Assembly: GCA_963924565.1 (NCBI GenBank)
Contig: OZ004609.1
Coordinates: 11,160,001-11,224,000, forward strand
DNA length: 64,000 nt
Origin: Ascidiella aspersa
Taxonomy: Eukaryota
Direction of reading: 5' to 3'
Shown here: positions 1-64,000 of the stretch, piece after piece
Numbering within the stretch: position 1 is the first letter of the stretch
Layout of the letters: each line of letters starts with the position of its first letter
Position numbers and translations under genes: made by a program
The notes under the pieces: model-generated
Seen by the model: only the letters and a program-made list of their open reading frames with translations
Databases searched by the model: none
Told to the model about the DNA's origin: nothing

Positions 1-187
1 TTGAAATCTTTACCCAGTTTGTTTTTACCCCTTAGTTGCACTAAAAACCCTTATAAGCTCAGTAATTTTTGCTAGCTGGTCCAAAGGCACTTATGTACTT
101 TTATTTTCTACTAAGGCCAAAATGCATATATACTAAAAAAAACTGATTTATACATCATGAAGAAGAAATTTGTGTTGTTTCTTGCAG

Positions 188-1398
188 GAAAAGGGACCAC
201 ATATATTTCAAACTTGCCCATCTGCTAATTATTACAATTGCAAAGCTATGGCAATTGGATCAAGATCGCAAAGTGCAAGAACTTACCTAGAGAGACATCT
301 TGAAAAATTCAAAGAATGTAAATAATATAAATGTTAAACAAAACTTATACTAAAAAACAGATTGTGTTTTAACACTTACAAAGCTCGGTTTCTGGGCATT
401 CCTAATTTTTTGGTTTGTATTGAAATTGAATAATAGGTACACAAATTTCCAATGATTAGCAGTAAATTTCCACATCTGTTAACAGAGTTTATGTAAGCAT
501 TGCTCACATTGTTGAATGAAATGTTTAGGTAATGCTGAAGAACTTGTTAGACACGGTCTGACAGCATTAAGGGAGACTTTGCCGGCGGAGCAAGATCTTA
601 ATGTCAAGAACTGTTCAGTGGCCATCGTTGGGCAAAACCAAAATGTGGTCATTTATGAAGATGAATTGGTTGCACCATTTTTGGAGAACTTGGAGGAAAA
701 AGAAGGTCGCATGACAACACAGCCTACAGGCCAAGCAGAATCTGGTCAAGTAGTAAGTTGCAACAATAACTTTTGCACTGTCTATCTAAACTCGCAACTT
801 AAGGGCATGAATTACGCATTTGGCGTCCCAATTGGTGGGCAATATTTTGAGCATTTGTTTACTTCTGAGAACAACACTTTTCACCTTCCGCAGATTAACA
901 AATTAAAATCAAATTTTATCTGTTCATGAAAAATGTGGTGAATCTGTATAATTAATGGAACTTGATGTAAATGGAACAGTATTATTTGAAAAAAATCCAT
1001 AATAGCATAAGTGACTGTATTTAACAATAAACATAAACTGGGTGTTGGGTAATCAACGGTATATTTTGATATATATATACCGGTTAATTTTTGCCATGTT
1101 TGCCAACTCAACTAAAATTGACAACACAATTTGTGTTGAACAGAAATTATAACTTTTAAATATTAAAACTGATGAATACATTATTTAGGATAATAACCGT
1201 CACTGTTTAAAAAAAAAAGAAGGTTAAAAAAAGTTGTACAACCGGTTGTAAGATTTAAGACCGCAAAATCGCCAGCATTTAACAACGGACCTAACTGTAT
1301 CACTTTTTTCTAAGGGTGAGTTGGGAGGCCTTGTACCTCCAATCAGTGGGCAGCCGCGCGATCCCCAAGCCGATGAGGAACAAGCAATGGACATGTAA
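188..1398 (+). CDS. PSMA1: Proteasome 20S subunit alpha type-1 (alpha6/C2), last three coding exons; gene starts left of the window
   Basis: GT-AG exons 188-317, 529-752 and 1315-1398 join in frame: [37 protein letters not shown]...[20 protein letters not shown]...DEEQAMDM*. This closely matches the vertebrate PSMA1 C-terminal half. AATAAA at 1533-1538. Confidence 0.95.
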
Positions 1399-1742
1399 AA
1401 AAAGACACCACTCATTTCGGCCACTGATTTTGCTGCAAGTTCATTCCTTCGCAACGCGTGTTCAGTGCGGGTTTATACGGACGCCGGATATCAACTAAGT
1501 TCACTTCTCCTTTTTGTTGTTTGCGTTCGTCAAATAAAGTAAGCTGCTTAGCATCCCCGTGTTTTGCATGAGATCGTTATCGAAAAAAAAAATGTTTTAG
1601 AGAGGCAGAACGCGTTAAGTACGGTTATAACGCTAGGGTTATATTGCGGCGTAATTACTCTTTGCGGCAACATTTTTTTTTATTCGTTTGTATTTTAAGG
1701 CAACTAAAAAAACAGCTTCATAAAAAAGAGATCGTTATAGAC

Positions 1743-2124
1743 CAGCGGTTCCCAAACTAGGGTCCGCGGACCAAATGGGGTCCCAGAGGGCCCGCAATAA
1801 GAATTAGGCTTTAGCGAATGTTTTTAAACACTATCTGTCATTAGTATTAGTCTTTATTTATACTTTCATATTCCATAATATAGCGTGTTTTATCATGTAT
1901 CTTGTGACATTATAAAACATCTATTATGCTGTACTACCTGCTATCAGCGAATCGTCCGCATTAGTTAGAAAGTTGTTACATCAGATAAGAGAATGGTGAC
2001 TGCCCTAGTGTACTAGTAGAAACATGGGTCAACTGACCCTTGAATTTTTATAGGGCCGTGAAATATCAAAATAGTTGCAACCGGTCCACTAGGCAAAATT
2101 TCTAGAAAAGTTTGGGAACCGCTG
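1743..2124. mobile_element. hAT-type MITE between PSMA1 and ATP6V1C
   Basis: TIR CAGCGGTTCCCAAACT / AGTTTGGGAACCGCTG; decayed 8-bp TSD TTATAGAC/TTATCAAC. Confidence 0.8.
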
Positions 2125-2784
2125 TTATCAACGCTGTACGAACTCCTGACCAATTTGGACTACGGCTTCAACTATCCAAACTAAATGCTTGTTATTTGTA
2201 TCGCTTCCTGGCCCAAACACGCCTAACCAAAAATTCAATATATAACTTACATATATTTTACAAATTAAACGACTGGAGATTCATAAGACTGAGACGAATG
2301 TTGCAGTAAATAATAAAAATAAAGCACTATTGTTTTGTCTTCACATGATACTCGCAACTTTTGCAACACACCAAAAACTAAAACGATTTTTCGGGAGATG
2401 GCTGCCAACAATACAATTCGGCGCTTTTCCCGTTTTTTGGTAGGCATGTGTAACACTATGCTTTAAATTTAAACAAAAGCTGCCAGTCAGCCAGAATTTT
2501 ATTGATTCTAAAAGTAAGACTTTTAACATAATAACATTTATTAAATATCTGGTACAAAACAAAACTTCCCTGTGTTATGCACATTTTTAGACTTTTATAC
2601 CTTGAAAGTCGAACCAATTTTTTTTTTGCCAAAAAAAATTAAACTTGGACAATGTGTATTGGATAGGAATGATTCCCTGGCCCGCAGCAATAAAATATTT
2701 CCGTGACAATGTTAAGACGAAACAGAAGTATTTGTAGAACAACACAACAATAAAATATTGCACGAAGCACAAACCAAGGGAAAA

Positions 2785-5700
2785 CTAAAAGGCGCGAGTT
2801 TCAAAGTCCAGAAAAACTTTGTAAAATACGTAAGGGTAATATTCTTGCATTCCCAAGGAGAGTCCAGGAACCGTTTCTTCCTAAAAACGAATATGCCATA
2901 GGTAATTGAACTATAAACCAGGTCAGTTCAAGTATAAATGATGCGGTAAATAACACTACGACTAATGCACAAGGCTTCATATAACAATAGGATTTTTCTA
3001 TAAATACAAAAACGCAAAAATATTTTATAAAAAAGGTGTTTTTTATAATAACGCATTAAAAGCAATGGTTTAAATTTGACGTGTTAAAATGTGCAACAAT
3101 TAGGGATGTTCAAAGTAGAATTTATAATCCAAATTGGATTCGTATCCAAATTTGCTGTTTATATCGGGTAATTGAAACCGATATAATTTATTCGTTTTAC
3201 CGCAGATGGTGGAGCCTGATCGGCCATAAGCGAGTGGCAAGTTTCTATGCAGACTTCGCAATTTTATTAAATGCGATAAGTTGCAAAAGTAACATTCCGT
3301 TGTAAAATGTTCTGGTCTCGGACGAAATGCGCTACGGGTTGACTCAAGGTCAAATTATTGCCAATATTTAGCGAGGGTACACTGGAAGATATTTTTTTAA
3401 TTTTAATATACATATGCCAACAAAGTGTTTTGCGATTAATTGCTGTAATTACAGTGAATAATATGATTACTCCCCCCTATAAAATAAGGTAATTAATTAA
3501 TAAAAAATACTAGGATTAGATACTCTAGAATCCCCCTGGATTCTACTTTGAACATAGCAACAACTCTATTTTTGTGTTTTTTGTCAACAACTCTATTTTT
3601 GTGTGAACTGTTATAAGCTTACTTCAGCAGCAGTCAGACCAGTGCTATCCAAATCGGCGAACAAAGAGTTGAGAAGCTCACGCAAACGTTTTCTATTTTT
3701 CTTTTGTGGTTCCAAAACAACGGCTTGGAAGTTTACCGGAAGGCCATACCTTTTATACGAACAAGTAACAAATAGTATTGGCATTATATTTATTAAAAAA
3801 GCTAAAAACTATACCAAAATATGGGTGTTTAGGTAATCTCAGTGTTATCATAATGATTTAGGGGATGCAATTACACCAGAACCCCTCAGAATTCGAGCAA
3901 ACTTTCTGTACCAATCTTCTAACCAAAATACTGCTTTTAAAAGTGCTTGAAGGGATTAAATCACATCCATTATTATCAGCTGGCCCATTTTGGGGCTAAA
4001 TCGTTTCACTTCAAATGTTTAAGGTGTAAACACACCCATATGTTAGTAACAAAAGTTGTCTAATTAGGGAAAACAATAACCTAGGTGGGTAACACATGCA
4101 CAACTATATGACTTAATGGCATTGGTAAAATATTTACCTGAGAACTGACTCAACGAAAACACGAAGTGCTTTGATGTGAAGCCAGGCAATGTAGACTTCA
4201 CTGAAGTTTACTTTCAACCACCTCAAAAGTGGACCCTAAAAATAATGTATATGAAATGTTCGAGATGTGGCTGTTGCAAATAACAAAATTATTGTATTAA
4301 ACCGAAAATAAACTCCTTTAACAAGAAAACAAAAGTTATATTTTTATCATCTAATTTTCACGAGCATTAACTATTTCTGTTGAAAAATAGCACAAAAAAT
4401 TAGGGTGGTTGTGCATTTCGAATCTGAGTATTTTTTACAAATAAATTTACCAGCATCTTTTTCTTGTCTGATGCAAGTTTGCTTAATTGGTCTTTGTCAG
4501 TTGACATAAGCTGCTCACTGTAGTGAAATTCTCGTACAAAGAACCTGCATATCGAAAACCATGACAAAATATTGGTTAAAAGAACATGTTTTTCAAGTAT
4601 ATTATTGACACACAAATGGTACAATAACTTTACCAAATAATTTGAAACAGAATTTCATTTATGCTTACAAACAAGGTGTATAGGACTGTATAATTGAAAA
4701 AAATATAGAACTATATTTAATTTGGATTGATCCAAACATGGGAATATAAACCCATTTTGCTGCACTGCAAATGTCAGGTGGACAGGAAATTTACCACTTT
4801 GTATTACATACTTGTATCTGCTGCAATTATATTTGAACTCCTCGTACACCTTCTTAAAGATGGTTACGGCAAACAATCCATATTCATCGTCTTCCATAAT
4901 AAGCCTAAAGGAATGTAAAACGGAGAATAGCTATAGTACACCTAATGATAGGCACAATATTCAATCCATACCTTGACGATCTTGGTGCAACAAACTCCGT
5001 CAAGTTTTCATAATGGTCCTTCCAGTCATTGTATAGACCCCTAAATAAAATGATAATAAGATATGTATATGTATAATCAGTGCTAATCACACAATTTAAC
5101 TAATCCATACATATACTAAACCTTGGACAGGCTTATGCAAGCCAACCAAAATGACAAAGAAGGAATTTGAATACTAGTTTTCTCTTCAAAATTATTATAC
5201 AATACATATAAGTTTGAAACCAATTATAAATAAAAAGTTTTTCTAAGGAAACAGCAAAACCTTGACACTCAAACTCCATGTTTCAAGTCTATTAGAATTG
5301 GTTTGTTTTTACAGGATGAAAAAAAGAAAAATGCATTAAATCGCATTATTTATGACACATTAAGTAGGTATTATTGAGGGGTGAAAAATGAACTTGAAAT
5401 TGGATTCACATTTATAGACAAAAGCATAACTAGAAACACATGCAAGGCTTAAATGTGAGAAATACATACGTCGGTACTGCCACTATCACTGTTTGCAAAT
5501 ATTCTGAATCCAAAATGAAATCATCCCTCTTGACAATTTGAGTGAGATTTCTCAACAACAAACTTCCGCTGTAAATAAAAAAAAAAAATTAGGTAAGTTT
5601 ACATCAGCAAAAATACTAAAGCAAAAAGGAATGTTGAATTTACGTTGCTTTTCTCTCCATATTCTGCAAGTTTGACTTGAGGTTGTTGTATGCCTGGGAC

Positions 5701-6933
5701 TTAGTTCTTAAGTCACTGTCAACTTGTGTAACAACCTTCGATATAATTTCGGAAAGGCTTTTGATTGGTTGCTTTACTGGGTACTTTGCCATGTTCCATT
5801 GAAAGTGATGCAAATAGTTGACAAGTGTTCCTTTAAAGGTAAGCACATGAGTGGCAAAAGCATTTATAAGCTATAAACATGTTTATAAGCTACAACTTTA
5901 TACATATAAAGCTTCGACCTTTTTTGTGGTTTGATAAAATCAATAGGTTAACACTGGGTTTAAAATATGCTTCACTTTTAGTTACATATTAAAGTGCCTG
6001 AAGAATGTCATGCAGGCTACTATAGACAAATTTGTGCTGAAGAGCCTACCTTCGCCTGCTCTTAGGTTACTCGACAGTTTGTCTTTCTGGTCTTCCAGAA
6101 TATCCCCCATGTAGGAAGCAACTTTTCGGCACACTCTTAAGGAAAATAAAAGTATTTTGTATAACAAGATAATTTATTCATTTATATATAAAACAATTAT
6201 TACAAGGATTACTGAAAGTAGTGTCAGGATAGTTTTTTAAAGAGTGTGATTTTCTAGTTATTAAATAGAGATAAATTTTTCTAAAAATGCAAAACTCAAT
6301 TTTGTATGGAAATTTAACATCATCAGAAAAGTGGATACAGCATATATTTAATAAAATTTCACTTTTCAGTGTTTTAATTTAATATAAAAAATCCTTTAAT
6401 TGGCTAAATTCTTACCAGGTTGGAAAGTAAGGCCTGCGCGGGGAATTTATCCCCCGCGCAATTTCCCGCTCAGCCGCGGTCACAGCCACGCATTTTATAT
6501 AAAGTCAACGTTAAATGCGGTCAGCCGCGAAGAATCGCTGAAACTTTCGTCGCGCTAATGGTTTTCAGTATAATACTCCAATTTCAGCCGTCCAAATTTT
6601 ACGAATAACGTTATTACAGCCGCGCAAATTTGGGCAGAAATGTTACTACAGCCGCGCAATTTCAAGCTGTAAAATCGTCTCCCCCGCGCAAAATACAAAC
6701 TTTCCAATCTGGAATTCTTACCCTTCACAAAATGTATCCAATTTGCCCAAGTCATCAGTGAGGCCAATAAGGGAATCCAGCGTTCCAACTTTCAATTCTG
6801 GTATGGTGTACTTGTAGCAATGAGAGAGACCACCTTGTCCTCCTGGACCTGACACAGCTTTTTGAAGACGGTCGAAAGTTTGCTGGGGTGTTTTGTCCCC
6901 TGGGGCGCTCACAATCCAATATTCACTTGCCAT
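2785..6933 (-). CDS. ATP6V1C1: V-type proton ATPase V1 subunit C
   Basis: Ten phase-consistent GT-AG exons: 6933-6722, 6135-6050, 5830-5644, 5568-5470, 5040-4972, 4904-4812, 4544-4451, 4235-4138, 3749-3623, 2880-2785. Motifs include [69 protein letters not shown] and [10 protein letters not shown]. Probably the single invertebrate C1/C2 co-orthologue. Confidence 0.96.
3101..3561. mobile_element. Degenerate MITE in the last ATP6V1C intron
   Basis: ATGTTCAAAGTAGAAT (3106) is inverted at 3540-3556, behind a TAGGGATG hAT-like left end. Confidence 0.55.
6416..6711. mobile_element. hAT-type MITE with CCGCG subterminal repeats in ATP6V1C intron 1
   Basis: TIR CAGGTTGGAAAGT / ACTTTCCAATCTG, multiple CAGCCGCG motifs, and flanking ATTCTTAC at 6408-6415 and 6714-6721. 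Confidence 0.7.
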
Positions 6934-7081
6934 ACTACTTGAGATTTTGAATCCAATCGGTAAATCTATAGCATAAATATTTTAGGAAATTTGTCAGGTA
7001 AAATTTAATTGTTTTTCATTTAGAATACTAAATAAAATTGAACTTATAACTTTCATCCTAGTGGTGTCTGGTACATTGGTC

Positions 7082-7342
7082 GGCGCTCTTTCACTATTGT
7101 ACGTGAAAAGTTATGCAAAAAAAAAAAAATAATAATACCGCATACCACAACGCATATTTTTTGGGTTAGCGTTTAGGTGAGGGTGGGTCAAGTAATATTA
7201 TGTTTATTGATAATAATAACTTGACCCACCCTCAACCAAACGCTAACCTGCACCCTAACCCAAACAATATGCGTTGTGGTATGCGGCATTTGAAGAAAAA
7301 AATTTTTTTATTAATTTTTACGTACAATAGTGAAAGAGCGCC
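7082..7342. mobile_element. Palindromic MITE with GG...CC ends and 8-bp TSD (Merlin-like)
   Basis: GGCGCTCTTTCACTATTGTACGT...ACGTACAATAGTGAAAGAGCGCC is an almost fully fold-back sequence, with a perfect TSD CATTGGTC (7074-7081 / 7343-7350). Confidence 0.88.
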
Positions 7343-9362
7343 CATTGGTCAAATTGCACTGGTGAATAATAACATGGATAAAATGTTAAGCATGTTATGT
7401 ATTTTTTCGCAATTACTTTACTTAGCATAGGACTAGCATACAAAATTATTTTAATAAAAGGTTGACATTGTTCCTAAACTAAACAACATGAAAACTCAAC
7501 AGTATTCAAAACAATATTCATGTTTTGCTTGGCAACTAACACTACAGATGTTCTAGAAAAAAAAAGTTTCCTATTGTGGTGCTGACAACAAGCAGTTCTA
7601 TTTCAAAATTAATGTAAACGCATATTTGAGTATCTTTTTTCTCAAAAAACGTCTAAATAATAAATGTAAACTAACTACTTCACGTAGTTGTTGTATTATT
7701 TGCAAGGGTACTTTACCAATACAATATTCAGTAGTAATCCGGACCAACAGCATTTAAAGCATTTATACGAACTTAGTTTATTTTCAAACTATAGAACTAT
7801 GTACATATACTTTTGCAAAATCACTAATAGTGGCTAAACAACATGGATTTTACACAATAAAAAAGGACATTTAACGACCTATGAAGCGTGAAAATATATA
7901 AAATATATGTTTTAACATTCTCTAGCACAGGAATTAAGCATAAGCCTTGTGATTAGTGTCAAAGAGCAAATTATACGACTCATTGGTTCCAACTAGAAAT
8001 AAAAAAAAGGGGAAATAAAGCGCGTAAATAATTACTCAGAATTTTGGGTTTCTCGACTAGAATTTCCCAAATATAAAATCTTACAAAAGAGGCCATTGCT
8101 ATCTTGGTGCAGAATCCTACCACCGATTTGACTTGTCGAACAAACGAAAAAAAAACTTGGCATTGATTGTTATTTATGGGTGGGGGCTAAGAATAAGCTA
8201 GCGGCATGTAGGCCTACGTTGTCCCAATTTCCGAAATACTGGCTAGCCATTAAGCGGTATGAACGATGCCAAAAAAACGATTTATTAATTTCTTGTTCGA
8301 TTTTGTTCATTGCTATTCGTGAGGTGTACGAAGTTATTAATGTTAAAAATGCCCTATAAAAAGGTTAAAAGAGCACTGTTCTCGAAATTTTCCTCTAAGT
8401 TTACCAAGCAAGGTTTGGGTGGGGTTAACATTTTCCCTCGTTGCATGAAACACTAGTGTTACAGAAACACAATGAACAAGAAGAAAACGTTTAAACGGTC
8501 GCATGAGCGTCATGACCATTCCTGGGAAACGCCGAATGTTCGCACCATGAATGACTCATCACAAACTGCGCAAATTTTAAAGAAATGAAAATATTCCTCT
8601 TTGATATCACCAAACTGGTAAAATAAAATCTGGAAGGCCTAAAAAAGCGACATGGCGATTAACAATCGTGTCCGAACTGAACGTGGTTTGTCTATCAAAC
8701 AACGTAACAAAACTGTGATCAATCAAAAGAAGTTGTTTGTGCATTATGCCACGTTCGGGTCAAAAGTTTAATTTTATATTTTGCGTAAAAATAGAAAGGA
8801 AATTATTATGTAAAGATCTTCGGAAATGTTTACAAAACCGTTGTTCAAAAATAATTGAAACAAATACTTTTGTACTGCAGTGTTTAAAAAGTATTTTAAA
8901 ATGATTTTGATTGGCACAACGATTACTTGCCCTCAAAACAATTGTGGGCAACTAATTGGTTCAAACCCTAAATTTATAATGTGTTTAGGCCTCGATCTTT
9001 TTTCCTCAAAGATTACTTAAAGGGCGTTTTTAACTCTTTCTTATGCAAACCTATTCTAGTTAAATGCGTATGCATAAATTAAAATAAAACATATATCCCT
9101 TTGTTTGTTTAGGTTGATAGTTTGGTGTTTTTTAAATTAGATCTTTTTCGATAATTTATACAACCCTATTTTTTAGTTGTGAGTGTGACTTGGATTATTT
9201 AAGTTAGATTCGTTAACGTTGTGCTCAAAACTAGGGAATTTTAGCTCGACAAAACTCAACATGACATAGGTTTACGAGCGATTTTAAGAAAGCCACGTAA
9301 TTTATTAATTACTGGAATGATTGTTTAAATTTGGTATTAATGTTTTATATATAAGTTTCAAT

Positions 9363-10454
9363 AAATATGCTGTTGCTACCAGGCATAGTATATTTAAAAC
9401 AGGTTCCTCTGGCAATATATATTATTTTCTACCAACGTTTCGGCTTGCTATCCGGCAAGCCTTCGTCAGGGACTGACACACAAGGCCAACAAGACACAAA
9501 GTAAAATCACAATAAGAAAAAAGGAGATAAAAAAGTGCGAGACGCGTTCAAAATTCACAGCGATAAAACAACGTTCAAAATTTAAAGCGATAAGACAACG
9601 CGAAATTTAGTGGTTATCTTTTAGCACCTGTCGGTACGGCGCTGGAAACAAAACGTCCGTTTTGATGTTCATCGTATCCGGCGTTCGGTGTATCTGCCAG
9701 GATTCGCGAAACAGGCGTTTTCGGTAGTCGCTCTCTCTTGCAAGAACAGTGCCCCCATCGAAATTAATGTCGTATTGACGACTGCAAGCGTGCTGCGCCA
9801 AGGCTGACTTCTTGGCGTCGTTGTTGTTCACATCGCGAATATGTTCTTTCCTGCGTGTGTTGAACGACCTTCATGTTTCGCCAATGTACATCATCGGGCA
9901 ATCGCCGCATGGAATTGTATAGATGACGCCCTTCGTGTTGTTGACGTCTATTGGGTCTTTAGGATGCGACAGCAAGTGGCGTAACGTTGTAATAGGTTTT
10001 ACACCAACTGCGATGCCGAAGTCCCGTAACATGCGCCGCAGGACGTCCGTCAGGCCTGGAATATAAGGTAAGGTAACGTACCCTTCCCATTTGGTATCAG
10101 TAGGTGAGTTTGTCGCACGCTGTTGTCTCAGTAAGGACGGTGGATACCCATTGAGACGCAAGGACTCGCGAACCCGTCGAAGCTCCTCCTCTAACACGCC
10201 CGGTTCCGAGGTTAACCGCCTGGCCTGATCGAACAGCGCCGTTACCACTCCCCGCTTCTGGTATACAGGATGGTGAGACGCGAAGTTCAGGTACCTCCGT
10301 ATGCTCGTTGGTTTATGGTAAACCCGAGATTGTAGGTGGCCATCGCTGGTTCTCATCACCTGTACATCTAAAAATGGAAGTTTCCCATTAACCTGCTCCT
10401 CCATAGTAAAGCTGAAAATAATATATATTGCTAGAGGAACCTGTTTTAAATATA
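9363..10454 (-). mobile_element. 5'-truncated Penelope-like retroelement (RT C-terminus + GIY-YIG endonuclease + pLTR)
   Basis: The frame 10412->9607 reads FTMEEQVNGKLPFLDV...VYHKPT...YLNFASHHP...LRLNGYP...LPYIPG...GVIYTIPCGDCPMMYIGET*RSFNTRRKEH...SALAQH, with one in-frame TGA at 9873-9871. There is a 41-bp inverted terminal copy (9389-9429 / 10414-10454) and a flanking direct repeat ATATATAAGTTTCAAT (9347-9362 / 10450-10465). Confidence 0.92.
9432..9472 (-). ncRNA. Minimal type I hammerhead ribozyme motif in the Penelope pLTR
   Basis: The minus strand reads ccCTGACGA-aGGCTTGC-cggata-GCAAGCC-GAAACGTTgg: the conserved CUGANGA and GAAA cores, a perfect 7-bp stem II and a palindromic AACGTT in place of stem III. 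Stem I is very short. Confidence 0.8.
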
Positions 10455-10670
10455 TAAGTTTCAATTTTGGTGGTTTTTGACAGAATGTGTAATGTGCAAA
10501 GTTATTCAAAAAAGAAAAAACTGTTCGCCCGTTGGTTAGGGTTAAATATGTATGTGTTTTAGATGTTGTTTGATGTTACTAAACGTAAAAATTATTTTTT
10601 ATTTTTTCATGAAAATCAATGCATCCTGCAAACAGACGTTCATCAGACGTAAACACTTATTACTAAATAC

Positions 10671-11138
10671 CAGTGTTGTAAACAGGTCATTTAAAAATGA
10701 CTTAAGTCCAGGTCAAGTCATTTGTTAAATACCTTAAGTCCAAGTCAAGTATTTTTTTAAAACAGCAAGTTAAGTCCCAGTCCAAGTCACCAGTTTTCCA
10801 AGTCAAGTCATAATCAGAGCATGTCAAACCACTAATAGAATAACAACACGACAAACTATTAAAATTGGTAATCTGTTCAGATTATGAGCAACAATTTAAC
10901 AAAAAATAACGAAAAAACAAAATGTAGCAATCTAATCGTTGTAAGTGCAAAACTTGCGATAAATGTCTCAATTTTGTAATAAAATGTTAAATAAAAACAT
11001 TTAATTTCAACCCAAGTCATTTGTCTAAAAAACTTAATTCAAGTTATTTTTATCAAAACCACCAAAGTCAAGTCAAGTCATTAAAAAATACTTAAGTGCA
11101 CTGAAGCCAAGTCATTGACACAAGTCATTACAACACTG
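10671..11138. mobile_element. hAT-type MITE with CAAGT subterminal repeats
   Basis: TIR CAGTGTTGTAA / TTACAACACTG; TSD CTAAATAC/CTACATAC. Same terminal family as the MITE inside the 48.8-55 kb array. Confidence 0.8.
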
Positions 11139-12352
11139 CTACATACAATTTTATTACAGTAAAAGAATACTAGTAAACATAGCGTTCGGTATTTACATTT
11201 AAAAGTGAAACTTTCTGATAAACTGCAACAAAAGGGATATTTTGCATACTCTGTCAACACTTTCATACAAACATACTGTAATAAGCTTTTACCGCTATAG
11301 CCATTTGCTTTGACACGATTTAGGTTGTTACACACTACTCTTTTGATATATGTGAACATCTCGCCGTCCAGGGAACAAACCATGACAAGTATATTCAGAG
11401 GAGTTCGTAGTGGCCGATGTATCACATGGCTGAGTCACTAAAAAGGAGAAAACTTTCTTCAGTTAAGTATTCTATAAAAATCTCTGGGATTTGCCTATGG
11501 GTAGAAATCAACATTCATATAATACATCAACAATCATATAATGCAAGATTGCACATTTATTGAAGAAACGAGCGATGTTGCAGTTGGAATTATACAGCAG
11601 CAACCTATATAAAGCACAGTGCAACTACAAAATAAATGTTAGTGCAAATGTCACACAAATTCAATAAGTACGCTTTTGCATCATCCAAAGGAATAAACTG
11701 TTGTAACATTCATATTGCGCTGAAACAACTTATACCATCTACAGTGATATCGATGACATTTGTAAGTTGATATTTTAGCCTTAAATTATTACATTTTATT
11801 TACATCCTTTAATATGCTACCAACCTACAACTATTGCTCTCTTATGCATCTATTGCTCTGTTAAAATACAGCAGATGTTCACCGCAATAGATATGAATGG
11901 CCATCTATGTTCTTATTGTTTACAATTAGAACATATTTATTTTTTATAAAAGAAATGTAAAATATTTTAAGCCGCATTTAAGTCTGTCACCAAAACTGCT
12001 ATCACACCGCAACACAAATTTTTTTAAATAGTAATGGCGTAAAGTAGGAGAAAGGGGACACCTCGTAGGAAAAAACATCTACCAAAATGGGTCGCGAAAC
12101 CAAAATAGGGCATAAATTAAACAAGTATAGGTTTATCAAAACAATATTTGTTCATGATAAAAGACTATTTTGAATTTATTCCACCAAGGGGCATTGCAGA
12201 ACCTTAAAATAACGACACCGCTTTGATATGAAAATAGGGAGGTGTCACACCATTCGTCTTAAAATGCGTGAGCAGTGGCTTCACACAGCTATCGTCGCCG
12301 CCTGAGCGCCACGTTTAAAAGATGAAACAAACAAACAGCAGGAATCGTTCAA

Positions 12353-15300
12353 TTATCTTGATCCGCCGCAGCAGGCGTTTTTGCGCGGTGTCAACTCGTC
12401 ACTTTCGGCGAGCGAAAGCACGCTCTCTCGCTGCTCGTCTTCCAGTTTGGTAAGCTCGCAGGCAAAGCTGGTCATGCTGTCGTTGATGCGCTCACCCGAC
12501 TTGGCGCTGGTCTCCGAGAACTTGGCGCCGTACTCTTCGGCGAGCTTGACCCCCTCGTTGGGCATCACCTGGCGTCGAAAACACAGCAAATTAAACGAGG
12601 GTCGGCGGTTTGCAGTGCCTATAGCCAAGCTTCGGACTGCCTTCAGTTTTGTAGGTTTTTTAAAAGTGATTTACCCCTGGTGCAAATGTAAAAAAAACGT
12701 GTAAGGGCGGTTTAGAATCTCACCCTTTACCCCATGGCTAAACACAAAACAAGCTGGATAGTTGTTGAAACAGTATTTTGAATACACTGTTAGCTTTATC
12801 TTCGTTCTTAAATTTTCGATGGGAGATGGCTGTTGCCTATTTGTTGCTCCTGCTTTAAAAATTCGAGCCACAATGCTTTCATTTTGCAGGTTATACCCAG
12901 TTGTACTACTCTGTAAACAAATTTGGTTTTCAGGATATGTTTCGAATATTTAAAGCGTCCGCGAAGGTTACGTATTCTTGATATTAAAAAATATTTCAAA
13001 TATACTTGAGTTAGCTTGAGACCCTTAGGTGATTGGTCAACATTACCTTCATCAGGTGTAAATAGTTTACAACTAGTATTTTGTCTCACCTGTCGAGCCT
13101 TTTCTGTGGCTATATCGCACTTGTTTCCAAGTAAAAGGATCACTGCGGTCGGATCGGCACCTTCCTAAACAAGCGTTTGTAACGGTAATTACTATTGCAA
13201 ATTTTTCGAAATCATTACGTTGTTACGTTGTCATTACGTTGTTATTACTAAATTGGCTACATTTAATGTTGTGTTAATAATGAACAAGTTGTTATGCGAA
13301 ACGGTAACAAAACGCTACCTATTTCTAAACGGGCATTAATATTGTTTTTCTAGCAGTAATACTATTTTGACATTACACGATATTTTAACATTACACGAAA
13401 AGAAAAATGAAAAACCCATAAAAACTTCTCAAGCCAACAGTTCCCTTCAAAAATAAATGAGGCTTTAAATCCTTAAAACGCAGAATTTTTAGTATTTACA
13501 GATCCGTTCATAACGACAAATCTTTACCGCTAATTTTATTGCTCCTAGTGCTCCCATATTTTCAGCTTACCTGAACGCTTTGCATCCAGTTCCTCACGGC
13601 CAGGAAGCTCTTTTCGTTTGTGACGTCATACATGACGATGATTCCATCCGCCTTGCGGAAATACTGCCGCGTGATGCTCCGGTACCGTTCCTGGCCTGCT
13701 GTGTCCCACAGCTGCATGGCTATCGACTGGTCGTTGACGTTGACTGTTTTTACCTGGCGTGGTTGACAAAGGGAAATTATAAATAATATAAAATGTGTTC
13801 GAAAAGACGCGTTTCACTTAACACAGCGATGATTTAGTCCAGGGTTTCCCAAACTGTGGTCCGCGGACCACTGGTGGTCCGCGACGACTGCACAGGTGGT
13901 CCGTGACGATATGACAAGAAATTAAAAAGTTACACATATGTGTTGTACAGCAGGGGTTGGCAACCTACGGCCCGTGGGCCGGATCCGGCCCACGAATGTA
14001 ATTTATCCTTTGACAAACTAGACACGAGTCCATTTCTCATACTTTTTGACTATTTTAACTATGTAAGTGCGAAAAATTTTCGTGCTTTGCGTTAACGATC
14101 TTTATACACCAGGTTTGTTTACATTTTGATGCTGTCATTTGAACTAAATTAGCTCTTCTTTCGCTGTAGAAGACTGACTGCCAAAGTGCGTCGCGTACAA
14201 ACGGAAAACGTGTTCCAAAATATTGGACATACATTTTTTATTTTTGAAATGTAATAAAAACTGGCAAGAAATTTTAAAGAAATGCCGGTATATCCCCCAA
14301 AAAAAATCGCGCTCGCCTCGCTCGCCTCGCTCGCCAGGTGCGCCCGGACTTAAATACAGTATGTTAACAAACACTAAACTAGATTAACCATTAAGGTTAT
14401 CGCGTTTTCCCAAAGTGGTTTTATTAAACTTTTCAATATGAATAACGACGTGTGAACTCGAATTTTGAACCTAACAAACGCTTTTTGTCTCGCTTTGCGC
14501 CAACACTTCCTTAAAAGTAACTAAACACGTAAGTGCAAAAACATATCCGAAGCCCGCCTGATTAACAGTTGTTCTAACATTTTAATAACATAATTCTTAG
14601 TTAACATTTTGTGCGGCCCACAGAGACCTTTCTGAGTTTGGTTTTAGCCCGCGACTAGAAAAAGTTTGCCGAACCCTGTTGTACGGTATGTGTACTCTTT
14701 CAAAAATAATTAAATTGTCGCAGTTATTCACAACTTATTGGTTTCGAAAGCTTTTGCTATCCAGTATCGTAAATCTTACTTGTTGCGCTTTGAATTTATG
14801 ATGAATTAATGATTTAAGCAGAGGGAAGCAATCTCATCCGTCCCATTATGTTGTCAGTTTTGTAAATATATAAAATTTGGTTTTATTTATTTTTTGCTTC
14901 GTATTGCGGTCCGCGAAAAAACAGATTCACAAATAGTGGTCCGTGGTCCAAAAAAGTTTGGGAAACCCTGATTTAGTCAACACTGCACACAAACAGATTT
15001 AACCAAGTTCAAATAGAAAAATCGATATACCTTATTTTAACAAGCTAATGATGTTCACTAACTCAAGTTCATAAGCATTTTAGCGATGCTGAAGCCAAGA
15101 AAAAAATCAACGTCTAAAATTAGTTTTATAACAACCCAGTGTACTATATAAACATCTACTGTGCTATCAAAAAACTAACAAAACAAACAAGTAACATTCA
15201 GGAAATGCCAATAAGCCAAAAAACAATTAAAATAAACCTAACTTTTAAATATTCATGTTGGTAAACGTCAAACGGCCTTGTGATACAACTCGATAAAGTA

Positions 15301-18300
15301 AGGTGGGTCACCTGATAGTCGACGCCGATCGTGGAAGATATTTGGTCGGAGAATTTTCCATTGACGAACTGTTGGATAAAACTCGTTTTGCCGACTCCGC
15401 TGTTCCCAACAAAAACGATTTTATAAACGCGGTCCGGTTCGTAGCTTACTGTATCTGAAAGCAAATAAAAAAGAGTTTGGATTAACAAAATGAACGTAAT
15501 TCAAAAGGTGTGATACGTGATAAACAAGTGTACAAGGTAATATGTTGGTCTATAATGATTAATTGTAAAAGACAGTAAATGTAAAATGATACTTCATCTG
15601 TTTAATTTGACAACTGTTCTATTTTATGTCAAAAAAGGTAAGATTTTTCACGCTCACTTTGGATTAAAAGCTTTATTCCCAAAGTAGATATTAGGCGTGA
15701 TATTCCTGGCGTCCTGACGTTCTTGATGCACTATTTTATTGGTTCTTAAGAGTATAAAAATAACTTAAATCATGCTGTGTCCCATTAATATCGACTGTCT
15801 TTGTCGCACAACAAAGGTTTTGCACTTACACTGGTTCGTAACACCGTGCAATCCGTCTACGGCCGTTTTTGACTCTCCCTCGTCGCTAGACGAATGCGCC
15901 GGCGAGTGCGGATTCTTGGAGAGTTTTCGGTAAAAGCGAGCGCGCGCCTTACGCTCCTGTTCCAGCCTCCGTTTGGAGTTTGCTGATGGAGAAGTCCTCC
16001 TCTTTTCGGGCAAATCCGCGGTACCGTTGCCGCCGCTTGCTCTCCTGGCGGGCGACATCTCACCCTTTCTCCTCCGGCTCGATTTCTTCCTCGCTCCCTT
16101 TCTCTTTTCTCCGCTCGCGGCGGAGGAGGCTTGTGAGTCGGCGGTGGTGGAGGAGCTTAGTTGATCCTCCACGTCGTTTCCTCCGCTCTGGACCTTGTCG
16201 CCCACCGAGTCCTCTTGGCTCTCGTCCAGGATCGCGCTTTGCATAAGTTCGGACACTGCACTGCGGAGATGTAACGTATCAAGTATGAGACAACCGTATA
16301 CCAAAAGAGCAAGGAAGCTGTAAGAATAAAACATTTGCTAAAAAGGAAAAATTGGACCACTAAATCAGTGGTGATGAGAATACACAATTACTGCAAACAA
16401 CACTAGCAAGAGGAAAACGCAAACATGGGCGCCCCTACGGGGGCCCTTTGGAATTTTAAAAGGCGATTATTAGTATTGTTTATAGGTGTCAATTTTGGGT
16501 TAAATTATGTGTATATATTTCATCTTGACTGTGGGCTTCTCTAAACACAAAACACCTGTCGGCGATTTGCAATTTGTCCACGTTTGTCATAGACTTTGTT
16601 AATATGTGGCTGTACGTTTTACAAGTTTGTATATCTCAAAATCTATTTGCGTATGTATATCTGTAAATCTATACACTTTTGTATAACTGTGATCTAACCA
16701 AAGTCGTACCGACTATTCGACTAACGCTAACGCCGTACATATCAACAAAGTGTGAGCTACCAGATTTATAAGCATAAGCATGCCTTGTATATGGCACGTC
16801 CGGTTGAAAGGAAGTGATTTCAACAAAACGAAAAAGTTAGTCTAACACAACTTGTGTAACGTTTGACATTTCCTAGCCAGAACAACAGAAGTCTGCAACC
16901 GACAGTTTGGTTTCTGTGGCATTACATGTCTTATAGTGGAAAAATTATGCATAAAAGTATATTAGTTTAATAGAATGAAGAGGTGGCATTTTTCCACTTT
17001 AGAGTTTTTACGAAAAATAGTTTACATCTAACCTTCCTTAAATTTAGTTTATACATTATAGGCATAAATATAGGTTTGTGTTGCGACAGCCCGCGTTTCA
17101 TCAGACAACATTTTACGATTATTAAGTAATAGGACACTATTCGCCGACCAACAGAGTAAACGGTAAAATATGGTGACGGAATGAACAGTTTGCAATAAGA
17201 GCAGCCAAGCAGTAAACCATCTCTTACTTTGAGTTTTCGGGAAAATACTTTCCAACGTTAGAACCGCGAGTAAACAGTTGCTTTGGGGTAGACGTCTGCT
17301 GCGTTGGTGTGACGTCATGACGATGCTGTGAGAAACACTAGTTGTTTTCATATTAGCCGAAAAGAGAAACAGTTTGTCAATACAGAGAGGTGTAGAAATG
17401 TGACAAAGAACAGCATTAATGCATTTTTTTTATTTGCGTTTAAGATTTACCGAAAAAGACATAAATTCGAAATATACCCGGCTTTAATTTAAATACAAAA
17501 ACGAGTATAAAATACTTCACTCGGAACAAACATTGAGCGTGTCAGGGCTCCTTTATTTTAAAATGCTAACTTCTGTTTGTAGATATTTGTTTTACCAAAA
17601 GTTAAGCAATTTGCAACAAGATAATCCCCATAATAAATTTACGGCACATATAATTACACAGCAAAGTAGACAATTTATCAACTTAAAATTTATTCTTGAA
17701 CCAAAATAAAAAATAAATCATTAAATTGGGGCAAATTTACTAACCATACTGCGTTCCATCAACGCTTCATCTTTATCGTCACGAAGCTTTCTGTTCACGC
17801 TTCTGTAAAATACGGTTTCACACCTCTCAAAATTTAGGTCCATAATATGTATTGCTAAGTAATTGTACGTGCTTATATCGGCTACTGCAAAAGCGGAGTC
17901 AATCAAACGAACGCTAACGGTCAATTAAATTGATCACTTTCAGAAACTGTGGTTTGTCATGTTTTTTCTTTGAAATAAATCAATAGTACTTCGCATCATT
18001 CAAAATCACGTGATTGAAAATGTGGTGTGACTTTATAGAATTTAATGTCAGTAAAGTGATAAACAGTTAAAGTTGTGGTCCCCGCAAACAAGTGTGTCAC
18101 TTAACAAACTATATTATTATTATTATTATTATTATTAAAATCTTTAATAAGGCCAGCCTTTTGAAGACTGTTTTATCAGTGTTATTAGTCGTTTTTACAA
18201 AATGGTCAGCAAAAGCAACATCCTAATATTTTGACGTCTGCTGCGCTATTGCTCTAAAGCCCTAAAGCGACTTTTAAATATGTGTTGGTAACGCCATTTA

Positions 18301-21300
18301 TTATTGCATTGTGCGGTTTTAATGGTTTACAGATATATATGTCACTTTCGAATAGATTTGAGTTCCACCGGACGTTTCACTGTGTTTATGTCCGTAATAA
18401 CGAAAACATGATACCACAGGGGGCGCGTATACCAAATGCTCAATCCCGTAAAATCAATTGCTTGGTCCTCAGAGTATCTCGTCGAACCTGAGGATGTCCA
18501 GCTGTTTAAGCAAGCTCTTCTTCTCGAGATCCAACTTTCTCGCCTCCTCCTCGGCCACTTTCGATTCCTCTTGGCTCTCCCGCTGATGCTTGATGGTTGC
18601 CATGTGAACGCGCGTGGACTCGAGGTCACGTTGTGCCAGCTCAAGGTCCTCCATCAGACTCTGGTTGAGCTGGGAACGCATAATTTTTATTCGAAAACAA
18701 ATCTTAATGGCATTATCTCGGTATGCCTTGTTTGATATTTAACCCACTCGGTTACTCGCTGCGGTATAACTTAATACAGTGTTTCCCAATCAATGGGTCG
18801 CGACCCACAATTGGGTTTCTGTTTGATTAGGTTGGGTCGCGTGGCTGAAGTAGTTTTATATGGTTGGATTAATTGAGATTACTTCTCAGCAAAATTGGTT
18901 TTAAAATTCACAAAAATTGCGGAAGTAATACGACGGCTTTATCCGTATTTATTGAAATTGACTTTAATATTGCTACTGTCCTGTTTTTTCTTTGTTAACT
19001 TTAGGCTTATGAAAAGTCAAAGCTTCGCTGTCGCCGCGAAAAAAGTTAAAAAACACTGACTTAATGTGTTTAACAAAGTAGAATCGATTTAATAATTCGT
19101 GTTGTACGGTAATGTCGGATCGGTGATATCCGATAACATGTTGTATTATCGGTAGTCATACGATATATAGGGTGGTATCAGGAATAGCATGGTGATATCC
19201 GATACCAAATTAATTTTAACAATTCAGCTATGTATGGTCTGCGACTTAACGAATATTTTCCACTTTAAAAGGTTATCTTTAAAAAGTAGCAAGAAATGGC
19301 AACTTAATTAAACAACTAGAAACAATGACGTTTGCACGTTTAGTTTTAATTATAGTTTTGCTTATTTTTAGACCATAGTTATAATGACATTAGGTGTCAG
19401 ATCGGGAGTATACTTTGCCTAAATGTCAGGTATCGGCATCGGCATAAACTACGTTACAGATATCCTGATTTATAAGACATAAGTCGATTTGTGAAGCATG
19501 GGCATATGGAGATCAAAGATAATGCAACAAATCCAGTTTATTTGACGCATTCTATAGGCTGTAGGGCGCAACGGCGCAGACGGTTAACGGTGTTTGATGC
19601 ATAATAGCCTTGACAAAAACTATAGATTGCTTGGGAAATTAGGTTGGAAACAAAAATGTGTAAACTGAAACGTTCAACAAGCTTAACCTATTATTGACAT
19701 GGATTTTGCGATCAACCTGTACAAGTATAAAACATATAAAAGCTGTTTGACTCTGTGAATCTGATATCACTTCGCCTACAATATAACGTAGTGAATCAAG
19801 CACTTCAAAACATATGTTAAGACATTTTAAACAAATATGGGTCTCGTCCATAAGAGTCCTTTCCTATAGGTTATCGTTACCAAATATAGCTACAGAGATA
19901 CCATTTCTTGCATGAACTATGTTCCATCGACTGCGCTGTAATGTATAATCAATTATCCACCTTGTTGACTGCAAATTGCCTTCCCATATCATCCGAACAT
20001 ATGCTATATATCTTAATACCCTACGGAATACTTTCCTAATCAGTAATTCAATAAAATACTGTAAATACATTTAGTATATAAGATAGAACGGGAGTATACA
20101 TTGGGACAAACATAAAACACCTATTTCAATCAGAAAATAATTAATTAAAGCTACCAGGCATTCTTTTATTTTACGTCGTACATAGATAATGTTGCAACGT
20201 TACTTTTAATGTATTAGTTGCGCCTGACCAATTTTAAAAGATATCATTGTAACCAGCATTCAGTAAATTGATATTATTCATCGAAATACAAGATAAACAA
20301 GACAGCTGTTAAAATGTGACATGTACTCTTGCATAGGTGCAATTGTATCAAAAGTATGTCTAACAATTTTCAAAAGTGTTTCACTACTCCTCAACAAAAA
20401 TACTGCAAAAATGTTTCCTTCTAACTCACGTTGATCTTAATTAAAACGCAGAGCCTACGCACAGTTAGGCCAACGTTCGCCTGAATCAAACATCATCGAA
20501 ACTCAAAGGGCTTTTACGAAAAGTGCCGCTGATTGTTAAGCCTCAACACTGCTAACAAAAGCGTGGACAGCACTGAAAGAGTTACGCCCTTCCCCTTCCG
20601 CTTACCTGCAGCAGCTGCGAGTTTTCGCTTTTCACTTCCTTTTCGCCGCAGCTCAGGTTGGCGATCTGCGTTTCGAGCGTGCGTTGTCGGTCGGCGACTT
20701 CCTGTAGCTGGTGCTCCTTGTCCTGCAGCTTGCTTTGCAGGGCACTGGACAGCGCTCGCTCGCGTTGCACTGCGTCGAAAATCGATCGATATACCCCGGT
20801 TAGAAATGCCTTCTTTTCGCCGTCGCCGCAGTTGTAAAGCAACGGGGACCGGCGGTCGATAAATCTTAGCTTTATTATCTTGCCGTGGGAATATCGCGGC
20901 GTTCTGTGCTCAGCTGTGCGCGACCAAACGCACAGGGCTCGAAAATAGGGCGGGGACGCCGGGAATTTCGAACACTGCTTGGCAGACTTAGACAAATATG
21001 TGCTTGTTCAATCGAAACAATAGATTAGGCTTAAACTCGAGCTTTTCAGTTTAATAAGATTATAATTAGCAAGGTGCCGAAGTCGCAAAATTTTCCATAA
21101 ACTAAGAATTACACTGAAACTCGAACTAGAACTATATCTATTAAAGTTTAGTTCAATTTTCAGTCCACCCAGAATTAGACACACTCGCGAATTAATCAAA
21201 TATAAATATAAGTAGCAATAATGTACGGTACTGCTTTGATGTTTCAGGTCGCACAATTTTGTTAAAAACTCGCTCTGAATAAAATATCGAAAACGCTTCG

Positions 21301-24300
21301 ACGAAAGAATGGCAAAATAGGAAATTAAATACAACAAAATTAACCGCACAAAACCTAAATAGTTTGGAAGAAGAACTGCTTTTAGCTGTCAAATCGAAAA
21401 TTTAGAGATGTATATTTGTCTAAGCCTACTTCCGACCAAATTAAGCGGACAGCCGAATTAACAGTAACGCTTTAAAAGGGTCGTATTGGTACCTTCGTCG
21501 CTTACGGTCTTGGTCCGTTCCTCGCTGATTTGCTTCTCCATCTCCTCGTACAGTTGCCGGACTTCGTCCTCGTGTGACATTGCTCGCCTGCAAATAAAGT
21601 GCAGACTAAAGACGACGTTTAAACGCGATCGTTGCCCACCAAACTGCCTGAGCGGCCAGTGAGACGACATGGCACTTTTTCAATCTCAGCCTTCTCACAT
21701 GTCAGTTTTCGCACTATACCGCGACGATTGTATTTCAGGCAGCGCACGACTAAACGAAGCCAGGTTGTGCGTCACGGCAAACTAACGTCAATAGGGTCTC
21801 TAAACCTTGACTTTCACTTGTTTGGTTGTAGCGTATGAAAGTTGCCTATATTAGGTTACATTGTATATAATACCACTGGAACTGAATTACAAGTATAGTT
21901 CGAAATGTCACACGGAACGTTATTCTATTAGATTTGCGCCTATATAATGCCCTTTTATAAGGAAATGAAAACACGACTTAAAAACCTGGAGGCAAATCAA
22001 ACATTTTATGCCACTCAATTGGATATAATTAGTTATACCTGATTGATTGTCTCAGAATAAGTTGCAGAATAACCGGTTTTAAGTAGGATTAAGAAATATG
22101 AAAATTGTTAAATAATACACTTTAAAATATCGTTATTGGCGTTGTAGACTTGAATAAGCAAGGGCTTCAAAAATCTAGATAATTTCGCTTTTCTTTAGCG
22201 TCAATCAAGGTATTCTGTACAGCTGCACTCTCGCGACTGTCAAGTACGTTTTGTTAAGTCGACTCACTCTTTCAGCATTCGCTCTAGCGCCGACTTCTCG
22301 CTCTTGGCCGTTGTCATTTCGTGCACGACAAGGTGAATGAAGTCCTCGACGGTGGTGGACATGTCGTCACCGTCCCGCAATCGATGGCACAGGTCCAGTA
22401 TAGCTCTTTCGTTTCCCCTGTGAACAACGTGGCGGCGTGACCCTAATGCTCGCTCAAAACAACGGGTCTTTACTGCTTGCTTGCTGGGGAAGCAGTCTGC
22501 CATATGCAGGCCGAAGACCCGTTGTAATGCAGCACGACTCCAGGAAAAGGCGCAAAGAGGATGTAGATGTTACACGTGACCAGCTGTGGGATTGGAACGC
22601 GGCCCTAGAGCCCTGCCTTTGTTTATTACACTTACGCAACAAAATGGAAAGACGAACGAGAAATAAAAAATAGCACCTATCAGGAAGCGACAGGTTGGGC
22701 TAAAGACCAGCCCACTTCACTTGAATTTTTTTGCAAAGATTTTCAGAAGCACTTTAAAGCAGACTACTCAAAATGTTTTATCGACTTTATCATAAAAACA
22801 AACACAGAAAGCGTCGGTAATCTCTTTGCATACTTACAACGATATATAACGAACCGTGCACATAACAATAAATCAATTCAACAAATCATTGCCAACACAA
22901 GTTCCAAACAGGAGAGTTACAGGAGCCCTGCCTTTTGTTCAGCCATGTCTTACTTTTCCAGCGAATGCGCTGACACCAGACGACTGATGACGTCACGCAG
23001 GTGCGTATCGGACGCTTCATGAGGTTCATCGTTGACAAAACCGGCGCTGTAGATGTCGCTGCCGTCCACCTCGTCGCTCACGTTTGCTGATGAGTCGCCT
23101 GGATAGTTTAGCCCACAAAATCCACCTGAATATATAACAAAAAATCTTTGCTGGTGAAACAGCAAGGTTAGACAGAATCAGGATTGGTTTAACTTTCAGA
23201 AGATAACAGATATGAACGTATACTTTGGTATACCGTAACGCAGAACTTAAACAAACTTTTCCATCAGCGATCCTTTTTAATGTAATAAAATTATTTTCGA
23301 ACCTTTCACAGTAATTAAAACAACATTTGGATTTGTATACTTCTCTTTGAATGTATTGTAACGCAGCTCAGTAATTTAGTTGATATGGACGGGTCGTGAG
23401 TTCGAATCTAACCAGAGGCTATCCATATCCTTAGGTTGCCTATACACGAAGTTTTTATTAATAGGTCTGATTTTAGGTAAGTACACAGAAGCCCCGATGC
23501 CTTTGGGAATAAAAATAAAGACAGTGGGAAATATGAAAAGAATATCAACAAACCAAAGCCTTGGCAGAATTCGTCGAATGTAAGGTATCCGTTTCCGTCA
23601 TTGTCAAGGTTGTCAAACACGACTAGTAGTTCGTCGTCGGTCAGTGGTAATTCTCCATGTAAACGCTGATGAAACAAAGTTGTATTAAGTAAGGCGTTTT
23701 AGTATAATAATGCACGAAAATAATAATTTCGTGCATGTTGGTTGAAGATATACTTTAAAGTTCAGATTTTTGCGAAGTTACACATGTTGGTTTTACTTTT
23801 ACAACTCTGTTTATCGAGTTGTTTTATTTCCGACTGTTTATTTTTGCCGACGGTAAATATTTAAAATAATAGTGTTATCATTTAACGCAATCCTTGTAAA
23901 ATTTGATGTTTTATGATGTCATCCCTGAAAAAAAATGTCATGGAACATCCTGACCTATAAACAAAACTCCCGGTTTCTAGCCTGCTTAAAAGATTCATTA
24001 AGGTTCGATGCCTTTCATTTACATTAGTTATATTTCAATGTTCAAACCGAATTGCTAAAGAGCGCATATTATAAAATCAAACGAACGAGAAAGCGAACAA
24101 GCTACAGAAATAAAAATAATCCTCAGCGTTAGAGTTTAAATATATATGTTTATTATTATTTTAAACCAAGATGTTGTAAAAGAAGGCTTAAATTAGAAGT
24201 AAAATATTTTTATTCGCTATTTCTCGTTGCAGACAAGAGGGAGATGGCTTATTTCGCACGCAATGGCAAGTTGTATATAAAAAGACCTATGTGTACTGCT

Positions 24301-26919
24301 GTGTAAACATGACTTTTTCTACGATTTAACTTTATTAGAATGGTTTCTCATTAAACAGAACACTTTTTCGACAAACGAAGGTAGACTATTGAACTTCATT
24401 CAAGCTATAGTCACAAATCTAAATATAGCATTAGCTCAATTAAGAGGTAGATATTTCTTGTTCTTTGTCCTTGAGGCCTTGGATATACAACGAAATCAGT
24501 CAGTTACAAATTGTTTCGTTGTATAGGCCAATTACTCTTAGTTACAATAACGCTAAATGACATTGGCGTTCCTATAATAATGGGTTGTCTCTCTAAGCGC
24601 CCCTCGATTCATTCGATTGCGTGTAAATGAGAAATAAAGGCGTCGATTTTACTAATTTGTTTGTTTTACAAGAAACTAAATGTACACCTGATTAAACATG
24701 ACATAATATATTGCGTAAACCAGTGGTCGGCAAATTGTGGGCCGCAGAGACAATTTTAGTGGGCCGCGAGTTACTTTTGAATAGTTGAGTGTTATCATAT
24801 AGACGGCGTGATTGCCATACATTCATTGCACTTTATTTTAAAAGCTCGAGTGGCTTAGAATTTTTTATTGTCTCAGCGTGGTTCAGACCGACGTGCCAAA
24901 TGTGGTCCCGAGAGCCCGTTGAACTATATTATTTAGCAAATTTTAGCTATGTAAACGCAAAATTTTCCGCGCTTCGCGGATATATTCTTTGTTTTATGTT
25001 CTACATTATGGCGTGGCAGTGTTTTCATAGTGGTTTTACGTAGTGGGCCAAGAATTAGATGATGTCAAATTTTTTGTCAGCAGACCTCCCACATAAACGT
25101 TATCTGCTTTGTATGCAGATCGTAAAATTGTATCACGATTATTTCATTTTTCCGGCTTGCCGTTTCAAAATAAGCTCTGTAGGCGAAAATAGATAACCAG
25201 TTCGACCAACTGCATGGTGAGAAGTACAAAATCTCCTTTAACGCTATAGACGCACAAAAATCCTGTATTGAAAGTTGGTTTGCCTATATGCGCAAGGTAT
25301 TTTTAATCATCTTATAAAACAAGGACAAAATCAAAGGAAAACTGAGACTTTTAACATCACAGTGTTTCGGTTGACCTCACAATGTTTCGGTTGACGTTCT
25401 GTGTTTATGTTGTATTGCATATTTTATTGTTATATTAGGAAAAGAGACAATCAGAATAAAAAACAATTTAAAATGAGAGATCCGTTTCAAGTTGCCGCCA
25501 CACTGGCCAATTGGCATTTGTCCCTCTAATGTCGCGCTGCCCAAGGCACATGCCGCAAAGGCCTTATTAAGTAACACGGGCCTGCTCGTTGTACGACGCT
25601 AGCTTGTTATTAGTTCAGATATACGTCAAGTATGACAAAAAAATGAAAATTGTTTTAATCATACACCACCCCGTACTCTCTTCCTATACTGCAGTGATTC
25701 TAAATCTTTGTTAGACAACGTCACAGCGTTTGGGTGAACCAGGGGTTCCGAAAAACTCATTGAAACAAATTACATGTTTTGCTTTTGCAAATTTCATGTT
25801 AATAGAACGTTGCGAAATGACCACACCACACAATTAATTTCAATTGCAATGCTAAGAGGACATGGCCGAGAAGGGAGTATGTTATGTCTCACAAATATTG
25901 AAACATTTGCACCACCGACCAAAACCACAAATCGTTTACTACCTGTGTCAAAAAATGATTTTAATCTTTAAATGAAAAACACACAAAAAAATGTTTGGCG
26001 CCGTTGTATACATGCCGATCTATATGTTTGAAAAAAATTAAACATTGCATTTTTTTAGTGGCCATATAATTGTCAGAACCTCGTCTCTATTCGTAACGTT
26101 AGAGGGGACAGTTCATGGGTGCTGGCACACAGCCTACAAACAGACTGTTTTACGACAACATTGGAATGTGTGATTCGGAATCTTTTTATAGAACATTTTT
26201 TGTTGGCGTTATCCAGGCCAATATACACTTGATATGCGAGTTCCAGCGTTGTCGTGAATATGGGTACATTATATTTTTTATTCCGATAGCAATACCCGAT
26301 ATTTAGGACAAAAAGTTTCGCGATCCGATTCTATACCGAGTGAAAAAAACATTATTATGGTCAAAGAAGAAAAATAGGTGCAAATGGCCCTAACGTTTAA
26401 AGGCCTTTGTGCCAAGTTATTAGTCCAAGTATTTTGCGTTGAGAAGTTTAATTACCTTGATTTAAACCAATCATACTTAGATAAATCTATCTTTAAAGAT
26501 TTATTTGCTGTTTCGGTTTGTAAATTATACCTAAGATTTTTATGTTAATTTGGTATCGGATCGGCACCAATACCACCTTGGTATCAGTTGAGTACCAATA
26601 AGCATCGGGTATTTTCCATTTGGGTCGGTATCCTCCCAGTTCGATCCAATAATATCGGATGTGTAATTCCTCGGCCATGAATTGATAGGGTCTATATCTG
26701 GGGTAACTTTCAAACCCGAGCTTTGCTTAAAAGCTCTTCTGGTCAGGCTTAAAGCTTAACCGTAAACACATCAAGACTTACTTGCATGTCCAACCGGTTG
26801 ATGAAGCCCTTTCCCTCCTTGTCGCAAACCGCGAAAAGTTCCCCCGCCTTTTGCGCCACCATTTCTTGCAGTTCACCGCTCGAGGCATTCGCGCTTTCCT
26901 GTGACGTCATCACGTCCAT
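12353..26919 (-). CDS. CRACR2A: Large EF-hand + coiled-coil + Rab GTPase (CRACR2A/Rab46 - RAB44/RASEF family)
   Basis: Fourteen phase-consistent exons: 26919-26782, 23665-23554, 23125-22954, 22417-22268, 21587-21493, 20769-20606, 18669-18488, 17802-17745, 17325-17228, 16260-15830, 15454-15312, 13753-13571, 13164-13090, 12568-12353. EF-hands [23 protein letters not shown] and [14 protein letters not shown]; coiled coil [16 protein letters not shown]; Rab motifs [32 protein letters not shown]; C-terminal CC prenylation motif (ACCGGSR*). The start codon choice is uncertain. Confidence 0.9.
13840..14970. mobile_element. hAT-type MITE (outer element of a nested pair)
   Basis: TIR CAGGGTTTCCCAAACT / AGTTTGGGAAACCCTG; perfect TSD ATTTAGTC. 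Confidence 0.9.
13951..14678. mobile_element. hAT-type MITE nested inside 13840-14970
   Basis: TIR CAGGGGTTGGCAA / TTGCCGAACCCTG; TSD TTGTACAG/TTGTACGG. Inverted relative of 59080-59700. Confidence 0.88.
18112..18137. repeat. (TAT)n microsatellite
   Basis: About 8-9 TAT units. Confidence 0.85.
18777..19058. mobile_element. hAT-type MITE
   Basis: CAGTGTTT...AAACACTG ends, GGGTCGCG subterminal motifs, TSD ACTTAATA/ACTTAATG. Confidence 0.8.
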
Positions 26920-29634
26920 AACAGCTTCTTTTTTCGCGGATCGATTTCCCACTTGCAAACGTGAGAAGAAGACGCGGCGTTCGCGCGACGCATCACATTG
27001 CTCGCGTAGTTCGTTTACGGTCACTTAAAAGTTCTAAAGCAGATAAATGACACAAGAACACGGTAGACATTGCACAGTGCAACTATTGAGCGGTGCTTTT
27101 AAACCAAAAGCGCCTCAGGGCACACGCACAGTTCGCCAATACCTAATTTGCTGTCCTTTCACTTTATTTACGTTATGTTTCCTAATGCATAGGTGCAGTC
27201 AAGTCGGTGTATCAGAAGACGCGATCGGATTTATTGCTGTGCACCACAAACACCCCTTTTGAAGGTTTCGCTACAAACCGAATCTATTCTGCACCTATAC
27301 TTTTAATCGAAGCATGTTAAATTGTTTGTAAAAAAAATCCTTCTGTTTGTGTCTGAATAGTTTCACTACCACTCCGCGGTGTTAATTGATATTGTCTTAT
27401 TATTCGTGCCAGTTAAGCTGCCTCCGCAGTTATGTACGTGCGCGAACTCAAAACCTTAAATTGCTAGACAAGGTGTGAACCAATCTCGGCGCTACCCGTT
27501 CTGTTTCGCCGCACAATAGTCTACAAAGCAAGTATCCGACTCACGCTACGCCTAATTGCACTTGACTTCCAATTTTACTGTTAATCTGCTTAGGTATATA
27601 ACTGGGTTCACAACAAATCGCTATTCCCGAGAAAGTGTTAAGTTGGATAAGTCTCATTTCATAAGATATTTAAATTAAATTCTGATATAAACAGCTTTCC
27701 ATAAAAGATTACGAAAAATCAGCTGTATAAAAAAATAATGATTCTCTTACATGCCGTTCCACTGTAATTGTATGAGCCGAAAATTTATTTTCGAGTATAG
27801 CTTATATCTTGTTTTTTCATATATTCTGATTCCATTGTGCTGACTAAAATAACCAACGCGTACGAACTGGGCCAAATGCTATACAGGCTGAAAATATAGA
27901 AGAGCACAACATGCGAATAACGCCACTATAACATTGAGCAAATATCGTATCCGGGTTAAACCGACGTTGACGTCGTTCAAGTGTCTTAGCGCTCAACTTC
28001 ATGAAGGTTCTCTAGCTATAGGAAAATCAGTGACAGTAACACCTTTAAAACGACTCCTAAATTATATTTTGTTAGGTCATTTTCTATATTTTAGGACTTT
28101 TCCGAAACAAGGGCAATGGCCTACAAAAGCACGGTACGTCGGTACGTGGCCAACATAAGTTGTACTGAACAATTCTACTACTCGCACACTTGAGTTTACT
28201 TTACGGGCGTACAAGTAAGGACTGGGCGACTTCGCTATGTCAACAACAGAGACTGAGCTGAGATGATGCAAGGCCGATGTTTGCACGGTGAACGGCTATT
28301 TGACCAGGCACAAAACATTTTTAAAGTAGCAGGGACTAACGATAACTTACTCGCGACTTGCCACCGTTACACAACCTTAAAATGTGGGTATGAAACCACA
28401 TTTGTGTGTAGGTTACGTTAGCGTCCACCAGAGACAAAACAATTCAGTTATTATAACAAAGGAATCTATGAATACAAATTGGACATATAGACTCATTCCG
28501 ACGTCGGCTAACAGTTGATTTGTAGCAAAACTGAAAAAAGATATATATAGCATGGGACGTTTAGCGAGTCATAAGACGTATCTCTGTGGTCAAAGGGCAT
28601 ATTTATCAAATTTTACATTGGGCGCCTTAGGTAAGCCGATTAGTTGGTGGTGAAATTCGTCTAATTTATAAAAATTAAACAACAGGTACGATTTCTGAAG
28701 GTTAAAAAAAACAAACATATTGGGTCATTTTTTGAATATTATTTTTAATGTTATTTATATATGTTTACATTGTAAAATAAATAAATATGGCCATATATAG
28801 TTTAATTTCAGGCGGGTCAAAATTATCAACGTCAAGCAGAAATTAGTTTGAAAATCGCTTAATTTCCCTATAACCGTGCTAACTAGTTAAATTTAAAAAT
28901 AACACTTTTAACAGAATTACTGAAGCACAAAGGGGTGATTTCTGTGTTTTTCAAATAAAATAAGTTACACACATATACTGTAACAGAGAAATGATCGATT
29001 GTTTAAAAATCACTTGACAACGATATACGTATTTAGCAAATAAAACCCAAGGATTCTTCTGAACAAAAGTATATAATAAGTATACGTCATATCTTTTGTC
29101 GAGATTAGTCTGCAGGTCGGTATGTTCGCAAGTCGCAAGAAACCAACATGAGCAGTGGAAAAGGTTTTTCGCGTGCCCTGGCGAGATTCTCGCTTCCTAA
29201 ATATAATAAAGATAGAGCTTTATCTCAGACAGAGAGTAAAACTGAAATTTTGATAGTATGTGTGACGTATTTAGCCATGTGTGACGCCTTATCAGCCAAT
29301 ATTTTTCCATTTGAACATAACATCTGGTTGTATATTAAAACTGTTTTAACACAAAAGCCAGTTGACTGACTTGGTGCGCTTTCCCACAGAGCGTATCCTT
29401 GAGCTTAATGTATTACTCTTATCGTATAGGGATGTATTAAGGTAACTTTTCACCGCCGGGACCACAAGAGTAGTCTGGAGAAGTTTTTGTAATTACAAGT
29501 TAAGGTGACATATTGTTAATCTGGTAAAAATATAGTATTAACCTGGGAAAGTGTAACCGTAGCATTGACTTCAACAAACTTACACGAATACGTCAAAGCA
29601 TAATTATGTTTATGTGTGGCCACTGGCCATAGAT

Positions 29635-29971
29635 TAGGGGTTACTAATCTTTTTTCAGCGCGGACCCCTAAAATATTTTTTTGCCTCGCGTGGACCACAG
29701 AAGGCAAAAAATTCAAATATGACGTCACAAATTGACGTCCCAGTACAAATAAACTTCATAAATCTGCTGATTTCGGTTCAAAAACGTGAAAGTGAAATGG
29801 AGTCAAAATACATTCGGTGCAAAACCGTTTTATTTTCAATCAAACTGTTTTTTTTTTTAAATTGATTACTTCCTAAATATACTCTAATATTTCAAGTACG
29901 TCTTTATGGACCCCCTTAAACTAGTTCACGGACCCCCAAGGGGTCCATGGACCCCAGTTTAAGTACCCCTG
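29635..29971. mobile_element. hAT-type MITE
   Basis: (T)AGGGGTTACT...AGTACCCCTG ends, GGACCCC subterminal motifs, TSD CCATAGAT/ACATAGAT. Confidence 0.75.
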
Positions 29972-30955
29972 ACATAGATGGTTTCTTAGATTTTGTTTAA
30001 CCACATAATATATCGAGTTTGTTGCAACGGTAACTATACTTTTATCACCGGGACAACGACAGTAGTCTAAGGATATTTTATCATCCAAGTTTACGGCGAA
30101 ATAGTGTTAAACTAGGAAATACCCGCCAGTATATCACCTGGGATTTTTGAATCATCGGTTAAAACATATGACTTTCGCAAACTCAACTACACGGGGATCG
30201 TACAACCAAGTAGCCTATGTAAGAATGAGGCTAAAGCTCGCGAAAGTCACAAGTAATTGTCGTAGACCTTTTTGCTTAGAAATGCACTAATTTCTAACGG
30301 ATCGGGTGAAACGACGCATGCGGTCACATCGCAACGCCTATAGGCGTTGGTCACACTACCGCGTGTTGGTAAGCCCTGGAGCCTAAATCATACTAGATAC
30401 CCATATTTTTGCATTAGGATAGTGTTAGCACAAATATTCTTGTCTGTAAAATAACCAAAGCCCTTAGAAAACTCACACAACTTTTGAAAAGGTACGATTG
30501 TTAAAAGTTTCGTTCTAAAATATTTTAAAAAATATTTTAGCTTGACTTTTTGAAAAAAAACCTGCATATTTATAGAAGAGATTGCGCTACTTGGAATTTA
30601 TAATTGACAAAATACAGATAAGACTGCTTTGAGGCTAGCTCATTACCATGTGTCGGCCATTGTTACGTTTATTAGGAAACGTAGTTAATCCAAAATATAT
30701 TCAATATTTAGTTCCGTTTAATATTTTTCATACAATAATTATTTGTGCTATTTGTCGTTAGCTATCTTTTCAAAGCGAATAATTTCGAGCAATTTTTACA
30801 TGATTTATGGGCGTTTTCTAAGTGATTGGCGTTTACAGTAACAAGCGTCAGCTCCAGTACAGGGTGATATTTTATGTGTGTCTTGCTATAACTCGTCATC
30901 CTAAAAATGATTTTACACAATAACTCATTTCGGGTGAAACACCGGGATTTCATAG

Positions 30956-31157
30956 GGCGCTGGCCTAGAATCCTACCACAGTTATGAAATCAATGCACAA
31001 TATTTTGGTTAGGGTGCGAGTTCGCTTTTGGGTGTTGGTGGGCCAAGTATCATTATATTCTTTGTTTAATATTTATACTTGACCCACCCTAACTTAAATG
31101 CTAACCCGCACCCTAGCCCAAATAATATGCGTTGTGGTAGGATTGTAGACCAGCGCC
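30956..31157. mobile_element. Palindromic GG...CC MITE (same internal core as 7082-7342)
   Basis: TIR GGCGCTGGCCTAGAATCCTACCACA / TGTGGTAGGATTGTAGACCAGCGCC; core CTTGACCCACCC...AATATGCGTTGTGGT; no clear TSD. Confidence 0.7.
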
Positions 31158-31182
31158 GACTTATGTAACATTCTATTTAAAA

Positions 31183-31371
31183 GGGTAACACTAATTTACG
31201 GAATGATGAATGGTCGGAACGTTCACATTATTATTATTAAATATAATAACACTTGACCCACCTTCACCCTAACTCAAATATTGTGCGTTGGTTTAATAAT
31301 TGTTTTAACGGGTTAACACTTAAATTAGTGAGCGTTCCTACCATTCATTATTCCATAAATTAGTATTACCC
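31183..31371. mobile_element. Palindromic GG...CC MITE with 8-bp TSD
   Basis: TIR of about 44 bp (GGGTAACACTAATTTACGGAAT... / ...ATTCCATAAATTAGTATTACCC), TSD ATTTAAAA on both sides, internal CTTGACCCACC core. Confidence 0.8.
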
Positions 31372-31443
31372 ATTTAAAACAATATGCAAAGAAGTTTACA
31401 GAGAACCTTTGGACACATCAGCTAGTTGTTTGTTTCAAAATAA

Positions 31444-31708
31444 GGGGCTCTTTCAATTTAGCACGTAAAAAGCAAAAAAACACAAAACCAGGTAGCGTCT
31501 ACAAATTATGATTTACGCACAATATTTGGGTTTGTTTTAGCGTTTGGATGTTGGTGGCTCAAGTATTATTATTAATAATAATGCTTGATCCACCCAAACG
31601 CCAACCTGCAACCAAATAATATGTGTTGTGGTAGGATTCTTATAAGCATAATTTGTAGCAGTACCTTTTTTTTTTGCCACTTTCTATGTATCAAAAAGAA
31701 AGAGCCCC
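31444..31708. mobile_element. Palindromic GG...CC MITE with 8-bp TSD
   Basis: TIR GGGGCTCTTTC / GAAAGAGCCCC, TSD CAAAATAA on both sides, and the same internal core as 7082-7342. Confidence 0.8.
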
Positions 31709-31927
31709 CAAAATAAATCCACTACATAGGTAGCACATGACACTTTTTTGAGGTTTGCAATCAAGGTTTTATGCTCAACTGAAGTCTGGAATCTAGTACA
31801 AATTCAACCTTTTTCTGGAATTTAGGTTTGCAAGTTACTAATTCAATTGTGCACACAAATTGCTTTCAAAAAATGTCTGGTGTGCACCTGCAACAAAATC
31901 TAAACTGGCAAACATGATAGACTATTA

Positions 31928-32896
31928 CAGGGGTGTGCAACCTTTCATACTTCCGGGCCAAATATGTTTATTCGGATTAGACCATGGCCCACTTGCATAG
32001 CCTATATCCCGTCGATTACCTGATAATGACTTCAACAACAAAAAAAAAAACGTTATGTTTTTAAAGAATTTAAATCACTTTAATGAGAGCTTTGAATCTG
32101 GCTTGCTTTCCCAACCACCCTATCCAGGTTCTCAGCTGTGGAAACTTATTTAGATTGAGATGTTTGCGGTAAAACAACTGCTTTTTAGCTGTGCAGGGAG
32201 AAGTTTCTTTTTTTTACAACTCACATGAACATTGAAATAGATTAAAAAACAATCGCATTTCAAATGAACGAACAAGATCAAATGGCCATTTTGTATTATG
32301 CTTTTGCTATATGGACCACAAGTAGCTATTCAAAAGCATTTCAAGAACAAAAAACTTACAGTGCTCAGGGCAATCCACACAGTCAACTTACATACAACTT
32401 GTACACTTTCCGCAACAGCATCCAAAACACATTTTTGTATTTTGTTAGCATTGTAGTTTTATTTTGTTTCACATTACTTTCGTCTTCTGCTTCCGTCAAC
32501 CATCGAATTTTACTATAAATTTTGACTCAAAATTGAGAATAAACTATGAATTAACTGTTATCAGATACTGCAGCGATAATTCCATGGTTGTTTCAAAATA
32601 ATAGCACAACAAAAGGATATTGTTGAAGGCGATTTTAATCGTGGAGAAATTATAATTTGCTTTACTGTTAAAATGATTGTTGGCGGTAATTTTAGGTAAA
32701 TCGCTTCGAACCTCATATGTGGTTATTCTAATGATCTAAAAATTTGCCTGCTATATAAGGTGACCTAGACTTAGAAATAGTCAGGAAGTTTCAACATTTT
32801 AACAGTTATCTGAATGTTTTGTGGTGCGGACCAAAAACCAAACCACACCGCGGGTAACATATTTTGGTTCTGCGGGCCGCAGGTTGAACGCTCCTG
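31928..32896. mobile_element. Non-autonomous hAT element upstream of the YTHDF start codon
   Basis: CAGGGGTGTGCAACCT / AGGTTGAACGCTCCTG ends; perfect TSD GACTATTA. Confidence 0.85.
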
Positions 32897-33207
32897 GACT
32901 ATTACATACACAGTTATAAATGTTTTAGTGGACTCATATATGGCTAAATTTTCATTTGAAGCTACTTTTTTTATTACTGTTAGTTTGTTTCATTATGTTC
33001 ATGTTTTTTTTGCAAGTTGGATTATTTATATTTCTTTATGTTTGATGCTTAAATTGCATAGATGGTGAAAGTTTTATTTTGAATACACTTTAGCAAAACC
33101 TTATTTAACCTTTTACTTAGTGTTTGTTTGTTTATTTTTTTCAGGTATGGTAGGCTATAATCGTATTGCGATCAGCCTATAAGACATATTTCTGTATTTA
33201 AAAAGGT

Positions 33208-36200
33208 ATGACAAGTACAGCTTTTGATCAGGTTGGTGCCATTGTCCTTGGATTTATGTCATTCAAATCGAATATTAAAAAAGTAAACATTTATGACCTT
33301 TATAGCATAAAATAGGCAGACAAAGAATGCAGAACGGATTAGATCAAAAAGCTCAAAATGCTAGAGGAGATGAATTTGACTCTACTTATATTCAACATTC
33401 AAACATGAACCAGGTAAGATGTTAAACGATGAATTAAATTGTCCCACAAAGGGGTAGTGATTTTGCACAGCAAGCAGTAATTCTAATTTTTAGTAATTGT
33501 TATAATGTGAGTTTTTTAAGTAGAATCTGTGGTATGCACACAAAGTTTTGCTAATGACATTATGCCCTTTACAACAGAAAATGCAAAGCAAACTCTACAT
33601 ATCTACTTGCAAAATGTATATTTGGATTTAGGCATATGGAATGGCACCAACTACTGACTCGTACATGCCAAGTTATTATGGGCAAATGGCATTTCCCTAC
33701 ATGGGAGGTTCTGAATGGTCGACTGGCACAGACTCGATGCCTTATTTATCTCAGTATGGAGGAGATGCCCAGCAGGCTGGTTTTATCCCCGATGCTGTTT
33801 TCAATCACCCTCCAAATCAACTTGGCAGTACACCTGTAAGCAAGGCTTATGCATATATTACATATATACCATGGCTGATAATTCTTTCGATTTAATTCTA
33901 AAATAGCAAAACAGACATTTAAATTACTCTACCCTAAAAAAAATGTTAAAGTTTTTTTTCAGGCGTACTACAACCAGCCATACAATTTTTTCCCGACTGG
34001 AAGTGACTTTAGTGCTTGGGCCACTCCAAGTGCGCCCCATGGTACTGGAATTCCAGAAACCAGTGGGGGAACTGGTTTCGGACAGCCAAGCGCGGCTTCT
34101 GCACCGTACAACGGGGACTACTACCAATCTCTGATGCCCGCAACTCCTCATGACTACTTGGGAGGTGGCGAAGGTTTGCAATCTGGGACCAATAACATGG
34201 TTGGCCATGGTGCTCCTGGGCCTGTAATACCCAATACAAGTGGTGTTGTTCCCGCACACGACAGTATTAGCAAAATGCCTGTTGGTACGTCAAGTAGCAT
34301 TAAAATTGTCGAGCAAGGCATTCAAAGCATGGTTTTAGGGATGCATGGTGAGCCAGTGAAGCAGCAAATTGTGCAGCAGACTGTATCAATGCCAATGCCT
34401 GGTGGCATAACGCCAAATGCAGTGATGGCTGCTCAGGTTGGACAGGCTGCAAGTGCAAACAATGCAAGCAGCCCTGTAATGTCCCGGTCAAATGCACCAA
34501 AACCAGTTTCGTGGGCAGCGATTGCCTCTAAACCAGCGAAACCTCAGCCAAAGCCAAAGGTAAAGTCAGTAGTTGGTTCTGGCTTACCTCCTCCAATCAA
34601 GCATAACATGGACATTGGTACTTGGGACAACTCACAACCCCCTCCTCCAAAAGGCCCGGCAAGAGGTCCAATGCCTGGACAACCACTAACCATGCCGCAA
34701 AGATGGTCTGCTCCAAGGCAATCGGGGCTTGTTCAAGGGTTTGTTTTTACATTTAATAACACATATTTTTATTTTACAATTACAGCTAAATATGCTATTA
34801 CCTGTAAATGTATCAGTAGTGTTTGTAAACAATGAAATCATAAATATAGCTTAGATGTATTAAACTATTTATATCAGTAGCAGTACTAGCTATAATGAGG
34901 TTGGATCTAGTTTGTTGAATTGGTAGGAACGTATAATGTTACCTGGGAGTGGCCCACTCTTAACTCTGTTTGCGGTAATAATATACACTAAAAGTATTTA
35001 TTACCAACATCACAAAAATGTCTTCAGGTGGATCTTAACTTTCTAAGATATTCACAAATTCTTTAAAACACTTTTAAAGTGACTATCATTTTAAACAAAT
35101 TATTTTTGCAAAGTATGCAATTTACATAAAAATGTATATCTTTTACCAATTTTTTTTTTATTTAAATTCCAAATGCAGTTTTTAATAAAGGAACCATTAA
35201 TATTAGTTTTTATTGACTACCCTTAAGTGAAGGTGGTGTGCAATTTTTTTGTAGGATGGTTTTGAAGCTAGTTTTTTGGCCTGTAAGGTTTTACCTTTAA
35301 GTAGTTCTGTATGTCATAGCTCAAAAGTTTTGTTTACCTCTAAACTTTGTATCATAATTTTTAAACATATGTATAATAGTACAATACCACGCAAAAGTAG
35401 ATATACTTTTATTTTTTGTCCATTCACTACACTTAAACTTACCATCTGTATGGGATTTGTTAGTTAAAAGAAAATGTCTTTAAAGAAAATCTTTCAATGG
35501 GATGCGAAACTTTGTTGTGCATTTTTTCAGTAAAGCTATATATTGTTATAAATTTTATACTTCTACAAGTATTGCCATATTTTTAATGTTTAAAAGTTAA
35601 CTAACTAATCCTGTATAATACAATATTTTTAGAAATGTTCCTGAAATTAACCAAGGTAACCAGAATCAACAACACCCCATGGTGGCGAATCACCAGAACG
35701 ATGCTGCATCAAAGTCCCAAGATCTGGATGAAAGTGTCAATAGGGTTTTGGAAAAGTTAAAAGCCGAAAACGATTATAACCCAAAGCGTTTGACTCTTGA
35801 TGTGCGTAATGCTCGATTTTTTGTAATCAAGTCTTACTCAGAAGACGATATACATCGTTCAATCAAGTACAACATTTGGTGTTCTACTGAGCATGGAAAT
35901 AAAAGGTTGGACGCTGCCTATCGAGCCCAACAGGGACGGGGCCCCGTCATATTCCTGTATTCCGTCAATGGCTCTGGTCATTTTTGTGGTGTTGCTGAAA
36001 TGACAAGTAACATTGACTACAGCAAACGAGCGGGCGTCTGGTCGCAAGACAAGTGGAAGGGAAAGTTCCAAGTCCGGTGGATTTATGCCAAAGATGTTCC
36101 TAACAACATGCTGCGGCATATTCGTCTGGAGAACAATGAAAACAAGCCGGTAACCAACTCAAGGGACACTCAAGAAGTCCCGGCCGAGAAAGGCCGGCAA

Positions 36201-39200
36201 GTGCTGAAAATAATCAGCAACTATAAGCACACCACGAGTATTTTTGACGACTTCGCTCATTACGAACGCCGTGAACAGGAGGAAGAACTTTTAAGGGCAA
36301 AGCGCACCGATCACAATGTAAGTTTTTGTTCATTATTTACCACCTCAATAAACTTTTATTGAGGTCTGAATCTTGCTCCGACTCTAGAGCATGTATATCT
36401 CTCATAACTAAATATGGTGGATAGTCAAAAATCCACATGGAGATGTCATATAATTCATCCATCTACAAAACATGGTTGCAAAACATTCCTCTATATTCTA
36501 TTCCACCTTTACCATTTACAGTTTGCAGTCTTGTCGGTTTCAAAATTTGGTAATGCCCATGTTCATGTTGGACTCGTGACTCAGTAGTCTGATATGAACT
36601 ATGCCATCCTACAAGTTACATTTTGCGCAACAACCCTTAAACTAATCTCTCCATAAATGATTTGGGCATGGATTTGTCTTTTTAGTTGGAGATATAATTT
36701 TGTTTTATGTAACTTAAATTAAATCTATTGTTTCATCACTTCTACATGTTGGGTCATTCCATTGCTACTGGTACAGTGGTGGCACCCTATGTCATAGATT
36801 TTTTAAAAATTTTATATGTATAATCTCCCTGCAATTCTATGAAAAGTGATACCAATTTTATCGAAATTGGTCAAGTACTTTTTGAGATATCAGCGACTGA
36901 AAAATGGCCCTTTTTAGACTTTTTCGCGCTCATGCGTAAAATTTAACTGCAAATTTTGTTTGACCTATTATGAAAGTGTTTTAAATGGTAACTAAAAAAT
37001 TCCAATGCATATCAGTTCTTCAAAGTAAGCAGATTCTAAGAAGATATATTGTTGTTTGTTTTTGTATCACTACAGGCCACCAAGTGGCTAGTTTCACACA
37101 TGACTATTTGTGATCAGTCATGCATGACAAAACTTTGATTGGTTATAGCGAAAAATACTCTACTTCGATTTTTCTGCAACTTAGCTTAAATGAAAGGTAA
37201 TTTTGTTGGCTTTCTACCCTCCAAATATGAAGTGGGATATTTGAGTAGAAATTACAAAATTTCATTGCTTTGTAATAGATTGCGAAAAAGCTTTATGACG
37301 CACTATTATAATGTATAACTATGAAATGTGATTGTCTGGTGATTCCAGGAAGTCAAAAAAACTTATAGAAATCTGCTGGTACAGCAATGCACACTAGAAG
37401 CCAATACATAGACCAATAATTTTAATCAATGTATGGCAAAATTGCTATTAATTGTAATGTTTTGCGACTGAAAACTTTATGCACGGTCAGCGCACAATAC
37501 TACTTATACTAACACAGAGGAGGATTCTATACGATGACAAAGAGAAAGATATTATACAATGTTAAGTACAAGTATATATGTATATTGGAAGACATCTCAT
37601 ATTCAAGTAACAGACTACCAAGAGCTTAAATCTTTAGCAATGTTATTGCAAAGCACTGCCCCTCATTCAGTTACACCAGAGGCAGGAACCTTTTTAACTA
37701 AGGGAGCCATAATAGTCAAATATTCTTTTGTGTTTTCATGAGAGCCACAAACATCTAGCTTTATGTTGGCAAAAACTAGTAAATTGTGCAAGGCCATTTA
37801 TTTTGTTCTCATTTAAAGGACAGAACATAATGTGCATTAAATTTAATTAGTTAGGTTTGCACAAATTTGATTACGGAGTTCGGTTAAAAGAATTGGGCTT
37901 TTCGAATATAAAGAGATTCGCTAGAAGAAGGAAAAAAATTTGCTACTATGAGTAATAAAAAGAAAATATAGAGTTAGGAAAGCGGTTGTGGCCGCTTGCA
38001 ATTTTATTCAGATCATGCTGAGAAATGATAGCTTACATTTATCTGCAAGCAAGATTCTTTTATCAAAAGAGCCATATGGCCTTACCAAAAGAACCATACA
38101 TAACTCACTGGCCTCAAAGGCAAGACCAATATTTTTTCCATTGGACCATGTTTTGTGCCAGATTGCATGTCATGTTTTGTTAACATCAAGAGGACATACC
38201 AAATCTCCAAGTCTGATGGAAGCCTGTTTTTTGAAAAGTGGTGTGACTGGTCTCACACTCTTTGTCATCGTATAGAATCCTCCTCTGTTAGTATAAGTAG
38301 TATTGTGCGCTGATTGTGCATAAAGTTTTCAATCGCAAATCATTAAAATTATTGGCAATTTTCGCCATACATTGATTGAAATTATTGGTCTATGTATTGG
38401 CTTCTAGTGTGCATTACTGTTCCAGCAGACTTCTATAAGTTTTTTGACTTCCTGGAATCACCAGACAATCACATTTCATAATTATACATTATAATAGTGC
38501 GTCATAAAGCTTTTTCGCCAATCTATTACAAAGCAATAAAATTTTGTAATTTCTACTCAAATATCCCACTTCATATTTGGAGGGTAGAAAGCCAACAAAA
38601 TTACCTTTCATTTAAGCTAAGTTGCAGAAAAATCGAAGTAGAGTATTTTTTTCGCTATAACCGATCAAAGTTTTGTCATGCATGACTGCTCACAAATAAT
38701 CATGTGTGAAACTAGCCACTTGGTGGCCTGTAGTGATACAAAAACAAACAACAATATGTCTTTTTAGAATCTGCTTACTTCGGAGAACTGATATGCATTG
38801 GAATTTTTAAGTTACCATTTAAAACACCTTCGTAATTGGTCAAACAAAATTTTCAGTTAAATTTTATGCATGAGCGATCACGAAAAAGCCTAAAAAGAGC
38901 CAATTTTCAGTCGCTGATATCTCAAAAAGTACTTGACCAATTTCGGTAAAATTGGTATCACTTTTCATAGAATTGCAGGGAGATTCTACAAATAAAATTT
39001 AAAAAAAATCTATGACGTATGGTGCCACCACTGTACCAGTAGCAATGGAATGACCCTGTTGGTAAACCAAACCAGCATGTCCGAATTATGACATAGCACC
39101 AAGACAACTGCAAGATCTATTTTTCCAGGATAATTGATTAAGTAAGCTAAGTTGCTTTTACCATGAAGTTTAAAAAAAAAGCTGTCTATTATGAAATTTT

Positions 39201-42200
39201 AAGAGCACACAATAAGACTTGCAAGGATAAACAATATCTAAAGCAGAATAATCCATAATGCCAAAGTATTGACAGTTGATACCAATGACCTAATAAAGCC
39301 GAATACACCACACCAAGTTCATTCAAATCAAGAAACTGACTATATATATACCTTACAGGCAAAATATATATATTTCTGTAAAATTTTAAGAAATTATTTT
39401 ATGTTTTATCTGTTTTTTATAAACAGTCAAAAAAAAAAAAAAAAAAATCATACACCACACTAGAATGCGATCTAAATCGTCTGAATAAGCCCAAAATGGC
39501 CAAAATAGCCTTTGAACTGTAGGTAGAGGGTATGGAATGTACTATTAGTCCTATTTTGGTCTTATTCCGAACTGACTGGTGTTTTATTCTGACATTGATG
39601 TTGTTCTTATCGTGCATCATGGAAGTTCACTGACAGACAGCCTTTAAGTCATTTCTTTGGTATGAGAGTAAATCGCCACTATATGTTGTCCTTTATCATT
39701 TTGGAGCTCCTATTTGCAATTTGTTACTACAAATTACACAACGCATTGTTTCAATGGTAATACAGAAATAAATCGGTTTCGCATATATATTGTTACACTT
39801 TGATGAATTTTTGTACTAATATAAAAAAAATCACCATGGAATTTTAAAAGTTCTGCACCTATGTAAACGTCTTTCTGACAACACGGTCATGTTTAAAACT
39901 AAAATATGTATATTTGTTGCTATCAAATTAGTGGCGCTATTATTTTATTGATGTGTGACAAGTAACGTTTAATGCAGGGGTGGGCAACCTTTTTAACACA
40001 AGGGCCAGTTAGTAAATGTAATGCTCACAGGAGGGCCGCACATTAAATAAACACTAATTCATATTTTCAGCGTTTACTAGAAAAACTGATGAGCTATTGG
40101 GCTGCAACTACGGCAGTTTTGTTAGTGCTGTCTATTTGTGGATTCTGAAATAACTTTTCCTACAATTCCAATCATGCCTTTCTCGTATGGAATGGCTAAG
40201 TACAATTTAATTAACAGCTTTAATTCCAAACCAGTTGTTAAACATAACATCTCAGTTACACCTTGATTGTACTAGACAAAGTGTAATTGTTGCAAACCAA
40301 TTCTTTATCATAACAACCGACACAAGTAAAACTTTATGAATGAAGTTTGTTTTGTAATAGATGCTTCCCATTCAAGTTCAACTGAATTAGTGTAGCCTAT
40401 GGGTTACATTGCACTTCAAACAGGAAACTGATAGAGCAAAATTCCCAACATGGTGCACACTCTAGCCTTTTTAGGGAAAAATAGCTAGAATAAGGTGAAG
40501 GGCTGCACAAAAATGGAAAAGGGCTGCACGTTGCACCCCCCTGGTTCAATGAGACTCCAGCCGTAAGACCGAAAAGAATTACATTAACATTGGAATAAAA
40601 CACTGTTTGAAATAAAGAACAAGATAGGACTAATACTGAATAGTCATAATAACGTCTAAATCAGTATAAGTCCTAAATCCGTCATCTGAATAAGACCTGA
40701 ATGGCCATAGTTAGGCCTATACAACTTTTTACCTAACCCCAAACCCAACCCTCAAGTACATCACTAACTCCCCTAATCATTTTCCTAACCCCACTAACCC
40801 CAAACAATCCGGTGCCGAAACAGCGACACCCTAATGTCGCCCGTCAAACTAGAGCGTCCAAACATCGCACCCAAAACAGCTGATGCCAAACTGATGGCTT
40901 GATCGTCCCGTACCCCCTACCAGCAGTTTTAGGTGTAACTCTGGCCATTTATGACTTATTCCAAAGAATATAGATCTTATTCTGACATTTACTAGTACTA
41001 CGTATTTGGCCTTACTAGGTCGTTGGTCTTAATATTATGGTATTATAGATATTCTGCTTTAGATATTATTGCTTTAATATACGTTTTCTAATGGTTCCTG
41101 TTAAATGCACACAGCAGGAGGAAAATTATTGCTCAAATAGTTTACCATACAACCTGGTGCAACTGCAACAACCTATTGACCAAATGCATTTCTTGTCTTG
41201 AAAGGCACTATGCATTAACAGTCCATTTAACAATCAAGGCGTCTGGTTCTAACACAAAATATTTTTTTTTTTGCTAAGCATCTGATTAATTTAATATTGT
41301 TTCCGAGAAGTTGTTTTATTGTGAAAATGACATAAATAAAATTGCTTGATAGATGGTTTAGAGCAGTAGTGTTAAAGAAATCCTTGATGCCCAAAACACT
41401 GCCATACCATAATGTAAATCATTCTGCATAATGAAAATACGTATCAAATTTTTTTGTATTTACATATAATTGAAGTTAGCAAAAAATATAGTTTGACAGG
41501 CTCTGAGGACCACATTTGACACATGGGTCTGAACCACGCCAAGACAATATAAAGATCCTTAGAGACACAATTTTTTAAAATAAAGTGTAAAATTGAATGT
41601 ACGGCTATCATACTGTCCACAACTACATGATAACACTAGGCACTAAACTATCCAAAAGTACCTCGCAGTCGCAGCCCACTCAAAATGACTCTCCACCCAC
41701 ATTTGGGCTGCGGCTTACAGTTTGCCAAACACTGGTTTCAAAGGGACTTGTTAAATGAGTAAATGCTAGCTGCATAATGTGATTCACAGGGAACGTTTTT
41801 TCATGTTTTTTTTAAGTTGAGTGATAAGGGTTATTATAGTGAGCCATTTAGAACTATGTATACGTAACTTAATGAAAAAAGTTTGGTAAATACTTAAAAA
41901 AACACAAATGACCTCTAGGCGACTGTTATCTTGTTTCGGGTGAGTGGTATTTGATAGACTGACTAGTGCAAATTTTGTGTTAAATGTCAAACCTAAAGTG
42001 TCCGGTTGTGAAATATTGCTATGCATATTACTATCAGTTATAAACAGTACAATAAGACAGTTTACTACACAGTAATGCCACTGTGATGCCTGTGAATAAC
42101 AACCTGTATATATTTTTATGTATGCGGGCACAGGGATTTTTTTAATTTGAAAATAGGTTTAATTAGCCTATATTCAGGAAAAAGGCAAGATGTGAAAATA

Positions 42201-42753
42201 AATCCAGTTGGGTTTGTTTGGTTTAAAATTAGGGTCAGCATGGTATCATCCATGATCTCACTAAAATGGAAAGGTGTGACCATCATACTTCAGGGAAACA
42301 CAACGTTTAATCGTTAATCTAGTTTATGTTGTAATTGTAATAGGACCATTAGACTATTGATATATTTAAAAGGCATAATGGACTAGTATGGAGCAAAATA
42401 AAGTGCACTGAAATATAACCAGTTGGCAAAACCTTTAATTGCTCATAGTTCCAGTACATCGCCTTTAGGCTGAAAAGATTTCCTCAAAATGTAAACATAA
42501 TATGCATAAACAAGATTTATGCAAAATATTTTTACTTTTACAGAGTTAAAATAGACAGGCCTCATGCCCATTTTTTATATATATATTGATACATCATACA
42601 TTGACTTTACATGTAACAGGTTTTGATTCTTTTAGCTGTGCTACTATTCCTAAAATTGTGTGCTGTAATTTGTAGAAAAGTCGAGAATCCAACAAAAGAG
42701 GTGATAAATCTTCAAAACATGAACAAAGCCAACAGCAACAAGAACAGCTGTGA
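33208..42753 (+). CDS. YTHDF: YTH domain family (YTHDF1/2/3-like) cytoplasmic m6A reader
   Basis: Exons 33208-33231, 33306-33413, 33632-33835, 33963-34738, 35633-36317 and a probable terminal exon 42676-42753 (KSRESNKR...QEQL*). Motifs [30 protein letters not shown] and the YTH domain [24 protein letters not shown]...[10 protein letters not shown]...NSRDTQEV, with the aromatic-cage tryptophans intact. AATAAA near 43560. The last exon is the least certain. Confidence 0.93.
36751..39056. mobile_element. Non-autonomous long-TIR DNA transposon, Sola2-like, in the last YTHDF intron
   Basis: Highly similar inverted arms 36751-37544 and 38258-39056, termini GGGTCATTCC...GGAATGACCC, and a 4-bp TSD TGTT on both sides. 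No transposase ORF was seen in the ~710-bp spacer. The superfamily call rests on termini, TSD length and TIR length. Confidence 0.85.
39233..41067. mobile_element. Old degenerate fold-back/MITE with nested insertions
   Basis: AATATCTAAAGCAGAATA...ACCAATGACCTAATAAAGCCGAATAC (39233-39306) is the inverted match of 41002-41067, and 39481-39530 matches 40915-40962. It contains a hAT-MITE left end at 39975 and a CCTAAC-rich tract at 40730-40800. Confidence 0.55.
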
Positions 42754-45347
42754 TGGAGTTATCTAAATGATTATATGTAAAGTGTGAGAATCACTGATTC
42801 ATACTATTCTAATTATTTTGTGGGCTTTTTTAATTGATTACCATCCAAAGTTTATTGTGTGTCCATTGTCCTTTGTTCACCTCTGAGCCTATTTACATAA
42901 TATACGTATGTGAAATTGTTTCATAAATGGGATTCAGTAAATACAAAATACTCGTGCTGACTGATAAAACCTGTAGATTTACTACTCTATATTAATTTTG
43001 TAAGCACGTAGCCAGGAAATTCATCCGGTAGTCAACTGAACCGTTGTGTTGACTCTAATTACTTATCATGAATGTAGCGATTAAGTTCCTCGTTTACCAT
43101 ATTATAGATGCTTGTTTGACCTGCAGTTTTTTTAGGACACACGTTTGGCCAATAAGGTGCTTTTTAGCAAATCGCTACTGAACGCCGTCCGATACTTGCG
43201 TCAGATCGTGGTATTCCTGTAGATTTTTATACGTAGTAGTAAACTTGAATCTGTACACAGCCTTCTACTTTACTTAATAATATTATAAACAATACGCATA
43301 CTAGCTACATCGCTCGAATATTGTGAACATATGTTAGCCAATTTTATTTTGTAGAATAAGGCAATTTAGTCTTTAACTTATTTTCCTTCCTAATTTTTGT
43401 CGGTGTGAATATACTTTGTTCAACTTTACTGTTAACTGTACATTGTCAACTGTCTTATCGCCTACGGCAGCCCTTTCTTTCTACGGGTTTGCTCTTAAAA
43501 CCAAACGTCTGACTGCTTGTGGGTTGAAGGCATATACCCTAAAACAATTCTCCTACTAAAATAAATGGTTTATATTGTAGTATAAAATTTTCTGTTTAAA
43601 GGCCCCAAAAAGGTGGAAGTGTGACTGTAAAAGATAGAAGACTATGGTAATTGACCAATTGGTTGGTTATCTAAAATTGGAAATTTTAACAACTCCAACT
43701 TTTTAGCAAAGCACCTTCATGTTTGCGAAGGGGCTAATGTTCTATTGCCTACTAAACTGGTAAAGTAGTTTGGCCACGTTTAAATTTTCTAAAGCAAACC
43801 AAATATGGCCTGTGGTAAAACTCTACCGTTCAAACTAGGGTAGTCCTATCTACTTTACAAGGTAAGTTTTCGAAAAATATTACATTAAAATTTAAAGGTA
43901 AATAGGTTTCCTAGCACAAAAGCCAATCGGCCCCCAATATACCAGAAAACCACACTTTGCTTGCATTTATTGATAAATGCAGGATAATTTTCAATTTGAG
44001 CAACAAGCCTGTGTTACCCAACTTTCGACTGAAACGCAGTTTGACGTGATCAAGCAATTAAAAACTTGTCTTCGCCGAAAATAGTTTTATATTCGTTGGC
44101 CTACAACTGGGAATCACGTCTTCGTTCAAAATGGAAGAAAATTGATAATATGTCTTGGTCTCGAGAATATTTCTACAAGATGAATAATATTCGTAGCTTA
44201 TATCTATAAACCGTATTGGAAAACAGGTAAAAATCGCAGAACTGTAACCTAAATAGAGGTTTCCATATTTGCGTCGAAAAGAGGTTTAATAAGCGTAAAA
44301 ACATATCCAAAACGGTTTTAAAACGTATATTCGTAAAGGAAGTAAAAAGGCTTTTGCTTAACGTTTACAAAACGTTATGAAATCGAACTCTTAAAAACGT
44401 TTAAATTTAAACGACGTACAAAACGTTCTTTCATAAATTATAAAAACACGTGTAGCGTCTTTCTCACGCCTTTCGGGATTAAACCAGATATATTAATGCT
44501 GCTGTCCATTACGCAGCACACGCTAGGCAGAATACCAATGCGCACCACGGATTATGTAACTTACATTGAACGATGTAACAGACGACACGAGATGGTAACC
44601 AGCACATAATAAAACACTATAGGCCTACTCCAGTTTATTTTAAACATCTTAACGAAGAAATGAAAAAACATGTATGCCTACATCACACTAAATCACGAAA
44701 ATGCATTGGCGTTACAATTCTTCGTCCAGAGCGACTTCGCGTTTCATATGGCCTATCAGAATTTGGGGATGAAGCATCCACGTCGACCAATGGTAGTAGC
44801 CTACATGCGGAACATCCTCTGATTCACTTTCGTCATTGACATGAGGGCTGCTGAATCGGTTAAAAATAACCCAAGTCCGCCTCTGGCCAAAAAAATAAAT
44901 CGCGCCCGACTCCGGTAAAATGTGCGATTTCGTCGAGTCGCGGTTCCGGCCTTGACTCTACAGCCTGTATTCCGCTAATTTTCGTAACTAAAATAACGTG
45001 GATATTCAGCAATCCACTTATATGGGTGTCATATAATTCATTCACTCCCATTACCTGGTTGGGAAATTTCACCTTTACAATTTCCAGTTGGCGGCCATGT
45101 AGCGGCTTGGGGATTTCATAAATGTTTATTGGGACGATGGTTAAGTACCTATGACTAGGGCTACCATATTTTCAGTAGCCTACCCAAAAAGAGGAAATAT
45201 TTTTGCTGCCAAGTAAGGGATACACCGTCGTTAGATTTATAGCTATAATATAGGCCTAATGGTGCTTCACTGTATGAAATGCCATAGTGGCTTCGGCAGC
45301 TTCAACTTCATCCCCTGACTTTAGAAAAATAGTGGGTCACTTTAGAT

Positions 45348-45843
45348 CAGTGTTTCTTAACCTTTTTTCAGTCGCACCCCCTTTTTGGTAATTTTCCTAT
45401 GCCTTGCACCCCCCGACGAAAAGCAATTTGGCATTTTTTAATCAAATATCAGTGAGGCAACATAAAAACAGTGAAGCGTATAGTTGGTCGCACGAAGCGT
45501 GAAAAAAAAAGTTTTATTTGGTTGATTTGGCTAAACTGTAGGCCTATTTCAGGAGGCTTTTCGCATTGTGAATACAACAAATTGCTCGGGCCCGACACTG
45601 TTAATTTTGACCAACGTGTTGTGAGGGCATTTGCTCTACAGTTGTAAGGCTGATGTCGAAAATTTCTGTGATGAGCGCGTTTTTGTTGTTTCAGTGTTAA
45701 AGTTGGCCAAAAACAGAGTTTGTACAGCTGTAGCAGTGGTGCCCAACCCAAAAACCATTAAAATCACTGCAAAAAAATTAAATATTGAAGTAGAGCTCGC
45801 GCCCCCTAAAAATTGCTTGGCGCGCCCCTGTTAAGAACCGCTG
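45348..45843. mobile_element. hAT-type MITE (nested)
   Basis: TIR CAGTGTTTCTTAAC / GTTAAGAACCGCTG; TSD CTTTAGAT/CCTTAGAT. Confidence 0.82.
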
Positions 45844-46897
45844 CCTTAGATAAAGATGAGGCTTCATTTTTACCTCTAATAGCCGGCTTATGCTTCGTGG
45901 TTTTAGATGGTCATCGAGGCTAACACTACCTTTGTTTGCCACAAAATAAACGTGCCATATCCACAAGTAATGCATTCAGCTACGAAAGAATACGTCCTTT
46001 TCTGAAACAAGGATACTTCTGGCGTGACCCATCGGTAAACAGAGTTTTTTCCTCTTCGGCATTACAATTTATAGCTTATTTTGTTTTTTGGTTGTCTAAA
46101 TTAAAGATTATAAAGAAAAATGAAAGCATCTAATGACATACCTGTATGCTATAGATCATAGACTATACAAGCTTCTGTAAGAAATAAGAACATCGCCTAC
46201 AATCAGGGGAGGCTGTAGCGCACGACTATTTACCGACTAAGAGATTTTGTGTTTATTGTGCAATTTACGCTGTAACGGCTTATGCCCCACATTTATTGTT
46301 TACTCGCACCAAAGTGTAAATGCTAAATGTGCTGTTCCGCGATTATCTCGGCGGTCAGCAGTTCGATTGTCTATGGCTACTTAAGGCCGCTATCCGCTTG
46401 TAAACAGACTTCTTCTCAGTTATCGTCTTGCTGTTCGCAACTTTGATGTTGCAAGTAGCATCTGCTATATGCTAACTTGTCCGCCTTCTATAGTTTAACT
46501 GGTTGTTCGCTTATCAGATAATACAATTCTAATAACCTAAACGTCTTGTGGTTGGTTAACGAGTTATACGCACGCAACCTTCAAGCAACCTTGAAACGAG
46601 AGTCAGAAGCTTCAACTACTAAACTCGTGCCCCACAAGGCTGTGCCTCACCTGCCAACATCTGGCAAAGCAAAACGTATATTAAAGAGATGTTTATCACA
46701 GAATATATATTATTTGCTAAAGTACAGTACACATTGCATGTTTTTGGGTGTTTTAATTTGAATGGATTCCTGTAGTCCTCCCGCAAATTTTACACTTCAG
46801 TACCTAAAGCGTTATTGTTTCCAATTTCTGTTGCGTTATTCATATCAAGCGTTCAAAATCGTTGAAATATGCGAAGAGAGGCAGTGCCGAGCTGTGC

Positions 46898-47154
46898 CTC
46901 TCTTCAGATCAATCAAGTTCTATGTACTGCATTATGCGTGCTTTTTTCTTTCCCAATTCTCTCGGAAAACATGATAAACAATTTAGCTAGGATTTGAGAC
47001 AAGCCTCAAATGTGACGTCCCAGCTTCTCTCTTCAGATCACAAAAGTTCTATGTACTGCATTATGCGTGCTTTTTTCTTTCCCAATTCTCTCGGAAAACA
47101 TGATAAACGATTTAGCTAGGATTTGAGGCATGCTTCAAATGTGCCGTCCCAGCT
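46898..47154. repeat. ~128-bp tandem duplication
   Basis: CTCTTCAGATCA...AAGTTCTATGTACTGCATTATGCG...GTCCCAGCT occurs twice in direct tandem. Confidence 0.9.
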
Positions 47155-47378
47155 ACGAAACATTTCTACATTGACTTCTTACAGTGTAAAGGATTGTTTT
47201 TTTATTATAAAATTTAACTAAAATGGAGGAAAATTTACACTTTCAATCAATCTAAAGTTAGAGTCATAAATAAAGGCAAATCTGTTTCCCATTAAAAAGG
47301 TTTGCATCAGACGACTGGACAAAAAAATAACACGCAACTTTCAAAGAGATTGGTAAAAAAAGGAGTGGATGTGACTGT

Positions 47379-47779
47379 CATAGGCTCAGCCAGGGGGCCA
47401 CAGAGGCCATGACCCCCTTAAAATTTATAAACATTGTGTACTCTTAATAATATTTGTTTTGCAGTACCATAAAAGTCGATCACAGGCATGCTAGAACTTC
47501 AATTGTCATGCACTGTTACGTCATAAACGATTTAGTTATTATTAAATTCGCTATAGGCTACTTATTGATGTAGTTTTACTTTTTAGTCATTTTGTTTTTG
47601 CTCTCTGAATGATATTTTAGTATTGCGCTAAAACTTAGTAAGTTGCTGCTCGAAACGGTTTGCTAGCGTATTTATTTGTGTTCGATACGCAGTTCATACA
47701 ATGGCAAAAGCTAAACAACAAAAGTTTAAACTTTTTACCCAGACCCCACCTCCCTAAATTTTGGCTGGCTACGCTACCG
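47379..47779. mobile_element. MITE with 8-bp TSD (nested)
   Basis: CATAGGCTCAGCCAG / CTGGCTACGCTACCG ends; TSD GTGACTGT/GTGGCTGT. Confidence 0.65.
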
Positions 47780-49513
47780 GTGGCTGTGCTGTAAAAAATC
47801 GCCTTTTATAATTTCCCTGTTTCTTGTTTTCATTTTTGTAATAAACGTGAAAGCATGCCGCTAATTTTTGTCTTTATTAGTACGATACCGTTTTTGTGAT
47901 TGTTGAACAAAAGCGTGGCTTGAAAAAATTAGTGCCTCACCATCTAGGAACGTCACCGCACGTCACTGCCTACAATACAGTAACACTGATGATAGGCTAG
48001 GACTACAAAACTCAAACCTTGCTTTATTAATGAGCCTTTTTACATGTGAAGTTCGGTTGCAATTTTTCTGGCACAATGTTTGCAAATAACAATCAAGAAG
48101 AAAGGGCTGGCGGGCGATTTGTTGGAAAACCGTTAAACCAGCAATTCAGCATGTTTAATGACTACAGTAATTTTTCGAAAATAAATTCCACATCTTGCCT
48201 AAAAGTCTTGTCGAAAATACAAGCAAATAATTCGAAATACGAAAAAAGAGGACATTTGGGCATTTTTGAGCGTCCTCGGAGGACTATTAACTTTTCTTGA
48301 AAAAATGGGACAAATCCTCCCAAAAGAGGACATATGATAGGCCTACCTATGGCTCCCTATGTCTGATTCCCGTCTCAAGGTTACAACGTCAACCCAAGAC
48401 TACTTTTTCACCAGTCCAATTTGTTAGCATTTAGAAAAGGCGGACGTTCGAGGCGCGCCCTAGATTAGACTGATTAGACCCTTAAAGGCATGTGCATGTC
48501 GGACTCGGGTAGTTTTACGAGTTCTTACTCGAGTCCTGAGTCGGACTTCAACAAAACAAACCAACTCCTCGAGTCCGACTCGGACTCCGCAACCCTGATT
48601 GACATACTTGGTCGATTGGCAGAAATGATCGATTTCTTTTATTTCCACCCCCTCCTCTTTCGAAAACCTTTCTAGGTTTCGGATCAAAATTGGTAGAAAG
48701 CTCGTTGGTTTTGGGCTGCTTCACCAACTTTTATTCCATAGGAAATTGCCTTTCTTTTCTCGTCAGTGCATAGTTTTTCTTTCAGCTTGTTGCTCCAGTC
48801 CCTGTGAAACTTACCTTCCGCTAAGGCCCTCTCTCTCATTTCGGCTCTGGCTTTTTGTCTCCGGCCTTTTTGTTTTAGCACAGGCCCTCTCTTTCTTTTC
48901 GGCTCTGGCTTTTTTGGTCTCCGGCCTTTGTTTAGCTCAGCTCTTTTTAATTTTGGCTGCGACTCATGGTCTTGGGCATACTCTCAACCTCAGATCCAGT
49001 GTTGTAAACAAATCGTAATAAATGTCCAAGTTGCAAATCAAGTCATTTAAAAACAAAAAAAAAAAATCACCGCAAAAATGTTTACAATATAAAACTATGT
49101 GAAGTTGAACTACAAATCAATGGTTATTTGAGTTAATCCATGTATATAAAAATTGCAGGACAATTATCAAAATTAGTAAAGTTATTTCAATTCAAGTAAC
49201 AAGCCCATTTTACCCAAACGTTCGGCTAGAAAGCATTTTGACGTGAAATAAGCAATCAACTACTTTAACGAAAACAATTTTTAGGAAATACCAAAGTCCA
49301 AGTAAAGTCGATTTGAAACACAAAAAATCCCAAAATCAAGTCATTAATCAGCGTTGAAGAAAACATGGCGGTTAAAAATATAATTGACCTATTTAAATAA
49401 TTAAACGCAATAAATATTGATTATATTTTCGAGTGACAAACATCTTGAAACAAGCATTAAGGAGACAAAATAATTTTCTTTTTATGTTTTATCGCTTTTA
49501 TCTTTACTTGATT

Positions 49514-49557
49514 TTTACACTGATGATGGCATGAGTTATTGCTGAAACGTCTGTAAA
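49514..49557 (+). ncRNA. Minimal type I hammerhead ribozyme motif (tandem array unit 1)
   Basis: TTTACA-CTGATGA-tGGCA-tgagttat-TGCT-GAAA-CGTC-TGTAAA: 6-bp stem I, intact core, 4-bp stem II, GUC cleavage triplet and a palindromic ACGT stem III. Confidence 0.82.
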
Positions 49558-50582
49558 TTGCGTAATATCGATTTAATCGAATATTATGACTTTGATATTT
49601 TTATTGAAATTATCAAAAGAATTACATGTAAAGATGAGGTAATTATTAAACATATCAACAAATATATTTAAGTACATTTAGGTTCATGTCAAGTCGTTCT
49701 TTTTGAAGTTTCAAGTCACTTTCAAGTCTAAAAATCGAGTAAACCAAATCAATATTTGCTATATTAAAGCTAAATGTTTCGATCAAGTACTGTTTATTTA
49801 AAAAAACACCGACTTTAGTCAAGGGATTTTCTTTTGTATTTGCAACACTGAACAAGCAGTCATTTACCAATTGCTCGGGGTATTTGGCACGCGACTTTTT
49901 TTGCTTAGAACATCATGGTTCTGGCTTATTGGCTCGGGACTCTTTATTTCTGCTCAGGTCATATTGGCTCTGGCTTATTGGCTCGGAACATTTCTTTATG
50001 CTCAGGCCATTTAGGCTCTGGCTCATAGGCTCGGGACTCTTCATTTTTCCTCAGGCCCATTTGGCTCTGGCTCATTGGCTCGGGACTCTTCATTTTTGCT
50101 CAGGCCATTATGGCTCTGGCTCATTGGCTCGGGACCCATTATGTTTGCTTGGTCATTACGACCCCGAAATCATTGGCTCAGGTCCTATTGTAATATCACC
50201 CTCCTGTCTGTATGACCCGAATAACAAATAGAAATGGAAATATTGAAACAAATTGAAAGTAGTACGACATACCGCGATACAACGAAATCAGACTGAAAAA
50301 TGTTACCATTTCAGGAAACATATGACACAAGAAAAATGTTCAGATAAGGTACAACATGTTTTCCAACAATACAGACAAGTGTGTGAGCCTTGGGCTAATT
50401 GTGTTTTAAGCACAGGCCGAAAATGTTCATAAAAAGTACAACATGTTTTCCAACGATACAGACAAGTGTGTTGGCCTTTGGCTAATTGTTTTTCAAGCAC
50501 AGGCCGAAAATGTTCATTGAAAGTACAACATGTTTTCAACAATGCAGACAAGTGTGAGCGCCTTAGGCTAATTGTGCTTTAA

Positions 50583-51215
50583 GCACAGACCATCTCTTAC
50601 TTCGGCTCTGGCTTTTTGGTGGCCGGCCATTTCAATTCAAGCACAGGCCCTCTCTCTCACTTCGGCTCTGGCTTTTAGTCTCCGGCCTTTTTATTTTAGC
50701 ACAGGCCCTCTCTCTCATTTTGGCTCTGGCTTTTGGTCTCCGGCTTCTTTTATTTTAGCACAGGCCCTCTCTCTCACTTCGGCTCTGGCTTTTGGTCTCC
50801 GGCCTTTTTATTTTAGCACAGGCCCTCTCTCTCATTTCGGCTCTGGCTTTTTGTCTCCGGCCTTTTTATTTTAGCACAGGCCCTCTCTCTCATTTTGGCT
50901 CTGGCTTATGGTCTCCGGCCTTTTTTTATTTTAGCACAGGCCCTCTCTCTCATTTCGGCTCTGGCTTTTTGTCTCCGGCCTTTTTACTTTAGCACAGGCC
51001 CTCTCTCTCATTTCGGCTCTGGCTTTTTTTATTTTAGCACAGGCCCTCTCTCTCATTTCGGCTCTGGCGTTTTGTCTCCGGCCTGTTTTATTTTAGCACA
51101 GGCCCTCTCTCTCATTTCGGCTCTGGCTTTTTGTCTCCGGCCTTTTTGTTTTAGCACAGGCCCTCTCTTTCATTTCGGCTCTGGCTTTTTTGGTCTCCGG
51201 CCTTTTTTTTTTTTA
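50583..51215. repeat. ~58-nt minisatellite, ~11 copies
   Basis: GCACAGGCCCTCTCTCTCATTTCGGCTCTGGCTTTTTGTCTCCGGCCTTTTTATTTTA repeated. About 5 further copies lie at 52827-53115 and about 2 at 48825-48930. Confidence 0.95.
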
Positions 51216-52004
51216 GCTCAGCTCTTTTAATTTTTGCTGCGGCTCATAGTATTGGGCCTATTCTCATTTACCCTCAGATCCAGTGTTGTAAACAAATCGT
51301 AATAAATGTCCAGGTTTCAAATCAAGTCATATCAAAATAAAACAAAAAATTACCGTAAAAATGTTTACAATATGAAACTATGTGAAGCCAAACTACAAAT
51401 CAATGGTTATTTGAGTTATCCCATGTATATAAAAATTGCAGGCCAAATATCAAAGTTATTTCAATTCAAGTAACAAGCCCATTTTACCCAAACGTTCGGC
51501 TAGAAAGCATTTTGACGTGAAATAAGCAATCAACTATAATGAAAACAATTTTTAGGAAATACCAAAGTCCAAGTAAAGTCGATTTTAAACACAAACAAGC
51601 CCAAAATCAAGTCATTAATCAGCGTTGAAGAAAACATTGCGGTTAAAAATATAATTGACCTATTTAAATAATTAAAATCAATAAATATTGATTATATTTT
51701 CGAGTGACAAACATCTTGAAACAAGCATTAAGGAAAAAAAAAATTTCCTTTCAACAAATATATTTCAAGTACATTTATGTTCATGTCAAGTCGTTCTTTT
51801 TGAAGTTTTAAGTCTAAAAATCGAGTAAACCAAATCAATATTTGCTATATTGAAGCTAAATCTTTCGATTAAGTACTGTTTATTTAAAAAAACACTGACT
51901 TTAGTCAAGCGATTTTCTTTTGTATTTACAACACTAGACAAGTAGTCATTTCCCAATTGCTCGGGGTATTTGGCACGCGACTTTTTTTGCTCAGAACATC
52001 ATGG

Positions 52005-52375
52005 TTCTGGCTTATTGGCTCGGGACTTTTCTTTTTGCTCAGACATTTTGGCTCTGGCTTATTGGCTCGGGACTTTTCTTTTTGCTCAGGCCATTTAGGC
52101 TCTGGCTCATTGGCTCGGGACTTTTATATTTTGGCTCAGGCCAATTAGGCTCCGGCTCATTGGCTCGGGACTCTTCATTTTTGCTCAGGCCATTTTGGCT
52201 CTGCCTTATTGGCTCGGGACTCTTTTTATTTGTGCTCAGGCCCATTTGGCTCTGGCTTATTGGCTCGGGACTCTTTTTAATTTTGCTCAGGCCCATTTGG
52301 CTCTAGCTTATTACCTCGGGACTCTTTTCATTTTTGCTCAGGCCATTATGGCTCTGGCTCATTGGCTCGGGACCC
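52005..52375. repeat. ~49-nt minisatellite, ~8 copies
   Basis: GGCTCTGGCTTATTGGCTCGGGACTCTTTTTATTTTTGCTCAGGCCATTT repeated. Also at 49918-50135 and 54082-54352. Confidence 0.93.
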
Positions 52376-53687
52376 ATTATGTTTGCTTGGCCATTACGAC
52401 CCCGAAATCATTGGCTCAGTACCTATTGTAATATCACCCTTCTGTCTGTGTGACCCGAATAACAAATAGAAATGGAAATATTGAAACAAATTGAAAGTAG
52501 TACGACACACCGCGATACAACGAAATCAGACTGAAAAATGTTACCATTTCAGGAAACATATGACACAAGAAAAATATTCAGAAAAAGTACAACATGTTTT
52601 CCAACAATTCAGACAAGTATGTGAGCCTTTGGTTAATTGTGTTTTAAGCACAGGCCGAAAATGCTCATAAGAAGTACAACATGTTTTCCAACGATACAGA
52701 CAAGTGTGTGAGCCTTCGGCTAATTGTGTTTTAAGCACAGGCCGAAAATGTTCATAAAAAGTACAACATGTTTTCGACAATACAGACAAGTGTGTGAGGG
52801 TGTGCCTTAGGCTAATTGTGTTTTAAGCACAGGCCATCTCTTACTTCGGCTCTGGCTTTTTGGTGTCCGGCCTTTTTTATTTTTGCACAGGTCCTCTCTC
52901 TCATTTCGGCTCTGGCTTTTTGTCTCCGGCCTTTTTAGTTTAGCACAGGCCCTCTCTCTCATTTCGGCTCTGGCGTTTTGTCTCCGGCCTTTTTTATTTT
53001 AGCACAGGCCCTCTCTCTTATTTCGGCTCTGGCTTTTTGTCTCCGGCCTTTTTGTTTTAGCACAGGCCCTCTCTTTCATTTCGGCTCTGGCTTTTTTGGT
53101 CTCCGGCCTTTTTTTTAGCTCAGCTCTTTTAATTTTTGCTGCGGCTCATAGTATTAGGCCTATTCTCATTTACCCTCAGATCCAGTGTTGTAAACAAATC
53201 GTAATGAATGTCCAGGTTTCAAATCAAGTCATATAAAAATAAAACAAAAAATCACCGTAAAAATGTTTACAATATAAAACTATGTGAAGCCAAACTACAA
53301 ATCAATGGTTATTTGAGTTATCCCATATATATAAAAATTGCAGGCCAACTATCAAAGTTATTTCAATTCAAGTAACAAGCCCATTTTAACCAAACGTTCG
53401 GCTAGAAAGCATTTTGACGTGAAATAAGCAATCAACTACTTTAACGAAAACAATTTTTAGGAAATACCAAAGTCCAAGTAAAGTCGATTTGAAACACAAA
53501 CAAGCCCAAAATCAAGTCATTAATCAGCGTTGAAGAAAACATTGCGGTTAAAAATATAATTGACCTATTTAAATAATTAAACGCAATAAATATTGATTAT
53601 ATTTTCGAGTGACAAACATCTTGAAACAAGCATTAAGGAAACAAAAAAATTTTCCTTTTGTTTTATCGCTTTTATCTTTACGGGATT

Positions 53688-53731
53688 TTTACACTGATGA
53701 TGGCATGAGTTATTGCTGAAATGTCTGTAAA
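53688..53731 (+). ncRNA. Minimal hammerhead ribozyme motif (tandem array unit 3)
   Basis: Same as the copy at 49514 except GAAATGTC (one C>T change in stem III). Confidence 0.7.
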
Positions 53732-56700
53732 TTGCGTAATATCGATTTAATCGAATATGATGACTTTGATATTTTTATTGAAATTATCAAAATAATTACA
53801 TGTAAAGATGAGGTAATTATTAACCATTTCAACAAATATATTTCAAGTACATTTAGGTTCATGTCAAGTCGTTCTTTTTGAAGTTTCAAGTCTAAAAATC
53901 GAGTAAACCAAATCAATATTTGCTATATTAAAGCTAAATGTTTCGATCAAGTACTGTTTATTTTAAAAAACACTGACTTTAGTCAAGAAATTTTCTTTTG
54001 TATTTACAACACTGGACAAGCGGTCATTTGCCAATTGCTCGGGGTATTTGGCACGCGACTTTTTTTGCTCAGAACATCATAGTTCTGGCTTATTGGCTCG
54101 GGACTTTTCTTTATGCTCAGGCCATTTAGGCTCTGGCTCATTGGCTCGGGAATTTCATATTTTGGCTCAGGCCATATAGGCTCTGGCTCATAGGCTCGGG
54201 ACTCTTCATTTTAGCTCAGGCCATTTTGGCTCTGGCTTATTGGCTCGGGACTCTTTTTATTTTTGCTCAGGCCATTTTGGCTCTGGCTTATTACCTCGGG
54301 ACTCTTCATTTTTGCTCAGGCCATTTTGGCTCTGGCTTATTGGCTCGGGACCCATTATGTTTGCTTGGCCATTGCGACCCCAAAATCATTGGCTCAGATC
54401 CTATTGTAATATCACCCTCCTGCCTGTGTGACCCGAATAACAAATAGAAATGGAAATATTGAAACAAATTGAAAGTAGTACGACATACCGCGATACAACG
54501 AAATCAGACTGAAAAATGTTACCATTTCAGGAAAAATATGACACAAGAAAAATGTTCAGACATGTTTTCCAACAATACAGACAAGTGTGTGAGCCTTTGG
54601 CTAATTAAGTTTTAAGCACAGGCCGAAAATGTTCATAAAAAGTACAACACGTTTTCCAACAATACAGAAAAATGTTTAAGCGTCTTTTTTCCGAACATCA
54701 TAGCTCTGGCTTATTGGCTCGGAACTTTTCTTTTTGCTTAATCCATTTAGGGTCTGGTTCAATGGTTCAGGACTTTTATATTTTTGCTCAGGCAATTATG
54801 GCTCTGTCTCATTGGCTCGGGACCCGTGTTTGCTTGGTCATTACGATCCCGAAATCATTGACTCAGGACCTATAGTGTAATATCACCCTTCTGTCTGGTT
54901 GACCCGAATGACAAATAAAATGGAAATATTTTATCAAACTGAAAGTATTACGACACATCGTAATACAACAAAACCAAACTCCAAAATGTAAAACCATTTA
55001 AGAAAACAGGACAGAAGAATAATTTCAGAAAAAATAGAACATGTTTTATATTGGTAACTTTGTGCTACCGTTTTTTTATGTATGGCAGGCCCTCCCAATC
55101 TTTGGCTCTGGCTTTTCATATGTTATCTCCTTACAAAAGTATTTTGAATAATATTTGTAATTTAAGTATGTCGTCCTGTATAAAGACAAGATATCTTGTA
55201 ATTTATTTAGAAACGTTTCACGATTTATAATGAAATCAAAAACATGGAATTGTGCTATATAAAATTTACCTGATTCCTAGGAAATTTGGGTAAAAATAAT
55301 TTTCGATTTACTTGTGATACCTAAAAAGTAAATGAAGAACTTTTTGGTTGTGGGTGTATATTTAATTTACAACAGTATTTCGGACGAAAACACCTTGCTG
55401 CATGCTGCATTAAGTGAATTAACTGGCTTTAGAAAACATTTTGTATAGTACTGCATATATATATAATCATCCATGGATTGTTCATAGTAGCAAAATTTAA
55501 CCATACACCTAAACCAAACGTTTTGTCCTACTTTGATTTGTTTTTTCCACAAAAGAAGGAAATATGTAGAAGGTTTAGTTATTTAGCTTAGCCTTAGGCA
55601 GTATAAACTGTTTCAGTACTTCGACAACAAATTGTGTTACAATATAAATCCAACAAAAAATAGGCATTGCAAATTATAAAGCACTTTTAAACTCCGCTCG
55701 CCTTATGCAACTACATTTTCAGAAGAACGCGAGACTTCAATAGGAAATAGTCATAATTACGGATAAATTAATTGTCAATATAACAAATATCTTGAAATAA
55801 TGGTTCTTAAAATTTTAGTATGTGTAGAAAGAAAAGAAAAAAAATAGCACTTCGGTACATGCCATTCCATTTCAATCATCATAACAATCACCCCTACTGC
55901 AAGACGAGACAATATATAGGTAAATGTCATAGGATAGTACTGTAAGTTATCTAAACAGGAGTTTAATTGACAGTGTGCAGTTAAGCTTCGTATGCGAGCC
56001 TGCATGTTTTTTATATGAATGTATATTGTCTGAAATTACAATAGTTCTGCGAAACACCTTAAGAATTTCTGGAGGTACACAGTTTGAGAAATACGGATTT
56101 AGATAAAGGTAAAGGGCTTTATGTAAGGGCGTATCCAGAAATCCAAAGAGGGTCCCGAATTTTTAACTTAGGGAATTCACTGTTTTCCGTCTGACGTTAA
56201 TGGCGTCATAAAAAGTGACAGGTATGACGTAATAAAATAGCGATTGTAATGACGAACACGTTCGTCGTCGACACTCTTCACAGGCGCTAGTTGCGAAATC
56301 GCTTAGTGTGCAAATTTCAGGCGAAAAATGAAAACAAGTTCGCGAAATTTATGTGATTGACTTTGCTAGAACCATGTACGGGACTACGCTAAATTACAAG
56401 CACGTCTTTCACACCTGCAATTCTAAACGAAGATTGTTTTCCAGGGTGTTATGCGATTAGCGCAACATCTTCGCCAAGCTGTGAGCCAAGTTAGCTGAAA
56501 TACAAGCACGTCTTACACCAACAATATTAGCGCGGACAGCGAGAAACACCAGCACCGCCTAACTCGACGTTTTGAGCGAGAAAGAAATCGAAGACCGCTT
56601 GATTTATTGCTGTTAATTGTCGAACACGCGCTTGCAGCCAACCCGAATGAATGAAAGGCGAAAAAGAAAAAATATCCTGCGTTTTCGATTGACCAAATAA

Positions 56701-59079
56701 GAAAAGAAAAACAGCGTTTGCATTTCATTTTGGTTTCGCATTAGCTTAAGACGCGTGACCCAATAACATTAAAAACATTGCCGCTTCCGACGATGAGTTA
56801 AACCTCGACGAAAACGAACAAAAAACGATAATATCACCTACCAAAAGGAGGATCCGAAAAAAATGACAAAAAAAAATTAGTTTCAAATTTATATTACATA
56901 AAAGCGTTAAACACATGTTGTGCAATTACTTTTTTGAGCTTAAAACTGGAATCGAGACCTTCTGGTAACAAGCAAATTGCCTCAAATTCTTCGGGTTTCT
57001 TAGTTTTGTCTCTAATTTAAATACTATGTTCGCCTAATGAATGTATAAACTGCGGCATGTTCAAGCGATAACAAAGGCAAGGAAAAACACGGTTAACCAA
57101 GAGTTGCGATAAGGGTGCAAATTTTTTTTTGACATTTGGCATCACCGCAGGGCGATGCCAGAGTATTATATGTGGCTACACTTGTCTCCCTTTCTTATTC
57201 TATTTCGGAAAACTTTTTCAATAGATAAGCTGTTTTTAAGCGAACTCATGTGCAAACATGCAGATCAAAACCCGTTTAAATTCGCGAAGCATGAAAAAAT
57301 TCATGTATTTGGTTAAATTGGTAGGAATTTTAAAGTGGCATTTAGCCGCATAACAGATTCGTATAATTGCTCGATATAATGGTATTCATAGTCCAATTTA
57401 GTGGAAATCGAACATACTTTTGCTGCCAAGCGTTCCATAAATTGTAAAATTGAAACAAAAATTATTGTCGTAAGAACAATTTTACATTTAATAAAAAGGT
57501 TTGCCAAGGTTCTGAGTCGCACAGTCAAACATACCATATTATGCATCGACCTTTTATGCTATTAAGATTTGATTAACAGAGAGACAGGAACGAAGCAAAT
57601 CCCAAACAAAGTTTTCCTAGGCGCGAACTTTTTTTTAGAATGTTAGAACAAAATTAATGCCCGCCAACTGTAGGGTTGGATGTAGGGGGTTGAAAGAATA
57701 AATTAGATTAAGTGTGTGTGGAAATAACTAATTTTTTGGTAAAATGAGTTTTCGAAAAATTGCATTCATTTTTTTGGAACCAATTTCTTGGTTTTATGGT
57801 TGATTGTTCGGCCGGCATAGTCGCCAGCATTCAGCTATACTGCTGTCCTCTATAATAAGAAAGGAAGAGCCGATTATACGAAGGTTTACGAGTTTGCAAA
57901 GTCTGTCTACTAACGAAACCTTTACAAAAGTCAGCTCTTTAAAATTTGACGAATGAAACAATTAGTTAACGTGGTGGCGTGATATTTACGCAAACTTCGC
58001 ACAGCTCTATTTTACCGTAAAACTTCTTTGCAACAATGGTGGTCACCGGATAGTGTCTCATCGAAGAAGATATAAGAATCAAATCAAAATGGGAAGCGTA
58101 TCCAATTCCGCCATTTATATCGGTTAATTGAAAGTGATAGCGTATAAGTGTACTGTACATACACGAGTGGGAAGTTCTAGATAAAGGCTTGTCGCTGCGG
58201 CGACACTTTTACGGTGCTTGCTTTGAATGTATAGTTAGCCTTTTAGTGTAGTGTCAGCGTTTTTTCGGGCGACCAATTACGTTTCGCGATAATCTTCGCC
58301 TAATAGTTAAGCGTCAATATAATTAGGTGTCTCGAAAAGCTAAATAGTTCTACCAATAATATATTTATGCACCTGTCAGGAACGACCACAGCATTTTTTA
58401 CGAAACACTCCAGATATTTGACATCTCAAACTTTGAAACTTTTTGAAGGTATACAGATGTAATTCAGACAAAAAGCAGCACATGTGCATGTTGTGTCGGA
58501 TCAAATTGGGTTGATCCGATTTAATCGACAGCTGATTTTTAAACTGATTTGTGCCCCGAGTCGAGTTTTAATGGCCCATTGATACAAACAAACAAACAAT
58601 TTGTGCAGTTACGGGATCATGCAATGCCTAGCCCTAGAGGGATTACAAACAATGTTCTTCCGAAAAAGTCGAAGAGCTAGAATATTTTTTGACAGTCGAT
58701 CAATGTTTGGCAACTGGTTTAAATTTTTCCCTGCAGTCACGAAAAGTACTTAAATGGCCAATAGACACTTGGGTTAACATCCATACCAGTAAACAATTGG
58801 GTATTGATTTTGTTACAAGTATAGGTTTGAACTGTTCAGCATTATCGTTTAGATGTAGTGCTACAATCGTCAATGCTCCACAGTTGACACATACGTTAAC
58901 AACCCTTAAACATACCACGCAGAGCTAATGTAGTTACAACAAGATTATATTTATGTACCTGTCAGGAACTATCTTCGCGTAACATTACTGCAATTCGAAC
59001 ATCGTGTGTCGCACTTGTTCCACATCTACATGAAATACATTTCACTGACGAATTTATCATGTTTCCGGTTATTATAAAC

Positions 59080-59700
59080 CAGGGGTCGGCAACCTTTTTC
59101 CAATCGCGGGCCAAACCAAACTTAAAAAGGTCTCTGCGGGCCGCACAAAATGATAACTAAGAATTGTGTTATTAACATATTAGAACAACTGTGAATCAGG
59201 CGGGCCTGGGATATTTTTTGCACTTAAAAACGTGATTAATTACATTTGCAGAGGCAGTAAATTGTTGACGCAAAGCGAATGAAAAGTGTAATAAAACTAC
59301 TTTGAGGGAACGCGATAACATTTAAAGTTAATCTAGCTCAGTGTTTGTTAACTGTTTAAAGTCAAGACGCACCTGGCGAGCGTAGCGAGCGCGATTTTTA
59401 TTTTGGTATACCGGTATTTCTTCTAAATTTAAGTTTTTATTACAATGCCGAAAGTAAAAAAACGTCTACCACGGCGCAACGGTAAAGAATTGCTGATCTA
59501 TAGCTGAAAAGGCAGCATCAAAACGTAAACAAACCGGAGGTATAATGAACATTCGCGCGAAGCGCGAAAATTTTTCGCAGTTAAAATAGTCAAAAAGTAT
59601 TTAAAATAGACTCGTGTCTAATTTGTCAAAGAGACGGCGGGCCGGATGAATTACTTCGGCGGGCCGATCCGGCCCGCGGGCCGTAGGTTGCCGACCCCTG
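59080..59700. mobile_element. Young hAT-type MITE
   Basis: Perfect TIR CAGGGGTCGGCAACCT / AGGTTGCCGACCCCTG; perfect TSD TTATAAAC. Confidence 0.92.
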
Positions 59701-61024
59701 TTATAAACGCTTGTTATAAAAATCAGACATAAACTTTTATGCGAAAAGGTGTATTTTTAAACGATATAGTAATAAGACATGTGGGAAACATCCATAGCAG
59801 TAAACAATTGTTTTTGTTACAAGTATACATGCATTGTTCAGCATTATCTGTGAGATATAGTTCGCCAATCGTTCAATACGCCACTGTTGACCCATACGTC
59901 ATATGTTAGATTTGTAGATATCACGCAGAGCTAAATATTATACCACGATTATATTTACGTTACGTACCTGTCAGGGACGACCAGAGCATGTGGTTTGGGT
60001 TGAACGTCAGAATACAACCAACGTGGTGTAACATTGCTGCAATTCGAACATCGTGTGTTGCACATGTCCCACATCTACATGAAATACATTTTAGTAAAGA
60101 ATTTTAGCAAATTTCCTGTTATAATAAACGCTTGTATGAAAAAAAGCAGACATAAAGCTTGTAGTAAATAGGTATAGTTTTAAACGGCATAATCCCGCAA
60201 AACAAAAAAATTCAACCATAAGCTGAAAAAAAAACATGATAAGGAATTTCAATACCACCGCTATTCTAATTTTTGCAACCTTTATTTTTGAGAGTGAACT
60301 ACCAAAAGTAGATAAGGCGCTGTTTATCTGAAAATATGCTTTCAAATCGTATACGAAAAAAGTGACTTAAAACAATTAGCATTTACTAACATCAATAAAG
60401 AAATGTAACATGTATATTTCTATATATATTAAGTTGGCAATATGTAAGGCCCTGCGGGTCGGATCAGTTTGTAAACAGCTTTCGGGGCTTTTTTGATTTG
60501 TGTGCACCCAATGCGTCAACTCCTCCTTGTAAATTAAAATGTTTGCAAGTTTAAACCAAACAAACGCTATTTATCGCGTATACTTGGGTATTGCTTTTGT
60601 TAGTAGGAAGTGTTGCCGCATTTTGTTGCGAATTTGCGCAAATTTTTGAGACCTGGGCAGTTTTTTCACGAAAGTGTGGAGGCAAAAAAATATATAAAGT
60701 TGTTTTTTTAGTAAAATTCGTCTCCAGTCCTCTTCTGAAACCTATATAATCGCTATTTTGCAAGAATTATTAAATATAATACCTTAACTCAAGTACTACA
60801 TTTTTTATTTTACTGAATGAACTGACAGCAGTTTAAACATACAATTGTTTTTACATTTTACACCAAAGTGGAAACGGAGAATAACCATACGCTAGAAACC
60901 CACAAAATATCATTGTATAATCTTCGGAGTTGTTGCGAAAAATAACTGAAGCTAAAAATACAAAGCACCAATGTCCGGTTTAATTTTCCAAATACTATTA
61001 AAATCCCTTTGCTATCTGTTAGCT

Positions 61025-61707
61025 CAGGGTGGTTCAAACCCAGGCCCGCGGGCCATTATTGTAATACATAAGTTGAGGGTTTAATCAAAGAAATTAACAG
61101 GTTTACTATCGCCCATCATGTTTTAATCCAGGGGTGGTAAGAACGCTTAATCTTGGTATGTGTTAGACCGGTTAGAGGTCGCAGTACGTCGTATATGGAA
61201 CTTTATAAAAAGGGTGTTTTGCCAACTTGTAGCTGTAGGTTACATTTGCGTTTTGTTTTACGTCTTGGACCAGTAAACATAACATAAAAAGTACGACCCT
61301 ATATAATTTTTTTTGCCACTTTAAGGTAAATGAACGATGAAATAGATAGCGCTTGGGGAAAGTATTGTTTTACAGGATTTTAGTGTGACTAAAGGTTAAC
61401 GCCCTGGACCTTTCCATTGTGCGATTCTAGCCAAATAAATCTAGTTAAAAAACATTCTACGCTTATAAATGCAGTATTCTGTTGTCAAATACGCTATTTT
61501 TTCACCATTTTGCCAGCAGTCTCATTATCGCATTACTTTTTAACGATGCTTTTTTTGGTTATCTTTAAACGTTTCATGCCCCGACCTTACGAAAATCGTT
61601 GATCGCTCCTAGCACGCATGTCGCATATATAGCCTACTTTATGTGGCCCACCAAGTATATCAAAAAAATATTGTGGCCCGCGATGCTGTCAACCTTGGAC
61701 CACCCTG
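61025..61707. mobile_element. hAT-type MITE
   Basis: CAGGGTGGTTCAA / TTGGACCACCCTG ends, GGCCCGCG subterminal motifs, decayed TSD TGTTAGCT/TATTAGAT. Confidence 0.72.
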
Positions 61708-63591
61708 TATTAGATTGCAATGGAGTACAATTTTCAGGACTTTGTGAGTGTGTGCGTGTTATATTCAAACAAATATAAATCGTTTTTATTGCATATGCGT
61801 CCCCAAATTGGCGCATAAAAAGACAGAAAAGTTTTTATGTATAATGAGACGCGGGTTGGACCCGGTTGCTGGTTTTTGGTCAGTTGTAAACAGGTTGCGG
61901 GCAGTTTATTTCAGTGTGGCACAGGCGTAAAACGCCAGAAATCTGACATCTTATCCTTGTAAAAAAATATATTGAAGGCATACAGATGTAATTCAGAAAA
62001 GATGCAGCAATACAAATCAAGCATGCATTTAAAAAAAACTGCGAGAGCTGATTTTTGCAAGGACTGAAATCGTTTCGTTTTATTTATGTCAGACCTAACT
62101 TGGTTTTCGCCGAATTAATCGACGGCTGACTTTTTAAACTGATTTCCTGCCCCGAATCGAGTTTTATGGCCCATTGATTCAAACAATTTGTGCACTTACT
62201 CTTACTTGATCACGCAATGCCCTGCGCTATAACCAAAAATGTTCTCCCGAAAAAGTCGAAGAGTGACAAAGTTTTTTGACAGTCGATCAGTGCTTGGCAA
62301 CCGTTTTAACTCGCTGCGGACCTATAAGGTTTGAAAATTTTTAGCACAGGCACGAAAAAAATAATAAAATGGACAATAGATACGTGGATAAACAATTAAA
62401 CATCCATAGCAGTAAATAAAAGGGTACTTTGTTACAAGTTGGCATGCATTTTCCAGTATTTATTCTGTATTAGACATAGTGCTCCAATCGTTCAACGCGC
62501 CACGAGTGACACATGTACATCACATGTTAGCAACCCTAGAGTATACCACGCAAGAGCCAAATAGTTATATCAAGGAAAGACCAGAACATGCGGTTTAGGT
62601 TGAAGGTTAGACTACAGCCAACGTCGCATAACATTGCTGCAATTGGAACATCGTGTGCCGTACTTGTTCCATATCTGCATAAAATACGTTTTATTAAATA
62701 TTTTTTTTTAGTGTCTCCGGTTGTTATAAAATAAACGCTTATGAGAAAAAAAACATACACAAGGCTTTTATGCAAAAAAGGTGTATTTTTAGACGGTATA
62801 GTTTTGTAAAACAAAACTCGTGTTACGCAGAACAAGAAAAAAATCGATTAGGTTTAAAAAAAAAACATTAAAAGAAGGTTTTGAATACAGCCGCTATTCT
62901 AATTTTTGCTCGTGTTGCAACACGCAATACCATGTTTTATGAGAATGAAATAACAATATTACATAATGACGCAGGAATTATTTTATCGTTTGTGTGTGCG
63001 TTATTTTTTCTATATTTAAGCGTTTGTACTTCTGTTGTTATTTTTAATCTTCCTTTTTTATTTAGTAACCATCGCTTTTCCACTTTAGCACCTCGCCTTC
63101 ACGTTTATACTTCTTATCTCGTTTTCCGTACTCTTATCTCGTTTTGGCACCTATTAGTTACTTTAGGAACTGACACCATTTTGTGGTTATTTGTGGAACC
63201 AGGGCGAAAAATAAGGAGTCAAGTTACGGGGAAGCCAGAACAAGATGCGAGACTATTGCAATTTACGTTTTTGTCATTTTTTAGGGCTAGGCCGATTTTA
63301 TTAATTTCGTCTTATGTTGGTTTATTTACTTTGCGTCTATATTAATTCAGTTCAAAGGCACTTCATGTAGCGCTTGGCATCCGACAGGCCGTTACGTAGG
63401 GTTCCTGTAAATAATGGCGCTGTTTGACTTAAACAATTCGCATTTTCTAATTTATAACGGTTGATCGGTGCCAGAGTTAATCTATACCACTGCTTTGCAA
63501 CCGTTTTTTACCCACGGCTTACAAGGTTTTCCCTTTGTCCAGCAAAACCCCGAAAAAAGTACCTCAATCGCCAATAGAAACGCGGGTAAAC

Positions 63592-63858
63592 ATATCGTCA
63601 CGCTTATAACCAAATTGCCTAAGTCATTTTTTTATGATTTTTAGAGTTTTTGCCTAAGTCACTCCTTGTGGCCATTCCCCACCCATAGACCCCACCCATA
63701 GAAAAAAAGTCATTTTTTGCAAAAACGCATGGAAAATTACCTAAAAAAGGCCTAAGCACATTTTCTATGGAAGGGGATGGTAACAAGGAGAGTCTGAATC
63801 AAAACTTTAAAAATCAGTAAAAATGACTGAGGCAATTTGGTTATGAGCGTGACGATAT
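63592..63858. mobile_element. MITE with ~40-bp TIRs
   Basis: ATATCGTCACGCTTATAACCAAATTGCCTAAGTCATTTTT is inverted at 63819-63858. Confidence 0.8.
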
Positions 63859-64000
63859 ATACCAGTAAACAATTGATTTTATTATTTTGGATAGAAGTTG
63901 GCATGCAGTTTTCAAAATTGTGTCTTATATTCAGTGCGCCGATCGTTTAACGTCCCACTGTTGACACATACGTTAGCTACCCTTTTCAGTTATACCAAGA

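What the first reader, a model, noticed from the sequence alone, without database searches (positions are those of the whole stretch)
48825..55118. Hammerhead-ribozyme-bearing higher-order satellite (retrozyme-like or rolling-circle array)
Seen: three head-to-tail ~2-kb units. Units 1 and 3 carry a minimal type I hammerhead on the + strand (49514-49557 and 53688-53731; CUGAUGA/GAAA core, 6-bp stem I, GUC triplet). Known: minimal hammerheads with a palindromic stem III occur in Penelope pLTRs and in non-LTR retrozymes/satellites, and cleave as dimers in multimeric transcripts. Inference: a read-through transcript could pair the two motifs as a double hammerhead, because ACGU pairs with AUGU (the C>U change gives a G-U wobble). 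This would excise a ~4.17-kb RNA (49552-53725) that could circularise. The unit is much larger and more composite than typical few-hundred-nt retrozyme monomers, so it may be an undescribed repeat system or a passively amplified ribozyme.
Basis: partly seen in the sequence, partly recalled or inferred. Interest (0 to 1): 0.8.

Follow-up and report, generated by a model that had tools for sequence, protein, structure and literature searches.

The report
Dead Penelope fragment copied within a local repeat
The two hammerhead-ribozyme motifs are real, but they sit in a short dead piece of a Penelope-like jumping gene that landed in a 2-kb stretch of DNA and was copied along when that stretch was duplicated, so this is an ordinary, already described kind of sequence.

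Summary
The motif is not chance (1 of 200 shuffles gave a hit), but no Rfam hammerhead model matches it.

The motif does not belong to the repeat. It lies in a 147-nt stretch (49475-49621) that is the 5'-truncated 3' end of a Penelope-like retroelement (PLE). This PLE is dispersed on all nine large contigs and encodes an RT tail plus GIY-YIG. Other PLE families in the genome carry the same minimal hammerhead downstream of their ORF, with covarying stems. This is the class described by Cervera and De la Pena (2014).

The 2-kb unit is not a satellite. It occurs at only four places in the genome. A diverged single copy on C2 lacks the PLE piece, and unit 2 lost it through a later deletion.

RNA reads show no transcript across the junctions and no pile of ends at the predicted cut.

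Earlier notes of this scan report the same PLE hammerheads elsewhere in this genome.

Verdict: a passively duplicated PLE relic. Interest is low.

The parts
48824..55118 (.). Local tandem array: three ~2-kb composite units plus a diverged partial fourth piece (about 54680-55118)
   Evidence: unit starts 48936, 51217, 53119; 89-97% identity. (the unit occurs at only four places in the genome).
49475..49621 (+). PLE fragment in unit 1: the 5'-truncated 3'-end piece of Penelope-like element 'family A'. It lacks about the last 20 nt of the longest 3' terminus.
   Evidence: query 36-182 matches dispersed copies at 90-95%. (common 3' end, variable 5' truncation). (the C2 paralogue lacks it, and unit sequence resumes at about 49623).
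49514..49557 (+). Minimal hammerhead motif, copy 1: stem I of 6 bp, CUGAUGA, an unpaired U, stem II of 4 bp starting with G-U, GAAA, palindromic ACGU, C17 at 49551
   Evidence: Model R1 scores 53.5 bits, but this copy was in the model's training alignment.
53651..53795 (+). The same PLE fragment, copied with unit 3 (94.6% identical to the unit-1 copy)
53688..53731 (+). Minimal hammerhead motif, copy 2: C15.2 changed to U, so the palindrome is broken (AUGU)
   Evidence: (fails the palindrome rule). (R1 scores 47.2 bits).
51745..51755 (.). Deletion scar in unit 2. About 165 nt are missing: the whole PLE fragment plus about 30 nt of original unit sequence that the C2 paralogue keeps.
   Evidence: alignment A2

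Best explanation
The two hammerhead motifs are relics. I infer this order of events from the sequence comparisons.
1. A Penelope-like retroelement (PLE, here called family A) inserted a short, 5'-truncated copy of its 3' end (147 nt, 49475-49621) into a stretch of about 1.6-2 kb that already held three kinds of minisatellite.
2. That stretch was then duplicated in tandem to three units plus a remnant, carrying the fragment along.
3. Unit 2 later lost the fragment in a deletion of about 165 nt.
4. The whole region was also copied, inverted, about 580 kb away.

In active PLEs the minimal hammerhead lies downstream of the ORF, in the region that becomes the pseudo-LTR. It is thought to cut tandem precursor RNA by pairing two copies through the ACGU palindrome. 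That role comes from the literature and was not shown here.

At this locus the motif is a passenger. I found no sign that it is transcribed on the + strand together with the repeat, and copy 2 has already lost the palindrome.
For: The motif belongs to a dispersed element.
- Window 49475-49621 matches copies on contigs C1-C9 at 90-95% identity: 49 matches listed, from 745 first-look candidates of which 40 were scored.
- In other loci the stretch is the 3' end of a longer element (at least 1.5 kb in L028), with variable 5' truncation and a common 3' end.
- Two-armed inverted insertions are common. In 6 of 7 close pairs, only one arm has the 34-nt tail.
- The ORF just upstream (L028:433-1338, 301 aa) has a YVDD motif and matches Pfam GIY-YIG at 25.5 bits, over the 22.6 cut-off. 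RVT_1 gives a partial 22.9 bits.
- The genome holds many PLEs: 136 protein matches, ORFs up to 880 aa, and tandem copies 2671 nt apart.

The hammerhead is a conserved PLE feature.
- A core...GAAACGU motif lies 200-550 nt downstream of the ORF end in 5 of 6 loci and 18 of 20 loci from other PLE families.
- On 13 representatives, 76.6% of cells pair, against 57.0% in shuffles (0 of 500 shuffles reach it) and 25-45% in slid registers. The covariation score is 0.519 against 0.196 (0 of 500). The two inner stem I pairs are paired in 13 of 13 sequences, with 3 pair types each. C3-G8 changes to U3-A8 in 3 sequences.
- Among 30 family-A copies, departures from the majority letter are 1.4% in the hammerhead against 5.3% and 6.7% in the flanking PLE sequence (Fisher p = 2e-13).
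- Model R1 matched all 150 candidates that the genome search scored, which is the cap.

History of the locus.
- The C2:25.8 Mb paralogue is a single unit without the PLE piece, and it keeps the roughly 30 nt that unit 2 lacks.
- The C3:11.79 Mb copy carries the PLE piece plus window flanks from 55355 to 63595 in collinear, inverted order at 82-91% identity.

The unit is low-copy. Three probes gave 8, 12 and 9 matches, all at the window, C3:11.79 Mb, C2:25.8 Mb or C9:9.58 Mb, plus one 61-nt piece on C1.

Reads.
- DNA depth is about 1427 over the hammerhead against 16-20 on the flanks.
- RNA depth is zero at 49356-49451 and at 49644-49895.
- RNA reads on the PLE part run on into other copies' flanks, and no place shows a pile of starts or ends.
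Against: - The RNA test is thin: one run, about 6% of it read, 96 reads laid. The library's strandedness is not on record. Ordinary RNA-seq does not capture 5'-OH ends specifically.
- There is some transcription over 48940-49355 (2-8 reads, all with the first mate on +), so the array is not silent.
- Copy 1 is letter-for-letter the majority family-A hammerhead: its R1 score of 53.5 bits is shared by many genomic copies. If family-A hammerheads cleave, copy 1 could too.
- The 13 sequences used for covariation were picked by a pattern that fixed the core and GAAACGU, so core conservation there is by selection. Only the stems are a free test.
- The 30 copies are the best-scoring hits and are related to each other, so that p-value overstates independence.
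- For the full-length family-B ORF (837 aa), Pfam reported only RVT_1 (38.2 bits) and no GIY-YIG at E<=0.01.
- No target-site duplication could be read at the insertion.
Confidence: 0.9

Rival explanations
1. A read-through + strand transcript of the array pairs the two hammerheads (ACGU with AUGU) as a double hammerhead, releasing a 4.17-kb RNA (49552-53725) that may circularise. This would be a giant retrozyme-like system.
For: - Both motifs are in the same orientation, 4174 nt apart. This is the same order of distance as PLE tandem copies in this genome (2671 nt).
- Copy 1 is identical to the majority family-A motif.
- The proposed 4-bp pairing is formally possible.
- Some RNA reads fall on the unit.
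Against: - No RNA read covers 49356-49451 or 49644-49895, and none joins unit to PLE piece. No ends pile up at the cut site. The reads on 48940-49355 are all of one direction and stop before the motif.
- The helix III duplex is weak: -1.3 kcal/mol for copies 1+2.
- The monomer's lowest-energy fold (-8.9 kcal/mol) buries part of the core, against -5.8 for the hammerhead-like fold.
- In vitro cleavage of metazoan PLE min-hammerheads is reported as low even in dimers (PMC4209133, Results read).
- The other copies of the unit spread by segmental duplication with their flanks, not as RNA-derived units.
Confidence: 0.04
2. The array is a large non-autonomous element that the PLE machinery mobilises through the PLE 3' end it carries.
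For: - It carries part of a PLE 3' region, which is where the PLE reverse transcriptase would be expected to act.
- Related units exist on three contigs.
- A 2026 preprint argues that animal retrozymes derive from PLE pseudo-LTRs (10.64898/2026.07.22.740005, abstract seen).
Against: - The PLE piece is internal to the unit and lacks the end of the PLE terminus.
- The C2 copy has no PLE piece.
- The C3:11.79 Mb copy includes about 8 kb of non-repeat flank in collinear order.
- The unit occurs at only four places in the genome.
Confidence: 0.03
3. The motif is a chance match to a loose hammerhead pattern.
For: - No Rfam hammerhead model matches.
- Stem II is weak and starts with a G-U wobble.
Against: - Only 1 of 200 shuffles gave a hit.
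- The same architecture recurs with covarying stems downstream of the ORF in several PLE families.
- The hammerhead varies less than its flanks among copies.
Confidence: 0.01

Closest known systems
Minimal hammerhead motifs of metazoan Penelope-like elements (Cervera and De la Pena 2014, PMC4209133; abstract, Results, Discussion and part of Methods read)
   Same: - Type I, with no real helix III, only a palindromic ACGU.
- One extra nucleotide between A9 and 10.1.
- Located in the PLE 3' / pseudo-LTR region.
- Most copies are single motifs in truncated PLEs.
- Pairs on opposite strands lie 100-700 bp apart.
- A U3-A8 core variant is present in another family of this genome.
   Different: - Family A has G10.1-U11.1 instead of the usual G10.1-C11.1.
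- Its helix II has 4 bp rather than the 7-8 bp reported for Schistosoma.
- Its helix I has 6 bp, which is longer.
- Here the fragment was carried passively into a local tandem duplication.
Non-LTR retrozymes of animals (Cervera and de la Pena 2020, PMC7229834, abstract seen; Li et al. 2026 preprint, abstract seen)
   Same: Type I hammerheads in head-to-tail repeats, with dimeric action proposed for some. The preprint argues that they derive from PLE pseudo-LTRs.
   Different: - Retrozyme units are about 170-400 nt, each with its own hammerhead, in high copy number, and expressed as linear and circular RNA.
- Here the unit is about 2 kb, only 2 of 3 units carry the motif, the unit occurs at four places in the genome, and no matching RNA was seen.
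Penelope-like elements with a C-terminal GIY-YIG endonuclease (Craig et al. 2021, PMC8557442, passages read)
   Same: The parent element shows an RT plus GIY-YIG ORF, strong 5' truncation, adjacent inverted 5'-truncated copies, a tail of about 34 nt at one end only, tandem copies, and a hammerhead near the 3' end.
   Different: The window holds only a 147-nt non-coding remnant of it. I did not place the family in a named PLE clade.

Membership tests
PLE-associated minimal hammerhead (min-HHR) | Core boxes CUGANGA and GAAA, with a UH cleavage triplet | tested here: met
   Both copies have CUGAUGA, GAAA and GUC. The descriptor hits copy 1.
PLE-associated minimal hammerhead (min-HHR) | Helices I and II flank the core and are kept by compensatory changes among families | tested here: met
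   13 sequences: 76.6% of cells paired, 0 of 500 shuffles reach this, slid registers give 25-45%, and 11 of 15 pairs show changes on both sides.
PLE-associated minimal hammerhead (min-HHR) | [quoted passage not shown] | tested here: met
   Column 16 is occupied in 13 of 13 sequences, and it is U in the window copies. For one family (L059) a bulge reading fits as well.
PLE-associated minimal hammerhead (min-HHR) | Conserved G10.1-C11.1 pair | tested here: not met
   The window copies have a G-U wobble. Across families the pair is G-C in 10 of 13, G-U in 2 and unpaired in 1. This is a typical feature rather than a strict one. G10.1 itself is kept.
PLE-associated minimal hammerhead (min-HHR) | Palindromic 15.2-16.2 (ACGU) in place of helix III | tested here: met
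   Copy 1 has ACGU, and 13 of 13 family representatives have ACGU, although the search pattern required it. Copy 2 has AUGU, so it does not meet this feature.
PLE-associated minimal hammerhead (min-HHR) | Lies in the 3' / pseudo-LTR region of an element encoding RT and GIY-YIG | tested here: met
   for family A. for other families (5 of 6 and 18 of 20 loci).
PLE-associated minimal hammerhead (min-HHR) | Self-cleavage, as a dimer | not testable with these tools
   No pile of RNA read ends at 49551/49552, at a depth of about 50 reads. This is a weak negative.
Rfam hammerhead families (RF00163 and relatives) | Score at or above the family's gathering threshold | tested here: not met
   No match at gathering score, none at E<=10 on 48000-56000, and RF00163 found none in the genome. 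These models expect a helix III.
Non-LTR retrozyme | Tandem units of about 170-400 nt, each with a hammerhead, in many copies | tested here: not met
   Units are 1.9-2.3 kb, 2 of 3 carry the motif, and the unit occurs at four places in the genome.
Non-LTR retrozyme | Expressed as unit-length linear and circular RNA | tested here: inconclusive
   No junction-spanning or back-joined RNA reads. Only about 6% of one run was read.
Satellite DNA / higher-order repeat | A long array of many copies of the unit | tested here: not met
   Three units plus a remnant. DNA read depth on the unit corresponds to about 2.5-3 copies (my arithmetic).
Penelope-like element (the parent of the fragment) | Reverse transcriptase plus GIY-YIG endonuclease in one ORF | tested here: met
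   L028 ORF: GIY-YIG at 25.5 bits (cut-off 22.6), a partial RVT_1 at 22.9 bits, and a YVDD motif. The family-B full ORF gave RVT_1 at 38.2 bits only.
Penelope-like element (the parent of the fragment) | 5' truncation, inverted 5'-truncated partner, one-sided tail | tested here: met
   The tail is on exactly one arm in 6 of 7 close pairs.

The most novel reading that the evidence does not exclude
The array is transcribed on the + strand in some tissue or stage, and the two PLE-derived hammerheads act together across 4.17 kb. They would release, and perhaps circularise, a kilobase-scale non-coding RNA. That would be an accidental, host-encoded 'giant retrozyme' built from a dead PLE fragment and a tandem duplication.
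Probability: 0.03. Interest if true: 0.5.

Novelty: new member of a known kind. Interest (0 to 1): 0.12.

Why it matters
It matters little in itself. The case shows how hammerhead motifs come to sit in tandem repeats without any ribozyme biology: a truncated Penelope-like insertion is simply carried along by a local duplication.

It is a useful caution for scans. A hammerhead inside a repeat should first be checked against the genome's own PLE 3' ends.

The side results are consistent with selection on the motif in active elements, which agrees with the 2014 description. These are the covarying min-hammerheads in at least seven PLE families of one genome, and the lower variation of the hammerhead compared with its flanks among copies.

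Tried and rejected
- Rfam hammerhead models gave nothing. I did not read this as absence, because these models expect a helix III. I used my own descriptor and a model built from this genome's PLE motifs instead.
- I first took the inverted pairs of the 147-nt stretch for terminal inverted repeats of a MITE or foldback element. I rejected this once longer copies showed 5' truncation and an RT/GIY-YIG ORF.
- I first took unit 2 for the empty insertion site. The C2 paralogue rejects this: it lacks the PLE piece but keeps about 30 nt that unit 2 has lost, so unit 2 is a deletion derivative.
- I looked for a target-site duplication at the insertion and could not read one.
- Chance origin is rejected.
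- ORFs in and around the array are low-complexity readings of the repeats. Pfam on seven larger ORFs of the window gave only a YTH domain, far from the array.
- Folding is nearest-neighbour arithmetic only and decides nothing.
- I did not identify the organism. Earlier notes of the scan call it a sea squirt, which I did not test.
- I did not place family A in a named PLE clade, did not look for a full-length family-A copy, and did not use the large protein searches.
- Papers: the supplements of PMC4209133 were not seen. They hold the motif alignments, the species list and the cleavage gels, and they may show whether this animal group was already covered. The paper by Lunse and co-workers (2017) on PLE hammerheads cleaving as dimers is recalled only. 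The search listed only papers that cite it.


Full report
**What is in the sequence**

The window is G000:C3:11160001-11224000, from a 308.6-Mb eukaryotic assembly.

Between 48824 and 55118 there are three head-to-tail units.
- A shared anchor recurs at 48936, 51217 and 53119.
- Register spacings are 1905-2271 nt, and gapped identities are 89-97%.
- A diverged partial fourth piece follows at about 54680-55118.
- Each unit is a composite of a 58-nt array, a unique part, a 49-51-nt array, a second unique part and three 87-nt repeats.

- Each has a 6-bp stem I, CUGAUGA, GAAA and GUC. C17 lies at 49551 and 53725, 4174 nt apart.
- Unit 2 has no motif.

A min-hammerhead descriptor that I wrote finds copy 1 and nothing else in the window. 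It hit in 1 of 200 block shuffles. Copy 2 fails it because C15.2 has become U.

No Rfam hammerhead family matches, whether at gathering score, at E<=10 on 48000-56000, or with RF00163 over the whole genome.

**The motif belongs to a mobile element, not to the repeat**

A search of the genome with 49440-49680 gave two kinds of match. Full-length matches occur only in the window and at one nearby locus. The inner 147 nt (49475-49621) match copies on contigs C1 to C9 at 90-95% identity: 49 matches listed, from 745 first-look candidates of which 40 were scored.

In those loci the stretch is the 3' end of a longer element.
- Copies share one 3' end and are cut off at many different 5' points. The longest seen is about 1.5 kb.
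- Many copies sit as two outward-facing arms. In 6 of 7 close pairs, only one arm has a 34-nt terminal extension.
- Just upstream, L028 has a 301-aa ORF with YVDD. It matches Pfam GIY-YIG over the curated cut-off (25.5 against 22.6 bits) and gives a partial RVT_1 match of 22.9 bits.

These are the published marks of Penelope-like elements (PLEs): 5' truncation, an adjacent inverted truncated copy, a 30-40-bp tail at one end, and a hammerhead in the pseudo-LTR (PMC8557442, passages read).

The genome is rich in PLEs. There are 136 protein matches of 31-100% identity, ORFs up to 880 aa, and tandem copies 2671 nt apart. For one full-length ORF of another family (837 aa), Pfam gave RVT_1 at 38.2 bits but no GIY-YIG at E<=0.01.

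**The hammerhead is a conserved PLE feature in this genome**

I looked downstream of the ORF in other PLE families.
- A core...GAAACGU motif lies 200-550 nt past the ORF end in 5 of 6 loci and in 18 of 20 further loci. L033, L048 and L058 had none.
- A further family's motif sits in the window itself, at 9426-9477 on the - strand.

Thirteen representatives align in register. On the hammerhead structure:
- 76.6% of cells pair, against 57.0% in shuffles (0 of 500 reach it) and 25-45% when the partner is slid by 1-3 columns.
- The covariation score is 0.519 against 0.196 (0 of 500).
- The two inner pairs of stem I are paired in all 13, with three pair types each.
- Stem II pairs show up to four pair types.
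- The C3-G8 pair is replaced by U3-A8 in three sequences.

The search pattern fixed the core and GAAACGU, so only the stems are a free test.

The features match the class described in 2014: an extra nucleotide after A9, a palindromic ACGU instead of helix III, a U3-A8 variant, single motifs in truncated PLEs, and opposite-strand pairs 100-700 bp apart (PMC4209133). One difference is that family A has G10.1-U11.1 rather than G-C.

Among 30 family-A copies, letters departing from the majority make up 1.4% of the hammerhead against 5.3% and 6.7% of the PLE sequence on either side (Fisher p = 2e-13). Before that count I dropped 9 of 39 rows as segmental duplicates. The copies are related to each other and are the best-scoring hits, so the p-value is generous.

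A covariance model built from the 13 sequences scores the two window motifs at 53.5 and 47.2 bits and the third motif, at 9426-9477, at 39.9 bits. Copy 1 and the 9426-9477 motif were both in the alignment it was built from. The model matched all 150 genome candidates that were scored, which is the cap.

**History of the locus**

The unit is not a genome-wide repeat. Three probes from different parts of it gave 8, 12 and 9 matches. All lie at the window, C3:11.79 Mb, C2:25.8 Mb or C9:9.58 Mb, plus one 61-nt piece on C1.
- The C2 copy is a single unit of about 1.6 kb at 70-82% identity. It lacks the PLE piece, and its sequence runs straight from the left flank of the insertion into the stretch that starts at about 49623 in the window.
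- Unit 2 lacks both the PLE piece and about 30 nt of that stretch. It is therefore a later deletion, not an empty site.
- The C3:11.79 Mb locus is an inverted copy of the region. It carries the PLE piece with its hammerhead (three pair-breaking changes), one unit, and window flanks from 55355 to 63595 in collinear order at 82-91% identity.

The inferred order of events is: single unit, then PLE insertion, then tandem duplication, then segmental duplication and the unit-2 deletion.

**Reads**

One RNA run and one DNA run of the same species label were kept as raw reads.

DNA. Depth is about 1427 over 49516-49547 against 16-20 on the unit flanks. With about 6.3-fold coverage read, that is roughly 230 copy-equivalents of the hammerhead and 2.5-3 copies of the unit (my arithmetic).

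RNA. About 6% of the run was read and 96 reads were laid.
- 2-8 reads cover 48940-49355, all with the first mate on +. Five of five reads there carry a 9-nt gap typical of units 2 and 3.
- Depth is zero at 49356-49451 and at 49644-49895.
- Reads on the PLE piece come in both directions and run on into other copies' flanks.
- No place shows a pile of starts or ends.
- Reads that stop matching after 49550 also occur in DNA contigs, so they come from other PLE families rather than from cleavage.

This gives no support for a + strand read-through transcript or for cutting. The test is shallow, however, and it is not end-specific.

**How it most likely works**

Shown here: the motif is part of a truncated PLE copy and was duplicated passively.

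Taken from the literature: in active PLEs, two such motifs pair through ACGU and cut tandem precursor RNA. In vitro activity of metazoan examples is low, and the in vivo role is unproven (PMC4209133; PMC8557442).

At this locus I infer no function.
- Copy 2 has lost the palindrome.
- The 4-bp duplex between the two copies computes to -1.3 kcal/mol.
- The monomer's best fold (-8.9 kcal/mol) is not the hammerhead-like one (-5.8).

**Comparison and verdict**

The closest known thing is the PLE minimal hammerhead. The window copies meet its features, except for the G-C pair at 10.1-11.1 and, in copy 2, the palindrome.

It is not a non-LTR retrozyme, whose units are 170-400 nt, each with its own ribozyme, and which are abundant as genomic copies and as RNA (PMC7229834, abstract). 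It is also not a satellite.

Earlier notes of this scan describe the same PLE hammerheads, two-armed insertions and U3-A8 variant elsewhere in this genome. I re-derived these points independently here.

The finding is a correct observation with an ordinary explanation.

Noticed in passing
window 9347-10465 (- strand); hammerhead at 9426-9477: A second PLE insertion, from another family. Its min-hammerhead has a stem II of 7 bp and scores 39.9 bits with model R1, although it was one of the sequences the model was built from.
   Followed up: partly
window 48824-63595 and G000:C3:11784000-11794303: An inverted segmental duplication about 580 kb away, at 82-91% identity. It includes one repeat unit, the PLE piece and about 8 kb of flank. 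In the paralogue the last unit breaks off inside the start of a PLE piece and joins the equivalent of 55355.
   Followed up: partly
loci L009, L015, L017-L021, L024 (near the ends of C2, C4, C5 and C3): The same family-A PLE fragment is embedded in a larger repeat found many times near contig ends (for example C4 at 55-78 kb, C5 at 68-268 kb, C2 at 0.3-1.0 Mb). This looks like another case of passive amplification, in what seems to be a subtelomeric repeat.
   Followed up: no
loci L006, L007, L008, L011, L022, L026, L030: In two-armed family-A insertions, the 34-nt terminal extension is on exactly one arm in 6 of 7 pairs and on neither arm in one (L008).
   Followed up: partly
loci L043-L051 and L012: One PLE family carries a hammerhead with the U3-A8 core variant in place of C3-G8. 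It has a 6-bp stem II and a very short stem I.
   Followed up: partly
window 48940-49355: Low RNA coverage of 2-8 reads, all with the first mate on the + strand, ending before the PLE piece. The reads carry a 9-nt gap typical of units 2 and 3. The source transcript and its strand are unknown.
   Followed up: no
window 35679-36362 (+): An ORF with a full YTH domain (Pfam 175.5 bits). It is probably an exon of a YTH-family m6A-reader gene, about 13 kb upstream of the array.
   Followed up: no
window 48824-55118: The 58-, 49-51- and 87-nt sub-repeats share short blocks (a GGCTCTGGCT-like block and a CAGGCC block), so they are probably diverged versions of one older minisatellite.
   Followed up: no
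window 46898-47154: Two copies of a 129-nt tandem repeat (93% matches), just upstream of the array.
   Followed up: no
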